A DNA stretch of 62,833 nt, filler included, from Hausera hauseri (lineage: Eukaryota), in assembly GCA_046269625.1 (NCBI GenBank). It is 10 parts of 10 records of this genome, joined end to end, with 100 filler letters (N's around TTAATTAATTAA, not from the genome) between each part and the next. Parts side by side here need not be neighbours in the genome. Positions count along the whole stretch, not along the records: positions 20,513 to 31,632 come from JBJURY010123317.1; positions 31,733 to 36,239 come from JBJURY010549452.1; 8 more parts are not named here. One strand, written 5' to 3'. Shown here in pieces: positions 1 to 62,833 of this stretch (its first letter is position 1; every line of letters begins with the position of its first letter). Below the pieces are notes generated by a model, which did no database searches, was not told where the DNA came from, and saw only the letters and a program-made list of their open reading frames with translations. The position numbers and the translations under genes are program-made.

Positions 1-1210
1 ATTGAAGTTTTTTGGCTACAACATATGCACAACATTGACAGTTAATTATTAAAGTCTCATATTGTTTTTTTCCCTTTATTGGTGAAACAATTGGGCATTT
101 TGGGATCAGATAGATAAAGGTATGTAGTATAAAGGAAGTTTATAAATAAAAAGTATTTGAACTGTGATAAAATCCCTCAACCCCCAAAAAAACTGCAGTA
201 AGGGAGAAGAAGCTGGAAGAAAAGGAAGGATGCAGGGAAGGAGGCAGAAGAGAGGGAATGTGACAGAGTGGTGACAGAGAGAGAGAGCAGGGCACTCTGT
301 ATGTGTGTGTGTTGTCTGTGTGTCAGAACTGCGTGTGTGTCTGTGCTCTTGTCCCGAGGCGCAGGCAAACATTAGCTGCATTAAGTGAGCTGACAGGTCC
401 CTCCCCATTACCACTACTGGTGGCCCAGGGAGGCAGAGAGAGACAGAGCAGGGCAAGAAATAGAAAAGACACTGTGGCTCCTACCAAATATTTGTACAAC
501 TCAAAACAAATGTGTCCTGCTGTACACATGCAGACGTGATGACATAGCTGCTTGGAAAAATATGCCTCAACGTTGGCCACAATCATGCAAAAATGGCACT
601 CTAAGGAAGCAATGATTACTGGCATAAAACACACAGGAGCCAGAAAAAGTCTAAATCCTTGTTTCACCTCATAGGCAATGCATTTTCCCTCAGTGTACAG
701 AAAAACACACTCCATGCATCATATATACTGACAGTGATTCACTGTCTCTCAGTACACACAAACACAGAAAACACAGACTCGTGTGTATGAATATGTGTAC
801 TGCTTAAATATTGATTGTTGCCTTGTCTGGGGGTCAGGGTTAAAGACCTTCTACTACTCCCAGTCTTCCAATATTCCCCCACAGCACCACCAACCCTCTC
901 TGCTACAACACGTACACAAAAATTAGTCCCTTGGGGTGCATTTCCTTTTTTAGAGCATCTTAATAGCCTAATACTATAATTACTACATTGTGCCATGTAA
1001 AATGCCTGAGCTTTCTGTTAATACCACTCAGATGGAGTGTCCTTCATCATATATACTAATACAGAAGACAGGTAGACAGATCATTACACAAGTTTAGCTA
1101 TTTTTTTTCACAGCCGAGTGGCAGGAGGTCAACTTTGTGACAACTCGGCTTCCTGAAAAAGAGCACAGAGGACAGTAATGAGATGAAGGAGGAGGATGAC
1201 AGAGGATAGC
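1..1210. other. Vertebrate (teleost-like) non-coding DNA
   Basis: Visibly higher GC than downstream DNA, few CpG, (TG)n/(GA)n tracts, no credible ORF; abrupt switch to AT-rich DNA after about 1220. Confidence 0.55.
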
Positions 1211-1254
1211 AGGTATGATGAAGACGAGCAGAAAGAGGCTAAGTGAAGAGGAAC

Positions 1255-1457
1255 CAGGTGGGGGAAGAGGATTAGTAAAAAAAGACGCACAGAAAAGAAA
1301 GAAATATGGGGATAGATACGAAGGACCATACCAAATAGTTAAATTCCTTACTCCATATCAGGTAGTATTACAATTTCCGAATAGACTCAAACCCAGGCGA
1401 ATCGAATGGTTGAAAAGAGTGACGTCAAACTATAAAACGGAGAGAGAAGGAAGTTAG
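1255..1457 (+). mobile_element. Ty3/Gypsy integrase C-terminal (GPY/F) remnant followed by a purine tract
   Basis: VKKDAQKRKKYGDRYEGPYQIVKFLTPYQVVLQFPNRLKPRRIEWLK is a GPY/F module; it ends in GGAGAGAGAAGGAAG (PPT-like). Confidence 0.75.
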
Positions 1458-1617
1458 AAAATGTGAAAATTTCTTTAAATAATGTCAGTGTTATTTTAGA
1501 AGTATAAATTGATATGGAGTCTGCTAGTTCTCTTACTAACGAAAATTATCTGGGAATAATTTATTTTAAAATTCGGTTTTGTTTAAATTTAAAATCAGTG
1601 GTTCCGGATTATCAATT

Positions 1618-1792
1618 TTCATTGTATATTTTTAAAATTGAACTGCTGGGAGTAGTTATAAAAGGGGTATAGGTCGTTTTTTTTCAAATTAAAAAATTTT
1701 CATGAGCGAGTTGTGGTGGGAAAGAGCGAATAAATTTTTTAATTTGCGGGGCCCGCCCATAACTCTCCTTTTATAACTAGTTACGGTGAGCC
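1618..1792 (+). repeat. Dispersed repeat with internal inverted repeats (copy 1)
   Basis: AGTAGTTATAAAAGGGG...CTCCTTTTATAACTAGT inverted pair; the block is homologous to the reverse complement of 26495-26680. Confidence 0.75.
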
Positions 1793-2854
1793 TTTATTTA
1801 TACTTCGTTACATGAGAGATACATACATTGGGATTAACTCAAGCTAAACTAAATCGTCAAAGAATGGTTATTAAAGCTGATATTCAGTGCATTTCTGTTT
1901 CTGGTGAATCTGTGCTATATTTTCCAAAGAATTAGAGTCAATTGTTGGGTTCACAGTTGACAAATAATGACAAAAAGAATGAAGAGATTCTGGATTCGGA
2001 TAAAAATAATAATGGGGAAAAGATTGAATGAATTGAGACAATGAAGAGAAAGGAAGATCTAGAAACTGAAAACTTTGCTGCAAACGTTCGGATCTATGAT
2101 GCACAAAGTATATTCACTTACACTTAACACATTGTTACTTTTGATTGTTTGGAGAATGGCACAAACTATATGTATGAGTGTATGCTAGATAAATTCGAAA
2201 TGTATGCGTTGGTCCAAAAACTAAACGGTGGACAAGGTCTCCCAGGAAGGGACACCCCGAAAACAATGGTCAAGAATGATGTGAAAATTAATGTTAATGT
2301 TTTTTATTTCTTAAACGTTCTGTATCCATTAAGCAACCAATAAGAAATGATAAAGAAGCTCCAAATATAAGTAATGATATTTTAGAATCAAACTTTTTGC
2401 TTAATGAAACAATTAAAATTAACAAATTATTATTATGTGAGTTAGTCCAAGATATTCAGACCAATAATGAATTAAAGAATGTGTTTTTATTCTACAGTAC
2501 ATTTATAAAAGTTACACATATATTTTAACAGATCATTTATTTACATTTGCATTATACTATAACAAATACACAGCATCATCAATAAAGACAATTGGTTTGT
2601 GTATATAATAAATTTTTGTAAGCATCTTCAAGTTGCGCGATGCTGCATAAGTGCCGTCAACACGCTGTAATTCTGTTTGAAATGTTTTAAAAATTTTTAA
2701 TGATAATTTGTTTTAATAAATTTTAAATTCACTTTCAAATTTATGTAGAGTTTGTTTCTTTGAAGGCTTTGGATAATTTATTTTTAAACTATTGAGTACT
2801 AATCACATTTTCGTAATTTTTTGAAAGAATATATATCTTAATAAAAGTTTTAGA

Positions 2855-3562
2855 ATGGAATTGAGAACTAACGATATGAATGAGTATTCTATCTGCTTAA
2901 ATAACTTGAACAACACGAGGCAAAGATTCAGCATAATACGCAGTTAGTCAGCTTTTTGATATTAAATTTACATAATCAGGTTTGCTCGATAAAGTTCAGC
3001 GCATGAATACGAATAGTAATATAAACGATACTATTGAATCTATTAGAGATATAATAAATGACGAGGATAAGATTATGGGTAAAAATGTTGAAATTATAAA
3101 TGGTAATGATATATTGAGTGAGAATTCCTATAATCTTTGCAGATTTTTTTGTAAAGGATTCTACTTGGTATTACAGAGTTGGCCAATCAGTACCGAAAAT
3201 AGTTGAGTTTAAGTTTTTTTTGATTTTTTTCATTTCCCAATAGACTTTATTCGGAACGGATGTTAAATCAAAGGAGCAAATTTTGAAATACACAGGAGTT
3301 AATCCTATTGATTTTCGAAGAGAAAAAGATATTCGCCATGTGAAACTTTCAAATGATGGAGACACTCCATCGATTATGTTCAGAGATGATTTTGAGTCAA
3401 ATATCAGTTACTGCTGTAGTAATTGGTGTGATGTTTGCCTTTTTGTGTTCAGTCTGTATTCTCGTCGGTCTCTTGATGATACCCTGAGAGCGAAAAGAGA
3501 TTTTGATAAATACAGAGAAGGTAATGAAAATCCATGCTTAACGTTTCTGTTGGGAGTGTCAG
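2855..3562 (+). CDS. AGAP/centaurin-gamma-like protein, 5' exons (N-terminal helix plus GTPase-like domain); exons 2855-2942, 2980-3078, 3143-3201, 3244-3562
   Basis: GT-AG introns of 37, 64 and 42 nt splice in frame to give ...LLDKVQ...DFFVKDSTWYYRVGQSVPKITLFG...IMFRDD...WCDVCLFVFSL...FLLG. This follows the AGAP1 pattern ([24 protein letters not shown]...LLIRDE...WVDAVIFVFSL). Confidence 0.7.
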
Positions 3563-4739
3563 GTACGAATATGTTTTTTGGAGGAATTTTGAGATATCAT
3601 TTGAATGAAATTGTGACTATTTTAATTTGAAATGGATTGTAAAATGATTCTATTTAGTTAATTAAATTTTCATGAATGGGTAGTAACACAGGCGGGAAAA
3701 TAAAATATTTCCGTTTTGATGCATTTGAAATTTGTCACATTTAAAAATTACGTTTCCTTATTGTGTTTTTATCGGTATCTCTTATTGACAAACTTAATAA
3801 CTAATATGACAAGTACATTTGTCTAAGATTACATTAATTCGGAAAAATTTGAAATTTGAATGTATTTGATTTAAAACTAATCCCACTAACATTGAATACT
3901 TTGATGAATGGGAAACGAAATGTTTCGAAAATAATCAAATTACATAATGCATGACAATTAAAAATGTGACAAAAATAGAATTTTAAATTTCAAAAATTTC
4001 CATTAACTTTTTTTAACAAATAAACATTTATTTACTGTTTTTTTTTTCTAATTTACATGTCTATGGAATTTAGTTCTACAAGTACAGCATTTGATGACGA
4101 TTAATGATTTGACAAAAAATTCCAAGCTGAACGAACAGTACGCAATGAGTGCGTCAAATGTTATATCATATGGCACTTTTTCAATTACCCCCGTAACATG
4201 CCGAGGCATTTTGAAAATTTTGTTTCGTCGTTTTTGTTATGCCAAAGTACAATGCATTTATATAATTTTTAATCGTGATCTTTCAATTTCGAACCAAGTA
4301 TTAGAACATTAAAACACGAGCGAAGGGGGGAAACTGAATAAATGCCTAATTACGTTATATTTGACAGACTTCATTGTGCTGGTAATTGAAGAGAGGCAAA
4401 ATGCCATTCAGTTATGTTTTGCGACGACGTTATAGATGATAAGTTAACATATTAAGTGAACTAAACAACTGCCGGATAATGCCAAAGCACACATTATCGC
4501 CCCATGCCCATAAAACCTGTGAACACCAATCAAATGTATAAAAGAAGAACAAAACAGTATGGTAAACAACTGAAGCATGGAAATTTCAATAAAATCGACA
4601 TTCTATCGAATATTCAGTTGTTGTTACCTTAAACAAACAAATATTGACTGATGTTATTTAATTCTACTGACTATCAATGACTTACAGCCGTGGCCAGAAG
4701 CCTGGGAACAGGACGATAAATTCAGACTATTTGATGAAC

Positions 4740-5130
4740 TTAATAAATCTTTCTCCTCAGTTATGGTGTGGGCTGGCATATGGTTCATGCAAAATGATAT
4801 CACAATCAATGGAAATGTGTATTTAGATATATTAAAAGATAAGTTACCTCCTAGAATGCACTTATTTTGTTCACGACGGTGCACCATGTCATAAAAGAAA
4901 ACAGCTACTTAATGGCTGTCTCAGCAAAATTTAGGTGGTGGGTCCTTGGCCTGGAAACTCGCCAGATCTTAGCATAATGGAGAATTGCTGGGCAACAGTA
5001 AAGCAAAAGGTTGCTGAAAAGAATCCGTCGTCTAATGATCAGTTAGTTAATGCTATTAAAGAGGCTTGGATCATGACTATAACTCGAGACTACTGCAAAA
5101 TGCTAGCAGATTCCATGTATAACAGAATTT
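4740..5130 (+). mobile_element. Tc1/mariner (DD34E) transposase remnant
   Basis: SVMVWAG...INGNVYLDIL...HDGAPCH...WPGNSPDLSIMENCW, with frameshifts and stops. Confidence 0.9.
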
Positions 5131-5346
5131 TTCTGTACATGTTGTTTTACATCTCTGTTTCCATGCGTTTGAACACGGTTGTATATTAATGAATATTGAT
5201 CGAATAAATGACAGAAAGTCTCAAAGCCCGGATTTTGTTTGCAAGATGCTATTAATCAGCAGAATTTTCTGTATTAGTGTCATGAATTTTCATGAAAACT
5301 TTGTCAAACTAACAAAGAACATGGAGGCCCTATGAAAGTTTACCAC

Positions 5347-5670
5347 AACATTTATTTGTGATTTATTAAAAATATGACAAAAATTTTAGCTACGGTAATT
5401 CGTCTGATCAACAGACTATTTAAATTTACAAATGAGAACGTTTTATGATTTACTAAATAGTGATCATCAAATCCCTTCCGAATCCACAAATATTAAATTT
5501 TGTCTAAAATATTCGTTAAATTTGTGTGTGGCTTCGTAAAGAATTTGGTGATCAGTATTTAATAAATAATAAAAAGTATTCTAATTTCTACATTTAAATT
5601 GTCTGTTTATTAAACGAATTGCCGCATCGAAAGTGTTTGCCATATTTTTAATAAATCACAAATGAATGTT
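5347..5670. repeat. Long imperfect palindrome (foldback/MITE-like), about 325 bp
   Basis: Left arm AACATTTATTTGTGATTTATTAAAAATATGACAAA matches the reverse complement of the right end; pairing continues inward for about 150 bp. Confidence 0.85.
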
Positions 5671-7828
5671 TGTTTGTCACAGTTTTGGAGTGTTCCTGGT
5701 AAGATGCCTCTCTTAGTGTATTAAATTCAACTTTCTCTCATTCGACATGGCACGTATCAAGTTTTCGGTTTATAAACCATTTTCTCATCAATTCAAGGCT
5801 TTGAAACTTTTCTTATTTTACTTTAAATGAAAGTTTAATAATATTATATGACAAATTTTATTATTGTTCTTGCCATTGGTCGTCTGGTTATAAAATGTGG
5901 CCTATTCAGCTCATCTTTGGATAACTGTACCTTGCTAAATAAAACCAAGATATTAATAAAATGTTAATTTTTTGGAATTAATACAGTAAACTTTCCGGTA
6001 CGAATATAAATCATTCTAACTCGACAGTCGATTTCCCATTGAGTTATATGAGAAATTGATAAATTTGATCCAGGGACTATCAGAAATTGGTCACATGAAA
6101 GCCAAACTCACTGAAGAATTATGAAAAATGGCGGACTTAAAATATTATTTGCATTATACAATGTTGCAAATACAGAAAGGTTAAAATATTTACATTACAC
6201 GTAAACAAGGTCCTGATTCTTTTGCTTCTTGGTAGGAGATTATGAAAATCATTTTAATGTCCTTTATTGTCTTTTTAACAGTTTTGAAATTTCAGCTGCT
6301 CTATTGACTTTTGCGGTGTTGAAGTTCCATTTCATGGCAAACTGATTGATTTCTTCTCACTTCAAACATTTCATTTATGATACTTAAAGGTACTAGTCCT
6401 TTTTGCTGTTCTCTTCCTTGTCGAACGTTTTTAATAATATTTCTATTTCTTGTTACGTGTGGATAATTTTGTCAGTCGGATTTATAATATTGTAAACAAA
6501 ATATTTCGAAAATATAATAACAGCTGGCGAATTCGTAAGTTGAGGGTCTGCTAAAAATTGGATATTGAAGGCTTAGCATTATTCGGTGGTGCGACATACT
6601 GTACTGAAAAAATATCGACGGAATTCTGCAGCATATATAAAAATCGAAATTGCAAATTTATTTTCAACGAAAATTATTTATAATTCAATATAAAATTTGG
6701 ATTTCTAAGTTAATAACAGAGAACAAAAATTGTCAATTAAAAGAATTTTTCTAATAACTACGATAAAAGAATATTTTTAATGACTTTATTTTCTACATCT
6801 CAAAATTCCTCGTACATTTGGTGCGAATCATAATCCTTTTCAGATGACGATGTTTGCCTGCATCCACAAGAAGTTAATTATATCGAAGCATTGAATGAGT
6901 CTCTGGATAAGAAATTTAATGACTTTGTTCGAATTTACCAAAATGAGGATTACATGACGACCTTTTTTTCTGACAGTGAGTCTTGTAACTCTTTATATTG
7001 ACAAGATGTGATTTAGTCATTGCATACCGGAAAAAGTTGATAGAGAAAGTAGCGTTAAAAAAAGTATTGACAAAGAACAATAGTGTGAAATTTAATGACG
7101 GATTCAAAGAGCCAACAGTATGAAAAATGTTATTTTGCTGTCGCTTTACATTGACTTTTAGGCGCCATTAAGTATTACTAAAGAATCCAGTATGTCTATG
7201 AAGGTACATTTTGAACCTTTGCGTTACCTGTACTTAATATGCCTAAATGATTATGAATATCATAAAAATTTAAATGAAATACTTTTCCATTGCTTGTTGA
7301 AATTTATAATTTTCCCTTCACTGTTCGTCAATTTCATTCGACATTCATTTCTTTGAATGAATTATTTGCCCTCGCCAAATCAAACGTTCATTTAGATTGA
7401 GTGTGCATTGGGTACATGGGGGAACGCCTTTTGACAATAAACATGATAATTACTTGTTAACTGGCACTTAGAGGATTTCATTATTATATCTAGTAACTCT
7501 TACTTTTATACACAGATTTTGATGAAATTCTGTATAGTATGTCATTTTTTTTATCCCAAATTTAAATATGTCAATTATTTGCTGTTATCCAAATTTTTCT
7601 GAGTTGTGGATAATAATTTTTGTATTATCGGTACTTCTTGCATAAGTAATACCTCAATATGAAACTAAAAAATAAAGAAAATTAGCGTGTTTTATTTAAT
7701 AAACTAATGTGCATGTCAATATTAGATATTATGCACAATTTTACAAAGGCAAATAATTTTATATTTGGAAAAGATTTTCATTCATTTGTACATGATTTGC
7801 ACATTATTTCAAGTTTGATATTGAAATA

Positions 7829-8129
7829 CAGTGGAACCTGTCTAAAGCGAATCCTGCGTAGTACGGATGCCTGAATATTACGGACATTTGCTGTGGTCCC
7901 CGGCAATTCTTGAAAGTAATGTTACAGTCGAATGTTACAGTGAAAATTCTACCAGTCAATACCACTTCTAAATTGCAACCATGTGACCTTGGAATTATCA
8001 GAGTGTCATGGACTGATACTTTTATTTAATTTTAATCACATTTCCGGGTTTTCTTCATAATCAGGACAATGGGATAATGCGGACTAGAATTATGGTCCCG
8101 AGCATATCCGAATTAGACAAGTTCCATTG
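7829..8129 (+). mobile_element. Internally deleted pogo/Tigger element
   Basis: TA-flanked TIRs CAGTGGAACCTGTCTAA.../...TTAGACAAGTTCCATTG; internal LPVNTTSKLQPCDLGII pogo DDE motif. Confidence 0.85.
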
Positions 8130-9540
8130 TAATTAAAACAGATGTCAATTTATTTCTGTATCCAAGTAATTTACTAAATATTACGACACTTTCTTCATAA
8201 GTTGTTTACCATACATGAGTACAAAGTTTGAATATACCAAACAATTGACAACTTTGTTTTACTTGTGCCATTGAAGAAAAATACTTCTCCAATATAAAGT
8301 GGTTTGTGTAAAATTTCATGAAATATCTGGTATTGATATGTTCATTAATTTATTAAATGAAGCATCGTAATTTTGTATATTCGTGTTTCACATTGGGGAA
8401 TAAATTCGGTACTTATGTCAGAAGTACTGAAAATACAAAAATTATTATTCAGAACTCACTAGGGAAGTATTCTAATAGTAGTCAATGGATTTTTAACAAA
8501 TCTGGCAGTAACATAGTACTTATCATGTTGATTATGGCTGCAAGTTAAAATGGCTTACATGGTGAAGTTACAAATTTGTAACAGATTCGATCCTAGCCAA
8601 TCATAAACATTAATTATTTTGACTAATATAAGTTGCATATAGATTTTATTATATACGCACACGGTTTTTAAATAAAATTTTTGATTTCAGAAAACACATT
8701 TCGAATTATGGGCTATTCCAAATATATTTACTTTGTTGTCCATGTTATAAAATTTTTATTCGGTAATGACGATTCGTCCCCATCATGTATGAATTTCTAT
8801 ATCCATTAATGTACACGGTGATCTGATTAAAACCAAACCAAGACGTTTAATTTCGGAAAGTCTGCACGAAAATTCAATGTGTGCGTTTGTCAAATGCTTT
8901 TCATATAGTACTTGACAATGACTGAATTCTTCAGTATTTTCCCCCTTTGTTTCTCCCTAAACTTAGGCAGCCTTTTCTCAAAAACCTATTGGACACTATT
9001 TGAATACTTCCTTAGTCAGATATTTCGGAGTAAGAGCAAAAATAATTTACATATCGACCATTTCTGCATTTAGGAGTGATGTAGTGTTCCTTGTCAGTAA
9101 ATGTAGTACAGCCACATAGATTAGAAAACTTAGAAATTTCGATATAAAAATACGTAGAAACCAAAAATACTTCGTGCAAAACAGAATTAAAAAAGGTTGA
9201 TGTGATGTGTGCACAACAGGTTTAGACTACTCAGTTATCAGACGTCAATGAGATCTGTCAGAGCATTATTTTGACATGTTTTATAATTCAGAAACAGGAG
9301 GTCAAGAGGAAAACTTCTCTGGTTTGTTAAATGCTTACAACAATGTTGTAAAGTTTCAGTTATATAAGCTTACTAGCATGTTTTGGCTTCGTTTTATCTT
9401 CTAACTTAATTATTAAAATTTATTTTTTCTTTTTGAAGAATAAAATAAATTTCCACTAAAAATTATTTTTAAATATTAGGCAAACCCGAATTTTCTCACG
9501 TTAATTATAATTGGGTATGTATGAATTATAACCTAATTTT

Positions 9541-9613
9541 AATCAAAATTTTCATATTTGTGAAACACCTTTATATATATTAAGGTGTTTCACAAATATG
9601 AAAATTTTTGATT
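9541..9613. repeat. Near-perfect hairpin, probably two DNA-transposon ends back to back
   Basis: AATCAAAATTTTCATATTTGTGAAACACCTT-(TA)n-AAGGTGTTTCACAAATATGAAAATTTTTGATT. Confidence 0.8.
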
Positions 9614-9859
9614 TTGAAAAACTTTCAAAGCTTTTCAGATGAAACTTTTTACACATGAAACAGGTACCAAAAGGTTTTTCTGTACAGTTGCAAAAAGTTC
9701 ATAATTTTTGTATATTCAATACACTTCTGTCCCATTACAATGTTATGCACATAAAACAATAACTTAATGGTAACATTTATTTGAAATAAAAATGGCTAAC
9801 TGCTTATATCAATTTAATTTACAAGATTTTACATATCTAATTAGAGCATCTGGAATTAT

Positions 9860-10260
9860 TTTCATCAGCCGATCTAAAAATCCTCTCCGAACTTTTCTGA
9901 GATTTCTGTGTCAATTTCTTTAGCATTGAAAAATTGCGCTTAACGTCCGTGTTTGTAACCGAACAGTTCCGTCCAAATCCATAAATTACTGGTCATATTG
10001 TATACATCTCTGTTCTATGAAATCTTTGATTCTACAACAGGTCTAATCCGAAACTCTGTCTAATGTTCGCAGTTTTCAATAATTTGTTGAAGTTATAGAT
10101 ATTTTTGATACACATACATCAAGTTTCTTCCAAAGTTTGGAAGTGATACAGAATTCTTGGCATTTTCTACATTTTTCAGAATCTTGAAAACTATTCACAA
10201 TTTCAGTAACTTTGTTAAAGTTGATGGCACAATAATGGAAGCTCGATCTTAGACAACTTC
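9860..10260 (-). mobile_element. hAT-like transposase C-terminal remnant
   Basis: Minus strand NCSVTNTDVKRNFSMLKKL resembles the hAT dimerisation motif T(S)xDVERSFS; many stops. Confidence 0.5.
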
Positions 10261-10511
10261 CTCATCTTGTTTTTCAATATGCAAAATTGGTATAGTCCGT
10301 GGCTTTATCCAACTCCATATGATTGGCACATAATCGACACATCCTATTGCACTCACGGTAACCAAATGTATAAAAACAGGGTTGGAGTGGAGTTCAAAAG
10401 AAGATGCGGTTTATTTGCTGAACACGTCATTTATTCGTTTGCAATGGGTTTCAATTTCAACTTTAATTCTTTATTATTTTCAGTCAGTTATTTATCAAAG
10501 AGACCATTGTT

Positions 10512-11450
10512 GTGTTAGTATTTAATTTAAAAATGAGCATCGTTATTACTTGCGTTAATTTATTACTGAATATCCAAAATGAATCAATGATTTGTGCTTT
10601 GTCAACTGCCATTTTAACGCCACGCAAAATTGCGACTTTGAATGTCGTTGTGCAGTCAATCAACAACATTGATATGGTGAATTGGGTGTGGTGATGTTGA
10701 AACTCGACCCTGCAGCGAATGTCCAGCAACATTACATGCACAAGGAACATAAAATTATTATTATAGTTACTTATGGCATGCGAGGAGTTTGCTAACTGTA
10801 CTTGTGAGACAAAAACGTTAAAGTTCCATTAGTTTCCTGCTGTCATTAGTCCTATGTTGAATGATATATAGTGAAGTTTAGTGATGAATCACGTATGTCG
10901 CAATTTCATTTCAATTCCTCCTTTGACGATGAACTGACAGACAAGGATTCAACAAAAGATTCGATCCGATTGGTTTGCACTCATTGGCATGACATTGGAA
11001 TCTATAATAGGTCAAGGTCCCTGTGATTTTCACTTTGCAAAAGAAACAGTGACTGGAGAAATACTCACACATTATGTAAAAGATTCACTTGACATGATGG
11101 TACAGGTACGATGGTGCTCTTACACACAATACCAGCACAATTTGTACATAGCTGATGACAGCCATTCTTCTTTGTATCCATATTCCAATTAAATGGAAAA
11201 CTGCTGAGCTTACTCAAAGGATATGTATTCTACATCTTTTGTTGATTTCAAAAACGGGTTTTTGATGATATGTGAGCAAGAAATATTGTCGATGATTGAT
11301 CATATCAATACATTACCGTATTGAACCATGCGTTGCAAATAAAAGTGAAAACCAAATACTGACCAGTAGGTGGGTATCCAGTATCCTTTAATGAAGTGGT
11401 TTGTCTGATTATGAATTTGCTTATGCCATGTATCAAGTTAAATTCTTTTC
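10512..11450 (+). pseudogene. Possible decayed LRR-CT/TIR receptor fragment
   Basis: Weak motifs NCTCE, GYVFYIF/DFKNG and DYEFAYA scattered among stops and frameshifts. Confidence 0.25.
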
Positions 11451-12080
11451 TTTGTTGCCAATGTTGTTAAATAATGATTATGTAAGCTTGTCAATGGTTT
11501 TAAGTAGTTTTTATTATTTCAGAGACAATCCGTTGTGTCGACTAAAATTCAATCAAGAAAGCGTTCGTCAGGTGCTTCCTCATCGGATAATGTTAGTTTT
11601 TATTTTTATTACATTTTAGGTCAATTATTTAATCCAAATAATTATCGAATTTTACCAGTGAACGTATCACAATAAATTAAATAAAAATGATATCCAACTG
11701 AACTTTTTAGAATTTTATTGTTATTCTTAAATATGAAAGAGCTGACGACGACTGTAATTTCAAATACAAAATGTGAGACCACTGCTCACTGACAAAATCA
11801 CACAGAAGCATTTCATCTCCCTTACCTCAGAAATAAGAGCGTGAATCAAAGAAAATAAACGAAAATAAGACACAAATTTACCTGATTTCTAAGCAAAGCC
11901 TACCCAAATTGTAGGTCAAGTAGGTGAGATGAATGCTAGTCCCACTAATTCTGCAAATACTTAAATTTTCACAAAGGTTTTCTGCTGGGTAAAACAAATT
12001 TGATATAAAAACTAACTCCTTGTTCTATTTATTCATTGTTAACTGTCTATAATTTTTCATTTTTAACTTTTTAAAAATGT

Positions 12081-12180
12081 NNNNNNNNNNNNNNNNNNNN
12101 NNNNNNNNNNNNNNNNNNNNNNNNTTAATTAATTAANNNNNNNNNNNNNNNNNNNNNNNNNNNNNNNNNNNNNNNNNNNN
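12081..12180. other. Artificial contig spacer (N44-TTAATTAATTAA-N44)
   Basis: Identical 100-bp spacer occurs 9 times; TTAATTAATTAA puts stop codons in all six frames. Confidence 0.99.
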
Positions 12181-12867
12181 TTGGATCATACCGTGAAGCG
12201 AGAGGTCGTCGAATCCGCTGTGTTCTGCTACCAAACTGTTCAAATGTGCACTCATCGGTGCACATGATATTTTCCCAATTTGTGGCAGTTAAATGAACGT
12301 ATAGCCTAGCAAAATCTAGCTTTTGCGCGGACATATCTGCGGGTAACATCGGCTTTCTGGCTGGGCGATAACTTCTAAGATTCATATAGATGAAAAGTCG
12401 AAATGAAGTGGTGCTGATGCTAACATGATTCCCAGATGCTTGTCATTTTTAGTCATGTTTGGTAAACTTTCCTTAGGATTAGCCGTAATAAATCTCTTCA
12501 GGACTCGACAATCACGAACAGACATTTTTCTGGTACGTCCTGACTGCTGAGCATCCGTGAAAGTTCCCATCACTGTGTGCTTCTTAAGTGCTTGATAAGC
12601 AGCTGTCTTAATAATTTTTAAGTTTTTGATATGGATCGTTGAGACATCCCAGTTCCAGATAAAACAACAACTCGTGTTCTAGTAGTAACAGAAATAGAAG
12701 CTTTTTACCCATTAGCAATCTAAAAAAGATTAAAATAATATGATGCAAAACTATCAATTTGTAGCTAATCTATTTACACGTTTATTTATTCTGAGAATAT
12801 AAGAATTGTAACAATTTTCTCATAATTTTAAGTTGTCATACAGTGGTCTTAAACTTTTGCAAGACTG
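12181..12867 (-). mobile_element. Tc1 element, 5' half (TIR, HTH, first catalytic D)
   Basis: TA-CAGTCTTGCAAAAGTTTAAGACCACTG TIR; GRTRKMSVRDCR...RSYRPARKPML...WENIMCTDECTF. Confidence 0.92.
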
Positions 12868-14466
12868 TATATCTTTCACTATTGCTTTTTAACGAAAAGT
12901 AACTCTACTTTGATTTTAAATTTATAAAAATCCAAACTCAAAATAAGAATAATTGCATTATTTACAATATTTGATTTTTATTTTTTTGACTAATTGTGAC
13001 AGCTTCGTTCGTCTAATCAAAAATTCCCATCATGTAACACTACATTTTGTGATAAACAATGAATTTTATTCACCATTACATGTAAATTTAAATTGAATTT
13101 CTTAATTAAATTAATGCAATGAACACTAACCTATTAATTATTTATTTTACAGCAGTTACCTTTGCTCAGTTTTTACAATATTACATATTTAAAATGAATT
13201 GATTTAAGAAGCAGTGATGTAATACAATTTTACTGCAATCGTAAAATTAATAAAGCTTTTAACAATAGGGGTGCTTTAATTATCAGAAGTATTTAAACAA
13301 TGACAAGTGTAATGGATTCAACAAAGATGTCTTTTTCAGATTAATATTGTCAAATTTGAAAATTTTATTACCTTTTACTATTATTTAACATGTTTATATG
13401 TAATACTTATATGATAATATATTTCTAGGTCGATATAGCATCACATGAATGTATATTTGCTAGTGTTTAGGTGAATTTAACACATTAAATAAAAATACGA
13501 CTGGACTGACTGTATTGAATTATAGCACAATGATGGATAAATGCTGCACTTAATCGAATTGAATTGACTGAAATCATTTTTATGCACTTAAATTGTATTA
13601 TATATGACAAATCGATATTCAAATAATTTGGACGAATGCAACATTTGTTTCACAATAAATTTTAAATCTCTTCTAATTTATTTTGTACAGAAGTTTAAGA
13701 TTTAAACAAAATTACCCATTAAGAAACAAAACAGCACTACAATCAGCATACTATGAGAGAAACTTTTTGTTGGAATATCCTTGAGTTTTCTGAATATTTA
13801 AAAAAAAATTTTGAATGGTTTTCTTGAATGTTTTTCAAAACTTTGAATCTTAATTTAATACGATCATATGCATAGTTGTCGATGCAATGAACTTTAGACT
13901 TAAGAAAGTATTTTATGAATAAAACATTGATATAGATCCTAGTTTTATTTAAATCAAATAAAAATGACCAATTAAATCATTTTGTTTTTAAAGCAAGTAG
14001 ATATACAATGATTTATGGGGTATGTTGATTTAAAGTTTTACATGCAAGTGTTACGTTCGAGCCGAATTCAATGTTAAAATAATATTTTCATAGTTTTTGA
14101 ATTGTTCAGCAAATGAGACAATTTATATTTTATTGATATAGATAAACGACGTTTTATATATAATGAAGAAATTTCAAACTACATAATATAATCTGTTAAA
14201 TTTTGTACGATTCAATTATTTAACATTCGATTATAACGGATAATTAAATTAAATTACATATATGTTAAAGGTAATAACATATTATTTGTTTCTTGGACTT
14301 TTATAAATAAAACGTAAATTTTGTTTGGCCTGAATCATGGATATCCAGTGCAAATGTTATATAATATAACATGTAGAATATTAGTTCAAATATTCGTTAG
14401 TTTAAAAGGATATTGTTGTAAACATACTATTGTAAAATAACATCTAAATCACGATATATTTATTTA

Positions 14467-15351
14467 TCACAAAAAATCAAAAATATTTGGTCTATTAATG
14501 GATTGAAGATGATTAAATCTCTCATTTAATGCTACGCTTCTTTGAAGAAGTTTTTCTTTCTCAATTTCATTCAAAAAATTTCTATAATACGTTTTCAAAA
14601 ATGTGTTACTTGAATTTACTTGAATGATACAGTTTCGTATTTTGATTTCTTTTTGAATTTTCAAATCGAGAACTGTTTGAAGGCAATTCATTTCTATCAT
14701 TTGACACGTTCTGTGTTCCTCCTTTATCTTTTCAAATTTTTCCATCCAATTGGAATTTATGGTATAATTTTTACAATGCTCATATTCATTTGTTTGTTTC
14801 AAAATATGTACACCTGTTAAATTGTTTGCTTCGAGATTATTTTCTAAACTATGTGAACTATTTGGATCTGACAGATTAAATTTCTCATTATTCAAGTCAT
14901 GATTGATTTCATTTGTCTGACTTAAAATACTTTCATTTGCTAAATCTCTCGTCTTTAGGTTCTTTTGTGAAATACATGAACTACTAGAATCTGAGAGATT
15001 AAATTCATCATTGTTAAAATCATCATTGAATTCATTTGTCTGACTTAAAATACGTTCATTTGCTAAATCAGTCGGCTTGAGGTTCTTTTGTGAAATATAT
15101 AAACTACTTGAATCTGATAGATTAAATTCTTCATTATTTACGTCATAATTGAATTCATTTTTCTGATTTAAAATATGTTCTTCTGTTGAAGTAATACTAT
15201 TAGAATTGTTAGATGAACTGCTGCTTGAAGATAATTCACTTTTGTTGCTGTCCAATAAATAATCATTTAGTGCATTTTCGTGTTTGTTAAACGAATTCAT
15301 GTAGTTTGATTCTTCTTCTTTGTAACGACATTCTATTATACAATTGATCAT
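14467..15351 (-). CDS. Uncharacterised 294-aa Asn/Ser-rich protein with three 41-aa tandem repeats and a helical C-terminus
   Basis: 885-bp uninterrupted ORF in very AT-rich DNA; repeat unit xQxNEFNxDxNNxxFNLSDxxSxxxSQKNLKxxDLANExIL. Confidence 0.65.
   Translation of the reverse strand: MINCIIECRYKEEESNYMNSFNKHENALNDYLLDSNKSELSSSSSSSNNSNSITSTEEHILNQKNEFNYDVNNEEFNLSDSSSLYISQKNLKPTDLANERILSQTNEFNDDFNNDEFNLSDSSSSCISQKNLKTRDLANESILSQTNEINHDLNNEKFNLSDPNSSHSLENNLEANNLTGVHILKQTNEYEHCKNYTINSNWMEKFEKIKEEHRTCQMIEMNCLQTVLDLKIQKEIKIRNCIIQVNSSNTFLKTYYRNFLNEIEKEKLLQRSVALNERFNHLQSINRPNIFDFL
14805..15175 (-). repeat. 123-bp in-frame tandem repeat (about 3 copies)
   Basis: Recurring ttcatttgtctgacttaaaata and gaatctga-agattaaatt blocks at 123-bp spacing. 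Confidence 0.85.
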
Positions 15352-15638
15352 AGATTTATCTTCATATAAAATTATACGTACTTTTATTGGATAAATGAGT
15401 TATATTTTACTCATTTACTAATATTTGTATAATTTTAAATAATTAAGATCCGAGGACTCGTGACCAACAAAACAGTATTTATTATTTACTGCATAGCAAG
15501 TGATAGTTAAATGAATAATAAAAGCAAACACATGTTTGTTTGTTATTTATGCCAAAATTAATCGGAGATTGAATAATAAATATAGTTTAAATATTTTTCG
15601 AAACTTCAATACAAATTATAATCAAATGTAAGGTATTA

Positions 15639-16358
15639 CACTCTCTTGCAACAGATTAAGACCGCTGTTTCTAAAACTGAAAATTATAATTAGAAAACAT
15701 AAAAATATATTTTACAATAAAGTGCTTTAATATTCCATAGCAATTCTTTGAGAAGTACATACATTAAACAAAAGGATAATAGTCTCACGTATTATAAGTC
15801 AGTATTTGTAGAATATCCTTTAGCTGCAATCACCGCTTCAAGACGCTTTTGCATGGATGAAACAAGCTGTTGGCAATATTTGGGGGTAATTTCAGTGCAC
15901 CAAACGGAAGTGATGCATTCCTTTAGATGATCTAGTGAAGATGGCTGTTTGGAAGCAGCCCGATATTTCATTACTGCTCATAAATGTGCAATGGGATTCA
16001 GATCGAGCGAATTTCCAGGCCATGCCAGGACTATGATATTTTGGTATTGAATCCACTAGGTGACAATTTTCGCACGGTGGCATGGCGCCCCATCGTGCAT
16101 CAGTGTTGATGTTCGGTGAATTCTAAAAATGTATGTAACTTCTCGTGGAGCAATTTTAAGTATTCTACACCATTCCTTGTAGAACCTGGTGGCAAAAAGT
16201 ATAATCCCGCTCGCCCTTTGGTAGAAATTGACACATATATCATTTGCTTCGGTGGATGCATTATGGTTGCAACTGTAAACCTTGGATCATACCGTGAAGC
16301 GAGAGGTCGTCGAATCCGCTGTGTTCTGCTACCAAACTGTTCAAATGTGCACTCATCG
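15639..16358 (-). mobile_element. Tc1 element, 3' half (DD34E domain plus TIR)
   Basis: MHDGAPCHRAK...PGNSLDLNPI...QLVSSMQKRLEAVIAAKGYST; TIR TA-CACTCTCTTGCAACAGATTAAGACCGCTG; last 77 bp identical to 12181-12257. Confidence 0.92.
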
Positions 16359-16458
16359 NNNNNNNNNNNNNNNNNNNNNNNNNNNNNNNNNNNNNNNNNN
16401 NNTTAATTAATTAANNNNNNNNNNNNNNNNNNNNNNNNNNNNNNNNNNNNNNNNNNNN
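16359..16458. other. Artificial contig spacer
   Basis: N44-TTAATTAATTAA-N44. Confidence 0.99.
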
Positions 16459-17391
16459 CTCTGTTGAGACTCTAAACAGCGTCAAAATGAAAGGCAACAC
16501 CAGTCTATACAGTATCAAAGTACTCATTAAAACTGCTCTGATTTACAGTGCGAACACAAAAACGACTCATTTGAAGAAAACCATCGGATACGATGCCACA
16601 GCGGCAAACCGTTAGGCATGGGTGGCAGAATCAAAACGGCTTACAATGTTGGATCGCTGTACTTTGACTTTTTCGATCAGCCGAAATACCTACTGCCCGG
16701 TGTTAAAGCCATGATTCGGTTCAAACGCAACGACAATATCTTTTGTTTGAAAACAGCAGTTGCAAATCTCAAATTCATACTGAAAATTACCAAGGCACGA
16801 TTATACGTACGTCGTATCAAGGTAGAACCATCTGTGCTCATGAGACATCGATTGGGCTTGGAAACACAAAATGTCTCTTACCAGTTACAACGCACAGAAC
16901 TCGTGTTTTACACTATATCCAAAGGTTCAACTACGTTTCACAAAGATGCACAGTTTGGCGACCTGCAATTGCCGAAATTTGTGCTTGTTACATTTCAAAC
17001 GACTGCTCAATAAACGGGCAGTTATACCACCGATTCGGAAACGTTTAGTCATAGCCATGTGAATTACATCTGCTTGCTTCGGAATGCGGATTTCTTTGCG
17101 ACCGGTGATTATGTTTGCACATATATGCAATCTATCGTGCGCAACATGGGTTTGCTGAACAAAAATGTTAAGAATAGCACACCGATGGATTTGTTCAAGT
17201 CCACCTATCTATTCTTCACCTTTCTCCTGGCTCCTGATTATGATGTTGAACAGACTCAACTACCTCAGCAGGGAAACCTGAAACTGGAGGTTCACTTTGC
17301 TAAAGCGTTGGAGCAATCTATCTTGATGTACATTTACGGTGTATTTGATGCCGAGGTTGAAATAACGAAAAACGGAATTGTTATTGTATAA
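16459..17391 (+). pseudogene. Polinton/adintovirus major capsid protein (double jelly-roll, PY/hexon), C-terminal part
   Basis: LYFDFFDQPKYLLPGVKAMIRFKRN...ARLYVRRIKVEPSV...QLPKFVLVTF...FFTFLLAPD...GNLKLEVHFAKAL; in-frame stop at 17011. Confidence 0.9.
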
Positions 17392-17471
17392 ATAAAATCC
17401 GCTGTGTTTCATGTCTTCTTCTTCTTCTTCTTCGTACTATGAAGTAATTTACTTTGATTACTACTACTACC

Positions 17472-17850
17472 ATGCTTAAATCGCATTTTACATTTACCTT
17501 CATTGAGCTAAGTCACTACGGTAAACTGCTCTTGGGCTTGACATTCCGTGGCGTGTTTCAGCTGCACTGTGTGCCGCGTAATTAACGACAAACTAATGGT
17601 GGCTGTTTTATTGTCAATAGACACACGTCATCGCTGACTAGCGAACATTGAATTGCTATGTATGTCTATCCGACCGTCATCAGAGTATTCGATCTGCTCG
17701 TATTTTACTATCCGTCATCGTTAGTTTCTCAAATTAAAATACAGTCATTATTATCACACCGTGTTGTATATAATAGACTTCATCATCAACATCCAATGAC
17801 TATACTGTGTGGATATTACTGCTTATTGTGGTTTTCATTACAATCGCTTT
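17472..17850 (+). pseudogene. Polinton adenain-like cysteine protease
   Basis: FRGVF...CFIVN..T....EH(W)IAMYV...VFD...Q....ILCGYYCLLW, directly downstream of the capsid gene; disrupted. Confidence 0.8.
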
Positions 17851-18639
17851 TCTTAAATATTTATTTTTTTGCTGTTTTTGAAGCTTTTGGTTTGTGTGCG
17901 TAGTGAAATTCCGTTACGATAATAGATTTTCGGTTTTGTAAGCAAAAAACTTCAAACTTGACTTGATGATTTTTAACGAAAATTTTCACCTACCTACAAT
18001 CGTCTATCGTGAGGCGTCTATAATACGAAATGCTCAACTATCGACAGTCTACGTGCTCAACCCATTTCCACCACTGTCTGACTTGTGCAGGGGGAAATTT
18101 TACCCGTTTGAAATTTTCCCTTTGGCTTTTCCCCATGTTCCCATGGTTAGACAAAGCTGTAACCTTGTCCATTGGATTCATCAACATCGATTTACCCTTT
18201 GTACACAATTTCTGAGTGATAGAAAATTGTTTCTTGTTACGCGTGACGCATTTCCTGTTTTGCTTTTTCTTCTTCAAGCACCTCTGCCTTACATTTCGCA
18301 AAGCCGCACCTCTAATAACCTTTGCTTATATTGTCACGCGTTATCCATATCATCCGGTTCAAAGTCTATTTCTCGATCTCCTTTTCGGCTGGGAAGAGGG
18401 TCTTTATAAAATTTTAGTGAAATTCTCGAAATAGCCAATCAGGTGGGAAAAGAGGTTTTCCAACAAATCAGAGAGGTGCGATAGACAGGATACTTCTATC
18501 TACTATCGTATTTGTTGTAGCGAATAGGCAAGGCTTGATGTATTAATCTTTGTCATCCTGTCGTTTATTAATTATTGTTGTTATCATATTAGTTAGAATT
18601 CTATTGAATCTTTCTTTTTTCCATTAGTTTGTGGATAGT

Positions 18640-19602
18640 GTGGGGTTATTTTCAATTTTAATATATGAAATATTTTCGAAACATCTGCCATAACTTATGA
18701 AAATTTTTTGGCCTGGTCTGTTAGTAGCTTAGAAGGTGCTCCATAATTAAACACGATCTCTTCATCAAACGCTTGAGCGACAGTTTGAGCTTTCTGATCG
18801 GGGATTGAGATCACAACTGGCCATCTAGAAAACAAATCCACAAACACAAGCATATACTTGTTTCCATTTACAGTCATCGGTAATGTCCATCGCTAAAAAT
18901 TCCATGGGGCTGGTACACATTCCAATGGTTTAAGAGGAACCTTGATTTTTGAGCCAGTATATATCTTAGTAGCACAAATTGGGCAACCTTTGCACCATTC
19001 TTATACATCTTTAGGCATGTTGTATCAATAGTATTTCCTTTTCAGTCTGCATAAGGTTCTTTGTATCGACTGATGGTCTCCGAACATACAATCGTGATAT
19101 TGAGTCAATAATAACTTTGTCTTCTTGTGGTACAACTACAACTAGTTTTGCATTATTATTATAGTATAATATGCAGTCCTTCATCTGATAGTTTTCAGAA
19201 AATTTCACTAAATTAGCATGAAGGTTGGTGTCGTTCGGTACTGTTTTCTTTAGCCTTTTTTCTTTTATCGTAGTTGAGCCGATATGGTCTCTCCTTGATG
19301 GGAGTTTCCATTCCTTGTTTCAATTTGATTTAATGCTTAATGACTGGTATTATTCCCATGTCATATTCATCTATTGCGAATACGTCTTTATACTGCTTTA
19401 TTGTTTCGATTATACCTTCTTTTTTCACATTTGTTAACGAGCTTTCCTTGCCGAATAGATCATAGTCATTCCAATTAATAGGAGTTTTCACAAGTTTCGT
19501 GGTCTTTTTGTGTTTACTATGATGGGTTTTTAATTTATTTAGCGATTTATCTTCAAATCGTATTTTACATTCTGTCCGTGCTTTTCGACTTTGTTTCTCC
19601 AT
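18640..19602 (-). mobile_element. Ty3/Gypsy pol remnant (pre-RT linker, integrase zinc finger and core)
   Basis: KQYKDVFAIDEYDMG; WCKGCPICA; TVNGNKYMLVFVDLFSRW...A.TVAQAF...FNYGAPSKLLTDQAKKF; RT/RNase H deleted. Confidence 0.9.
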
Positions 19603-19959
19603 AATTCACATAATTCTTGCACAGTGGATATAATGGTTTCTGTTGCATTATTGCCTATATCATTTATGGTTTATACAAAAGCAATTCTTGTATCTTTTTC
19701 TTAGTAATTTTGGTTTATTGGACACATTTGCTATTAGAACAATTATCTGTTGTTCCCGTTAAGACTTTCTATCTGTTGAGGAAACAAAATCATTCTCCTG
19801 TGGTTTTCCATATCCTGTTCGGAATAGACTCCCTTCTTCACTAAATCCGTCAACGGTTTGTACGTTTGTTCAGTTTTTAAATTAATTAGACTGATTCTTT
19901 TTTTGCATTCTTACACCAAAATTGTCGTTCAGTCAAAATGCTGGAGACATTGTGAATAT

Positions 19960-20412
19960 TCAGTTTTGATATACGTATGGTTTTTCTATAGGTTCTAGCA
20001 ATATCCAAGTAATTGGCTGTAAAAATCTTGGCTTTCCTTCGGCAATCGGTCTTAGTTTGACAGTTACTTTCGTACTTTCAAATGTCACAAGAGTTTCTCC
20101 TATAGTTTGCGCAAACTTTCCTTCTGCATCGGGTAGTTCAGCAGGATTTTTTATTATTCCATCCGTTATGGCTGCTAAGTATATCCGATTTCTAAATATT
20201 TCTCTGTTCCATTTGCAATCGTTCAAAATTATTTCGCGATACATTGCATAAATATTTTGAAAGATATAGATATAATCTATTTTGATATTGAAGTATAAGT
20301 ATGGTTTTACTTCTGATTTGTCGATTTTCCTTTTCGCTTTAACTACCTTAGTTGTTGAGAAAAATATTCCTTTGTAGTTTGTACGATATGTTACTTGGTT
20401 CCATCTTTTTGT
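19960..20412 (-). pseudogene. Chuvirus-type (class III fusion) glycoprotein / env fragment
   Basis: Frame open from the contig end: YRTNYKGIF...YLYFNIKIDYIY...MYREIILNDCKWNREIFRNRIYLA...GKFAQTIGETLVTF...VTVKLR...RFLQPITWIL. This parallels chuvirus G (Y.NSKF.Y...LY..I....C..ER..L.N.L.LA...G....AGEV...V.V.LR...FL.P.T.IL). Confidence 0.7.
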
Positions 20413-20512
20413 NNNNNNNNNNNNNNNNNNNNNNNNNNNNNNNNNNNNNNNNNNNNTTAATTAATTAANNNNNNNNNNNNNNNNNNNNNNNNNNNNNNNN
20501 NNNNNNNNNNNN
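20413..20512. other. Artificial contig spacer
   Basis: N44-TTAATTAATTAA-N44. Confidence 0.99.
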
Positions 20513-20601
20513 ATATTTCCCATTTCCAAATCGATATTTATTTCCAATAATTTGTTATCAAAATATAAAATTCAAAACAAATCCAAACTAAACACGCCAA
20601 A

Positions 20602-21308
20602 TGTTATATAATTGCGGTGACCCTTACTCAACTCCCACTATACAACAGTAATTTCACTTAAAGTTTCAAATCTTACCAGGTTCGGTCTATTCGTAATCGA
20701 ATAGACAGAATGTACCTTAACAATTTTAATATTGCTATGAAGGTAATTGATTGCCGTCCTGTGCCGATAGTTAGATTGTTCTCCCTTGTCTATGAAGTTT
20801 AAGTATCAATTTATTCTTAGTGACGTCAAATCACCTTTTAAGGGACGATGGAAATTATATGCAGATTAAAACAAAAAGGAGAAAACTTTACCGAGTACTT
20901 TAATTTTCACTACACGAATGCAATTTCTGATTATCAGTCGAATCAACAACACAAGGGAAAGTCAATCAGTAATTCAATTGTTTCAATGTTTGATGCACAA
21001 TCTCGCAAGTTCTTACGTTCTGATTTTCTCTCCAATCTTCTCTCTTTTTATATAGTTTGAATTTCATAATTAATTTATTTCACAACGATTTTTATTCAAT
21101 TCCTCCAGAATACTTTCTCAATAGAACTCGATTCTACACATAAAATAATTTATTTTCGGACTACAATTACATTTTATTGCTTCAGTGCAATTTCAATGAA
21201 CGATATAAATAATAAATGGTAATTTTGATTAAATATTTATATTACATATACACATCTAATGCCGTTATTCTTATACCATCCTTTATGTTATCGCCTCTAT
21301 TTACAACA
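20602..21308 (-). repeat. 3' LTR (707 bp, TGTT...AACA) of retroelement A
   Basis: Minus strand PPT AGGGAGGAGAAA (21309-21320) directly followed by TGTTGTAAAT...TATATAACA; TATA-like TATATAAAAA near 21050 and AATAAA near 20812. Confidence 0.8.
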
Positions 21309-23715
21309 TTTCTCCTCCCTGACCGGTATCCTCGGATGTGACCATTGCGCTAAGAGAGGTGCCGTGAGAACGAGGCGGACGTAATATTTCCATACGCCGT
21401 CTTAGGCTAGGCCCAGAACTAGTACTTGGCTGGTTTTCTCTAGGATTTATTTCTAGTTCATAACTATGGTACGGCTTTATTCTAACTATTCTAGTGTAGG
21501 TACCGTTTGAGTAATATTTTAAGTCGGCAGCCTCGGCTCTGCACACAGGACATGTGGTCTTTCCATTATCTAATGTCCATTTCTCTAAGCAATCTCTGCA
21601 ATATTTGTGCTAACAGTCTGGGTTATTTAATATTACGTAATCTTGTTTTAAATTTGCCTCGCATACTGGGCATTCATTCTCTTCTTTCTCCCAATTTTCG
21701 TCGTCTAAGTCGACTCTTAGCATAATTTTGATAGGTTTCACTATCAATCCTTCTTCGTCCTGATACAAATAAGCACATATTCTCTTCTGTTTCGGGTTTA
21801 TGGAACTCTTTTTGGGATCGCATCCTACGGTTATTAGCGTCCAATCGCTGATAGTGTTTCGATCTAAATCGGGAATTTCACCAGTCGATCGGTATTTTTG
21901 ATTTTGTTTCTTTAATAATAGCTTTACTGATATATCCACGGGAACTAAAATTTTGCCATTTCTTCTGGACTGGAATATCGGAGCAACGTATTTCCCGATT
22001 TTAGGATTCTCCCAGACATGAGTATTCTCATAAGCTTGTCTGCCGGGCATTGATTTGACAAAAAACATTGCCTCTTTTATCCTTTGTTTACTGTAATATT
22101 CTGTTGCTATTAACATCCTGGGGTGATCCGCCGTGGTGGCATAGTGTATATCTTCCGTAGAGTTCTTTTTTCTTAGGACGTTTATTTCTGTTATCTGTCG
22201 TTTCTGATTACTCGGTTTTCTTGTGGATTTCACAATATGGGCCTGCATGTCTGTTTTTGATGTTTCTTTTGCTGTTATTCTTGGTTTATCTGGTTGTGTT
22301 GATTTTGAATCTTTTCCGTCTGGTCTGTGTCCTTCTTTCGGTCCTTTTTCTCCTTCTTTACTTTTCTCCTTGAATAAGTAATCGAAAAAGGAGGTTTTCC
22401 TTTTAGTTGTTTTTCCGATTTCGACCTCTGAAATTCTATCTCTTTCTTCTACGTATTTCCGAGGAACTTCTGGTACTTTAAATAGATTATTATCTGTTGT
22501 AACGGCATAACTTGTACTGGGCTTTCCATCTGTACATAGTTTATTCTCCATTTTCTCTGTTTCAATCCTTGGATAGTTATTTGGTAATTCCACTTTGTTG
22601 TGGTCTCGACGCTTCTTGGTGGAGAGTATTGGCGGAAGTGTTTTCTATAACGTGTGCTGATTCCTTCAAGCTTGGGAAAATTTCGAAGGTTCTGTCCGGG
22701 GTTATTGGGAATCCATTCGTGTTCCCATTTTAATCCAGCATTTATGTCCCTTAGATATTGGGATCTTTGGCTAGCGGCCAGAAGTCTGCTGATTTTTATA
22801 TTTCTTCCAGTCATGGCTTCTACCATAAGTTTGAATCTGCCCTCCACAGTTGGTGGTAGATAACATTTCTTTTCTTTGATCTTGATCTCCATTTGTCTCA
22901 TAACAGTCGGATGGGTTTCTATCTTCCTCACTCCGTCTATGTGCGTTACCTGTAGGTTTAATTGCTCTATCATTCGTTCTACCTGATACCCCACTAAGAC
23001 GTATCCGTAGAGGTATTGTGCTACTTCCTGTTGCAACAACTTGAAATCCTTTCCATGATTTGTTCTTTTTTATCCCAGTAACTTCTGCATAAGTTTCTAG
23101 CACTTTCTTTCTCGGATTAATAATTTCCCAATAGACTTCGGCCCCGTTTTCTTCTCTGATGGATATTTCAGTCGGAATATAATTTCCCTCTTCTCCTTCT
23201 ACATAGTTTACTGCGACAATTCTCAGATTCCTGTCATTAGTTACCAATCTAAATGAATGTAGGTGTGCGTCCTGCTCTTCGGTGGGCCTTTGCCTAAACT
23301 CTAAGGACGGAAATAAAATGGGTATTGTCTCCTCTTCAGTTATTTCGACCATTTTTACAGGTAAGGCGGCTACACGAAACTCTAACTCGTAACTATGGAA
23401 ATTCCTGCTGTTAAATACAAACGTGCTAAATCGCCTTTGTCTTCCTTGGAAAGAGTCCCATTTTTGATTCTTCAGTCGATAGTAAATTTCCCCATCTGCC
23501 AAGTTTACATATATCTTCTGTTCCTTGTCCGTTTGGTGCTTGGTGATCTGCTTCAAAGGGTATGCTCTGGCGTCCTTATCCTCTCTCTAGGCATATAAAC
23601 GTATAGCTCTGGCTTCTTCGCTCGTTCCTTTCAAACTCTTTGGTATCTCGCCAACCTTTTAGTATTGAACGATGTTCTTTCCTTGCAATTCTGTATTGAT
23701 TTGCCTATAGATAGC
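21301..23715 (-). pseudogene. LTR-element accessory ORF (about 800 aa reconstructed): REXO4/ISG20-like DEDDh-fold domain, Lys/Thr-rich linker, C3HC4 RING finger
   Basis: Joins ORFs 22771-23556, 22449-23039, 21610-22593 and 21301-21546 through two frameshifts (about 23065 and 22600) and a TAG at 21610. Motifs: EISIREENGAEVYWEIINPRKKV...VTGIK/HGKDFKLLQQEVAQYLYGYVLVGY and CPVC-x15-C*HKYCRDC...CPVCR. Confidence 0.75.
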
Positions 23716-23727
23716 TTTTAAGTTTGT

Positions 23728-23916
23728 TTGGCTACTGCAGCAGAAAGGATAAATCCTGAAGACAGAAGACAAGCATACAACAAACCAATCAATGATATAA
23801 ATGATTGTGGAGATGGATTTATTGAATTCAAAACGTATGAAGAATTAAAATCAATAAAAGGTGCCATCCATAACGACACAATGACAGTCAGATGCCGCGT
23901 ATTGCCATGCAAATGA
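23728..23916 (+). pseudogene. MATH/TRAF domain C-terminal fragment
   Basis: AYNKPINDINDCGDGFIEFKTYEELKS...IHNDTMTVRCRV* matches the end of TRAF-type MATH domains; 5' part is absent and abuts retroelement A. Confidence 0.6.
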
Positions 23917-25959
23917 CGTCACATTTATTGAATGACAAATGGCAGAACAGAATTCATCAATTTATTTATTTGCTATGAGAAAACAAAATTTATTTCCAAT
24001 TGAATCATGCCATCATTTTCAGTGAAAATTAACAAATTTTATCAAATCAATTTACTAAACAAAAATTGCCAAATCCGACATATTCGATTATGAAAAAATG
24101 ATTTATTTTAAAAACAAAATTAGAAATGTTAGAATTTACAATTTCTCATGTTGAATTTGCATTAATTCGAATTGCTGACTCATTGGCCAATTAATCGTCA
24201 TGATGAGTCATTGATATTTACCTTATTAGATAATCATCGATGATTGGTTGGCTTTTGTAAAAATGAGATTTGCTTATATCTGGTTAGTTAGAATGTTACA
24301 TTAGAAGGAGCTGCCGACGGTAATTTGATGGAGTATCGCAGGAATGCCTGTTCCTTTTATAAAATGCAGTAAGAAGGAATTATAGATAACAGAAATGTAC
24401 TCTACGAAATGAGTCATGTACTCAATGATATGTTTGCGTTCAGAGGAAATTCGATTGTGAGATTGAAAAATAATTCAATTGAAATATTCTGACGGTAGAC
24501 AGGAAGTGGATTTTTATCGAAATATCGAACTGATTTCCGATTTTTATCAACTAGAAAAGAAACAATGCATAAATACACTCAACCTTTCATTTTATCATGT
24601 GCATGGGGAACATGACAATGACACACACACACACACACAGTCATTTTATAATTGAAATTTTCATAAACGAACTATATAGTTCAATAAAATTTATTTTACC
24701 ATCAAATATTTATTGCTAAACATCCTTTCGATGATTTATATTTTATCGATTATGACAAGGCTCCACAAGAATCGACACATCAAATTTAATTTGTTTCATC
24801 ATTTTACGGGTGATGTTGGACTGCAAATTTTACTAAAATACCAAAATTGTTATGTATGCCATATTTGTATGGGGTATAATGAAGAAGTACCGCGACGTAA
24901 ATATTGATAAAATTTTACAGAAAGAAAAAGTAAACAATGTATCATAAACAACTAATGACTTTATACAAAACCTTAATAACAATGTTCATTCAGCATTTAT
25001 TATCAAATAAAATAATTCCATGCAAACGACCCAACGTTCATTTGTAACTCATTTTGACATTTTACTGTTCACTTTTTGCAACTTACTGAACAAATATTTG
25101 CCAAACATTTTCTCTTTTAGTAATCTTTTTCATGGAATATATCAGAGTCCGTGGAGATCCAGTCGACACAAACATCGTTCCGAACAATATAGACCTTCGA
25201 TCCTTTAATTTCTGATATGATCTTCCGATTGAATTTGTTATACTTAGACAATGATAACTGTGTACTATTAGTCGGTATCATTTAGACATTCTTTCCAACT
25301 TTCATTCATTTCGGCTTCAAATTTCTGTCGCAACATATTTCTCCATGTTCCTTGTCGTTTATGATAGTAAACCATCATCGAGTGAGGTTTTTTTGTCTGA
25401 TTTTAGGCAATTCGTCTTGACTACCTTTGACATCGTGTAACATCTTTTATGTCTGGAGAATCTGATTTGTTCATAGAGCAGTCTTTGTTCAATGATGTAC
25501 CATTGTGTATACATCTGTTTACATCAGAGAATTTAACGTCACCAACATATGACAATCTTGATTTTCTATGATTCGTTAATACTGTTGCTTGAAATGTGAT
25601 ATTGGTGAATGACCCTCGATAGAGTAGACAGTATGAATTGTAGTGCCGTGATCACGGATACAACTCGTGCCCTCACTAAAATGGCAACAGCTGCATTCAT
25701 ATTTAGTCGTACGATAGACGAACTCATAATTGGTCTGGCTCGATGTCCAGACGAAAGGCTGAAATCCTCGCTGTTTTCTCCATGATCAAAAATAACTTTA
25801 CAAATTTCAATCGTACAATGGTTGATGTAATCTACCTCATACAAGAATTATAATTTACTCCAATTAACCGCAACTTCAAGTCGTTTTCCGAAATTAGAAA
25901 TTCACCTCCATGTAATTCGAAGGAACTCTCAAGTGATGACCATTGTACTACCATTCTGT

Positions 25960-26300
25960 CGATTAATCCCAGCAGTCATCATAAGCCATTGTTTTATGTG
26001 GAATTTCGGTTTGTATTTCAAAAAAGGCTTTGCGGAGTATTGCTGCACAACCAATTGAATGTTATTGGGAACATCTCAACTATTCGTGATGTTTAATTTC
26101 TCTTCTTCTGGATTTGACCCCAGGTTTTAAAATCCAGACATTCTTAGAATCGTCCATATCAAATTCAAGATAGCTCGACCATTTTTGCTTTGTGCTATCA
26201 TTAGCGACATCCCCAATTCTGTAATTTTCGTAAATAGCTGTTAGGTATTAAGCCAAGAATCTTTTCAAGTTTCTATCACAATGAAAGTGAATTAATTGCA
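25960..26300 (-). pseudogene. TTLL3/TTLL8 tubulin glycylase fragment, intronless and decayed
   Basis: MDDSKNVWILKPGVKSRRREIK...LVVQQYSAKPFLKYKPKFHIKQWLMMT parallels NIWIVKPGAKSRGRGI...VVQKYIERPLL...KFDIRQWFLVT. Confidence 0.75.
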
Positions 26301-26494
26301 GTCAAAATCCTCGCGGTTTTTTACATCTGAAATGACTTTACAGTAAGAAATGGTCATATTTAGAAACTTATGTTTAATACTGTCTTCATTCTTTTTGGAC
26401 CACAGCATTTGATTCTTGGTAGGACATTCCTTTCCTCTTCAGAATTATCAACACCTCCGAAATATCGTAATATCTATTGTATCCTTAATGAAAC

Positions 26495-26680
26495 CTATTC
26501 GTAACGATAGTGGTAAAAGGAGAGTTTGGGGCCGGTTCCTAAAATTAAAAAAATTTTTTCATTCGTTCGCCACCCACCACCACTCATGAAATTTTTTTAA
26601 AAATTTGAAAAACCGACCCCAAACCTTCCTCTTACAACTACTCTTATCACTTCAATTATAAAATATACAATAAAAAGTGG
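26495..26680 (-). repeat. Dispersed repeat (copy 2 of the 1618-1792 family)
   Basis: Reverse complement aligns to 1618-1792 by eye. Confidence 0.75.
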
Positions 26681-27540
26681 CATCAAATAATTCAGATTGT
26701 AAATTTTGTGAAGCAGGTCGAATTATAATTAAATCAGATAATAAATACATTTGGAGTGAATGCACTATTTGTAAATGTTGTATATTATTAAATTACCTTA
26801 TAAGTGACTGAAAAAAATAATTCAAATTATTAAAAAACATTTAACTTAACTTTTGGCTCAGTTCCAATTATCTGATCAAATTATGAACACGATGTTTGGA
26901 ATCAGCATACTCGAATTGATTATAGAGCAAAAAATCAGGTCAAAATTCGAATATAAATTTCTGATCAAATTTTCTTTAAAGGGTGGACCATTGGCTAAAA
27001 AAACATTTGTTTTCAATTTTAACCCACTTACTTTTAATCATTTAATTTGATATATGGGTTATATTATTATAATCAATAATCTCTATAATATACCAAAATC
27101 AGATTATAATATTTAAAATTATATAGTAAAAACCATGTTAAAAATTGAGGAAAACTCAATGAATTGTAAAATTACTGACTATTTATCAATAGATAATTTT
27201 GAGTTTAACATTAAATATTAGAAAAATTAAATATATAGACCAGTCTGAGGACCACGAGTGAGATGTGGTTAAAGGTGTGGTAGTGAAAGGGTGTTGAAAG
27301 GTGTGGTCTATATAAACATAATTTGTCTAACCAACTTGTGTTACCTATATAAACATGTTTAACAATATAAACATGTTTATCAAGTGAAACTTGTGTGACC
27401 TATATAAACAGCTCACACAATAACCATAGTTGTTTACTATAGATACTGTGTGGTCTACTTACACAACTTTATATTTGTATAAAACTATATCATATTGAAA
27501 AAGTTACAAACAGTGGAATAAAATATTGTGCAATATATCA

Positions 27541-28160
27541 TGATGTAATTTTTTTAGTAACATTTAAAGTAATTTTATTATAGAGTAATATTTTATGTAA
27601 GAAAAATGAAAAATTTTAGAAGGCATGTAGCTCAGTGGTTTTAACTCTAGTCCGCTAAGAGTGTTACTCGGGTTCTAATCACATAAACTTATATTTTTCC
27701 TTCTTTTCCTCTTAAAATAATCATACAAAACTATATATATTCTGAATCCACTCATCGAGTTGAGTTGAATGGGCACGATATTTTTGTGATACCTCTATTG
27801 CTTCAAAAGTTATAAGGGTTCAAAGTCCCACTGCTCTTCAGCTGATGTATTTTTTAGTAACTGCTTTCTAATAATGATTAATAAATTTAACAACAATTAA
27901 AGTAATTTTATTATAGAAGCACATTAAATTTAACAAAAATGAAAAATATTAGGAGGCATGTATATCAGTTGTTATAATCAAATTTTGCTAAAAATGCTGA
28001 TAGGGTTCAATTCCTACCTCGGTGTGTATTTTTTCCCTTTTGATAATCACATAAAACCACATATATTCTGAATCCTCTCAACGAGACAAACTTAATGAGT
28101 GCATTAGTTTCATGATATCTCTCATGGATCAAAAGTTATAAAGGGTCAAAGGTCAAAATT
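27541..28160 (+). repeat. Two diverged tandem units (about 300 bp), each containing a tRNA-like pol III A/B-box segment
   Basis: Units start tgatgta-tttttagtaac (27541, 27843). GGCATGTAGCTCAGTGG...GGGTTCTAATC and GGCATGTATATCAGTTG...GGGTTCAATTCC; shared tail tatattctgaatcc...caaaagttata. Confidence 0.6.
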
Positions 28161-29914
28161 ACACAATTTACACAACTATATCACTGAAAATTTAAAAGCT
28201 ACAATAAAGATTTGTACATATTTGGAAAACTTATTAAAAGGGCTATCAGAATAAAATTGTTTTAATACTGTGCTACCAATTGTGCAAAGTGTGCAAGGCT
28301 TTGAAGGTGCACAATTTAAAGCAGTCACAAATTTGTTAATTTTATCGGATTTTGATAATCTGCAGCTCATTCGAAATCTCTTCATAATTTCTACTTAAAT
28401 ATCTCAATTGAATAAAAAATATCTAGTGTTTCACTTAAATTAATTCTCTAAAAAATGAAAAAACAAAGTGATATTCAAGAATCAACTTGTAATATAGCAA
28501 AATATTTACCAAAATTTCTGAAAATTAAATATGGTGAATTACACTTTCCATCATATAATTTTACGGGTCAAGTGGACTTATGTGTGTTTTGAAAAGAAAC
28601 ATGCAAGTGTTATTAAATTCCTTTATAAAAAATTGGTTATAGAAAATGTATAAAATGTAATAATTTATATGAATTGAATGAGAATAATTTTAAAATTATT
28701 CTGAAAATATATTTTTCTCATACATGCAAAAATGTTTATTACATGAAGGTAAGGTCAAAGAAGAAAATTGTAAAATCAATAGAAATTTAAGTGGTCATAA
28801 ATGGAACGGGTAAAAGCTAATATTATGTAAGTATGTAAAAATATGTAGGTGCGAATGTATATATATATATATATATATGTAGTGTATAAAGTTTTTACTT
28901 TTGACTATTAATTGTGGGATGGAGTTTGCATGAGCGAGACACGTGTCTGAAGATGTAAACATGCAAAAAAAGAACGTATTATGATTGACATAAATAAACA
29001 GCCCTGATCGACTTTCGGAAAACTGACGGGATGATGGCTGAATTGAACCGTGCCTTATCAAAAATAAAAGTCAAATAATGTCCAGGTTACGTCAGACGTC
29101 GACAGTCAGATGATAATATGGAGAATCGGCGGATTGCAAGAAAGTACCATCGAAGAAAAAGAAGAATATAACCAACTAGATTCAATCGATGGCCACTCAG
29201 ACTATGGCACCAGTTAAGACATCAACGAATGAATGTAACGACAATGAGGATGACAGTGATGAGTCTTTCACATTAGAAAATTTCCTTGATGAACCTCATT
29301 AATGGAATGAGACTGTTAATCACGATCATTCATATTACCAGGTGTTTGTCATAGGAAATAATATCACACACAAGATGAATATGAGCAAGTCTGAATTACA
29401 GCATAACAAACTGTGTGACAAATGATGGAACGATACAACAATTGGTACATAGAATAAATTGTCGATCCAACACCGGGTGTCTGTTAAATCGCTAAGTTCG
29501 ACAAACCATTCATGGTGGGTGTAGACGTAGAGGATTGCGTTATCTACTAATAGCATTCAAAAGGTAACCACCAAGCAGGATGATAGAAACAACAGCAGAG
29601 AAATTGTCTGGTTTGGGAAATAAGTTGAGTATTACGTCAATTGTATATATCATTATGAAATTCACAGATGGTCGATCGGATCAGGATTATGCAATAAAAT
29701 TACTGTGCAGTTGTATACGGATTTTCATTATTTTTATTTAGTTCCATTCATTTGTCATTTAATTATCATTACTGATAAATCTCAGCAGCAATACAAAGAA
29801 AAAATAAATGCAAATACAATGCTGCTATAGTATCGCATGGGATCGATAAAATAAATAAGATTTTGATTTAAAAATATAAAAAGAAATTTTGAATTTAAAA
29901 ACAAAAGAAACTTT

Positions 29915-30892
29915 ATGAAAAATATCAGTACATCCAATCCTTTTCCAGCGAATACATTTAGATTTCAGACAACCATAAATAGAATACCCCTTGATAATTC
30001 CATATTAAGATCTTTACAATGGAAATTCATGATTAACGCAGAACGATTAATATATAATGTTGATAAAGGTATTATACTGGGAGTCGAATCACCAGAAGAA
30101 CCTGAGAATTTTAGAAACGTCATGTATGAATGTAATAAAGGATGTCAAAAAATTATATCCAACGAAGTTGTATCGGGAATGAACGACCAAAAGCAAATGT
30201 TTGGTACCATAACAAAATTAATGATATCTGGACTTGTTCGTAGTAGTGATCAATTGTCAACCGCAGACAAAACAATGAGAGATGATAAGACATATATAAT
30301 GAATGGGCAGATAGATTCAATAGGAATTGCCCAATGGATGTTATTATATTTAATTTATATTGCTCAAATTAGTGGACATCTGAAATTAATGTCGATTGTT
30401 TTTACTGACGTTGCTGCCTTGAAGTCAGATGAAATTAAGCAAAATTTAGAGGGTAAAGTCACTTTAGTAAAATTGTTGCAGACAGAGTCGAGTGATTCAC
30501 TGAATGCATTTTCTGATGTTGAAGAATATTATGATGTTGATTTCAGTCATCATAAATCGGGAAATACGTCTGTCAATGGGGGGACTTCTACCTCGGATGA
30601 TTTGGAAACAGAAACGACATCTTGGGCTTCACACGCTGAAATTTATAATGAACGTAATTATAATTTGTTTGACCACCAGTCATGTTCTAATGGCAACGAC
30701 AACAAGTATCAATTTAGTAAAAATTATCAGCCGACCTTAGAGTTTTATATAGTACGAAAGGAAGAAGTGAATCAATCATTTTTCGTCAGTAAAAGAAGTC
30801 TGAAAATTGGTTCGGCAAATTTGATTCAAAACAATCCTCGATCCCATGCTAATTTCAATATTCGAGTTGTAAAACCATTTTCATTTAGTTAA
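29915..30892 (+). CDS. Kinesin-6 (KIF20/MKLP-like) motor-domain derivative, intronless, with degenerate nucleotide motifs
   Basis: QKQMF...DKTYIMNG...GI; long loop-6 insertion; WASHAEIYNERNYNLFD (WVSFFEIYNEYIYDLF); NNPRSHANFNIRVVK (SSRSHSIFTIK). Confidence 0.7.
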   Translation: MKNISTSNPFPANTFRFQTTINRIPLDNSILRSLQWKFMINAERLIYNVDKGIILGVESPEEPENFRNVMYECNKGCQKIISNEVVSGMNDQKQMFGTITKLMISGLVRSSDQLSTADKTMRDDKTYIMNGQIDSIGIAQWMLLYLIYIAQISGHLKLMSIVFTDVAALKSDEIKQNLEGKVTLVKLLQTESSDSLNAFSDVEEYYDVDFSHHKSGNTSVNGGTSTSDDLETETTSWASHAEIYNERNYNLFDHQSCSNGNDNKYQFSKNYQPTLEFYIVRKEEVNQSFFVSKRSLKIGSANLIQNNPRSHANFNIRVVKPFSFS

Positions 30893-31098
30893 CGTTCGAC
30901 TCGAGATCCCAAGATAAATCTCTGTAAATCCAGGAAAATTTCATACTTATGTAAGCTATGGCGGAACTTGTTTAAGGTATTTGAATGTCGTTTAAATATT
31001 ATTGTTGCCGGTTTTTGTTATTCCTTTAGTTTGATGGCTGTCGATCAGGGTTGCGATGATAGAATGACTGACAAATTTCGCGTGCTTGTTTGGATACT

Positions 31099-31300
31099 AG
31101 TAGTAGGATAGGAGCACATGAAGCCAACCCCCCCCCGGGAAGAAAAATTGATGCGTTTAAACAAAAGTAAATTTCACGAATTGATGAACCGGTACTTATA
31201 TGTTATCCCCCGATTGGGTGAATCCGTGACTATATAGTATTGTGAATATATAGTATTGGTTGAATGTGTACTTATCCTCCGATTGGGTGAATCCGAAATT
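31099..31300 (+). mobile_element. Putative Polinton terminus (TIR)
   Basis: AGTAGTAGGATAGGAGCACATGAAGCCAACCCCCCCCCGGGAAGAAAAATT is homologous to the reverse complement of 47560-47611; short direct repeats CCGATTGGGTGAATCCG follow. Confidence 0.6.
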
Positions 31301-31372
31301 AGTACTAATAATTTTTGTTTTAATTTCGATTGTCGGATATAAATATAGCTGTGTAAATAAGATTAATGTACA

Positions 31373-31632
31373 ATGTTTCAGACAATTGACTCAAAAATAT
31401 TGTGTAATTTCAAAAAGCGAATGACTGCTGCTTCAGTGTTGATACAGTTGAAAGAAGAAGAAATTCACAGTGAATTGAAAGAAGTGCAAAACTTATTCGC
31501 TACAAATGACGATCTTGAGTATGTTGCACCAGAGATATTGTTGGAAGTGATACGAAACAGATTGATTAATGTCAGTCCAATGGTTGGTAAAATAATCAGA
31601 ATGACAGAAGAATTGCAAAACAGTCAGAAGGA
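31373..31632 (+). CDS. Hypothetical helical protein just inside the putative Polinton terminus, truncated by the contig end
   Basis: ATG-initiated open frame to the contig end; no motif recognised. Confidence 0.4.
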
Positions 31633-31732
31633 NNNNNNNNNNNNNNNNNNNNNNNNNNNNNNNNNNNNNNNNNNNNTTAATTAATTAANNNNNNNNNNNN
31701 NNNNNNNNNNNNNNNNNNNNNNNNNNNNNNNN
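31633..31732. other. Artificial contig spacer
   Basis: N44-TTAATTAATTAA-N44. Confidence 0.99.
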
Positions 31733-32779
31733 TTTATATACCAAATGTAATACACTTTGTTTTAATGCATCAAATAAATTAAATGCACTTGGGTGCCAAA
31801 TAGGTTTTCATACAATCGACTAAAGTCATCAGATTCTTCAAATAATGCATGTTTGACCGAATATTATCGAATTTTTCAATGTTTTATTCATTTCGAGATA
31901 CTTGTAAATACTTTGCACACCCAATTTTGGTCTACAAATGTTTTCGGACATGGGAAATCCGATGGTAATGTTTGAATATTTCAAATCGATCGAAAAATCG
32001 GATTTTATGTAAGCCTCTTCGCATATCTCTCATCATATTCGGATTCTCCATATATGGGTTTCTATCTCTCTACGCTTTTAGATTTTTCGATTTTTGCTTC
32101 TGTTCGAATAGAAAATCAATTATTGGAAAAGTTCGATTTGTATTTGAGTTTTCGAATATCTGATGTCAAAATCGGATACAGCACATGTTAGTTTTTATGT
32201 GTGTACGCTTTTATATTTTTCGATTTCTACTTGCTTGTGTGCTAAAATCAACTTTATAGGTTTTATCCGAAAATAGTTATTATTGATTAAAGCGCACTTA
32301 CACATGTGCGACACATTTGAAAAGTGCTACATAGATGCACTAAGACATGGGGAATCGACTGTCTCTCTCAGATTTTTCAAAAAGTTTATGGGTGTCAAGA
32401 TAATCGATACTATTCGGTGAAAATCGATAATTATTCCAGTTGTGCACCGAATTTCGGAAATCTGAGATGGAAGACCCGGGATACAATGTGGAACTTCCTA
32501 TCTGTTTTCGTTTAAACATTTGTTGAATTTTGACTACTTAGGACCTAAAAAGACTACGGGAAGTCTGCACCGGTTGCACTTTGGATCGACATTATTCGAA
32601 ATCGACTCGATCGATTTAAATTCTAATTGCACATTCACATAGTGCATTGTATTTCCAATCGATTGCACCCGGTGCCATGTGCTAATCATCAATATTGGCA
32701 ATATCGGAAATCCGATATTATTGATTTTTGCACACTTGCACATATGATGCGCACCTGTGATTACGAACAACCTGAGTCA

Positions 32780-34440
32780 ATGTCTTCAATGGACTATGAT
32801 GAAGTTGAATCACAATCACCATCTGACGAACGTACAGCTGCAGTGCAAAGGAAAGGAAGACTGAGAGGGAGGGAACGTGCAACTGGAACAGGAAAGAAGA
32901 CTGATGCAAGAATTGTGTGGGATGTTGATTCACTAGATGTCACAGATTCAGATGTGAACTTCGATGGTAGCGATAAGTTGACAGACGAGATAATAGCTTT
33001 TCAGAATCCTTATCAGTTCTTTGAATATCTATGGACAGAGAAACTGAACAGCTTGAATTCTGATGAATCCATTCTGTGTGGAACTCAGGAGCATCTGGAC
33101 AGACCATCAGTTTACACATTCAGTGACATTCGTCAGTTCATTTCGATTCTGATGTATGATAGTTCAATAATATCTGTTCTGTGTACACGTGTGCTGTGGA
33201 ACAGAAACATAGTAGGTGACAAGGTTTCCAATATCATGTCCATCAACAAATTTGAGGAACTGAAATCTAATATTCATTTCTAATATAATAATTCAGCACA
33301 TAATATCAACTCACCTGACTATGATAAGCTGTTCAAGATCAGACCACTTCTGAATAATCTGCTTGAACGTACAAGTCTGGTGCCATTTGAAGAGCGCTTG
33401 AGTATTGATGAACAGATAATCCTCTACAAGAGAAAATTTTCAATCAAGACATATATGAGAATGAAGCCACATAAGTGGGACATAAATAACTGGGTTCTGG
33501 CCAGTGCAATTGGTTTTGTGTACAAATTTAGAATTTACACTGGAACATCGCTTCCTGTGGATGAGGCAAGTGGTAAACTGGAATGTGGTGCCAGCGGAAA
33601 TGTCGTTGTAAAGTTGCTAAGAGATGTACCACGGAGTGTAGGTTATACAGTGTACTTTGATAACTACTTCGGCTAAGTGAAACTGCTGATTTGGTTGGCA
33701 AAGGAAGGCTTTCTTTGCGTAGCAACAGTTTGCACCAACCGAGTGAAGGAAACTAATGCGCGAACTGATTCAGAAGTGACACGTTTGGGCACAGGCGGCA
33801 TGCATGAAGACATTGCTGCAGTGAACGATATCCCCATAACACTCATCAGGTGGTATAATAACAAGGCTGTTTATTTCCTGTCCATATACATTGGAGCTAA
33901 GCCAGTGGGGACTATCAAGCGCTGGGTCAAGACTTCCAAGGCATATAAGGACATCTCATGCCCTGCAATCGTGGCTGTATACAATCGCTTCACGGGAGTG
34001 TGGACGCAAATGGTATTTCAGGGTATTCACATTCATGATAAATATGTCAGTCGTGAATACATGGTTTTTCTACCACAATCGAGCCAAAGACTCAAGGACA
34101 CAGCGGAGGAATGACAGATTACGCACTGCTCCATTTCAGATTGGAATTGGACAGTACCCTGTCTCTGTTGAGTGTACACCCAGGAGCACGCAAGCGCGGT
34201 CGCAGATAATTGATAGATGAACAGATCCAGAGTCGTGCACAACTCCCACACGTTCCTCATCCGCCAACAAAGGACGTGCGCCTAGATGGAGTGGAACATT
34301 TGAATGTAGTCAACGCGATCAGATCAAAGTATGGTCAATGCTAAAAGACAGGATGCAAATCACGTACTATGTACATATGCTAAAGTGTAATATGTCGATG
34401 TACAGCCAAGACATGTTTTGTTTATTATCACTGCTAAGCT
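32780..34440 (+). mobile_element. piggyBac transposase pseudogene (PGBD2/3-like)
   Basis: PYQFF...MSINKFEELKSNIHF...DKLFKIRP...SIDEQII...KPHKW...VYFDNYF...WYNNKAV...CPAIVAVYNR; Cys-rich C-terminus; stops and frameshifts. Confidence 0.93.
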
Positions 34441-34511
34441 CATGTGTAAATAAGCTTTCAGAGAAGAGCCAGAACAGCATTTTACTTGTATTCATTTCGT
34501 AGATATTGATA

Positions 34512-34896
34512 AGTAAGTACTACTATAATGATAAGTTTAGAGGTTCCCTTCTATATTTGTGTTTGGTTCAACCAAAGAATTTTTGTCTGATTTAGAACTA
34601 CTCCTTGCTGAATCAGTGCGTGAAGTTGCAATATTAGCCTTAACTCTACTACGAGTGTTATACGCTCGTGTGTTTCCTCATTCGGGGCACCAGTGATAAG
34701 TTTATAGGTTAAGGTTTATTGGTCTTACGACCTTAAACTTATACTCTTTACTTAAAAGCTTGAGTTCTCTCCTTGTCTCAAGCTTGATTTACTTTATAGA
34801 AGTAATCAGCAACCTGTGGGCTTGCTGATGTCTAGGTTTACTTTATTTAATTGGGCTTAGTGTGTGAGCTCCGTCAGGAGGTACACTGACGTTACT
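34512..34896 (-). repeat. Candidate 3' LTR (385 bp, AGTAA...TTACT) of retroelement B
   Basis: Minus strand AAGGGGG directly followed by AGTAACG; ends ...CTTACT; AGT-type termini as in the gypsy/17.6 lineage; internal AATAAA near 34715. Confidence 0.6.
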
Positions 34897-35399
34897 CCCC
34901 CTTACTTAATAGATTTTAACAACCGTCCGGAAGGGACGGTATACCAAATAGGGCCCTGTAAATTGAAATTACTTTTCCTACTAAGATATAACCTTAATTA
35001 CTTAAAATTTAAGTTTACAATATAAACAACAAAAGAAATAATCAATCGACAATATATACTTTAATTCTTTAAAATAGTACGATCAAGAAAAGATATACAA
35101 GAAAACAATAAAAATTATACTCACATCCATTCATGTTGATCATAGCAATGTAATAGTCTTTCAACAGCAATTACAGCAATTATAATTATTATGGTATGAA
35201 TGAAGATATACAGCAGTATATATACTGTCAGAAGGTATACAAAGAAAACAAAATAAATAAAATTCAATTATTCTAACTGAAAAATAAATAAAATTCAATT
35301 AAATGTTTGATCAATCGATCAAAGTTTATTTAATTTCAATTTCACAGAACTTCAAGCAATTAGTAAGTCTATTTGTCTTTCTTCAGAATTTATTTACCT

Positions 35400-36239
35400 T
35401 CAATTTAGGCCGGTATTTCGAACATCTCCCTCCTCAGACGATGCTGTCCTCAGCATCAAGGGATAGACTTCAATAACTCCATTTGAATCTTGGTAGTTAA
35501 CCGATTTGATCTGGAGACTTCTTCCTTTCTTTTTAATTGTCTTTCTTAAGGTAATTGTTTCTGATCTGGGGATTTTCTTTTTATTCTTTGATTTTTTTGT
35601 TAAATCAACGAAGATGGATTCCGAGGAACTAGCTAGCACTAAGGGTTTTAAATCTATATGACATTCTTTTATTGTCGGAATTGAGACTGGCATCACTTGA
35701 TCATTAGACATTGACTGGTTTGGTATTGATTGATTAATTTTAGGCTGGGGTAATATTTGTTGGGTATTTAAACATACGGATGCCATCTGAGTAGGCGCTA
35801 TCTGGGTAAGTGCCTGTTGAGTTAATTCTGGATCTTGAATTTTCATAGGGGTGATATCATTCTCAAGGTATTCATTTTTATATTCCGAAATAGTATTGTA
35901 AATCTTCGAAATAGTCAAGGCTTTATCTTTCGTCTTTTGTGGATAGACGCCATCATTATATTTCATAATAAGCTGTTTTGCAGTGTATTCTTGTAAGGGA
36001 TTGATTTCTTTGTGTTGTCATAATTCTCTGATACCAAGAAAATAATTATAGTCATATCTGAGGGTGGTTGTAAACATACGATATACATCAAGACCGACTA
36101 CTACTTTGCCAAATATTGCCTTCCTGAGATGGGGTTCCTCTTCATAAGAGTCTCTTTGACCAAGAATATCAGCTTCTTTTAGACCAGTAATATGGCTATT
36201 ATAATTATGTATTTTTTCTCTTGGGGTTAAAATTTCATC
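35400..36239 (-). pseudogene. LTR-element accessory ORF: REXO4/ISG20-like DEDDh-fold domain plus Gln/Pro- and Lys-rich tail (5'-truncated)
   Basis: From the contig end DEILTPREKIHNYNSHITGLKEADI...LRKAIFGKVVVGLDVYRM...GIREL, then frameshift to YTAKQLIMKY...KTKDKALTISKIY; ends in PPT-like GAGGAGGGAGA-TGT. Confidence 0.7.
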
Positions 36240-36339
36240 NNNNNNNNNNNNNNNNNNNNNNNNNNNNNNNNNNNNNNNNNNNNTTAATTAATTAANNNNN
36301 NNNNNNNNNNNNNNNNNNNNNNNNNNNNNNNNNNNNNNN
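36240..36339. other. Artificial contig spacer
   Basis: N44-TTAATTAATTAA-N44. Confidence 0.99.
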
Positions 36340-37320
36340 GATATTGTTTATTCAAGCCTTTGCCACTTGAACGTACAATTTCTTGAATACGACATACATC
36401 GTGTTTCTCGGGCAGTACCTGCAGTTCCTGTTCGTAGAATTTACCACGTATTTCCTCACCGTTTTCATCCTTTAAAACATATATGACAGGTGTTTGTTTT
36501 GTGTTGATTGCCGAAATGCGAAAAACTTCGTCGCTCCAGTTATGATTGAAATTCTTAATGAATGGCGTCGTACTTATTTTCGAAATACGTACATATGCAC
36601 CGATTTTATATTTTGGGCGTTTAATTTCCTGTCGTGTTCGGTTTTGATAAAGCCACATGTTCAAATCATCGATTGCGTCAACCGGCCGTAATCCATTGAT
36701 TCCACAATGTGTCGAATGATTGTAAGCATGAACAATATCCGGAAGTACATCTACCCGCATTTGTTGCCTTTCTTCCTAAAGAATTTGTTTAGGCGACCGC
36801 GCAATGTTCGAATTCAATCGTTTAGCGAGTGCCGCCTTGTATTGAGAAAACACCAAGTAGTGGTTTACGCTGAACCGTTTCAAGACCGCTACAACGTGGG
36901 CGTTGTAGTATTACTTACCCAAATCCGTTTGAAAGTGCTTCGGCTGTTGTTATTGTTGTTGTACCAGTGTCTCAACAGCGTCAGAGATCTCCTTACCGAT
37001 TTAGATTTCATGACAATTGCACGTGCAAAAGGACTGAGCACATCAATACATGTCAGTACGTACCGATACCATTGTTCATGCTGGTGTATGGAATCATTTC
37101 CATCAGATCCATTTGCCATACATTATTTACACTGGCGGCACGGTATACACGAGTTGGGAACCGCCTTCTTATCGGTTTGTTAGGCAGTATGCTAACTGTT
37201 TCCCCCTCCAACGTTGGGTTCGTCGCTGAGTCTGTTTGAGAGTTTTTGACAGTTTGTCAACGGCAGTACCCTTGACGAGATAACGTGGATCGAACCAAAT
37301 GTCACCCAGCGTTGTTGTTG
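36340..37320 (-). pseudogene. Polinton retroviral-like integrase with C-terminal chromo-like domain
   Basis: KPIRRRFP...WQMDL...YVLTCIDVLS...IVHAYNHSTH..I...P...KIGAYVRISK...NWSDEVFRI...YVLKDENGEEIRGKFYEQELQ. Confidence 0.93.
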
Positions 37321-37435
37321 ATGATGTCGTTTTTGTTTGTATTACAGCAATTAGAACGAAATTTTAATGAAAGATTAGGTAAAGTGGGACAAAATGATGA
37401 AAATCATGTACCCATATCGCTAAGTAATCATATTC

Positions 37436-37842
37436 TTACCGTCGTTGTTTATACTGAACCGTACCGCCAATGAGTCTACCAAGTAATGACGTGACAAGCG
37501 GTATAATTGCTCCAAGGAATCCGCCATCTTGCTGGTACATGACCTCTCGTTTCGCTCGTTTACTACGAGTGATGACAAGGTCAATGAAGCGTTTTGGATA
37601 CTTTTGTAAATTCCGCATTCCACTTCAATGTTAATGCGACCCACAACGATATTATATAAAATTTCCATCAAATAGTCTACTACAAATTGCAAGAATGATT
37701 GTAGCATGTTTCGCTTATGTCTTGTATGTGCCTTAAGCAAAGCAATAAAATACGGCTGACTACGTTTCAATCTTATTTTTGGACGTATTGATGCTGAGCC
37801 GTAGTTGTTTATAACCGTTGCCACTGTGACGGTAATTTGCAT
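37436..37842 (-). pseudogene. Polinton small basic core protein (QxGGFL plus amphipathic tail)
   Basis: LMEILYNIVVGRI...KREVMYQQDGGFLGAIIPLVTSLLG; one frameshift; lies between ATPase and integrase. Confidence 0.75.
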
Positions 37843-37996
37843 CTAGTTGCTGTTGCTGCATTTGGTGTTTAAAGCATAGAATTGATTAATCGCTCCACTG
37901 TAGCGGTTCGTTTTGACACACGTTTCTTCTCCAGACACCCGCTCGGTAGGTTTACGTTTAACAATGATTTTTCGGAAATTATTCATTTTATCACAA

Positions 37997-38649
37997 TCAT
38001 GTCGTCAATTTTCGAATTTGTTTATTGACATGTACACCTTTCCGTTTGAAAAAGTCTGTTTCTACACGCATGTCATCTGGACATTGTTGTGTAAAGTTAA
38101 TAAACAGACATCCATGAGGTTTGTTCGCAGCATCATGATATGCGTCTATCAGGTAGGATCGGTAGTGAGAAAATGCTTGTCGTGCAACAAAATCAATGAT
38201 AACCTGATCACGGGAATTTTTGAAAGGCACCAAATAATGCACGTTTAGATTTATTGTTCGATGCTGTCTGCCCTTTGAACATGTTTTACGTAATAAAAAT
38301 AACCGTCACGCCACGGTGTCGAGCAATCTTTGTGAACAGGTTGTTGAAGTCGGTTTGTTTAGCGGCTTCTTGATATAAATCATCAATGACAAAAACGTCA
38401 CCGCTGCCTAATCGTTCAGATTGTTTCTCATCAAACCCATCAATTACCGTTATTGATTTTAATGTACAAATTTCCGATGTGTCAGACAGCACTCACATTA
38501 TCACCAACACCCTGATGCCAGTATATGTGATTGTACCGCAATAAATGGAACATTTCACGGTAGTTCTGCAATAATTTACACACAAAATGCGTTTTACCAC
38601 TTCCACTGGGGCCAAAAATCTGGAAAATTTTATCATTTTGCAGCTTCAT
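37997..38649 (-). pseudogene. Polinton packaging ATPase (A32/FtsK-like)
   Basis: IFGPSGSGKT (Walker A), VFVIDDL (Walker B), LFTKIARHRGVTVIFIT, YLVPFKNSRD, AYHDA..KPHGCLFI. Confidence 0.93.
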
Positions 38650-40030
38650 CTAAATAATAATAATACAACCTTTTCACAGATGATTTGTGTATAATCGTGT
38701 TACACACACATAGCTATAGTATAAACACTGTTTCCATAATGGTAGCTAATATGAACTATCGCGGACATGTTACCGAGTGTGATAATAACGTACTACCATT
38801 TAATCAATGAACGCCAAGGCAGTAAATGCTCAAGTGTCCATCGGATTTTACAGAGATGACAGTAACAATAAACTTCTGCCATTCGGAATTGTCATTGACC
38901 AAATCCAATCAATAACGGTAATGACTCAGTTAGAATGATCATCAATCAATGTGTACTAATTGGCAATGGCCATTGAATGTATGTATGAACCCGAACTGTT
39001 TCCTCCACTGAGATTGACATTGTTTTGCCCACTTTATGTTAATGTGTTTAGCAGTGGGAAATTGTTGTACTCGGTATTCGGACAGTGGACTATGAAACGA
39101 TTATTAATCAAATTAAAAACCACATAAATATTTTACTGAACCAAAATAGTATACTCTGCACAACAAGAACAAACTATAAATACCATCCCCATACTCATTC
39201 AGATATTACTGCAGTGGAAGACGACGATAAAACGATTCGACTTAATGAAAATGATTGTGGATGTGAGAATGATGAAAGATCAGATTGGTCGTGGTTGCTT
39301 GGCTACAAAAGGGACAATTCTAATTTCAAATTGCTCTAAATAAATGCAGAACATGGCCAGCAATTAGAAAAGCCGTGTGATAATTCTAATGGCAATTATC
39401 TGCAAGTCGATTATCATGTCGACTGTCTGGAAACGAAAAAGGAAATTGCTGAGGAATCATCAGAAAAACCGAAGTTAAAAAGGCAAATGGCAATGATTGG
39501 AATACGTAAACGAAAAATGTCGTTCCAAACGCAGACATTTTTACAGAAACAAATTTTTCGCAAGTACGAAATTTATTTTCTGCAAACGCCCGTACTGATT
39601 TCATTAAATGATCCAGTGTCTTTATGCGCACCCAAGTACAGCTATCGTGTAAAACATCTTTCCGGTGAAAAATTGTATAAACTTTCTGATGCTCTGCATC
39701 AATGAAATGTGGATTTAAAGTTAAACATAACGACCGTGCAACAGCAATCTGTCGTTTTACGGGCTCAGAAAACCAAATTGTTTGATTTTATCGATCGGGA
39801 AATATCCAATGTACCACATGATGATTTTGCGTGTCGACTGAACATTGAATTGCAACGATACAAGGAAAAGCCGGTATCAAAAGTCCCATTTGGCGTGTAG
39901 CTGAAGCACATTTTAATTATCAAAAAATATTGTTGTTATTATTGTTGTTTTATTTTACCTCTCTTTTTTTTCAATTAACCCAATTAACGAGTATAACTAT
40001 ACGTGTAATTTTAATATTGGAATAATAATA

Positions 40031-40503
40031 ATGCTAATGAATGATGTAAAGATTATCTTAACAGACGAAAATGCCTTTGTGCCGAAACGTGTTACACAAA
40101 CAGCGCAGGCTATGGTGTGTTTTCCCATGTCAATACGGCAATTTCGAACAGAACAATTAAATGCATAACTACTGGGATTCGATTGGCTATTCCACCCGGT
40201 TACTACGGCCAACTTTTATCAAAAAGCAGACTGGCAAAACTCGGACTGACGGTTGTGGGTGGCGGCGTCATTGACTTGGACTTTCGTGGTGAAATTAAAT
40301 TGTTGCTGGAAAATCAATCCGGGGAGCCGTATGCTTTTTCGAAAGGCAGTGTAATGGCACAAATCGTTTTTTTTCGATATGAAGAGGCAGAATTCAGTGT
40401 AATGTCACCGGTACAATGGGGATTGTTTTGTGTCAATTAAGCAACACGAATTGAACGCAAAGCATTTGGCTTTGGTAATATAGACAAAACCACCTATGTT
40501 TAA
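40031..40503 (+). pseudogene. dUTPase (trimeric type), Polinton-borne
   Basis: TGIRLAIPPGYYGQLLSKSRLA...GGVIDLDFRGEIKLLLEN...MAQIVF; frameshifted N-terminus and degenerate motif V. Confidence 0.9.
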
Positions 40504-40580
40504 TTATTGGATGAAAATAATAGTAGTAGTTACTTGTTTTTTTGTGTTATAAACAAAAATGATTTTGTACATGAAAAGTA

Positions 40581-40926
40581 ATGGCGATAGGATTTATAGA
40601 TATTGAAGGTTTCTAAGATGATAATGCCCGGTATATAATAAAGGAATTGTGCATTTTAAGCGTCGGTAACATTTTCGAACTGCTTGTGTACGTATTTAGA
40701 CCTGGTATTGTGTGGAATGATCAGGTAGAAAAGGCAAAATTTACAAACGAATTTCACTTTCGACATCATAATGGACTTCACTGTTATGAAAGCGATTCAA
40801 TTTTCTGTGTGACGTATATTATTGGAGAGATTTGTGAAAGTTTTGACATTGAAAATACAATATTTTACAAAAAAGATCAAATTTACGGACAAAAGTTTAC
40901 ACAACTACATTCACACTTTCCCGAGT
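40581..40926 (+). pseudogene. Polinton-associated DEDD-family nuclease
   Basis: FIDIEGF*...YIIKELCI...VFRP...W...N.F...HHNGL is the pattern of the Polinton DEDD-like ORF. Confidence 0.7.
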
Positions 40927-41026
40927 NNNNNNNNNNNNNNNNNNNNNNNNNNNNNNNNNNNNNNNNNNNNTTAATTAATTAANNNNNNNNNNNNNNNNNN
41001 NNNNNNNNNNNNNNNNNNNNNNNNNN
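40927..41026. other. Artificial contig spacer
   Basis: N44-TTAATTAATTAA-N44. Confidence 0.99.
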
Positions 41027-42135
41027 ATGCGAATACCCCTATTATTATTTTAAAAATGTCGATGCTTTCGTCATCGCCAAACGATTACTACAGCGTGTTT
41101 TCTATAATCAACTGATGTTGTTCGAAAAAAAACCAAACTTTGGCAAAACACGAGAAATTGTTTGTTGAGGTTGCTAAAAACGGCATGGTGCGATTGAAAC
41201 CGGAATGCCAATTGCATCGTTACACGAACCATGCTCCATACGGTGATTGCGTTGAGTTAATTCCAAAAGGTTGGACAGATCCATTGAAATTATCGCCTAA
41301 AGACACGGAACGAGATCGAAATGGAATAATGGAATCTGTTATGTATATATGACGATTAATCACAACCAATACATGAAACAGCCGGTTCATATTAGAGTAC
41401 TTAAACTTGGCACAACCGACGAATGGATGAGTTTTGCTGTTGACTGACAGAAAGATACGGACTCTACGAGACAAATTACCACGTCACTGACTGATAAATT
41501 GATGTCGTGGGTACATTTGGGCATTCAGGGAGCGTTGTTGTCTCAGCTAATATCACCGGTGTACCTTTATAGCATACAGTTTGGAAAAGATTACATGCAC
41601 GAACATATATCTCGAGCATTGTTGTGTCGTGTTCTAGTGGATTATTTGATAGACGAAGCTGATACGTATTACCAGAAAGTTAAGTTCCAGGACCCATATA
41701 TTGATCGAGTTACACAAATAACAACCGATAAGTTTCGAATGGACCTAAAACCAGCTGAGTATAACATGTTAAATTGTTGAGTCCAATTACCGAATTCAGT
41801 GTGTGTTACAACTGGTATTTGAATCCGGTTACTGATCTCGCAGAAATGATCGATACGACTACAGGGTGTGTTCATCCTAAGTCTCCATTTATACTTCCAG
41901 ATGGTGAATACGCTAATCAATGTTCAAGATTGTCAAAAGTCTGCATGCTAATTAGATTAAAACAGGCATTCAAAGTTGCCATTGAATATTTTGCATTGCG
42001 GCCAGAACTTAAAAGAAATAGATCTCTACAAGGTATCAGTGAGGCCGCAAAATATCAGTACAATTTTTTCAAAAATGCTGCTGTCGACTATCGAAATCTG
42101 AAGGTAACACTATTCAAAATGTTAGAAACCAAAAT
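41027..42135 (+). pseudogene. ADAR/ADAD-type adenosine deaminase domain fragment, catalytic residues substituted
   Basis: DAFVIAKRLLQRVFYNQL (HAE->DAF), LH.YTNHAPYGD (PCGD->PYGD), SLTDKLMSWVHLGIQGALLSQLISPVYLYSI (SCSDK->SLTDK), SRLSK...Y...K.AA.DY; intronless, frameshifted. Confidence 0.85.
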
Positions 42136-42139
42136 TTGT

Positions 42140-42685
42140 TCGTGCAAATTTCAGCATATACAGTTTGTAATAGATAATGTCATTGATATATTGGACATTC
42201 TCACGGAACCAGTTGCTGGAGATACTACTTATCAGGCTAGAAATGAATCAGTTTCAGGAATTTTTGCGGAGGACTTAAAAAATTTTGAAATATCAATCAG
42301 TTCAGCGAACTCGCTCAGTTACCTGCAGTGTTAGTAAAAATGGGATATTCAAAGGCGAATAAAACATACCACAAAAAGCTTATTACAGTGGATACGATCC
42401 ACTATGGGAAGTAATCCATTTTCCATAGAAGAATGCTTAACTAACGGTAAACGATTATTGTGGTTACTTAACAAAAATCGCGTTAATGAATCTGTTGTAA
42501 GAAATAAAATTAAAAAGCAGAGAATTGCTACAACCGCCAATCTCATTCCAAAGGAAGGGTCGCCTTTGAGATGTGTTAATATTGACAAATGTCGAAAGTC
42601 CACAATAGTCTTAGGTCCCGTTGAAAATACTACTCAGATTGTCAATTGTGAAGATTGTGTAATAATAGTTCAAACTCCTCGACTG
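42140..42685 (+). pseudogene. TBCCD1: TBCCD1 fragment, internally deleted
   Basis: HIQFVIDNVIDILDILTEP...GYSK...WIRSTMGSNPFSIEECLTNGKRLLW...RIA...SPLRCVNIDKCRKSTIVLGPVE. Confidence 0.7.
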
Positions 42686-44300
42686 GTACTTATCATGTTG
42701 ATTGTTCGTGATTACAATCGAATTATACAATTGTTGAGTCCCGAAGAACAAAATCTGTATCAAATTACTTGACAAAAAATTCAACCGGGTCTTACTAAAA
42801 TTCTCTGGTCTTCGAAAGCGACAAGAGACGTCTTTGTTACCAATTGCAGAGTTAATGCTGCCAAACTACAACAAAGTCGACGAATACAAATCTGCAAACG
42901 CAGGTATTCAAAAACAAAGCGAGATGATTTCGTCTACGCTTATGACAAAAATCGACCCAAATCGAGCTTATGAAAATTCAGAATTTAACGACTCTCAAGT
43001 CAGTCACAGAGTTTTCGTTAAGGAGAAATTATTAAAAATGCACGAAGGAATTCGTGAACAAATGAATGAAACACAAAATATTTGCTCAAGATGGTCCAGA
43101 CGTTCACGTATTCTGGACTAATTATCTAAACAAAGTCGATAAATTTTGCGAAGCATTCCGGCCAAACATTAAGTACTCTTTGAATGACTAAACATAGCAA
43201 TTGATAGTGATGGTAGCAATGAACCGAGTCCTTTGTTCAGTTTCTCTAAATTTACAGATGCGAGACTTCGTGTTTATCCAAACTTTACTGGAATTGACTT
43301 TGATCCTTACATCACTCTTCGATAAATTTATTGATCCCTTTCGTATAAGTTCTGCGATTCAAGAACCACTTAGTTATTGGGATGAGTTCAGAGAAATATG
43401 GGAGTTAAATAAAGAAGAATTTATAGTGCGTTACTGCCAACTTATTCCACATGTTTATTCCATCGATGCCGATATTAGTCAGTATACTGCAGTTACTAAC
43501 AAAGCACTGGATGCTGAAGCAATGGTTACTGTCAGATTTTTGCAGCTTGATTTTTCAATGCTTAAAAACAGTGCCGCACATTGTCGTGATTGTAAACAGA
43601 AACTGACAAATCTCTTGCTATCAATGGCAACTGAATAGTTGTATTATTTGCACAATTGCATGAAGGAAATGACTGAAAAAGTAGCAAAAGTCCCCAAAAA
43701 TTCAGAACAGCTCGGTGAATCGAATCGGCTGCTCGATAAACTGATAACTAAAGATAATAACGTTTTTCCAGAAAAATTTGCTCTATTATATGAACATCTT
43801 GTTATTTTGGATAAATATGAAGTTCAGTACAGTGATAAAATTCGACAGATGAAACAGAACTTGGAAAAGGAATGGCAAGATTTCTTTTAAACTCTTGTAT
43901 GCCGAACGAATGATTAAAAAGTCTAAAGATAAATTTAAAACTGGTTTGTTGATTCAATCCGATGACTTCAAAAGACAAGTAGCTGGTTTGGTTATAGATT
44001 TTCAGACAAATGGTTCGCTTACATCCGTTGTTCCGCCACCAGAGGCTCTGAATAAAATTGCTAATTACAAGGTACAAACTCTTGAACAAGAAATACTCAA
44101 GTTTCAATCTATCCAAAATTGAACAGCCGCTGTCGAAAGAAATCACATCACTGGACAAGGACTTGGAAAACATTGAACAAATTTGGAAGTTAGCTGCCGA
44201 ATGGGAAACCATTTGGGATGTTTGGAAAGCTGGGAGATTTGTTGAACTTAATACAGGAGAAATGGAATTTTTCGCTACAAATCTGTTTAAAAAGTTTATA
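42686..44300 (+). pseudogene. DNAH2: Axonemal dynein heavy chain (DNAH2/1-beta) tail fragment, intronless
   Basis: VRDYNRII.LLSPEEQ.L, KKIQPGLTKILW, WDEFREIWELNKEEFIVRY...DADISQYT.V, KKSKDKFKTGLLIQSDDFK, KIEQP.SK...WKAGRF; multiple frameshifts and stops. Confidence 0.88.
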
Positions 44301-44893
44301 TTTAAAAAGTTCGCAGTTCACTGTCATATGTTGGACTTTGAACTTTCTGGACCAGACCACAGTATTGATTCTATGGACATCCTAAGAGTCAACAGCAACC
44401 TCACTGATCGACCGACGGACATTCAACCATCAGAGGCATCTAAACAGGTGCGTGAAATTTCTTTCATTGATTCGCACCCACCAGTGTGACCGCTTTTTGC
44501 GCATTTGCAGACCCTTCATGGCTCAAACCATTTTTCATTTTAAAGGGTTTCTAAACTTAACATCTTTGTATATTTCTTCATCCCAATAATCATTTGCGAC
44601 CGCTATCCCGGCTGTACGCTCGAACTGCTTCTTAATCCAAAAGGTAACCGTCCAAGCCCCCCGTGCATTTCATCGTTACCTTTCCTGGTCTTTAGCCACA
44701 ACCAACACATTACAACCTTGCAAGCCCCACTCAACGAGACAACACAGTTCTTACATAACGCTTTGTTCTTATATAGCATCTATGATTTTTATTTCACATA
44801 TCAAGGGCTTATAGTACATCCTTCAGACTCCCTCTTGTCTTTCGTATGTCACGAATGTCCAGACACCTGTCTCTTGTTCCATTTTCGCTTACG

Positions 44894-45880
44894 TGGTGAA
44901 TCGGACCCCGATCCTTCTTATGTGGAAAACTCCACAAATACCAGATCTGGTCGTCATCCTGCCGACTCCACACCAGCTATATCTCCAAATCATCCTTGCA
45001 CAGATTTTTTCTTGATAAAACCAATTCGAGCCGCACTTGGCTACAGTTCCATTACAATGGCTTAAAGTCAATCATATCAGACTCTTTTGCGGGCAAACAG
45101 TTTGCTGGTATTACTTCCAGCTAACATCAACAATCTTGCTGATATACTCACTTCTTCAACTCCATATTATATGCTTTATGAATTAGTTCTGCATATCACC
45201 GACCCCTCCGTTAACAGCATAATTCAAAAATACTTGAATGAGCATGCCATTGGGAATCAAAAACCATCGGACTTCCTGAAAACTGTAATCTCTCAATTGA
45301 GTTCCTTAGGCGTTACTTCTATAAACAATACCGATCTTCTTCGTCGGTATTTTCTTTCATGTTTGCCTACTTCCATCAGGTTGCTGCTCACTGTAGTAAA
45401 TGATTCAACAGCCCTTGAAAAGCTCGCCTTATTGGCAGACAAAAGCTTCTACATTTTTCAATCTAATAGTCAACAGCCAGTAGCTGTAGCAACCGCTCAC
45501 ACACCTTTACACACCGACAACACCTCATTCTCAAAACAATTGCAATTGATGCAGCTACAGTTTGACAAGTTACAGCAGTCAATTCTAGGCATTAATACCC
45601 AACTAAATAATCTTAATAGGCCTCGACGAAGCGAAACCAAATCTCTAAGGGAGAGAAGCATTTTTAGACACTGCTCGATCCATTTCACCTGGCGGACGCA
45701 TGACTTGTTTTTATCACACGCGATTTTGAAGGGATGCTAGGAAGTGTTTTTTGGATTGTCGGTTCTATAGCGAACGGTGCGCTGTGGACAACTCCATCTG
45801 TGTCTATCACAATAAGTTTCAGTCACAGGCTAGGTCGTGCGTGCCAGGATGTAAACATTATAAAAACAACTCTAGTTTCT
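44894..45880 (+). mobile_element. Ty3/Gypsy gag remnant with candidate PBS
   Basis: TGGTGAATCGGACCCCGA PBS-like site; IGNQKPSDFL...FLSCLPTSIRLLL...LEKLALLADK; two Cys/His knuckles CFYHTRF.RDARKC and CVYHNKFQSQARSC. Confidence 0.85.
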
Positions 45881-46049
45881 CTCCGTCTTCTTTGCCTCGC
45901 ACTCACCATTCCTCTTCTTTCTCCCAACAAGTCTCAAAAAACCAATAATGCCACCAGATGCCACGGAACACTCTGGTATAGACAACATAGTTCAATCTTC
46001 TGGCCGTTTCAACACCACCTCATCAGTTTTCCTGCTGAAAGCTGATCTG

Positions 46050-47377
46050 CTATTTGGAGACATCACATAGACTTTCTTGTCGATTTAGGAACTGCCCTAA
46101 TTCGGTTGAAAATGTCATCTTCAATTTGGAGTCTTCCTCTAATTCGACTTGGTTGTATGTATTCTCTAGGTCGATTGACGTGAAAAACTTTGTCCCCTAT
46201 AACCTTTCCAATATCTCTACCACGTTAGGCATGGGGAAGGCCTGCCGTTCCGTTATAAGATTCAGCTGCCTGAAGTCCAGGCATATTCTGACATCGTTCT
46301 TATCTTTCTTCCATACGCGTAATATTGGTGTATTCCATGCTGAGTTATATGGCTTGATAATGTCGTTTTCCCACAGGTTTCGGATGGTATCCTCGATCTT
46401 GTTTTCTAGGTTTACTGGTAGCCTATGAGACTTGATATTAATCGGCGCTCCTGTCGTGTCTATTCGATGTTTGATGAGAGATATGCACCCTATGTCCCAC
46501 TTTTCGGCCATGAATATTTCTGGGTATTTCTGTATAATGTTGAGTAGCTCTTTGTCGTCGCTCACCTAAAGAACTTCCTTCGCCCTGTTTGCTTGTTCTT
46601 GGTTAGTCACCTTACGGCCGAACTTGGCTTCCAGGTTGCATATATCTTGCTGTAATATCTCCGCTTCCATGCGTTTCCATCCTAGTTCTATTTCGAATGG
46701 CTTTTGCAGGTCCACACAACTTATTATTTCTGGGCGTAATTTTGATACTATTAAAAATATCACCCGTCTTCTTAAACCCTTGATTTCTACGTCTTCTCTC
46801 AGTGTTCCCAGGCAATCTAAAGGGCTATTGTTCGCACATCCTAGTGTGCAAGTTTATCCACGATCTTCTTGCTTCTGACGTTTACCCTGGCTCCCGTATC
46901 TAATAGGCAATCTTCCCATCTATCTTGTATCTTGAATTTGATTCCTGGTCGTTCATTAAACTTCCTGTATGATATCTCTTCGACATACAATTCGTGTAGC
47001 GTAAAGATCTGCGTATCATTTCTACTTTCCACCATTCCGTTGGAGGATACTTCCTGGAAATTTTCCGTTTTCATAAATTTTCGTACATTTTCCTGTGTCC
47101 TTTCATCCATCGCTATGTCTCCCTGTTCCCTTCTTCATCATCCGTCTATATTGTTTGATATACTACTAATATTATACATAACAATATTTTGGGAGCCTAA
47201 ATCTTTTGCTCCACTTTTATCAAGGCTGCGCCTTTTGGGGCAACTGACACCTGATCAGATTTTGTTTCTTCTTCCTCTACGTTTGCGACCCCCCCCCCAT
47301 TTTTTGTTCACATTATCCCCGTACTTTCTTTCGACGTTGTATATATTCCATCCAGGTTCCTTTTCCCCTCCAGCCTG
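46050..47377 (-). mobile_element. Ty3/Gypsy pol remnant (protease plus RT N-terminus)
   Basis: CLLDTGARVNV; IKHRIDT...SAWNTPILRVWKKDKNDVRICLDFRQLNLITERQAFPMPN. Confidence 0.93.
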
Positions 47378-47477
47378 NNNNNNNNNNNNNNNNNNNNNNN
47401 NNNNNNNNNNNNNNNNNNNNNTTAATTAATTAANNNNNNNNNNNNNNNNNNNNNNNNNNNNNNNNNNNNNNNNNNNN
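47378..47477. other. Artificial contig spacer
   Basis: N44-TTAATTAATTAA-N44. Confidence 0.99.
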
Positions 47478-47611
47478 CACTTTTCCTTACCCACACACAC
47501 ACTTCCTCCACTCTGATTGGTCAATCCAAAATTTTCTGCTCCCGGATTGGTCAATCTGAAAATTTTTCTTCCCGGGGGGGGGTTGGTGCAGTGTGCTCAC
47601 ATCCCACTACT
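47478..47611 (-). mobile_element. Putative Polinton terminus (TIR)
   Basis: Minus strand AGTAGTGGGATGTGAGCACACTGCACCAACCCCCCCCGGGAAGAAAAATTT, then repeated GATTGACCAATC; homology to 31099 begins exactly at AGTAGT. Confidence 0.6.
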
Positions 47612-48411
47612 GTAAACTTTGTTTCTCTTATCTTGAATTATTTGTATTTTGTGTATCAATTGGTTCATTTGGATTGAAGAATAAATGTTTGAAAGAATTT
47701 GGTGTTGTTGAATTTATATTAAAAATACAGTTCCTTTCCACAGATTTCAAAAGGTAAATGATAAAATTTCCCATCGCTTTGATCAATTATAGCATTTTTG
47801 TATTCGAGAATACATTTCGTTTTTAGTTTATCCATAAAGGATACTTGATTTGGAATATTCAATTCGTGAATCTTATACTGTATTTTTAATATTTATTACT
47901 TATTACTTGTTTATTACTTATTGGATCTTACAATTTGAGAAACATGTATCACAGTGTTATTGAGCGAGTAGATGATAAATATCTACCATTATTCGGGCGC
48001 CTATTGGCGCTGGATAAACGCGATACGAATGTATATATTGAGGCTATTAACATCGCAATGCTGCTGAATAATAATTAGATGTCACACAATGGGTCACACA
48101 TTTGCAGACCTAATCACCTCGAATAATTATATTAGTATGCTGCATTGCCGAATCAAGTACGGTAATATTTCCACTCCAACCCAAACCTTTTCATCTTTTC
48201 TCATTTGCATAACAAATTAGCAAATAGAGGCTCAAAGGGTCCTTCAATCATTTCAGTCGTCTACCTTAGTATTAGACTCGTTCTCAGTAGATAACCATCA
48301 AGATTCAAATGTATTTTTGTCTTTAATCTTACATTTTGTCACAAACATGCTGAATCAAGGCAGATCCAATGCTGGTGTATGACTTGCTAGTGTACAGGAA
48401 AATATAAACAA

Positions 48412-49900
48412 ATGTCAGAAATTGAAGGTAAATGGGATGAATGTTATGGGATATATGAAATTGATTGGACTCCAAAAACATGTGGTCAGTTTTATTTGGT
48501 CATGTCTATTGATCATTTGGTGATGAAAACTGCTTCATCGTCAGCGAATTATACCGTTGCCTTTGAAGTTCTGAAGAATCGAGGAAAATATTCACATGAA
48601 GACAAAACAAAAAGAAAGTTAGATTTACTAAATTCATTTTTAGGTCACACGAACATATTAACATCAAAAGAACCAGATTCGTCCAAGTTGATATCACCAA
48701 ACAATGACGAAATTCAACTGCGAAAACCGAAGCGAATCAAGAACATGTTATTTATGATTCCATATTTCGAACGATACCAAACCGAACAAGAATTCGTGAT
48801 TCCGGATAGGTCGAAAAATTCATCGAATCTGTATATTGAATTGTGGCCTCTTCATAATTTTCTGTACGTGAGACAAAAACGAGTATCAATCAAGAAGTGA
48901 CTGCTTGACTTGCATACCTCTTTTCAAAGCCCAAATATCATCGAAGAATTTTACCGAGTTGAATTTTCCGAGTTCATCGACATTTCCATCGTTTGCCATG
49001 AGACAACATTTCAGACTTTCTAAAACTATCCAACAATGCAGCACGGAGATATTTGACCGGAGTATCGTAAAATCTCAAAAGTGGATGAACGAAGCTAAAA
49101 AATTGGGACTGTTGGAAATGAGATTTTTTTGAGTGGTCAGTATTTGAACGAACTGAAACTGACTGTTCACATAAGTCTCAGAGTAAAGATAATCGTGAAC
49201 TATTGTTATCAGACTTATTTGTGGCTGCTTGACTCTGAAATACACCAGTAGCCGCATATTTTTGGGTGGTGTCTGTATAGTATACTGTATAACACTCACT
49301 ATTCACCTAGATGCATGAATAAGGAGGACAAACCGATTGAAGGTAATCGATCGGAAATTGGTTTCAAACATTTATGGAGAGTAGGCATTACGATGTTCCA
49401 TAAATTATTCGACCATATAATTCATCAAGAAGAACTCAATGGCATATACGTGTCGAGTATGAAGTCTCTTGAAACTATGGAAGACGTGGAAAATGAAAAC
49501 AGAAGTTAGCATGACTTCCTATTCAATATTGGGTTTTACAAAGGCTTTAAATGCGAAACCTTATCATCAAGACTCAGTGATCTACAACGACGAGTACTTT
49601 TATATATTATCATTCATTTTAACAAGGAAGTTGCAAATATGCTCCTCCAATTGAAAGACAATTCTGCACAAATCCACGAAGACCTCATTCAAGAATCGCT
49701 TTCGGATCCTTCGTTATACAATTCATCATGTTGTTCTTGCTGTTTCCGACTTCTCGATCAGATTTTGGCTCTTTCTGAAGCACAAGCTGGATTAAGGTAT
49801 CTCATTCATGAGTTCAAGTTAATCAAGGATTTGTTTATTCTTTTATTTATTGGATCTGAGAATATTAAATGGAATATTCACAATTTATTAGCAGTTGGTT
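48412..49900 (+). pseudogene. MYCBP2: MYCBP2/Highwire (PHR E3 ligase) fragments, internally deleted
   Basis: Filamin-like GIYEIDWTPKTCGQFYLVMSID, and CFRLLDQILALSEAQAGLRYLIHEFKLIKDLFILL (cf. CFELLSMVLALSGSNVGRQYLAQQLTLLQDLFSLL). Confidence 0.6.
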
Positions 49901-50119
49901 CCACAGAAAGAAAATCAAATAATAAAACATCACAAAATAGCGCCCTATGTGATTCGCAACTGACAGTCGTGCCACTTCAATACCAAAAAGTCAAATACCA
50001 ATAAAAATCTTTTTACTAATCATATTTTATATCGTCAATTTATATGCAGTAATATTAACTACCAATCAACGTTGCGTGTCGATGACTACAATTATGTCAT
50101 TTTTCTCTTTTAAAACTTG

Positions 50120-50700
50120 ACCGTGTTTGACTGGGACGGGAGAGAGCCATATGTCCATATTTCTGACATGTGAAACATAACGGTTGTCCATCTTGATTGA
50201 CCGGTGGCTTTTTCATAGCCGATTTCTGAGACTGGTTCTGTCATGTTACATTCTTTTGTTGTAGCTGAGGTGGATTTTGATAGTTTTTGAACGGTTTCTG
50301 AAAATTTATCTTTTGTTGAAAATTTTTCGGCTTTTTATCAACACTTTTCGGATGCTTTTTAACATTCTACAATCTTTCATAATTAACCTCAATTTTCCTG
50401 GCTTTACTGACAGGTTCCTTGTCTGTGTCAGTTTTGAATTTCTTTAGTAACTCCGTAGCAGAACTGAGCTAAAAGGGTGCCTCCTATGATATCTGCATCT
50501 GTATATGCCAATTTCTTAAGGCCATATGTATACTCTTACACGGTTTTGCTTTTCCTCTGATGTTTCCTATTGAATTTTCCAATTCGACCGTTTCCTGACG
50601 GGTTTGCTAAGAGCCTTTCCTCAAGAGCGTCCTTAAGACTAGCCTAATCAGCTTTATTATCATTTGTAACTTACTTTAATATATAGGGGAAGAAGTTTTA
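50120..50700 (-). mobile_element. LTR retrotransposon gag remnant
   Basis: Minus strand LCFTCQKYGHMALSRP (mutated CCHC knuckle) after gag-like charged sequence. Confidence 0.6.
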
Positions 50701-50804
50701 TCCTAATCTCGTCTGTCCAACCGAAGCGAAAAGAGTAAAATATATATTTATATATATACATATGAAATAGTATATAAATATACATCTAAAATTTGTCGCA
50801 TTGT

Positions 50805-51090
50805 CTTTTGTCGACCTAATGAATATACATCTAATATTTCACTAATCTTTTGTCAACCTAATAAATTTCCATCTAATATTTGAGTAATTGTGATTTGTTG
50901 ATAATTTGTCGACATAATAAATATCTATATAATATTTGAGTAATTGTCTTGTTAATGTTTTGTCCACCTAATTGTCTTGATGTTTTGTCCACTTAATAAA
51001 TATCCATATAATATTTGATTAGTTGTGTTTTGTTGATGTTTTGTCCAACTAATAATTATTTAACTAATTGTCTTGATGTTTTGTCGTAGT
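50805..51090. repeat. Degenerate minisatellite (TTTTGTCxACxTAAT...TAATATTT units)
   Basis: About 6-7 recurrences of ttttgtc[gac]ac[ca]taat with variable spacers. Confidence 0.75.
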
Positions 51091-51953
51091 GTAAATTTGA
51101 CAAATTATTTAGTTGTGACATTTTATTAAGTGACAATGGTATTAACTTTGCGAAATTTAAACAAAAAGGTGGTGGGAATAATGAAACCACGACTGCACCA
51201 ATTTTTCCACCCAATAAAATTAGAAATGACTCAATAAATATTCTGTACCAGTAAAATTATGCAAATTTATAATGTAAACTGTAACACTGGATCCATTATT
51301 TCATTGGACAATATTATTTTGACTACGTTCTGTTGGTACTCGCACTTAAACGAACATCATCATTGAGTAACCGCGTTTATCTGAAAAGAAACAAAAATTT
51401 GCAGCATCATTCTCATTGAAAATAAATTTTTATCTTTCATTCTTTTGTGATTCACAGAGAGACATGATGAGATTCTATAATTTTTCTTATGTGTTAATTA
51501 CCCAAATGAAACGGATGTCATCCGACTTAGACATTCAAGTTGTTTGATCATGATGATAAAATGCATTATAAAATGAGTTAATGAATAATCGATAAATTTA
51601 TAACAATTTTTTAAATTGATCTAATGATAGTATGTAGGCATTGTATTCATAGAAACTTTTTAATTCATTTATAAATCCCCTTCCACATACCATACTTCAT
51701 GAAAAAATTGTTGGCCTCATTCTAAACACAGTATCATATATTCATTCTTTCAATAAAAGGTGCTCAAAATTTAAAACAGCAGTTCTCAGCAATGTTACAA
51801 ATGCTCAGAAAGATTCATCAAGACCGTTTCTATTTTTGCTGAATTGTAATGAAGTGCTGTTCATTTAAACAGAAATGTTATGTTAAAGGGTTGTCATTGT
51901 GTCATCATCAGTTCCACTAGTAAAACAATCATCTTATTTTAATTCGCTGACAG

Positions 51954-52174
51954 GTTGGTGTGGCCAGCACCCAGAACCCAAAACTTCAGGGTAAACCTTA
52001 CTACATTAAGGACAAAGGTATTCTCAGTATTCTAGATCCATATCTGAGCATCACTCACAGAGACCACCACATGTTTACCCCATCTGAATTAAAATCTTAT
52101 GCAAAGAAAGATATTCCATCCATGGCTGAGTGTGAGAATTATACAAAAGCCTGGGGTCATGGCCTTCACCACAA
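51954..52174 (+). CDS. Internal coding exon of an unidentified metazoan protein
   Basis: CAG acceptor, GTAAGT donor, open frame VGVASTQNP...YYIKDKGIL...DPYLS...YAKKDI...KAWGHG. Confidence 0.6.
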
Positions 52175-52859
52175 GTAAGTGCAGATTGTTGTTTTTCTTA
52201 CATGATTTGTTCCATTGTTATTTAATGGTATTTTTTGTAACCTCAGTCAGTAGCTGTTTGCAGTTGGTTGAAAGATTACAGAAAAAGAAACTGTTAGCAG
52301 ACATGTGATGTGGTTCATGTGTAGCACCGAGTTCAAACATTAAAAGCTAGGCCTATCGTTGTGGCTCAGCGACATAAACCACAATACCAGTGGATACTTT
52401 TGTGAGGCTATCTGAAATCGCTAAAGAAAACAAGTATTCACTGACGCACATTCAACGAATGAACTTACTTGTAGCCCTTCTTGGTCCCGAGGAATCTGAT
52501 GTGCTGGGAGAACTTTGTGCTTGAGAACTAGAACTCAATGCTAAACGCAGGGAGGAGAGCATGCGTTCAAGAAAATGTCATGTATTTAATTTATAACATG
52601 TAAAAATATGATAAACTTACAGCCATCTATTTCATCCAATCTGTTGGCAGCCTCTCTTAAAAGATGGGACACAGAACGGTGCGATGAACATGCCATTGTT
52701 TCTTTCCTCACATCCACACATGAAACATCGAGTTCAGCTCAGTCAGCGCGCATGGATTTACTAATAGCGCGTACTTCTTCTTGTTCTTGTGGATTGACGG
52801 TTGTCAAAAAACTGAAGGTGTGCATTACTGCCACCTACTTATTAAAGCTAAATCAGATT

Positions 52860-52930
52860 TTGCAGCAGCTGTTAGCTGTAACCAATCAGCTCCAATCAGC
52901 TGCAGCTGCTGTGAGGAGGATTTAAAGCAG
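52860..52930 (+). promoter_or_regulatory. Promoter of the teleost gene: two CCAAT boxes, CAGCTG E-boxes, TTTAAA TATA-like box
   Basis: CAGCTG...ACCAATCAGCTCCAATCAGCTGCAGCTG...GATTTAAAG about 85-140 bp upstream of the ATG. Confidence 0.55.
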
Positions 52931-53006
52931 CTCCTGCAGGTTGCAGTCAGTGTCAGCAGCTCTGAGCTTTGTGTTGGTGCAGTCTGTCAGTGTTCCCTGC
53001 AGCAGG

Positions 53007-53689
53007 ATGAGGTGAGCCACTTCCAGTCTCTAACAGTGTTTCTACATGTTCTAACATCAGATGATCCATGTTGACCTTCTGCTCTGAATGTTCCTGCAGG
53101 ATGTTGTGGATTTCTTTCCTGCTGATTGGAAGCGTCATCTGCTTTCCTCAACAACAACAAGGTGAGTGTAAACAGGAAGTGATGTGAGCAGGTTGTAGCT
53201 GATGCTGACTGTAGATGTTTGTCCTCAGCCAGTGGAGGTGGGCAGCCCTGGTGGTGGTCTGTTTCATCTTCTGGACATGATCCCTCCAAGCCGAGTGATG
53301 AGAGAGCTGCAGGCCAGTCTGGTGGTTCTGGCAGCTACAGCAGCTATCCAGGACTGTACTACAGCGGTACCAACACTGGTTCTTATGGGGTCCAACAGAG
53401 TGGCCCTCAGGACAGTCAGCAAGGGGCTCCAGGCAGCAGTGGTCCTTACCAGTCTACAGAGGAGAGCTGGAGCTCCTCCTCAGATACCAGCGGTGAGGAC
53501 GAGCCGGTCTTCACTCCAGTAGAGGACGAGGATCAGGTCTACGCTTTCAAGTCTCGCTCGCGCTACAACCGCAAGCGCCTGTCATTCAGTCAGTTCCGCT
53601 ACACCCCAACAGAACCACGTTTCTCTGGGGATCCAGGATTCCCTGAACCAAGACCTCAACCACAAGATCCAATCAGGGGAAAGTACTGA
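53007..53689 (+). CDS. Teleost-type secreted Ser/Gly/Pro-rich protein; exons 53007-53011, 53100-53161, 53229-53689
   Basis: Canonical splice sites give MRMLWISFLLIGSVICFP (signal peptide)...DEPVFTPV...VYAFKSRSRYNRKR..FSQFRYTP.EP; AATAAA near 53726. Confidence 0.8.
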
Positions 53690-54463
53690 GGATCCATCAG
53701 TCTGTTGCTGCTGACTCTGATGCATAATAAAGGACTTCTCTGCTTGTAAATGAGGTTTAATTTTTTTTTTTTCCGTCTAGGTGTGACTGCTACTCAAGTA
53801 TTTATATTGTTTATACTTTGTGCTGCAAACTTCTCTCAAGGAGGACTGCAGTCTCATTGTTTGCAGATTGTCATTACTCGTCTCTAAGGTGTTATGTTTG
53901 ACTTGGTGTTTTCCCTCAAACTGTAATTGGAAAATTCTCCATGGCACATGCTGAACAAAATTTAGTGCTGTTCAAGTGAGCGTAATGTCACTCATGGCTA
54001 AGGCCTTTTAAGCCACTTATTTAAGATTGGACTATTTATGGCCAACCCTCTGCATCCACATACAAATGGCGTGGGTAAGGGAATGGCACCTTTTCTGTGA
54101 AAGGCCCTACACCCATCACCTCCAGTCTGGGCTCTGCTTAAAACATGTGGAAGCTTTAAAGATTAATATGCAAACATATTTTCAGTATTTGGTTTATCGC
54201 AGGAGATGTGGCTAAAACTCATGGAAATTAAACAATCTTGAACCTCACTCTAGGTGGCAGTAATTAGTTTGCCAAATGCCATTAAAGGGATCCCTGATTA
54301 GTTGTAACAGACTTTATTTGATAAACATTTAACTGTAAAATAGACTGTAAAAATATTGTAGGTTTTTTAGTTTTGTAAATTTTTAAAAATATTAACACGG
54401 ACAGAGCAATTTTATTTACATGCAAAGCATTCTGGGTAAATGATGACGTGGGTAGGTCATCGG

Positions 54464-54563
54464 NNNNNNNNNNNNNNNNNNNNNNNNNNNNNNNNNNNNN
54501 NNNNNNNTTAATTAATTAANNNNNNNNNNNNNNNNNNNNNNNNNNNNNNNNNNNNNNNNNNNN
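54464..54563. other. Artificial contig spacer
   Basis: N44-TTAATTAATTAA-N44. Confidence 0.99.
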
Positions 54564-54693
54564 TTATAATTAATACATTTTTATATGTTTTTAGTTTAAC
54601 ATTTACTTTAGTTTGTTTATCATTCAGAAATATTCGCAATATCTCATGTATTGCGTCTTCCTCATACATGAGGGTGGACAATGACACAAGCAA

Positions 54694-55125
54694 ATGGCCA
54701 ATTATTATTCAGTGACCAAGGACACGTACCTGTGTCCCTTGGGTTTTATTCAAAACACGTGCCCGTATGCCGACTTCTATAAGATGCGCAAGCATCATCT
54801 CGGTCCGTTCACGCGGTCCAAGAAGATGATGCATGTGCATTGCCCCACATACCCACGTTACTGTACCTGTAAGGCGCATGACGTTGATGGTTGCCATAGT
54901 GCACTAAAGCAATACTATGGTAAAACAACAACAACAAGCACAACGATGCACGGTAAACGGGCCTATGTATGTCCGGGTTGTTCTATAGTTGAAACGCAAG
55001 TCAACTATGAACAATTCTACAACAACAATATGGACCACTTGAACCAGTTTCAGAGGTCCAAAAAGGAAGTATTAATGGACGCAGAAAGAAGCAGCAGCAG
55101 CTGCAGCAGGAAACGTCAAGCATAA
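54694..55125 (+). CDS. Cys/His-rich hypothetical protein upstream of the Polinton polymerase
   Basis: 143-aa ATG ORF with Cys/His clusters; base composition resembles the downstream pPolB. Confidence 0.45.
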   Translation: MANYYSVTKDTYLCPLGFIQNTCPYADFYKMRKHHLGPFTRSKKMMHVHCPTYPRYCTCKAHDVDGCHSALKQYYGKTTTTSTTMHGKRAYVCPGCSIVETQVNYEQFYNNNMDHLNQFQRSKKEVLMDAERSSSSCSRKRQA

Positions 55126-55289
55126 GCAGGCCTTGACTAATACTTTCAAAACGACAAAAGTCATAAACAGCAACAGCAGCAGCAGCAGCAGCAGGAACGT
55201 GAACCGCCCATTACTGTCGAGTACGACATAAACAGATCGGACCTGGACGTGAAGGTGGACATGTCGGCGAAAACAGCAACGCAACTAAA

Positions 55290-58200
55290 GTATATACCCG
55301 CTCATGTGCGTAACCGGTTGAAATCAGAGGTGGCCAAATTCCGACAATACCACTGCAAAGTGCAATATTACGCATTTGCAGAATTTGAAAATCTGCAGGG
55401 TGACAGGAAACAATGGTACCTGTAACATCCAGTCTTACCATACTCTGCGGATTTTATTGCCGACGTAGGCGAAAAGCTTGATGAAAAAATCTCCAACTAC
55501 GCCGAAAAGGGCAATGGTTGGAAAATTGTAAAGATTGTCACGCGCAGCTTTATTCTAACCAAGATGAGTGACATGATTTACCTGTCCGGACGTTCATTCA
55601 AACCGACACCTGCATCCTTGAAGCAGTATCTGGCGGTAGAGATTGTACGAAATACAAACGACGAATACGGCTTTATTTACAGCATTCTGGCCATATTGAA
55701 ATATGATCAAGTGTCCAGATATCATGCAAATTGTCCAAAGCAGTACAGTAAGTATTTCTCAGAATTGGACTACGACCAGTGTTTGATGCCCATGAAACTC
55801 AAAACCATTCCGGCTTTTGAACGGCATAATCTGACACTGGCAATCAACATGTTCCGGTACAACACAATCGTAGAAATACCAGCAGACGAAGAGATATACA
55901 AAACCCACACGTGGATAAAATTTATCGCAATCGGAACCCGAATGGACGCTCGGTAAATTTGTTGCTGTAGGAGCAAGCAGATAAATTTTACTACGTGGCA
56001 GTAACCAATTTGGACAGACTGCTGAACATGGATCACCACCAATTCATCAAAAGGCGTATGAATTGTAAATAGTGCACCACATGTCTGCATGGTTTCAGGT
56101 CAGAAACGACATGGGAAAAACATGTGGCGCTGTGCAGACAAAATTCATCAGGGACAACAATGTACGTCATGCCAGTTAAAAAGGAGCTGAGATTCAGTGA
56201 CTGATCGAAAACAGACAGTCCGACGTATGCGGTATATGCCGGTATCGAGGCAATTCTACCGCGGCACAACGTATACGAACAAAAGCACATTCCAACTGCC
56301 GTCGGTATGTTGTTTGTTCCAATAAAAGCCGCCGGACAACGGCAATATTACGTTTTTCATGGCTGGAACTGTATACGCGATTTCCTGCAACAGTTGGAAA
56401 CGATAGTGTAAACGGAAATCGCATAGTGGTACAGTAACGATAGCACTAAGCCCTTGATATGGACAGACGAGTATGAAACGCTGTTTTTCGATGCCACCGA
56501 TAAATGTTACTTCTGCCACAAATTTTGCCTTTGATGCACAGGAACGGCACGTACCGGACCATGATCATTTCACCGGTCTATACCTGGGAGCAGCATGCAA
56601 CGCATGCAATTTAACAAGGCATGTGCGGCAATTTCTACCGGTGATCTTTCATAATTTCCGAGGTTATGATTGTCACCATATACTGAAATGGGCCATCAAC
56701 AGATTTCCGTACTGAGAACTGTCCATAATCCCATCAACAATGGAGAAGTACCTGTCCCCGTCAGCACGCATAAACTGGTTCCAGGTATGCTACCTTGATT
56801 CATTGCAATTTCTCAATGAATCACTAGCGAAGCTGGTAAATGCCGTACCGGATGTGCCGATAACCTCAACGCAGTTCCCCACATATTGCAAGCAGCAAAG
56901 GCATATTTCCATATGACTTTGTAACATCATATGAGCGACTCCGCACAGCAGAGAAATTACCGCCGCGATGGACAGGCATCACAGAACTTGAATATCAGAG
57001 AGTACAAGAAACTTGGACAGAACTCGGCTATAGAAACATGTTGGATTACATGCTCCAGTATCTTAAACTGGGCGTGTGCTTATTGACCAATGTGTTCCAG
57101 GCGTTTCGAGCAAAAGCGTTGGTGGAAGATAGGCTGGAGACACTCAACTTTTACTCAATACCCGGAATGAGTTGGGCATCAGCTCTGATGTCGCTGGATC
57201 GGGATATCGAGCTATTGCAAGACGATGAAATGTACCGAAAGTTTGATGTTGGTATTAGTGGCGGCATGACATATGTCAACAAACATCACGTAACCAGTGA
57301 TGATACCACATCACTGTTGTATATCGACATTAATAACCTGTACGGCTGGGCGCTTTCATAACCCTTGCCGCACGGTTCATTCGAATGGGTAGTCGACAAA
57401 CAGGACCTGGACACAATATTGGAAAATGTGTCAAGAGCAGACACGACAACAGCAGAAAACAGCTCAATCGGATACCTGATGGAGGTCGATCTCGTGGTAC
57501 CAGATGAGCTGCATGACTTTTTGGATGAACTGCCAGTCGGACCAATTAGCCAATGTCCACCGGGCTCGAAGGTGAAGAAGCTGCTTATGATGCATGAACC
57601 CAATCAAAATTACATAGTTCATTGGCGTCTGTTACAATTTCACATGCCGTTGGGTGTACGCGTCACACAGCTGCATCGTACAATCCGATTTGCTCAGGCG
57701 GCCGTATTCAAGGCGTACATAGATGGAAATTCGGAAAAACGAGCCGCAGTTTCTACAAAGTTCGAAAAGGACTATTACAAACTGAAAAACAATTCTCTGT
57801 ACAGAAAAACAGTGGAGAATCTGAAAAAGCGGCTCAATGTACGCCTATGCAATGGCGAAAAGCGGTAGGTCACGTACTCGAATAAGGCGCAGTTTCGGCG
57901 GTCAATGCACATTGTCGATGGATTGGTTGCGGTGCTTTTAAATAGAGAAGTCGTTCTGGACCGGCCAAGTTACATCGGACAAGTGGTATTGGACCTGAGC
58001 AAGTTGCGGGTGTATGAGCTGCAGTATCGCGATTTGGCACTTTACCGGCAAATGTTCGGTGGCGGCAGCAGGATCACTATAATTGCCGGTGACACAGATA
58101 GTTTTTTCTTGTAACTGGAAATCGTCATTCGCGAACAACCTTTGCAGAAAATAATGGCAGACGGATTACTGAACACGTCCAATTACCCAGAGAATTATCC

Positions 58201-58570
58201 ATTGAACAGCAGTGCCATCACAAACAAAATTGGCTACTTCAAGGATGAAAGTAAAGGTCGGGTTCAGCATCGGGAATGAATATTTTTAAGGCGAAAATGT
58301 TAGTCTTTTAACTGACTGTGGACCGAAAATGCGCGCCAAAGGAGTTCAGTTGGCCCAAACAGAAATAAATCACGGTGATTATCGCCGTGTCTATGAAGGA
58401 GGGCAATCAATAGCTGCTGTATCTCAAACGATCATCCGATCGATTGAGCACCAGCTATATACGGTGACCAATACAAAAGTCGCTTTATAATGCAATGATG
58501 ATAAGCGTAAGTGGGTGGGGTGGAATAAGAGTTGTGCATACAGACATTGGCGTTTGGAGTAAAACACGCA
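55290..58570 (+). pseudogene. Polinton/adintovirus protein-primed DNA polymerase B with Zn-finger/EndoVII-like N-terminal region
   Basis: DHDHFTG..LGAACNACNL, VIFHNFRGYD, DSLQFL, KGIFPYD, YIDINNLYGWALS, YKLKNNSLY, GDTDSF, GYFKDE, AKGV, DDKR; many stops and frameshifts. Confidence 0.95.
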
Positions 58571-58712
58571 TGAATTCGGTGCTAATCGTACAGACAGATT
58601 ATATTACTGTGACAATTCATTGTGATCTGTTTGTTTTGTATAAATGTATATTGTGCGTTGTTCTTGCCTTTTGTTTTATTATCATTTAATTTATCTATTT
58701 AACTTAATGTGA

Positions 58713-58812
58713 NNNNNNNNNNNNNNNNNNNNNNNNNNNNNNNNNNNNNNNNNNNNTTAATTAATTAANNNNNNNNNNNNNNNNNNNNNNNNNNNNNNNN
58801 NNNNNNNNNNNN
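58713..58812. other. Artificial contig spacer
   Basis: N44-TTAATTAATTAA-N44. Confidence 0.99.
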
Positions 58813-59824
58813 CCTGTCAGCTGCTGTGTCCAGTGACATGACCTATGCCACACTTATATATTTAATCACTTCCTGCTGGACTGAGTTAAAATGGACCTCT
58901 ACATTTCTCATGTGTATTTTCCTGTCATCAGTAAATAATAGAAATACATTTTGACTGTCTGCAGGTGGAGATCTCTAACACGGCTTCATCCTTGTTGTCC
59001 TCCTCCTCTTCATCCTCGTCATCCTCAGGAGATAAGAAGGGCAAAGGTCGAACAGGCTGGCCGCAGCATGTCTGGGCTCTGGAACTCAAACAGTAGCCCC
59101 CCCCCCCTCACCCCCATTATGTCCATGACAAATTCTGTTCCCTTCTTACACCACAACACTTCTTTCCTAATTTCCAAAAATGTCGCATTAATGATATCAT
59201 TTCTAGTGTGTTATTGTGACAAAACAACATATGATGAAGGAACAGGTAGAGGAATTGGCTGGTATTGCTTTATTATAAACAATTCTTACATCCACAGATA
59301 TAGCTGATTCACACTGATTTATTTCATAGATATTTGTTATCTGACTTGCTGCAAGAGGATGAAAAAAACTCCTACTCTTGAAGTTCAGCATGAACACATA
59401 TGTAATGATATTTTTGTCAATGTATGTGTTAGAAGTAGTCCAGGCTGACAGACGTTCCTTTAGAAGAATAATACAAAATCATACGCTGATAACACATTTA
59501 AGTTTCAAGTAGGAATTATTGTCACTGCACTCCTGGCAGACCCATAGGTTCTCAGATCTCCTCCTCAGAATTTCCCTCAGTGTCCATCAACTGAAAATTT
59601 CAGTTCGGTTTTGGTTCGAGATCCTTCTGGTGTTTTCTATGTATTCCTCAGCCTTTGAGGTTCCATGCTTGACGCCGTCGATACTGATTTTAATACCTTA
59701 TTTAATATTATTACTATTTAAAACCCTGTGGTCGTTAACTCACATGCAATTTTTTATTCATACAAAACATACTATTTTCCGTAAAGTTGCCTTTCAGAAT
59801 TATTTATAAGCATAAGACACTTAC

Positions 59825-61070
59825 CTAGAAATGACAGCTGAGAGCAGGTGCAAACAATTCCATTCCCTTCAAGTTTCAGCATAAAATACCCAACGTTTGC
59901 CACGTGATTATCTATAGCTGTCATCTCCTCATCTGTGAGACTTAAGACTGCATTCTGAGTAAGATCCAGAACCTCTAATTTCGGAGTGGATTGGATGTCA
60001 AAAGGAATTTCTGAAAATCTATTTCTTGAGAGCACCAAAAACTGTAAATTTGGAGTTGATTCGAAAGTGTCCGTAACTAGTGAGTTTAGTTCATTATTTG
60101 AAATGTTGAAATGTCGAAGATTTGTCATGTTACTTAATAACCGTTTACAAGAAATTTGCTTAAAGAAATCGTCTGGTTTAACGGCACTGAGGATGAGCTT
60201 CTCCAATCGTGGGAAATAATCCCAAAACGTGTCGCCAACTTTCACTAAAGAATTGGTCAAATCCACACTTCGTAAGTTGCACAAGCCTATCAATGGTTTT
60301 GGACCAGAAAAAAGCATTGGCATATTACGTGCGGAAAATTCTTCTAGTATCTCACCATTTGTAACAAGAATAGTTCTACTCATGCTGAGGAAATTGTGAT
60401 AGTTGAAATTGTCTAATTTTATGGATATTAATTTCGGTGGAAGACGAATTGATATCACTTCTTCTTTCTGAGAAATTGCGTAGCTGCACTTATTTACTGC
60501 TTTCTCAGTTGATAAATCAGAAAGAGAAATCATAAAATTATTTCTATTCTCGAAATCACTGGTATTTCTATAATTTTGTGGTTTATAGATTTGTTTAGTA
60601 ATGTCTACATCTGCGATATTATTGTTGTCTTTTGCTTCCTCTTCATTCAATCCTTTAACTGGTAAGTTGTCACTAGTTACTTTCACTGGAAAATCAGAGA
60701 CACGAAGCGTCTTGTCCGTAGTAGGCTGTTCTGGAGGACCAAAAGGCCGCAAAGCTACAATTCTCTCTAAATGAGGAAAACGTACTGCCGAGTAAGTAAA
60801 GCTCTCCCATCCTAAAATATCTAAGGGATTCGATGAAAAATCTACCGTTCTCAGACACCGCTTAATAGTCGGTGTTACAATAGCTATAGGATGAATCGCA
60901 TATAATTTGCTATGACGCCATGAAAAGTTGACAATGCAGATTTTACCTAAATATTCAGTTGCATTTCTATATATAATCCCGTCAACAAATATCTCGACTG
61001 GAGACCTGTAGTGGAAAGCATAATTGACAAATAAGGTGATCCAACTGGATTTTGTGCAATAATTACACAA
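59825..61070 (-). CDS. Leucine-rich-repeat receptor ectodomain exon (invertebrate Toll-like receptor type)
   Basis: Tandem LxxLxLxxN repeats and LRR-CT start (GNGIVCTCSQLSFL), then GTAAGT donor at 59824. Confidence 0.75.
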
Positions 61071-61079
61071 TATTCATTC

Positions 61080-62833
61080 TAGTCTCTTTTCCAGGGGCAA
61101 TTATGTGCTGCTGTTGTGAGTGAAGGATGTACTTTACGTGACTTTAGGGAAGGCAAACACAATAACCGCCACAGTTCTGGCACTTAAAAGGGTTCGAGAC
61201 CTGCCTGAGCCGCGCTAACTGACTCCGAGATGCACATATGGTCTCAGACACCATCTTTAAATTCCAAGGTTGCTCTTATAGGCCTGCTGGACGCCCTTGA
61301 CTGGAGCCAGACGCAGATCTAGAGAGGGCCATTGGGCCAACAATGTCATTGTTATGGCCTTTGTCATCTCAATTAGCGGGAGGGTGCTAAAACACAGAGC
61401 TCTAAATGGTGGCATCAGTGTTAACCTGGGACACAACACATTGCCCATAAACTCCAGCACTTATGCCGAGTGCTGACCACACTGTTTGTCTCTCATTACC
61501 TCCAGGCTGGAAAACAGGACCCAGAGGTTACTCTAATGACCCTCTCTTTCACCAAGACACAGCAGCTACTCTGCTGTTGTCTAATGGAAGTAAGAAGTGA
61601 AACTTTTGTGTCATTTTCCTGGTAACTCAGCTAGATCTGTCATTTTAGCTGGGTGGTCTTGTATGCATCTACGCAGACAAAACATTGATCATTAAAAGTG
61701 TGTTTCGGCTGTGAGAAACAGTGACTAATTAAATTAGAAGCATTTTAAGGTCAATCTAGTTCTTTAATTAGTTGTCCTTTTTGATCATTCTCAGGACGAG
61801 TGCTCCTCAAACTCTGTCCCTGATAATTGGTCCTTTTTACTGGTTCGCTGTCTCGTGCTTTAATGTTTCCAGCATTTTCGGCACAGGCAGAGCACATAAT
61901 GCTGTGCATGTTTAACAGTCATTTCCATAAGTAAGTGCAATTTCTGTACAGTTTGTTCCTGTGTAATGAAGTGAACTCTTGTTTGTATTCCCCCTATTTC
62001 ACAAGGAAACCCACTCAAGCAGCTACAAGGGAATTAAAGCAGCTAAAAATTAAAAAGCGACACTATCTTTAACTGAATGTCACACTATTAGGAAATAAAA
62101 TCAATTATTTGCATACTAAGTAGTTCTGTTTTTATTTCATATTTTGCACACTTCTGGTTTAAAATGTATGCAATCATTGATTTACTTCCTTTTCTAGCTT
62201 TTTACTACTAGCTTTTCATGCAAACCATTCAGGCACTTCATCCTCTGTCGTCCACTACTACTATTTCCTGATATTTTGCCTCTTGTGACTAAGTTCTCCA
62301 GACCTTCTCTTCATAACACATGGCCAGTCATACTTTCTTGTCTCCTTCTGACCTTACTGATACGTGTTCTTTCTGAATCTGCTTCGCGTAAAAATATTTT
62401 CATTTGTTTGCTGCCCATTAAATGGATGTTTGACCTTTCTGAAACACATAGATAAGACATCATATTCAGTTGAAGAAAGCTGTTATTGATATCATGACTC
62501 ACGGGAGTTCAAGGTGCTGTAACTGTACTCAGTGGAACATTGCTGGTCCTGCTAATGTCTTATATTCAGCAAAGACCCATCCCATCATCGTGACTTCTGG
62601 GCAATAAAGGGAACCCTACCGGCTAATGAGCGGAGGACTGATCGGGCTACATGTGTATGTTACATTGCACTTCCCCCCTGGGGGACCTCGGTCCATCTCA
62701 ACAGGAAAGTTCACTACCCCATGCAGAACACAAACAACGTAATGAAAATGTATATATCAAATAGAGTTATTCCGCAATTAAAGGGAGATGATTACCTCCC
62801 TTACCCGCTGTTACGTTGATGTTGAATTCCACG
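61080..62833. other. Vertebrate (teleost-like) non-coding DNA
   Basis: Composition shift away from the LRR exon, few CpG, no credible ORF. Confidence 0.5.

Follow-up and report, generated by a model that had tools for sequence, protein, structure and literature searches.

Two elements, A and B, were identified in the analysed window, a 62,833-nucleotide stretch (filler included) of joined contigs from Hausera hauseri. The peptides that an earlier, sequence-only reading had quoted from them were all located in the window on the minus strand, as are all of the features of A and B described below. P0003, P0004 and P0007 denote relatives found outside the window. Element A carries an accessory ORF at 21301..23718, delimited by tblastn with P0003, whose three alignment blocks are colinear and show 37, 32 and 43% identity at E values from 1e-74 to 3e-67. 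The ORF has stops at 23659-23661, 23587-23589 and 21610-21612; its frame also shifts near 23070 and again somewhere from about 22570 to 22345. The element breaks off inside the ORF, adjoining another repeat at about 23720; judged from these alignments, A is a decayed, 5′-truncated copy of a predicted gene of ~815 aa.

The predicted A product comprises, in order, an N-terminal domain, a dead DEDDh exonuclease domain, a low-complexity linker, a ~140-aa domain, a RING finger and a tail. The N-terminal domain of A and P0003 found no match in domain searches. The degenerate DEDDh domain (22713..23223), whose core is interrupted by the frameshift near 23070, contains the ExoI (23223-23197), ExoII (23000-22968) and ExoIII (22784-22740) regions with their acidic residues and His replaced. 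The ~140-aa domain preceding the RING (21700..22125) is conserved, with 47% identity to P0003, and returned no useful match by hhalign or in the PDB or Atlas. A second exonuclease copy at this position was ruled out (hhalign probability 0.3%, best PDB E = 0.42, Atlas blank). The C3HC4 RING finger (21538..21672) contains one premature stop and has all eight metal ligands, and it matched the Pfam families zf-RING_2 (E = 1.2e-9) and zf-C3HC4 (E = 2.9e-8). Its helix contains the Trp, and the Arg follows the last Cys, residues with a role in E2-dependent ubiquitin transfer by RING-finger E3 ligases. The sequence-only reading had overlooked this C-terminal RING, which A shares with P0003 and which stands out as the most unusual feature of the A type.

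The part of element B that was recovered is the 3′ part of its ORF (35400..36239, stop at 36018-36020). The contig end at 36239 interrupts the element, and the 5′ part, including the ExoI region, therefore falls outside the contig. The latter half of the dead domain runs from 36239 to about 35898, and a low-complexity, basic tail follows; no RING finger occurs in the part of the B ORF seen.

Among the relatives, P0003 is a public, intact sequence whose 870-aa ORF is unbroken, has the same architecture as A, including an intact C3HC4 RING, and matches it in every domain at 32-43% identity. It is a singleton from a single contig, called as one unspliced ORF that ends like that of A. Its final six residues are those of A, though the preceding tail is unrelated, as expected if the edge of a polypurine tract (PPT) and LTR constrains them. 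The contigs bearing P0003 (16.2 kb) and P0004 (12.4 kb) are long enough for whole elements. Two of the five matches in the search for relatives, P0005 (a repeat protein) and P0006 (Ig-like), were discarded as spurious. Word-based protein searches with the first ORF of A yielded nothing among longer proteins, and another returned only P0003 itself; one with the profile of the six-row alignment A5 found no match among proteins up to 492 aa. Moreover, no locus with genomic context was found in viral, metagenome or prokaryote genome contigs.

The homology of A and B proposed earlier is upheld through these relatives. Taken by itself, the direct BLASTP alignment of the two is weak, spanning 75 columns at E = 0.003. 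On a profile of A only, B scored 4.8 bits, a score reached by 4 of 1000 shuffles. On a profile of A, P0003 and P0004, with B left out, it scored 31.2 bits, which none of 1000 shuffles equalled (best shuffle 7.8); the best unrelated ORF among 670 in the window reached 5.1 bits on the same profile. B also aligned with P0003 (E = 1e-8) and P0007 (E = 2e-8).

The sequence-only reading had recognised a REXO4/ISG20-type DEDDh core in both elements, and the profile searches agree with it. A profile built from A, B and the three relatives had six matches in the PDB at E≤10, five of them to DEDDh enzymes: ISG20L2 (3.1e-10), SDN1 (2.9e-8) and ISG20 (1.8e-6) were the top three, with PolC-exo (6.4e-5) and DnaQ (3.7e-4) also matched. 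Ten of eleven weak NCBIfam matches to the P0003 stretch were named DnaQ, PolC, DinG or 3′-5′ exonuclease, and the top Atlas match, taken as a lead only, was an RNase_T cluster (0.92). No single member matched Pfam RNase_T, either in pieces or as read-throughs, and phmmer with the A and B read-throughs gave no PDB match at E≤10. Two AlphaFold models were both poor (mean pLDDT 37) except in the RING. Foldseek with one such poor model (pLDDT 37) returned three matches at E≤0.001, all DEDDh chains at TM-scores under 0.2, and with the full-length model none at E≤0.001. By sequence comparison the domain of A and B is assigned to the ISG20/ISG20L2/SDN1 branch of DEDDh exonucleases, with PRxK and GIREL-like motifs specific to the family.

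According to the alignments, the ExoI Asp is replaced by Asn and the Glu lost in A, P0003 and P0004, and P0007 retains the Asp only. At the ExoII Asp position, A, B and P0003 carry Met and P0007 carries Lys. The ExoIII His and Asp are lost in A and P0003 when aligned to ISG20L2; in B and P0007 their loss was read from a hand alignment only. The replacement of ExoII and ExoIII residues in both elements and of ExoI in A, asserted previously, was thus confirmed, for ExoIII of B by hand. Since the catalytic residues are also replaced in the intact P0003, their loss is not just a matter of decay. Family members are no more than 24-54% alike and have lost the same catalytic positions, with structural motifs and all RING ligands retained.

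We then considered what carries these ORFs. A purine-tract scan of both strands of the window, under a rule set after the ends of A and B had been seen, gave four matches, of which the only two with TGT next were those ends (A 21320-21306, B 35435-35422), in line with the earlier observation that each ORF runs into a PPT and then TGT. Two motif patterns matched the A end only, because the B tract is one base shorter. At A, the tract (21320-21309) and TGT (21308-21306) form part of a high-copy motif (21306..21345) that overlaps the final ORF codons. Copy-number figures cover A only and are summed contig depths from run X1: 37,672 at 21327, compared with about 50 in unique flank, and 379-2264 across the ORF bins, compared with 50-58 in flank. 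Runs X3-X5, whose shares are small, were left out of the evidence. Together with many 80-95% identical contigs, these depths mark A as multi-copy; it lies in repeated DNA. The motif is common to far more contigs than the ORF, and the sequence upstream of it is unlike between them. From the PPT and TGT, a putative 3′ LTR would occupy 20513..21308, its far end not being located. This LTR is uncertain because summed depth there (175-1283 over four bins from 20513 to 21180, with 175 at 21014-21180) is as low as or below that of the ORF, and lower coverage past the TGT than within the ORF was unexpected for a shared LTR.

At B, a hairpin with an AGGA loop (35422..35457, from scan and DNA fold) spans the PPT (35435-35425) and TGT (35424-35422). 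A putative LTR of 731 bp, TG...CA, was read from the sequence at 34694..35424, with an alternative of 205 bp, AGT...ACT (34896-34692), starting after a second short purine run. One base past the end of the putative LTR lies a primer-binding-site-like sequence (34676..34692), which presumably resembles an elongator tRNA-Met site, although the literature searched did not confirm that tRNA; its pattern, derived from the site itself, matched once against 0.03 expected. At A, neither a CA-ending LTR nor a primer-binding site behind it was found. A further match in the contig at 12181-16358 was discarded as it sits in an apparent Tc1-like transposase remnant. The LTR-like stretch and primer-binding-like site beyond B had escaped the sequence-only reading. 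DNA downstream of A has no similarity to that downstream of B. The window contains neither a second copy of the putative B LTR, nor any LTR pair, both elements being without their 5′ parts. Very probably the elements are LTR retrotransposons, and the ORF was probably placed after pol, the alternative being a non-autonomous element; we infer this 'env position' only, because gag-pol upstream and paired LTRs were not seen.

It is improbable that the ORF is instead the sole gene of a non-autonomous type of LTR element, or that it encodes a structural part of the particle, rather than being an ORF3 after pol. A six-frame search of the 8 kb lying upstream of A (23590-31632) revealed no gag or pol families, and the wide spread of the A motif with unlike upstream sequence is as seen in derivative families. 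However, the missing pol is uninformative at A because that copy is truncated within the ORF and abuts another repeat; B ends at a contig edge, and the P0003 and P0004 contigs could hold whole elements. That same missing pol, the low depth right after the A TGT and the singleton status of P0003 would also fit a carrier other than an LTR retrotransposon, or a domesticated host gene in the case of P0003. We consider this very unlikely given the PPT and TGT at both ORF ends, the TG...CA stretch and primer-binding-like site at B, and the single unspliced ORF of P0003 with its A-like end; conservation ending at the TGT would also fit many LTR families with a common PPT region.

A domain that retains nuclease activity through a switched active site, the proposal that PMC2628886 makes for Maelstrom, and that trims element or host RNA, is likewise a poor prospect. 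A, P0003 and P0004 keep an Asn at the ExoI Asp position with a Glu three residues on, an upstream RPTEE motif, and a second-strand Glu which is also found in P0007. Yet P0007 retains the ExoI Asp without the Asn...Glu pattern, no conserved His/Cys set takes the place of the lost residues in the six rows of A5, and Pfam Maelstrom gave no match. Passive cargo, namely pieces of host REXO4-like and RING genes that a repeat picked up and that decay without serving any function, would fit the two broken window copies and the neutral-looking changes that separate A from other copies (12 of 33 synonymous, p = 0.18). It is highly improbable in view of the unbroken P0003 ORF, similar to A throughout, and of the same catalytic losses recurring among divergent members while structural motifs and RING ligands stay.

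Our preferred reading, to which we give a probability of about 0.55, is that A and B belong to one gene family with a catalytically dead DEDDh domain, likely serving LTR retrotransposons as an accessory gene in last position, whose product likely binds RNA without cutting it, and in which the A-type RING likely ubiquitinates host proteins. The retained DEDDh groove would hold the 3′ ends of RNA or short duplexes, in the simplest case those of the element's own transcript, and bound RNA would be shielded from host exonucleases; from known DEDDh biology, the odds of such binding and shielding are slightly better than even. In the A type, the RING would recruit an E2 and tag host proteins that meet this RNA. 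On general RING biology, ligase activity has about an even chance, and that it is directed at silencing or RNA-decay factors is rather doubtful. B would have kept the RNA-binding module alone, and without a RING in B, ubiquitination cannot be the function common to the whole family.

The cellular exoribonucleases REXO4, ISG20, ISG20L2 and SDN1 are the closest sequence relatives of the domain and the likely source of its capture, from which A and B differ in their replaced catalytic residues, their PRxK and GIREL-like motifs and their location on repeats. Exuperantia has presumably also lost its DEDD residues and kept the fold; like Maelstrom and EXD1 it is an RNA-binding protein encoded by a host gene of another branch, without a RING. 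For Maelstrom and EXD1, the relevant sections of PMC2628886 and PMC5408684 describe this state, and the latter already names both as precedents. The present family differs from Maelstrom in having no Maelstrom Pfam match and no EHHCHC-like set in A5.

A DEDD exonuclease is not the undescribed cargo it had first been taken for: the sections of PMC5408684 on ORF3 report a DEDDy exonuclease in the bdelloid LTR retrotransposons Juno and Vesta and in Athena/Terminon elements, a precedent for enzymatic ORF3s after pol. There, too, LTR elements carry a DnaQ-like 3′-5′ exonuclease fold as an accessory ORF of its own at the 3′ end, and RNA 3′-end handling or silencing is a proposal in both cases. However, the bdelloid domains are of RNase D/DEDDy type with invariant residues (DEED) intact, whereas those of A and B are DEDDh with residues lost; the A type has a RING and two further domains besides, and for A and B placement after pol is no more than probable. 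Ubiquitin-related domains, including a RING-type motif, are reported from the planarian giant gypsy elements Burro/GYPSM1, but inside a gag-pol polyprotein of ~4,900 aa, with no exonuclease domain noted in that account (PMC6431247, domain description). The literature searched contained no dead DEDDh domain joined to a RING. In role, the closest analogue is VANC of VANDAL DNA transposons, an accessory protein acting for its own family as proposed here; VANC belongs to plant DNA transposons, targets DNA methylation and is experimentally established, and homology to A and B is not expected (PMC6719617, section on VANC). According to the corresponding section of this 2019 review, transposon-encoded counter-defence proteins were known from plants only.

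Taken together, these data suggest that LTR elements have captured a DEDD exonuclease a second time, independently of the rotifer case and from a different subfamily, and that the captured domain was kept after catalysis was lost and joined to a RING finger. As P0003 is intact and natural, its RNA-binding, nuclease and ubiquitin-ligase activities are directly testable. In its boldest form, which we regard as unlikely, an animal LTR lineage would encode its own RNA-guided ubiquitin ligase, in which a dead ISG20/REXO4-type domain grips element RNA and the RING destroys silencing or RNA-decay proteins arriving there. If true, the lineage would possess a counter-defence protein specific to its own family, and the same review, where it treats the piRNA pathway, calls proteins of this kind undescribed (PMC6719617).

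The feature formed by the decayed element ORF A (minus strand, 23718-21301, on contig 20513-31632) and by B, the 3′ part of an element ORF (minus strand, 36239-35400, at the end of contig 31733-36239), is real, and the peptides quoted for it by the sequence-only reading were found on the minus strand. A six-row profile of the exonuclease-like domain matched six PDB sequences at E<=10. Five of these are DEDDh enzymes: ISG20L2 (3.1e-10), SDN1 (2.9e-8), ISG20 (1.8e-6), PolC exonuclease (6.4e-5) and DnaQ (3.7e-4). The sixth was a porin (E 0.16). The REXO4/ISG20-type homology proposed earlier is thereby borne out. NCBIfam gave 11 weak matches, all from one of the six rows, 10 of which were named DnaQ/PolC/DinG/exonuclease. 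RNase_T clusters ranked first in the Atlas at 0.92, where shuffled proteins attain 0.9 in 4-10% of cases, and no single member matched Pfam RNase_T. AlphaFold models were poor (pLDDT 37), and Foldseek with that domain model returned three matches at E<=0.001, all DEDDh chains with TM-scores <0.2, so that the predicted DEDDh fold is a sequence-based assignment.

Residue states were taken from printed alignments, and those of ExoIII in B and in the database relative P0007 from a hand alignment. In A and in the relatives P0003 and P0004, the ExoI Asp is replaced by Asn and the Glu is lost; HMMER's own ungapped register is offset by two residues, and D-x-E is restored in neither register. Met replaces the ExoII Asp in A, B and P0003. 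At ExoIII, A and P0003 have neither the His nor the Asp, and by hand alignment the same holds for B and P0007. The replacements seen from sequence alone, of ExoI in A and of ExoII and ExoIII in both ORFs, therefore stand. As P0003 is intact, this loss is a family trait.

Compared directly, A and B show marginal similarity (E=0.003), and B's score on an A-only profile was equalled or passed by 4 of 1000 shuffles. The homology claimed between them is clear through their relatives: B matches P0003 (E=1e-8) and P0007 (E=2e-8), and scores 31.2 bits against a profile built from A, P0003 and P0004, a score reached by 0/1000 shuffles, with 5.1 bits for the best unrelated ORF among 670 in the window. 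B alone matched no solved DEDDh enzyme and no Pfam family at E<=10, and its ties to the A family are thus closer than those to known cellular enzymes. A has a C-terminal C3HC4 RING (E=1.2e-9), overlooked previously, which is intact in P0003 and absent from B, whose tail is low-complexity with a basic stretch. The RING is preceded by a ~140-aa domain (47% identity between A and P0003) with no useful match to known families; the N-terminal domain of the A-type protein matched none. Neither P0003 nor P0004 contains an in-frame integrase, and the ORF therefore does not extend pol.

When 1.84 billion representatives were searched by phmmer with the first 378 codons of A, five matched at E<=0.001; P0003, P0004 and P0007 are real, and the other two were discarded as spurious. 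P0003 is unbroken over 870 aa and encoded on a 16.2-kb contig; its alignment with A covers 23718 to 21304 as three colinear blocks (37, 32 and 43% identity) and identifies A as a decayed copy. A lacks the ~18 first codons of the conserved region and is broken by three stops and two frameshifts. Most other copies in sequencing run X1 differ at the two 5′-proximal stops, and these breaks are therefore specific to the A copy. Amongst the 40 differences listed between A and other copies (769 others exist), 33 were scored, excluding six outside the ORF and one in the terminal motif; 12 were synonymous, vs 27-28% expected (p=0.18). The A copy looks neutral, and protein conservation would point to long-term constraint on the family. 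P0007 combines the same dead domain with part of an acetyl-CoA carboxylase; a gene model running across an element insertion probably fused the two.

Both strands of the window were scanned for a purine tract before TGT/AGT, under a rule set after sight of the A and B ends. Only two of the four tracts found precede TGT, and these overlap the final codons of the two ORFs, in keeping with the earlier claim that both ORFs run into a polypurine tract (PPT) and TGT. The last six residues of P0003 are those of A, after an unrelated tail, suggesting that its ORF may end at the same junction. A 731-bp stretch downstream of B starts with TG and ends with CA, and one base beyond it lies a site resembling a primer-binding site (PBS). 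An LTR so placed between PPT and PBS points to copies in tandem, or to a collapsed LTR through which the assembly path runs; alternatively, the LTR may be a 205-bp AGT...ACT stretch. Past the PBS-like site lies a short reading frame (34500-34692, minus) containing the motif YNTRSR; a gag-like region may begin there, belonging to a tandem copy or to the same element.

Contigs of four of the five runs were compared with the DNA around A only (20513-25500). In X1, 2777 contigs aligned, most 80-95% alike, with summed depths (not copy numbers) of 50-58 in the flank, 379-2264 in the A ORF, 37,672 at the pre-PPT motif and 175 at 21014-21180. The A ORF is thus repeated and the 3′ motif very common; the low depth past A's TGT is an argument against A having a shared LTR, or else means that LTRs differ by >20%. 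The ~45-bp motif (21305-21350) reaches several hundred times the flank value, contigs of X1 and of a further run, X2, diverge into unlike sequence upstream of it, and this 3′ end seems common to many other element families. A is cut at about 23720, exactly where a separate repeat (23720-24130) starts. No gag/pol families were found in six frames of 23590-31632 and no LTR pair in the window, and locus scans of viral, metagenome and prokaryote genome contigs for element context found nothing; the 'env position' of both ORFs is thus one that we infer. Two rival readings are that the carrier is not an LTR element and that the ORF is the sole gene of non-autonomous elements. The carrier may be gypsy-like or BEL, judging from end motifs only.

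The window's ten short contigs, separated by N spacers, are mostly AT-rich and repeat-laden, with Pfam matches to piggyBac, dUTPase, LRR and polinton-type polymerase pieces, a make-up that resembles animal DNA. A's contig also holds a 341-codon ORF without Pfam match (29867-30889, plus), and a decayed piggyBac-type transposase (32627-34400, plus; DDE_Tnp_1_7, best E=1.2e-18) faces B. The ends of contig 12181-16358 are identical over 77 nt, likely an assembler overlap, within an apparent Tc1-like transposase remnant; between them lies a 310-codon ORF with three 123-nt repeats and without Pfam match. Polinton-like pieces (54685-57865, 16531-17388, 36340-37300, 40045-40437) have Pfam support for DNA polymerase B (E=1.4e-7) and dUTPase (E=7.9e-18), with capsid-like and integrase-like ORFs recognised by eye only. 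Also by eye, 44900-47378 holds gag-like (plus) and reverse-transcriptase-like (minus) ORFs of other LTR elements; neither had a relevant Pfam match, and no connection with A or B was seen.

Although the sequence-only reading knew of no such description, an exonuclease is not new as retroelement cargo: bdelloid Juno and Vesta elements carry DEDDy exonuclease ORF3s (PMC5408684, which cites Maelstrom and EXD1). Those have intact residues, whereas the A/B family is DEDDh with residues lost. In further sources, DnaQ-like domains are listed as known LTR accessory domains (PMC6338049), Dada DNA transposons have intact DEDDy domains (PMC3706591) and Burro polyproteins contain RING and ubiquitin-related domains (PMC6431247). 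Searches of a partial literature turned up no LTR-element ORF for a dead DEDDh protein or a DEDDh-RING fusion. The novelty would lie in the dead DEDDh domain and in its fusion to a RING finger, in a putative element context and with a putative function.

Less likely, the domain has a switched rather than a dead active site, or the ORF is passive cargo. Our preferred reading is RNA binding by a dead domain (probability roughly 0.55), which would hold RNA ends without cutting and so protect or package the element transcript. There is an even chance that the A-type RING is a ubiquitin ligase. PMC6719617 states that in 2019 no TE-encoded anti-silencing factor was known against the piRNA pathway. 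The A-type RING would ubiquitinate host proteins encountered at the bound RNA; that these are silencing or RNA-decay factors is less likely.

Follow-up and report, generated by a model that had tools for sequence, protein, structure and literature searches.

The broken last gene of an LTR retroelement in Hausera hauseri and an intact homolog that joins an exonuclease-like domain to a C3HC4 RING finger

Viral RING E3 ligases include ICP0 of HSV-1 and the poxvirus protein p28, in which a C-terminal RING stands behind a nucleic-acid-binding domain, while the vertebrate protein PML-1 carries its RING at the N-terminus, within a TRIM scaffold. The PXL pseudo-exonuclease of PML-1 binds G-rich RNA and DNA (PMC13659232, PMC10123124). 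In rotifers, LTR elements encode ORF3s that are DEDDy exonucleases with intact catalytic residues (Rodriguez et al. 2017, PMC5408684), and the main text of that paper describes ORF3s as typically produced from spliced messages (PMC5408684). The giant Burro elements carry RING-related, BIR and MATH cargo (PMC6431247), and another article, which cites Lee et al. 2026, ascribes RING plus BIR cargo to Burro1 (PMC13465017). The available text of PMC8532177 holds nothing further on domains. The literature searched, with subscription journals, Repbase and Dfam outside its scope, yielded no description of an LTR element in which an exonuclease is fused to a RING.

We analysed a window of 62,833 nucleotides, filler included, from Hausera hauseri (assembly GCA_046269625.1). 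Because the window consists of 10 contigs joined by N44-TTAATTAATTAA-N44 spacers, neighbourhood across the spacers is meaningless. Its AT-rich DNA and what lies beside it point to an invertebrate animal as host. On the minus strand of the contig at 20513-31632 (JBJURY010123317.1), we find the broken, non-functional last gene of an LTR element. We consider it reasonably probable that this dead 3' gene has intact kin encoding a predicted nucleic-acid-binding pseudo-nuclease with a ubiquitinating RING, directed at host targets.

The sequence-only reading had assigned the ORF to the extreme 3' end of an LTR element, and its position is borne out. The LTR (20602-21308, minus strand) measures 707 bp, starts with TGTTGTA and ends with TATAACA (TG...CA, with a 6-of-7 terminal inverted repeat), and contains a TATA-like box near 21052 and an AATAAA at 20815. 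Immediately before its TG lies a polypurine tract (PPT) of 12 bases (21309-21320, minus strand); the ORF reads across this tract and on into the LTR for 8 bases, up to the end of its stop codon (21303-21301). At the other end, TATAACA is followed by TT and then by TGGCG at 20599, which opens a PBS-like sequence (20580-20599, minus strand); the window holds no tRNA able to assign it. The TG...CA LTR, the PPT and the PBS-like sequence together mark an LTR retroelement, and the boundary is backed by other copies in public sequencing runs, which part from the window sequence just past the TGT of the LTR, the pattern expected of related elements with different U3 regions. The family is dispersed and multi-copy, with 2748 contigs of run X1 aligning on 20520-24400, and the bin that contains the PPT (21300-21429) has the greatest X1 depth of the whole stretch. 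Since a PPT precedes and a PBS follows one and the same LTR, either the element stands in tandem here or the assembly has taken a path across the LTR. Only one LTR is present: there is no second copy of the 707-bp sequence in the window and no target-site duplication in the contig, from which the element's 5' part is missing. Nor does the contig contain gag or pol, including a linked pol in PR-RT-RH-IN order by which to assign the element to Ty3/Gypsy or Burro. Upstream of the ORF, repeated non-coding sequence (23786-24160, minus strand) extends to a point near 24160 where depth drops, with no gag or pol beyond. Decayed pieces of a tubulin-tyrosine-ligase-family gene (TTL, E 3.9e-4) lie upstream of the element, at 25830-26440.

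The gene is spread over four minus-strand frames, here A to D. A full HMMER search of 1.84 billion proteins with frame B (query 22452-23069) gave two matches, P0001 and P0002, of which the second, a repetitive protein, was dropped as spurious. P0001 (870 aa, ENA, a singleton encoded on a 16,242-bp contig), the single intact protein that forms the homolog basis of this work, is collinear with the window, with identities of 87/228 in frame A, 56/166 in frame B and 158/334 in frames C and D. Its alignment delimits an N-terminal beta-rich domain (23236-23718), which two stop codons (23587-23589 and 23659-23661) interrupt; frame C (21613-22550), with a charged linker, a conserved middle domain of about 175 aa and the first half of the RING; and frame D (21301-21609), with the second half of the RING, a short conserved segment and a low-complexity tail that runs via the PPT into the LTR. 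One frameshift lies near 23035-23075, and a second, from frame B to frame C, within 22345-22550, P0001 matching frame B as far as 22551 and frame C from 22344 onward. Three stops, counting the TAG at 21610-21612, and two frameshifts thus leave the window copy dead.

Because the intact P0001 is collinear with the four broken frames, the fusion of exonuclease-like domain and RING is a trait of the family. The fusion proposed by the sequence-only reading therefore stands for the family, but not as such for this copy, in which the exonuclease-like domain lies outside the ORF flanking the RING, about 1-1.5 kb upstream and in two other frames, and is cut off by the two frameshifts and the TAG. P0001 and the window ORF end in six identical residues, encoded in the window by the PPT/LTR junction, which suggests, at the level of protein sequence, that P0001 has the same junction. 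Just upstream of where the P0001 homology begins, a pyrimidine tract with an AG at 23757-23756 forms a candidate splice acceptor (23756-23785, minus strand), a call made from sequence alone.

Few further relatives were recovered. Word-seeded protein searches gave no match for frames C and D (3455 candidates), for frame A against longer proteins (1221 candidates) or for the RING region (9 candidates), and no locus among viral contigs carried frame B or P0001. The sole metagenome locus, a gene with a RING and Cys-rich repeats of a presumably TRAF-like pattern, was set aside as unrelated, with only 28-34 RING residues matching. For the middle domain, no family was found with Pfam, a fold model or the atlas, and residues 565-742 of P0001 had no usable atlas match. 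Fold models of the C-terminal 299 aa (pLDDT 30.6) and of P0001 55-420 (pLDDT 37.8) were of low confidence; the N-terminal domain of the latter gave cupin/jelly-roll matches with Z under 8, a weak lead towards a cupin-like fold, and the structure search with this model barely probed the exonuclease part.

The RING finger (21541-21672, minus strand, with the TAG inside it) is real, and the C3HC4 assignment made from the sequence has held up against profiles. With X at the TAG, it exceeds the Pfam gathering cut-offs of zf-RING_2 (36.4 bits against 27.3, E 6.4e-9), of zf-C3HC4 (30.2 bits against 21, E 4.1e-7), the profile that had been proposed as a check, and of zf-C3HC4_3; the RING of P0001 is uninterrupted and likewise passes its gathering cut-off. 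All eight zinc ligands, with C3-H-C4 spacing, are kept in both proteins, and the closest PDB matches are RING E3 ligases, for example RNF38 and RNF4. Also conserved in both are a Val, a Trp, a Pro and an Arg that we take to be the E2-contact and linchpin residues typical of E2-binding RINGs, and their retention fits an active ligase. Relative to P0001, the RING is the best-conserved part (33/46 identical), with the middle domain next (77/166). Pfam, searched up to an E of 1, showed no BIR domain in the window frames or in P0001, and it found no MATH, BCL2 or ankyrin domain in P0001.

The partner domain (22715-23235, minus strand), split over frames A and B, has weak matches to the DEDDh/DnaQ-like exonuclease fold. 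With P0001 55-420 as query, a PDB search up to an E of 10 gave just two matches, the exonuclease domains of DnaQ (E 2.6e-4) and PolC (E 1.1e-3), and a small profile returned PolC, SDN1 and DnaQ (three matches, E 0.43-0.8, none significant alone). The top atlas matches for frame B were RNase_T clusters (0.90), with only 139 of 256 features shared, and the RNase_T label is carried by 19-65% of the members of the clusters nearest to it. Pfam detected no exonuclease in P0001 or in the window frames, and frames A and B taken singly had no Pfam match and no relevant PDB match; the first frameshift falls inside the domain and the second after it. In the DnaQ alignment, which covers Exo I and Exo II and leaves Exo III outside the aligned part, the D and E of Exo I and the D of Exo II are replaced, with identical substitutes in the window and in P0001, so that three acids of the DEDDh catalytic set (D, E, D, D, His) are gone. 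Because they are missing from both proteins, we regard a DEDDh-type pseudo-nuclease as the very probable identity of this domain, and such a loss would fit an RNA-binding rather than an enzymatic role.

How could such a protein work? The gene would be expressed separately from gag-pol, probably via a spliced message like other ORF3s, with 23757-23756 as the candidate acceptor. The pseudo-nuclease may then bind the element's RNA or cDNA without cutting it, and the RING would recruit an E2 and ubiquitinate proteins gathered on the bound nucleic acid. The targets could be host restriction or silencing factors, which is the least supported step; an anti-silencing role is a tentative idea that we would sooner doubt than assert.

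Alternatively, the RING might serve the element's own cycle, through self-turnover, oligomerisation or particle trafficking, or the survival of the host cell, rather than act against silencing. Since no result of ours names a substrate, there is room for such a role. Survival would recall the RING plus BIR cargo of Burro1, reported to protect stem cells against apoptosis (PMC13465017), and an own-cycle function would recall the RNA 3'-end or RNP roles suggested for DEDDy ORF3s (Rodriguez et al., PMC5408684). However, P0001 is without a BIR domain, both proteins keep the E2-contact residues and the linchpin Arg, and an exonuclease-like ORF in a second family lacks the RING, which points to an add-on and not to core machinery. 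We judge an own-cycle or survival role to be fairly unlikely, though a live rival.

This second LTR family lies at 34692-36239, where the exonuclease-like ORF reads through a PPT and ends inside a 731-bp LTR (35424-34694) that is followed by the PBS-like TGGTGCCCCG. The ORF resembles P0001 (30.8% over 78 aa, E 2e-6), has one internal stop and contains no RING, and the two LTRs of the window are unrelated to each other. Because this family keeps the ORF without the RING, the RING seems to have been added to an exonuclease-like ORF3 of wider occurrence. A piggyBac-like transposase remnant (32627-34111; DDE_Tnp_1_7, E 1.2e-18) adjoins the second LTR element.

Further sequences of note lie elsewhere in the window. 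A decayed element on a separate contig (18560-20412) has a piece of a Monjiviricetes-type fusion glycoprotein (E 1.5e-6, slightly below the cut-off) upstream of RT-like remnants, recognised by eye with no Pfam match, and of an integrase core (rve, E 5.8e-10); this env-before-pol order is as described for planarian Burro elements, and the contig has no link to that of the RING. Pieces of a protein-primed polB (DNA_pol_B_2, E 1.4e-7) together with a dUTPase (E 7.9e-18), at 55426-57865 and 40045-40979, are inferred to be Polinton or adintovirus-like remnants. At 1-1200 and 51900-54463, teleost-like DNA is joined to AT-rich DNA within contigs, possibly through a mixed or chimeric assembly of host plus parasite or food; the teleost-like DNA includes a DUF1373 ORF (53183-53686, E 7e-38), a domain that we associate with fish. 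An intronless leucine-rich-repeat ORF of 433 aa (59775-61073) presumably resembles a Toll-like receptor ectodomain.

It might also be argued that the RING gene was captured from the host and is a neutral passenger of a non-autonomous LTR element, since its contig has no gag-pol and the amplified part of the family looks non-autonomous. Against this, frame B has no cellular homolog (1 true match in 1.84 billion representatives), and the PPT/LTR junction supplies the end of the ORF, in the window by its sequence and in P0001 as suggested by the six shared residues. The variation among copies also speaks against neutrality. On 21540-21690, where 194 contigs of run X1 align, 17 of the 24 variable sites outside the TAG codon fall on third positions (p = 2e-4); the four that lie in ligand codons change the third position and preserve Cys or His. 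Selection in the family thus maintains an open RING frame, and the third-position bias, seen across many repeat copies, shows that it acts while the gene is mobile. A neutral passenger is accordingly very unlikely.

The TAG itself (21610-21612, minus strand) falls between Cys3 and His4, and the peptide quoted in the sequence-only reading is found as described, with the TAG in frame with both flanking ORFs (21613-22644 and 21301-21609). It is the sole stop within the 447 codons of frames C and D. In run X1, other letters account for 290.1 of the 404.5 depth at this site (72%, 16 contigs), and the remainder is a single exact contig, record 6, of depth 114.3, in which 29 and 67 letters flank the TAG, slightly below the bridging rule. 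The TAG is kept in this contig, in record 9 of X2 and in record 17 of X4, that is, in three of four runs (X5 does not span it). These pieces are near-identical, and the TAG is not strictly private to one copy. Whether the stop is shared or copy-specific thus has a divided answer, as a sub-lineage shares it and most of the X1 depth differs from it; the earlier idea of a point mutation in this copy survives as likely nonsense decay and fails as to its restriction to one copy. The TAG is a derived state, and decay rather than programmed readthrough is its likely cause.

Plain single-copy decay is nevertheless an insufficient explanation, because the TAG lineage, whose X1 depth of 114 far exceeds the 4-12 of the other contigs listed, has seemingly been amplified. 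The letters of the window reach X1 depths of up to 132 or more at its 3' sites (20520-22476; 8 of 8 among the sites listed), and have a median of 14, with two zeros, at its 5' sites (22805-23798; 31 among the sites listed), a contrast drawn from 39 of the 40 rows shown from a table of 996. This looks like amplification of the sub-lineage to which the 3' part belongs, with a private 5' part, or else like a mosaic contig. The upstream frameshift is apparently common to the TAG sub-lineage, and record 20 of run X3 has no gaps over 22393-22643. On the simplest view, the TAG marks a non-autonomous sub-lineage that has been amplified. The codon would be a nonsense change that became fixed in a non-coding lineage, and this lineage probably spread in trans.

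Programmed readthrough at this site, setting the dose of the form with the RING, could explain why near-identical pieces in X1, X2 and X4 share the TAG and why no other stop interrupts frames C and D. Yet functional members of the family do not share the stop, which is replaced in the 16 X1 contigs and absent from P0001; it splits the zinc ligands; and its context, TAG-CAC-AAA, is unlike the readthrough motif UAG-CAR-YYA. Since, moreover, the apparently shared upstream frameshift already severs the RING from the rest of the protein, we consider readthrough, which the sequence-only reading had offered as an option, highly improbable. There is practically no likelihood left that the RING was inserted separately or arose as a motif by chance, as P0001 refutes this by being collinear on both sides of the RING, no indel is listed over 21540-21690 in any of the four runs, and the C3HC4 pattern has a single match among the window's six frames and none in 60 Markov-resampled windows.

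The product of the intact gene is predicted to bind nucleic acid and to ubiquitinate host proteins. It is tempting, if rather unlikely to hold in full, to picture a mirror image of PML-1, in which an element-encoded pseudo-exonuclease would bind the element's own RNA or cDNA and a RING E3 would destroy the silencing proteins that arrive there. Were this true, a retrotransposon would encode a nucleic-acid-guided counter-defence ligase, and RING-dead, non-autonomous derivatives would spread in trans. Among the accessory genes of animal retrotransposons, few can be assigned a biochemical function, and a conserved pseudo-nuclease plus RING protein is a concrete, assayable candidate for the way in which an LTR element could counter or steer host control via ubiquitin. 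The natural intact homolog P0001 makes both E3 and binding tests feasible.

Two types of cargo previously described apart, the exonuclease ORF3s of rotifers and the RING cargo of planarians, are linked in one gene. Like ORF3 of the bdelloid rotifer elements Juno and Vesta (PMC5408684), it occupies the 3' slot of an LTR element as an additional ORF, and its weak matches point to the DnaQ-like exonuclease fold that those ORF3s encode. However, the Juno/Vesta ORF3s are DEDDy/RNase D-like with intact catalytic residues, and their main text describes no RING (PMC5408684), whereas the family here is DEDDh-like, has lost three catalytic acids and carries a C-terminal RING within an 870-aa protein, which sets it apart from the bdelloid DEDDy type. 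With the planarian Burro giant Gypsy elements, it shares RING/ubiquitin-related cargo in an LTR element (PMC6431247, PMC13465017). In Burro, however, the RING is reportedly accompanied by an IAP-like BIR, the listed cargo includes no exonuclease (PMC6431247), and the protein described here has a RING without BIR, MATH, BCL2 or ankyrin domains, and so is not the IAP-like cargo of the Burro1 B-IAP type. The likeness to ICP0 and p28, drawn by description only, is that of a C3HC4 RING encoded by a mobile element, although these two belong to DNA viruses and not to an LTR element. Finally, like vertebrate PML-1 (PMC13659232, PMC10123124), the family probably unites a RING with a DEDDh fold that is catalytically dead in a single protein. 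PML-1 is a host restriction factor, whereas the protein here is element-encoded and has the reverse domain order, and the likeness is limited to the shared folds.

Follow-up and report, generated by a model that had tools for sequence, protein, structure and literature searches.

Multi-gene chimeras formed by template switching of LTR retroelements are already known from fly, mouse and maize. The animal cases comprise two-gene chimeras in Drosophila and the four-gene retrocopy "Super" of the mouse (Tan et al., 2016, PMC5131818). That paper describes LTR-mediated retrocopies as typically truncated and without poly(A), and reports a fixed switch-back site for the element BLASTOPIA (PMC5131818). 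In maize, three captured gene segments lie within the LTR element Bs1 (PMC13317346; PMC5131818). Another relevant group is the CsRn1 clade, which has been described from flukes and tapeworms and is defined by a CX2HX9CX3C gag motif together with a tRNA-Trp primer site (PMC2582038). CsRn1-like elements are reported to be abundant in tapeworms (PMC12471100). At the level of titles and the opening lines of abstracts, we found no flatworm case of an LTR-mediated gene chimera in the literature.

We analysed a stretch of 62,833 nt (the window) from the Hausera hauseri assembly GCA_046269625.1, consisting of 10 contigs separated by N spacers. The contig at 41027–47377 opens, at its first base, with a chimera of three host-gene pieces, a deaminase piece, a TBCC-domain piece and a DNAH2 piece, which meet at joints 1 and 2. 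Joint 3 connects the DNAH2 piece to a repeat and a gag-like region downstream. The arrangement resembles the animal retrocopies of Tan et al. (2016) in its partial pieces of several genes without intron-sized insertions, the absence of poly(A) and the adjacent LTR element, as well as in signs of secondary multiplication and in the combination of one element site with several gene sites. It differs from them in that the cargo described in that paper lies between both LTRs, where it replaces the internal ORFs and shows measured microsimilarity, whereas here it lies upstream of the primer site and gag. The present chimera is also old and decayed, its 5′ end is unseen, the element is of the CsRn1 clade and the genome is probably that of a flatworm. 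With Bs1 it shares the accretion of segments from three host genes in one retroelement-linked unit, but Bs1 is a new chimeric gene and the unit here is full of stops and frameshifts. Copies that share their switch points, given as a Bs1 feature in these sources, are represented here by joint 3 only. CsRn1 and PwRn1 have in common with the locus the CX2HX9CX3C gag motif, which occurs twice here, and a putative tRNA-Trp-type primer site; unlike CsRn1-clade elements as described in the accessible part of PMC2582038, the locus has six extra letters in the primer site, no pol and host-gene cargo upstream.

Three partial host genes on one strand

An earlier interpretation of this DNA, made from the sequence alone (the sequence-only reading), had proposed that pieces of three unrelated host genes lie head to tail on one strand. 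Pfam, tblastn and matches to sequences of solved structures bear this out, as the three pieces follow one another collinearly on the plus strand (Table 1), the TBCC piece being traced from 42152 to 42685 and joint 2 falling within 42686–42692. The ADAD, TBCCD1 and DNAH2 families are associated with the germline or the cilium. As the contig edge cuts inside the deaminase piece, the 5′ end of the chimera is not visible. All three pieces are partial, each being cut in the middle of its coding sequence, with neither intergenic nor UTR sequence separating them. This argues against parents that were intron-poor neighbours in the same order and a chimera that is their collapsed, decayed genomic duplicate. 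That explanation would suit the intact deaminase relative P0002, which is one uninterrupted protein, but of all the readings considered here it is the one to which we give least credence.

Table 1. Features of the chimera and its surroundings, in window positions.
Feature	Position	Strand	Basis
Assembly spacer	40927..41026	none	N44 + 12-nt linker + N44
ADAR-family deaminase fragment (ADAD-like)	41027..42133	+	Pfam A_deamin; alignment to protein P0002
Joint 1	42134..42151	+	18 nt matching neither protein
TBCC-domain (TBCCD1-like) fragment	42152..42692	+	Pfam TBCC; tblastn with P0001
DNAH2 fragment, human residues ~675–1271	42693..44297	+	Seven collinear blocks; solved-structure sequence matches
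Shortened DNAH2 stretch, −147 nt vs human	43183..43347	+	Block spacing; diverged copy spans it
Joint 3	44286..44311	+	11-bp direct repeat, 4 letters between; DNAH2 similarity ends here
High-copy C-rich repeat, putative LTR	44312..44893	+	Contig depth, joints, GC-skew flip
tRNA-Trp primer-binding-site-like motif, 6 extra letters	44894..44911	+	CsRn1 consensus, PMC2582038
Decayed CsRn1-clade gag (DUF7041-like)	44940..45910, start approximate	+	Atlas match, P0003 trace, motifs
Gypsy-type fragment (protease-like piece, RT N-terminus), very high-copy	46055..47130	−	Depth, Pfam

In the deaminase piece, hits to Pfam A_deamin fall in three successive frames (E 6.7e-5, 3.5e-16 and 0.0067). The piece aligns with residues 35–423 of the 445 residues of P0002, and identity reaches 61% in the final block, whose end is at 42133. 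It is without the last 22 residues of P0002, is 40 residues shorter than that protein near 41275, and contains three frameshifts and a stop at 41445. In an alignment to ADAR2 the zinc ligands and the catalytic glutamate are missing from both the piece and its intact relative: the ADAR2 motifs HAE, PCG and SCSDK are aligned with DAL, PKG and SPTDK in P0002 and with DAF, PYG and SLTDK in the chimera. Since both sequences are without the catalytic residues, the parent was already a dead deaminase, and we call the piece ADAD-like, after the catalytically dead relatives of ADAR. A comparison of P0002 with metagenome contigs gave nothing useful, and the accessible part of PMC11484910 holds nothing on ADAD expression. 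An HMMER search with the ORF 41765–42331 returned one match, to a repetitive bacterial-type protein, which was dismissed as chance.

The second piece matches the Pfam TBCC domain (E 4.9e-8), inside which it ends, and contains two adjacent stops at 42332–42337. The one relative found for it is a protein of the tapeworm Rodentolepis nana, P0001, which in tblastn is matched from residue 100 to about 325, from 42152 to past 42685 (E 3e-20). The N-terminal motifs are presumably those of TBCCD1, and we named the piece after them. The final six letters of joint 1 resemble the sequence that precedes the TBCCD1-like piece in another copy, and the 21 nt preceding 42155 finish with what looks like a 3′ splice site. 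Within the TBCC piece, summed contig depth peaks at 108 over 42196–42269, from either many collapsed copies or a chance repeat match.

For the third piece, DNAH2 is the best solved-structure sequence for seven of the eight DNAH2-region pieces, two of these seven being weak alone (E 0.08 and 0.03), and the eighth had no match among solved-structure sequences. About 670 residues upstream and 3150 residues downstream of the piece are absent. The DNAH2 similarity had been thought to start at "VLI", but the contigs carrying other copies place the start at ~42693. The piece changes frame about eight times and has in-frame stops at 43636 and 43888. Because frameshifts and stops run through all three pieces, the chimera is a dead pseudogene, without protein function now. 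Both joints are indeed in frame, as the sequence-only reading had it, but this is a 1-in-9 chance event and the chimera as a whole is untranslatable; the ORFs 41765–42334 and 42338–42772 share a frame, with the two adjacent stops of the TBCC piece between them. A poly(A) tail is absent, and the sole A/T run of at least 8 nt in the contig is at 41125.

The claim that the chimera is intronless holds in the sense that protein alignments reveal no intron-sized excess in any piece, i.e., in 1.6 kb of DNAH2, 1.1 kb of deaminase and 0.54 kb of TBCC sequence. Between the seven DNAH2 blocks the excess over human DNAH2 is −11, −2, −147, 0, −2 and −17 nt. As the inter-block stretches thus never exceed what human DNAH2 needs, no intron is visible in this piece. 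Two contigs have 11 extra letters at 42756–42764, which is exactly the DNAH2 shortfall predicted from the protein. The 147-nt shortening is present in the same form in a 345-nt contig spanning the stretch with 29 differences and 11 gap letters (among 8 listed of 12,200 pieces). Three GT-AG intron candidates inside the shortened stretch were not favoured, as the stretch seems to read like DNAH2; the search with the eighth piece did not confirm this. None of the loose contig ends listed (6 of 17) opens like a parental intron. Among the differences listed between the chimera and other DNAH2 copies, 14 were scored, of which 8 change a residue and 6 are silent; four indel-adjacent rows were left out.

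A monogenean genome with a mean exon length of 289 nt has been described, along with two short-intron modes for such worms (PMC4040987). By that figure, 3.2 kb should contain about 11 introns, a crude yardstick since it comes from another species. Nearer at hand, the sequence-only reading had pointed to an intact gene with short introns at 2855. Introns of 37 and 76 nt could be reconstructed in it, giving 220 aa spliced vs 30 unspliced, but the gene lies on a separate contig, which we take to be from the same organism as the chimera. These two lengths agree with the short-intron modes just mentioned; along with the tapeworm relative of the TBCC piece and the fluke and tapeworm clade of the adjacent element, they make a parasitic flatworm the likely source. 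The absence of intron-sized insertions suggests that the three pieces derive from spliced mRNA.

Bridging contigs and further copies

All read evidence comes from a single run (0.70 of sampled words matched), which may be the source of the assembly. From this run 30 contigs were placed on 41900–43000, with 6 of 17 loose ends and 8 of 32 pieces listed; contig depth was not taken as copy number. Joint 1 is bridged by a 436-nt contig (42067–42502, depth 4.6) and joint 2 by a 161-nt contig (42642–42802, depth 8.9), both with 0 differences and more than 31 letters on each side. Depths at the two joints are similar to those of the flanks. The joints thus passed the check for read support that had been proposed for them, and the zero-difference bridging contigs exclude that the assembler mis-joined the pieces. 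A fusion created artificially, in assembly or in whole-genome amplification, would nevertheless be in keeping with the fragmented assembly, with the change of character at ~1300 in the contig at 1–12080, which suggests chimeric contigs, and with the fact that the single run carrying the stretch may be the assembly source. We regard it as highly improbable in view of the identical contigs at neighbour-like depth, the occurrence of joint 3 also in a 9%-diverged copy, and the presence of the frameshifts in the contigs of the run too, so that the locus is not one of intact genes mis-joined. A chimera arising early in amplification is unlikely.

Further copies, which the sequence-only reading had suggested looking for, are present in the run as decayed TBCCD1-like and DNAH2 copies. 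Among the loose ends listed, in-frame DNAH2 coding sequence continues upstream of 42693 in three contigs and TBCC-like coding sequence continues upstream of 42152 in two. Whether joints coincide with exon edges could be judged at joint 2: in the other copies this position is no DNAH2 exon edge, because their coding sequence runs on upstream in frame. Two more contigs join a variant of 42152–42166 directly to 42207, which is weak alone (10/100 shuffles match), and one 563-nt contig leaves DNAH2 at ~42885 and resumes at ~43725 (0/100 shuffles match). Deletions in other copies measure 40, 71, 112 and ~840 nt. Joints 1 and 2 were seen in this copy only, among the contigs listed; they may be private to it and could be plain deletions.

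Joint 3 is marked by a direct repeat of 11 bp, compared with at most 8 bp in 72 control windows of the cargo. Six contigs cover 44317, and a 276-nt contig with 25 differences, i.e., a 9%-diverged copy, spans the joint. The table of joints over the DNAH2-to-repeat region, in which 15 of 33 joints are listed, contains five rows out of 12 that connect DNAH2, at 43847, 44075, 44076, 44160 and 44249, to the repeat at 44338–44392. The two DNAH2-to-repeat joints for which the side is stated have only 27–30 letters on the short side, at a degree of likeness where repeats may mislead; we argue that such joints are real because they cluster within the final 450 nt of the cargo. Both joint 3 and the 147-nt shortfall are common to diverged contigs. 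With joint 3 found in a 9%-diverged copy, DNAH2 and the downstream repeat were multiplied as a unit, and the copies decayed separately, with their own deletions.

Such deletions are central to an alternative in which independent processed pseudogenes of the three genes piled up in a repeat-rich region and were merged by ordinary deletions. The CsRn1 element would have inserted independently of them, and segmental or tandem duplication would have multiplied the block. Deletions are common here, and sequence on the far side of joints 1 and 2 is retained in other copies; the cargo lies outside the primer-site–gag unit, upstream of it, as an ordinary flank would; and a second, unrelated Gypsy piece is found within 2 kb. 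The pile-up needs, however, three retrocopies adjoining on the same strand that are separated by no more than 18 and 7 nt and lack both poly(A) and spacer, and several deletions ending near one repeat position (44338–44346) are unexpected from random loss. We consider this origin unlikely.

The downstream element and the origin of the chimera

It had been stated that a gag follows the chimera immediately. Instead, the two are separated by about 570–600 nt of repeat, followed by a motif resembling a primer site. From ~44330, where we place the 5′ edge of the putative LTR, GC skew is strongly negative and summed depth rises from ~75 to several hundred. A TATA-like site lies at 44770, and the LTR would end at 44893; inspection by eye revealed no polypurine tract before it. 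The possibility that 44300–44950 is an integrase tail or a fourth host gene found no support: no Pfam family in six frames and no Rfam family matched. The primer-site motif has one match in the window, and 5 of 100 window shuffles have one; its position just before gag fits. No tRNA gene was found in the window for comparison with it.

The gag has an atlas score of 0.93, with 161 shared features vs a guide of 170. Exact CX2HX9CX3C (CHCC) motifs at 45706 and 45799 make up two of the three matches in six frames of the window. The only gag match, P0003, was used solely for tracing the gag, and searches against viral and metagenome contigs gave nothing useful. P0003 itself joins a bacterial DUF5777 domain to a close gag relative (62% identity) and probably comes from a mis-assembled metagenome contig. 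Neither a pol after gag nor a second LTR was found on the contig. The adjacent repeat and gag appear, from their sequence features, to represent a CsRn1-type LTR element, and the opposite-strand Gypsy-type fragment is probably a separate insertion.

All three host-gene pieces are sense to the gag, which has a chance of 1 in 8. We lean, with modest confidence, towards reverse transcriptase (RT) template switching among co-packaged mRNAs, followed by spread as a non-autonomous element, because the cargo is truncated, tail-less, sense and multi-gene, its neighbour is a CsRn1-type LTR element, and joint 3 is shared. The RT of a CsRn1-clade Gypsy element, of which the gag-bearing element is the putative carrier of the cargo, would have switched template between co-packaged spliced host mRNAs and so produced the three-gene chimera; the DNAH2-plus-repeat end was then multiplied, probably in the form of a non-autonomous element. 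Stepwise addition may account for the ADAD-like and TBCCD1-like pieces, or later deletions in a longer cargo may have moved them against DNAH2. In its fixed repeat side and variable DNAH2 side the locus is reminiscent of BLASTOPIA, for which a fixed switch-back site has been reported. Possible marks of switch points, as seen without comparison to parent DNA, are the 18-nt unmatched stretch at joint 1 and the 11-bp direct repeat at joint 3.

One point against template switching is the position of the cargo, upstream of the primer site and gag and not between LTRs. As the cargo precedes both, it can lie inside an element only if the putative LTR is shared by a cargo unit and the gag unit. The repeat at 44330–44893 could be such an LTR, shared in a tandem arrangement where it closes the cargo unit on the 3′ side and opens the gag unit on the 5′ side. 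LTR-element sequence is seen on the 3′ side only, and since the contig starts inside the deaminase piece, a 5′ LTR and a target-site duplication are out of view.

The sequence-only reading had explained the fusion as a gene-fragment capture, through either a Helitron- or Pack-type element or RT template switching. This is supported in part: RNA-borne capture is the best reading, and its template-switching branch fits better than the Helitron/Pack branch, given that no Helitron-like 3′ hairpin was found, that the neighbouring repeat is of the CsRn1 LTR type and that joint 3 recurs in other copies. In general form, that branch has a DNA transposon (Helitron, Pack-TIR or Maverick) capturing genomic pieces, with the composite transcript then spliced and retroposed. 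Helitrons end at the 3′ side in CTRR preceded by a GC-rich hairpin, although decay could erase the hairpin. Eight CTRR-T sites lie in 44290–46000, none with a strong hairpin (the best, at −5.1 kcal/mol, is in gag), and the only inverted repeats of the contig are short and imperfect. Splicing of such a composite would also place the joints at exon edges, whereas other copies cross joint 2 in the DNAH2 coding frame. The end resembling a 3′ splice site before 42155 would suit a leftover intron end, and both Helitrons and Pack elements can collect fragments from more than one gene (PMC13317346), but altogether we find a DNA-transposon origin quite unlikely.

If template switching was the mechanism, the known range of LTR-mediated exon shuffling would come to include parasitic flatworms and the CsRn1 clade. 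With several DNAH2 end points nested against a single repeat position, the locus could serve to probe whether switch-back sites are fixed, as reported for BLASTOPIA, and a cargo captured by RNA would record the mRNAs that were present in the same cell as the active element. In this genome, such copies can also lead gene annotation astray for dyneins and for TBCCD1-like and ADAD-like genes. A far more extensive scenario, which we think very unlikely, is that a non-autonomous family of the CsRn1 clade, in a parasitic flatworm that lacks piwi, took up mRNAs of sperm and cilium genes one after another at one fixed switch site by the LTR, exchanged cargo among co-packaged copies and reached tens of loci, and that its transcripts now feed small RNAs acting on the parent germline genes.

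Other features of the window

Several further observations were made on the other contigs. The start of the contig at 1–12080 (1–1300) is rich in GA and microsatellites, with a GC content above that of the remainder, and may be fish-like host DNA joined to parasite DNA; 52000–54463 is similar in character. The gene at 2855–3630, whose two introns are of the GT-AG type, is presumably RhoBTB-like, and its last exon had no Pfam match. At 47890–50004, about 2 kb are mostly in one frame, interrupted by stops and without obvious introns, possibly another decayed retrocopy; a Pfam search of five pieces of this region gave no match.

The contig at 36340–40926 encodes a dUTPase (Pfam E 7.9e-18) and, as we read it, integrase-like and packaging-ATPase-like pieces; it is probably a decayed Polinton/Maverick. 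We assume that 16531–17391 is capsid-like and 55426–57868 PolB-like, with no supporting family in Pfam, and both may relate to that contig. A decayed piggyBac-type transposase (DDE_Tnp_1_7, E 1.2e-18) lies at 32627–34220. On the minus strand, 59772–61073 holds a single-exon leucine-rich-repeat ORF of 433 aa, and a 123-bp tandem repeat of 2.7 copies (14854–15180) lies within a minus-strand ORF of 310 aa.
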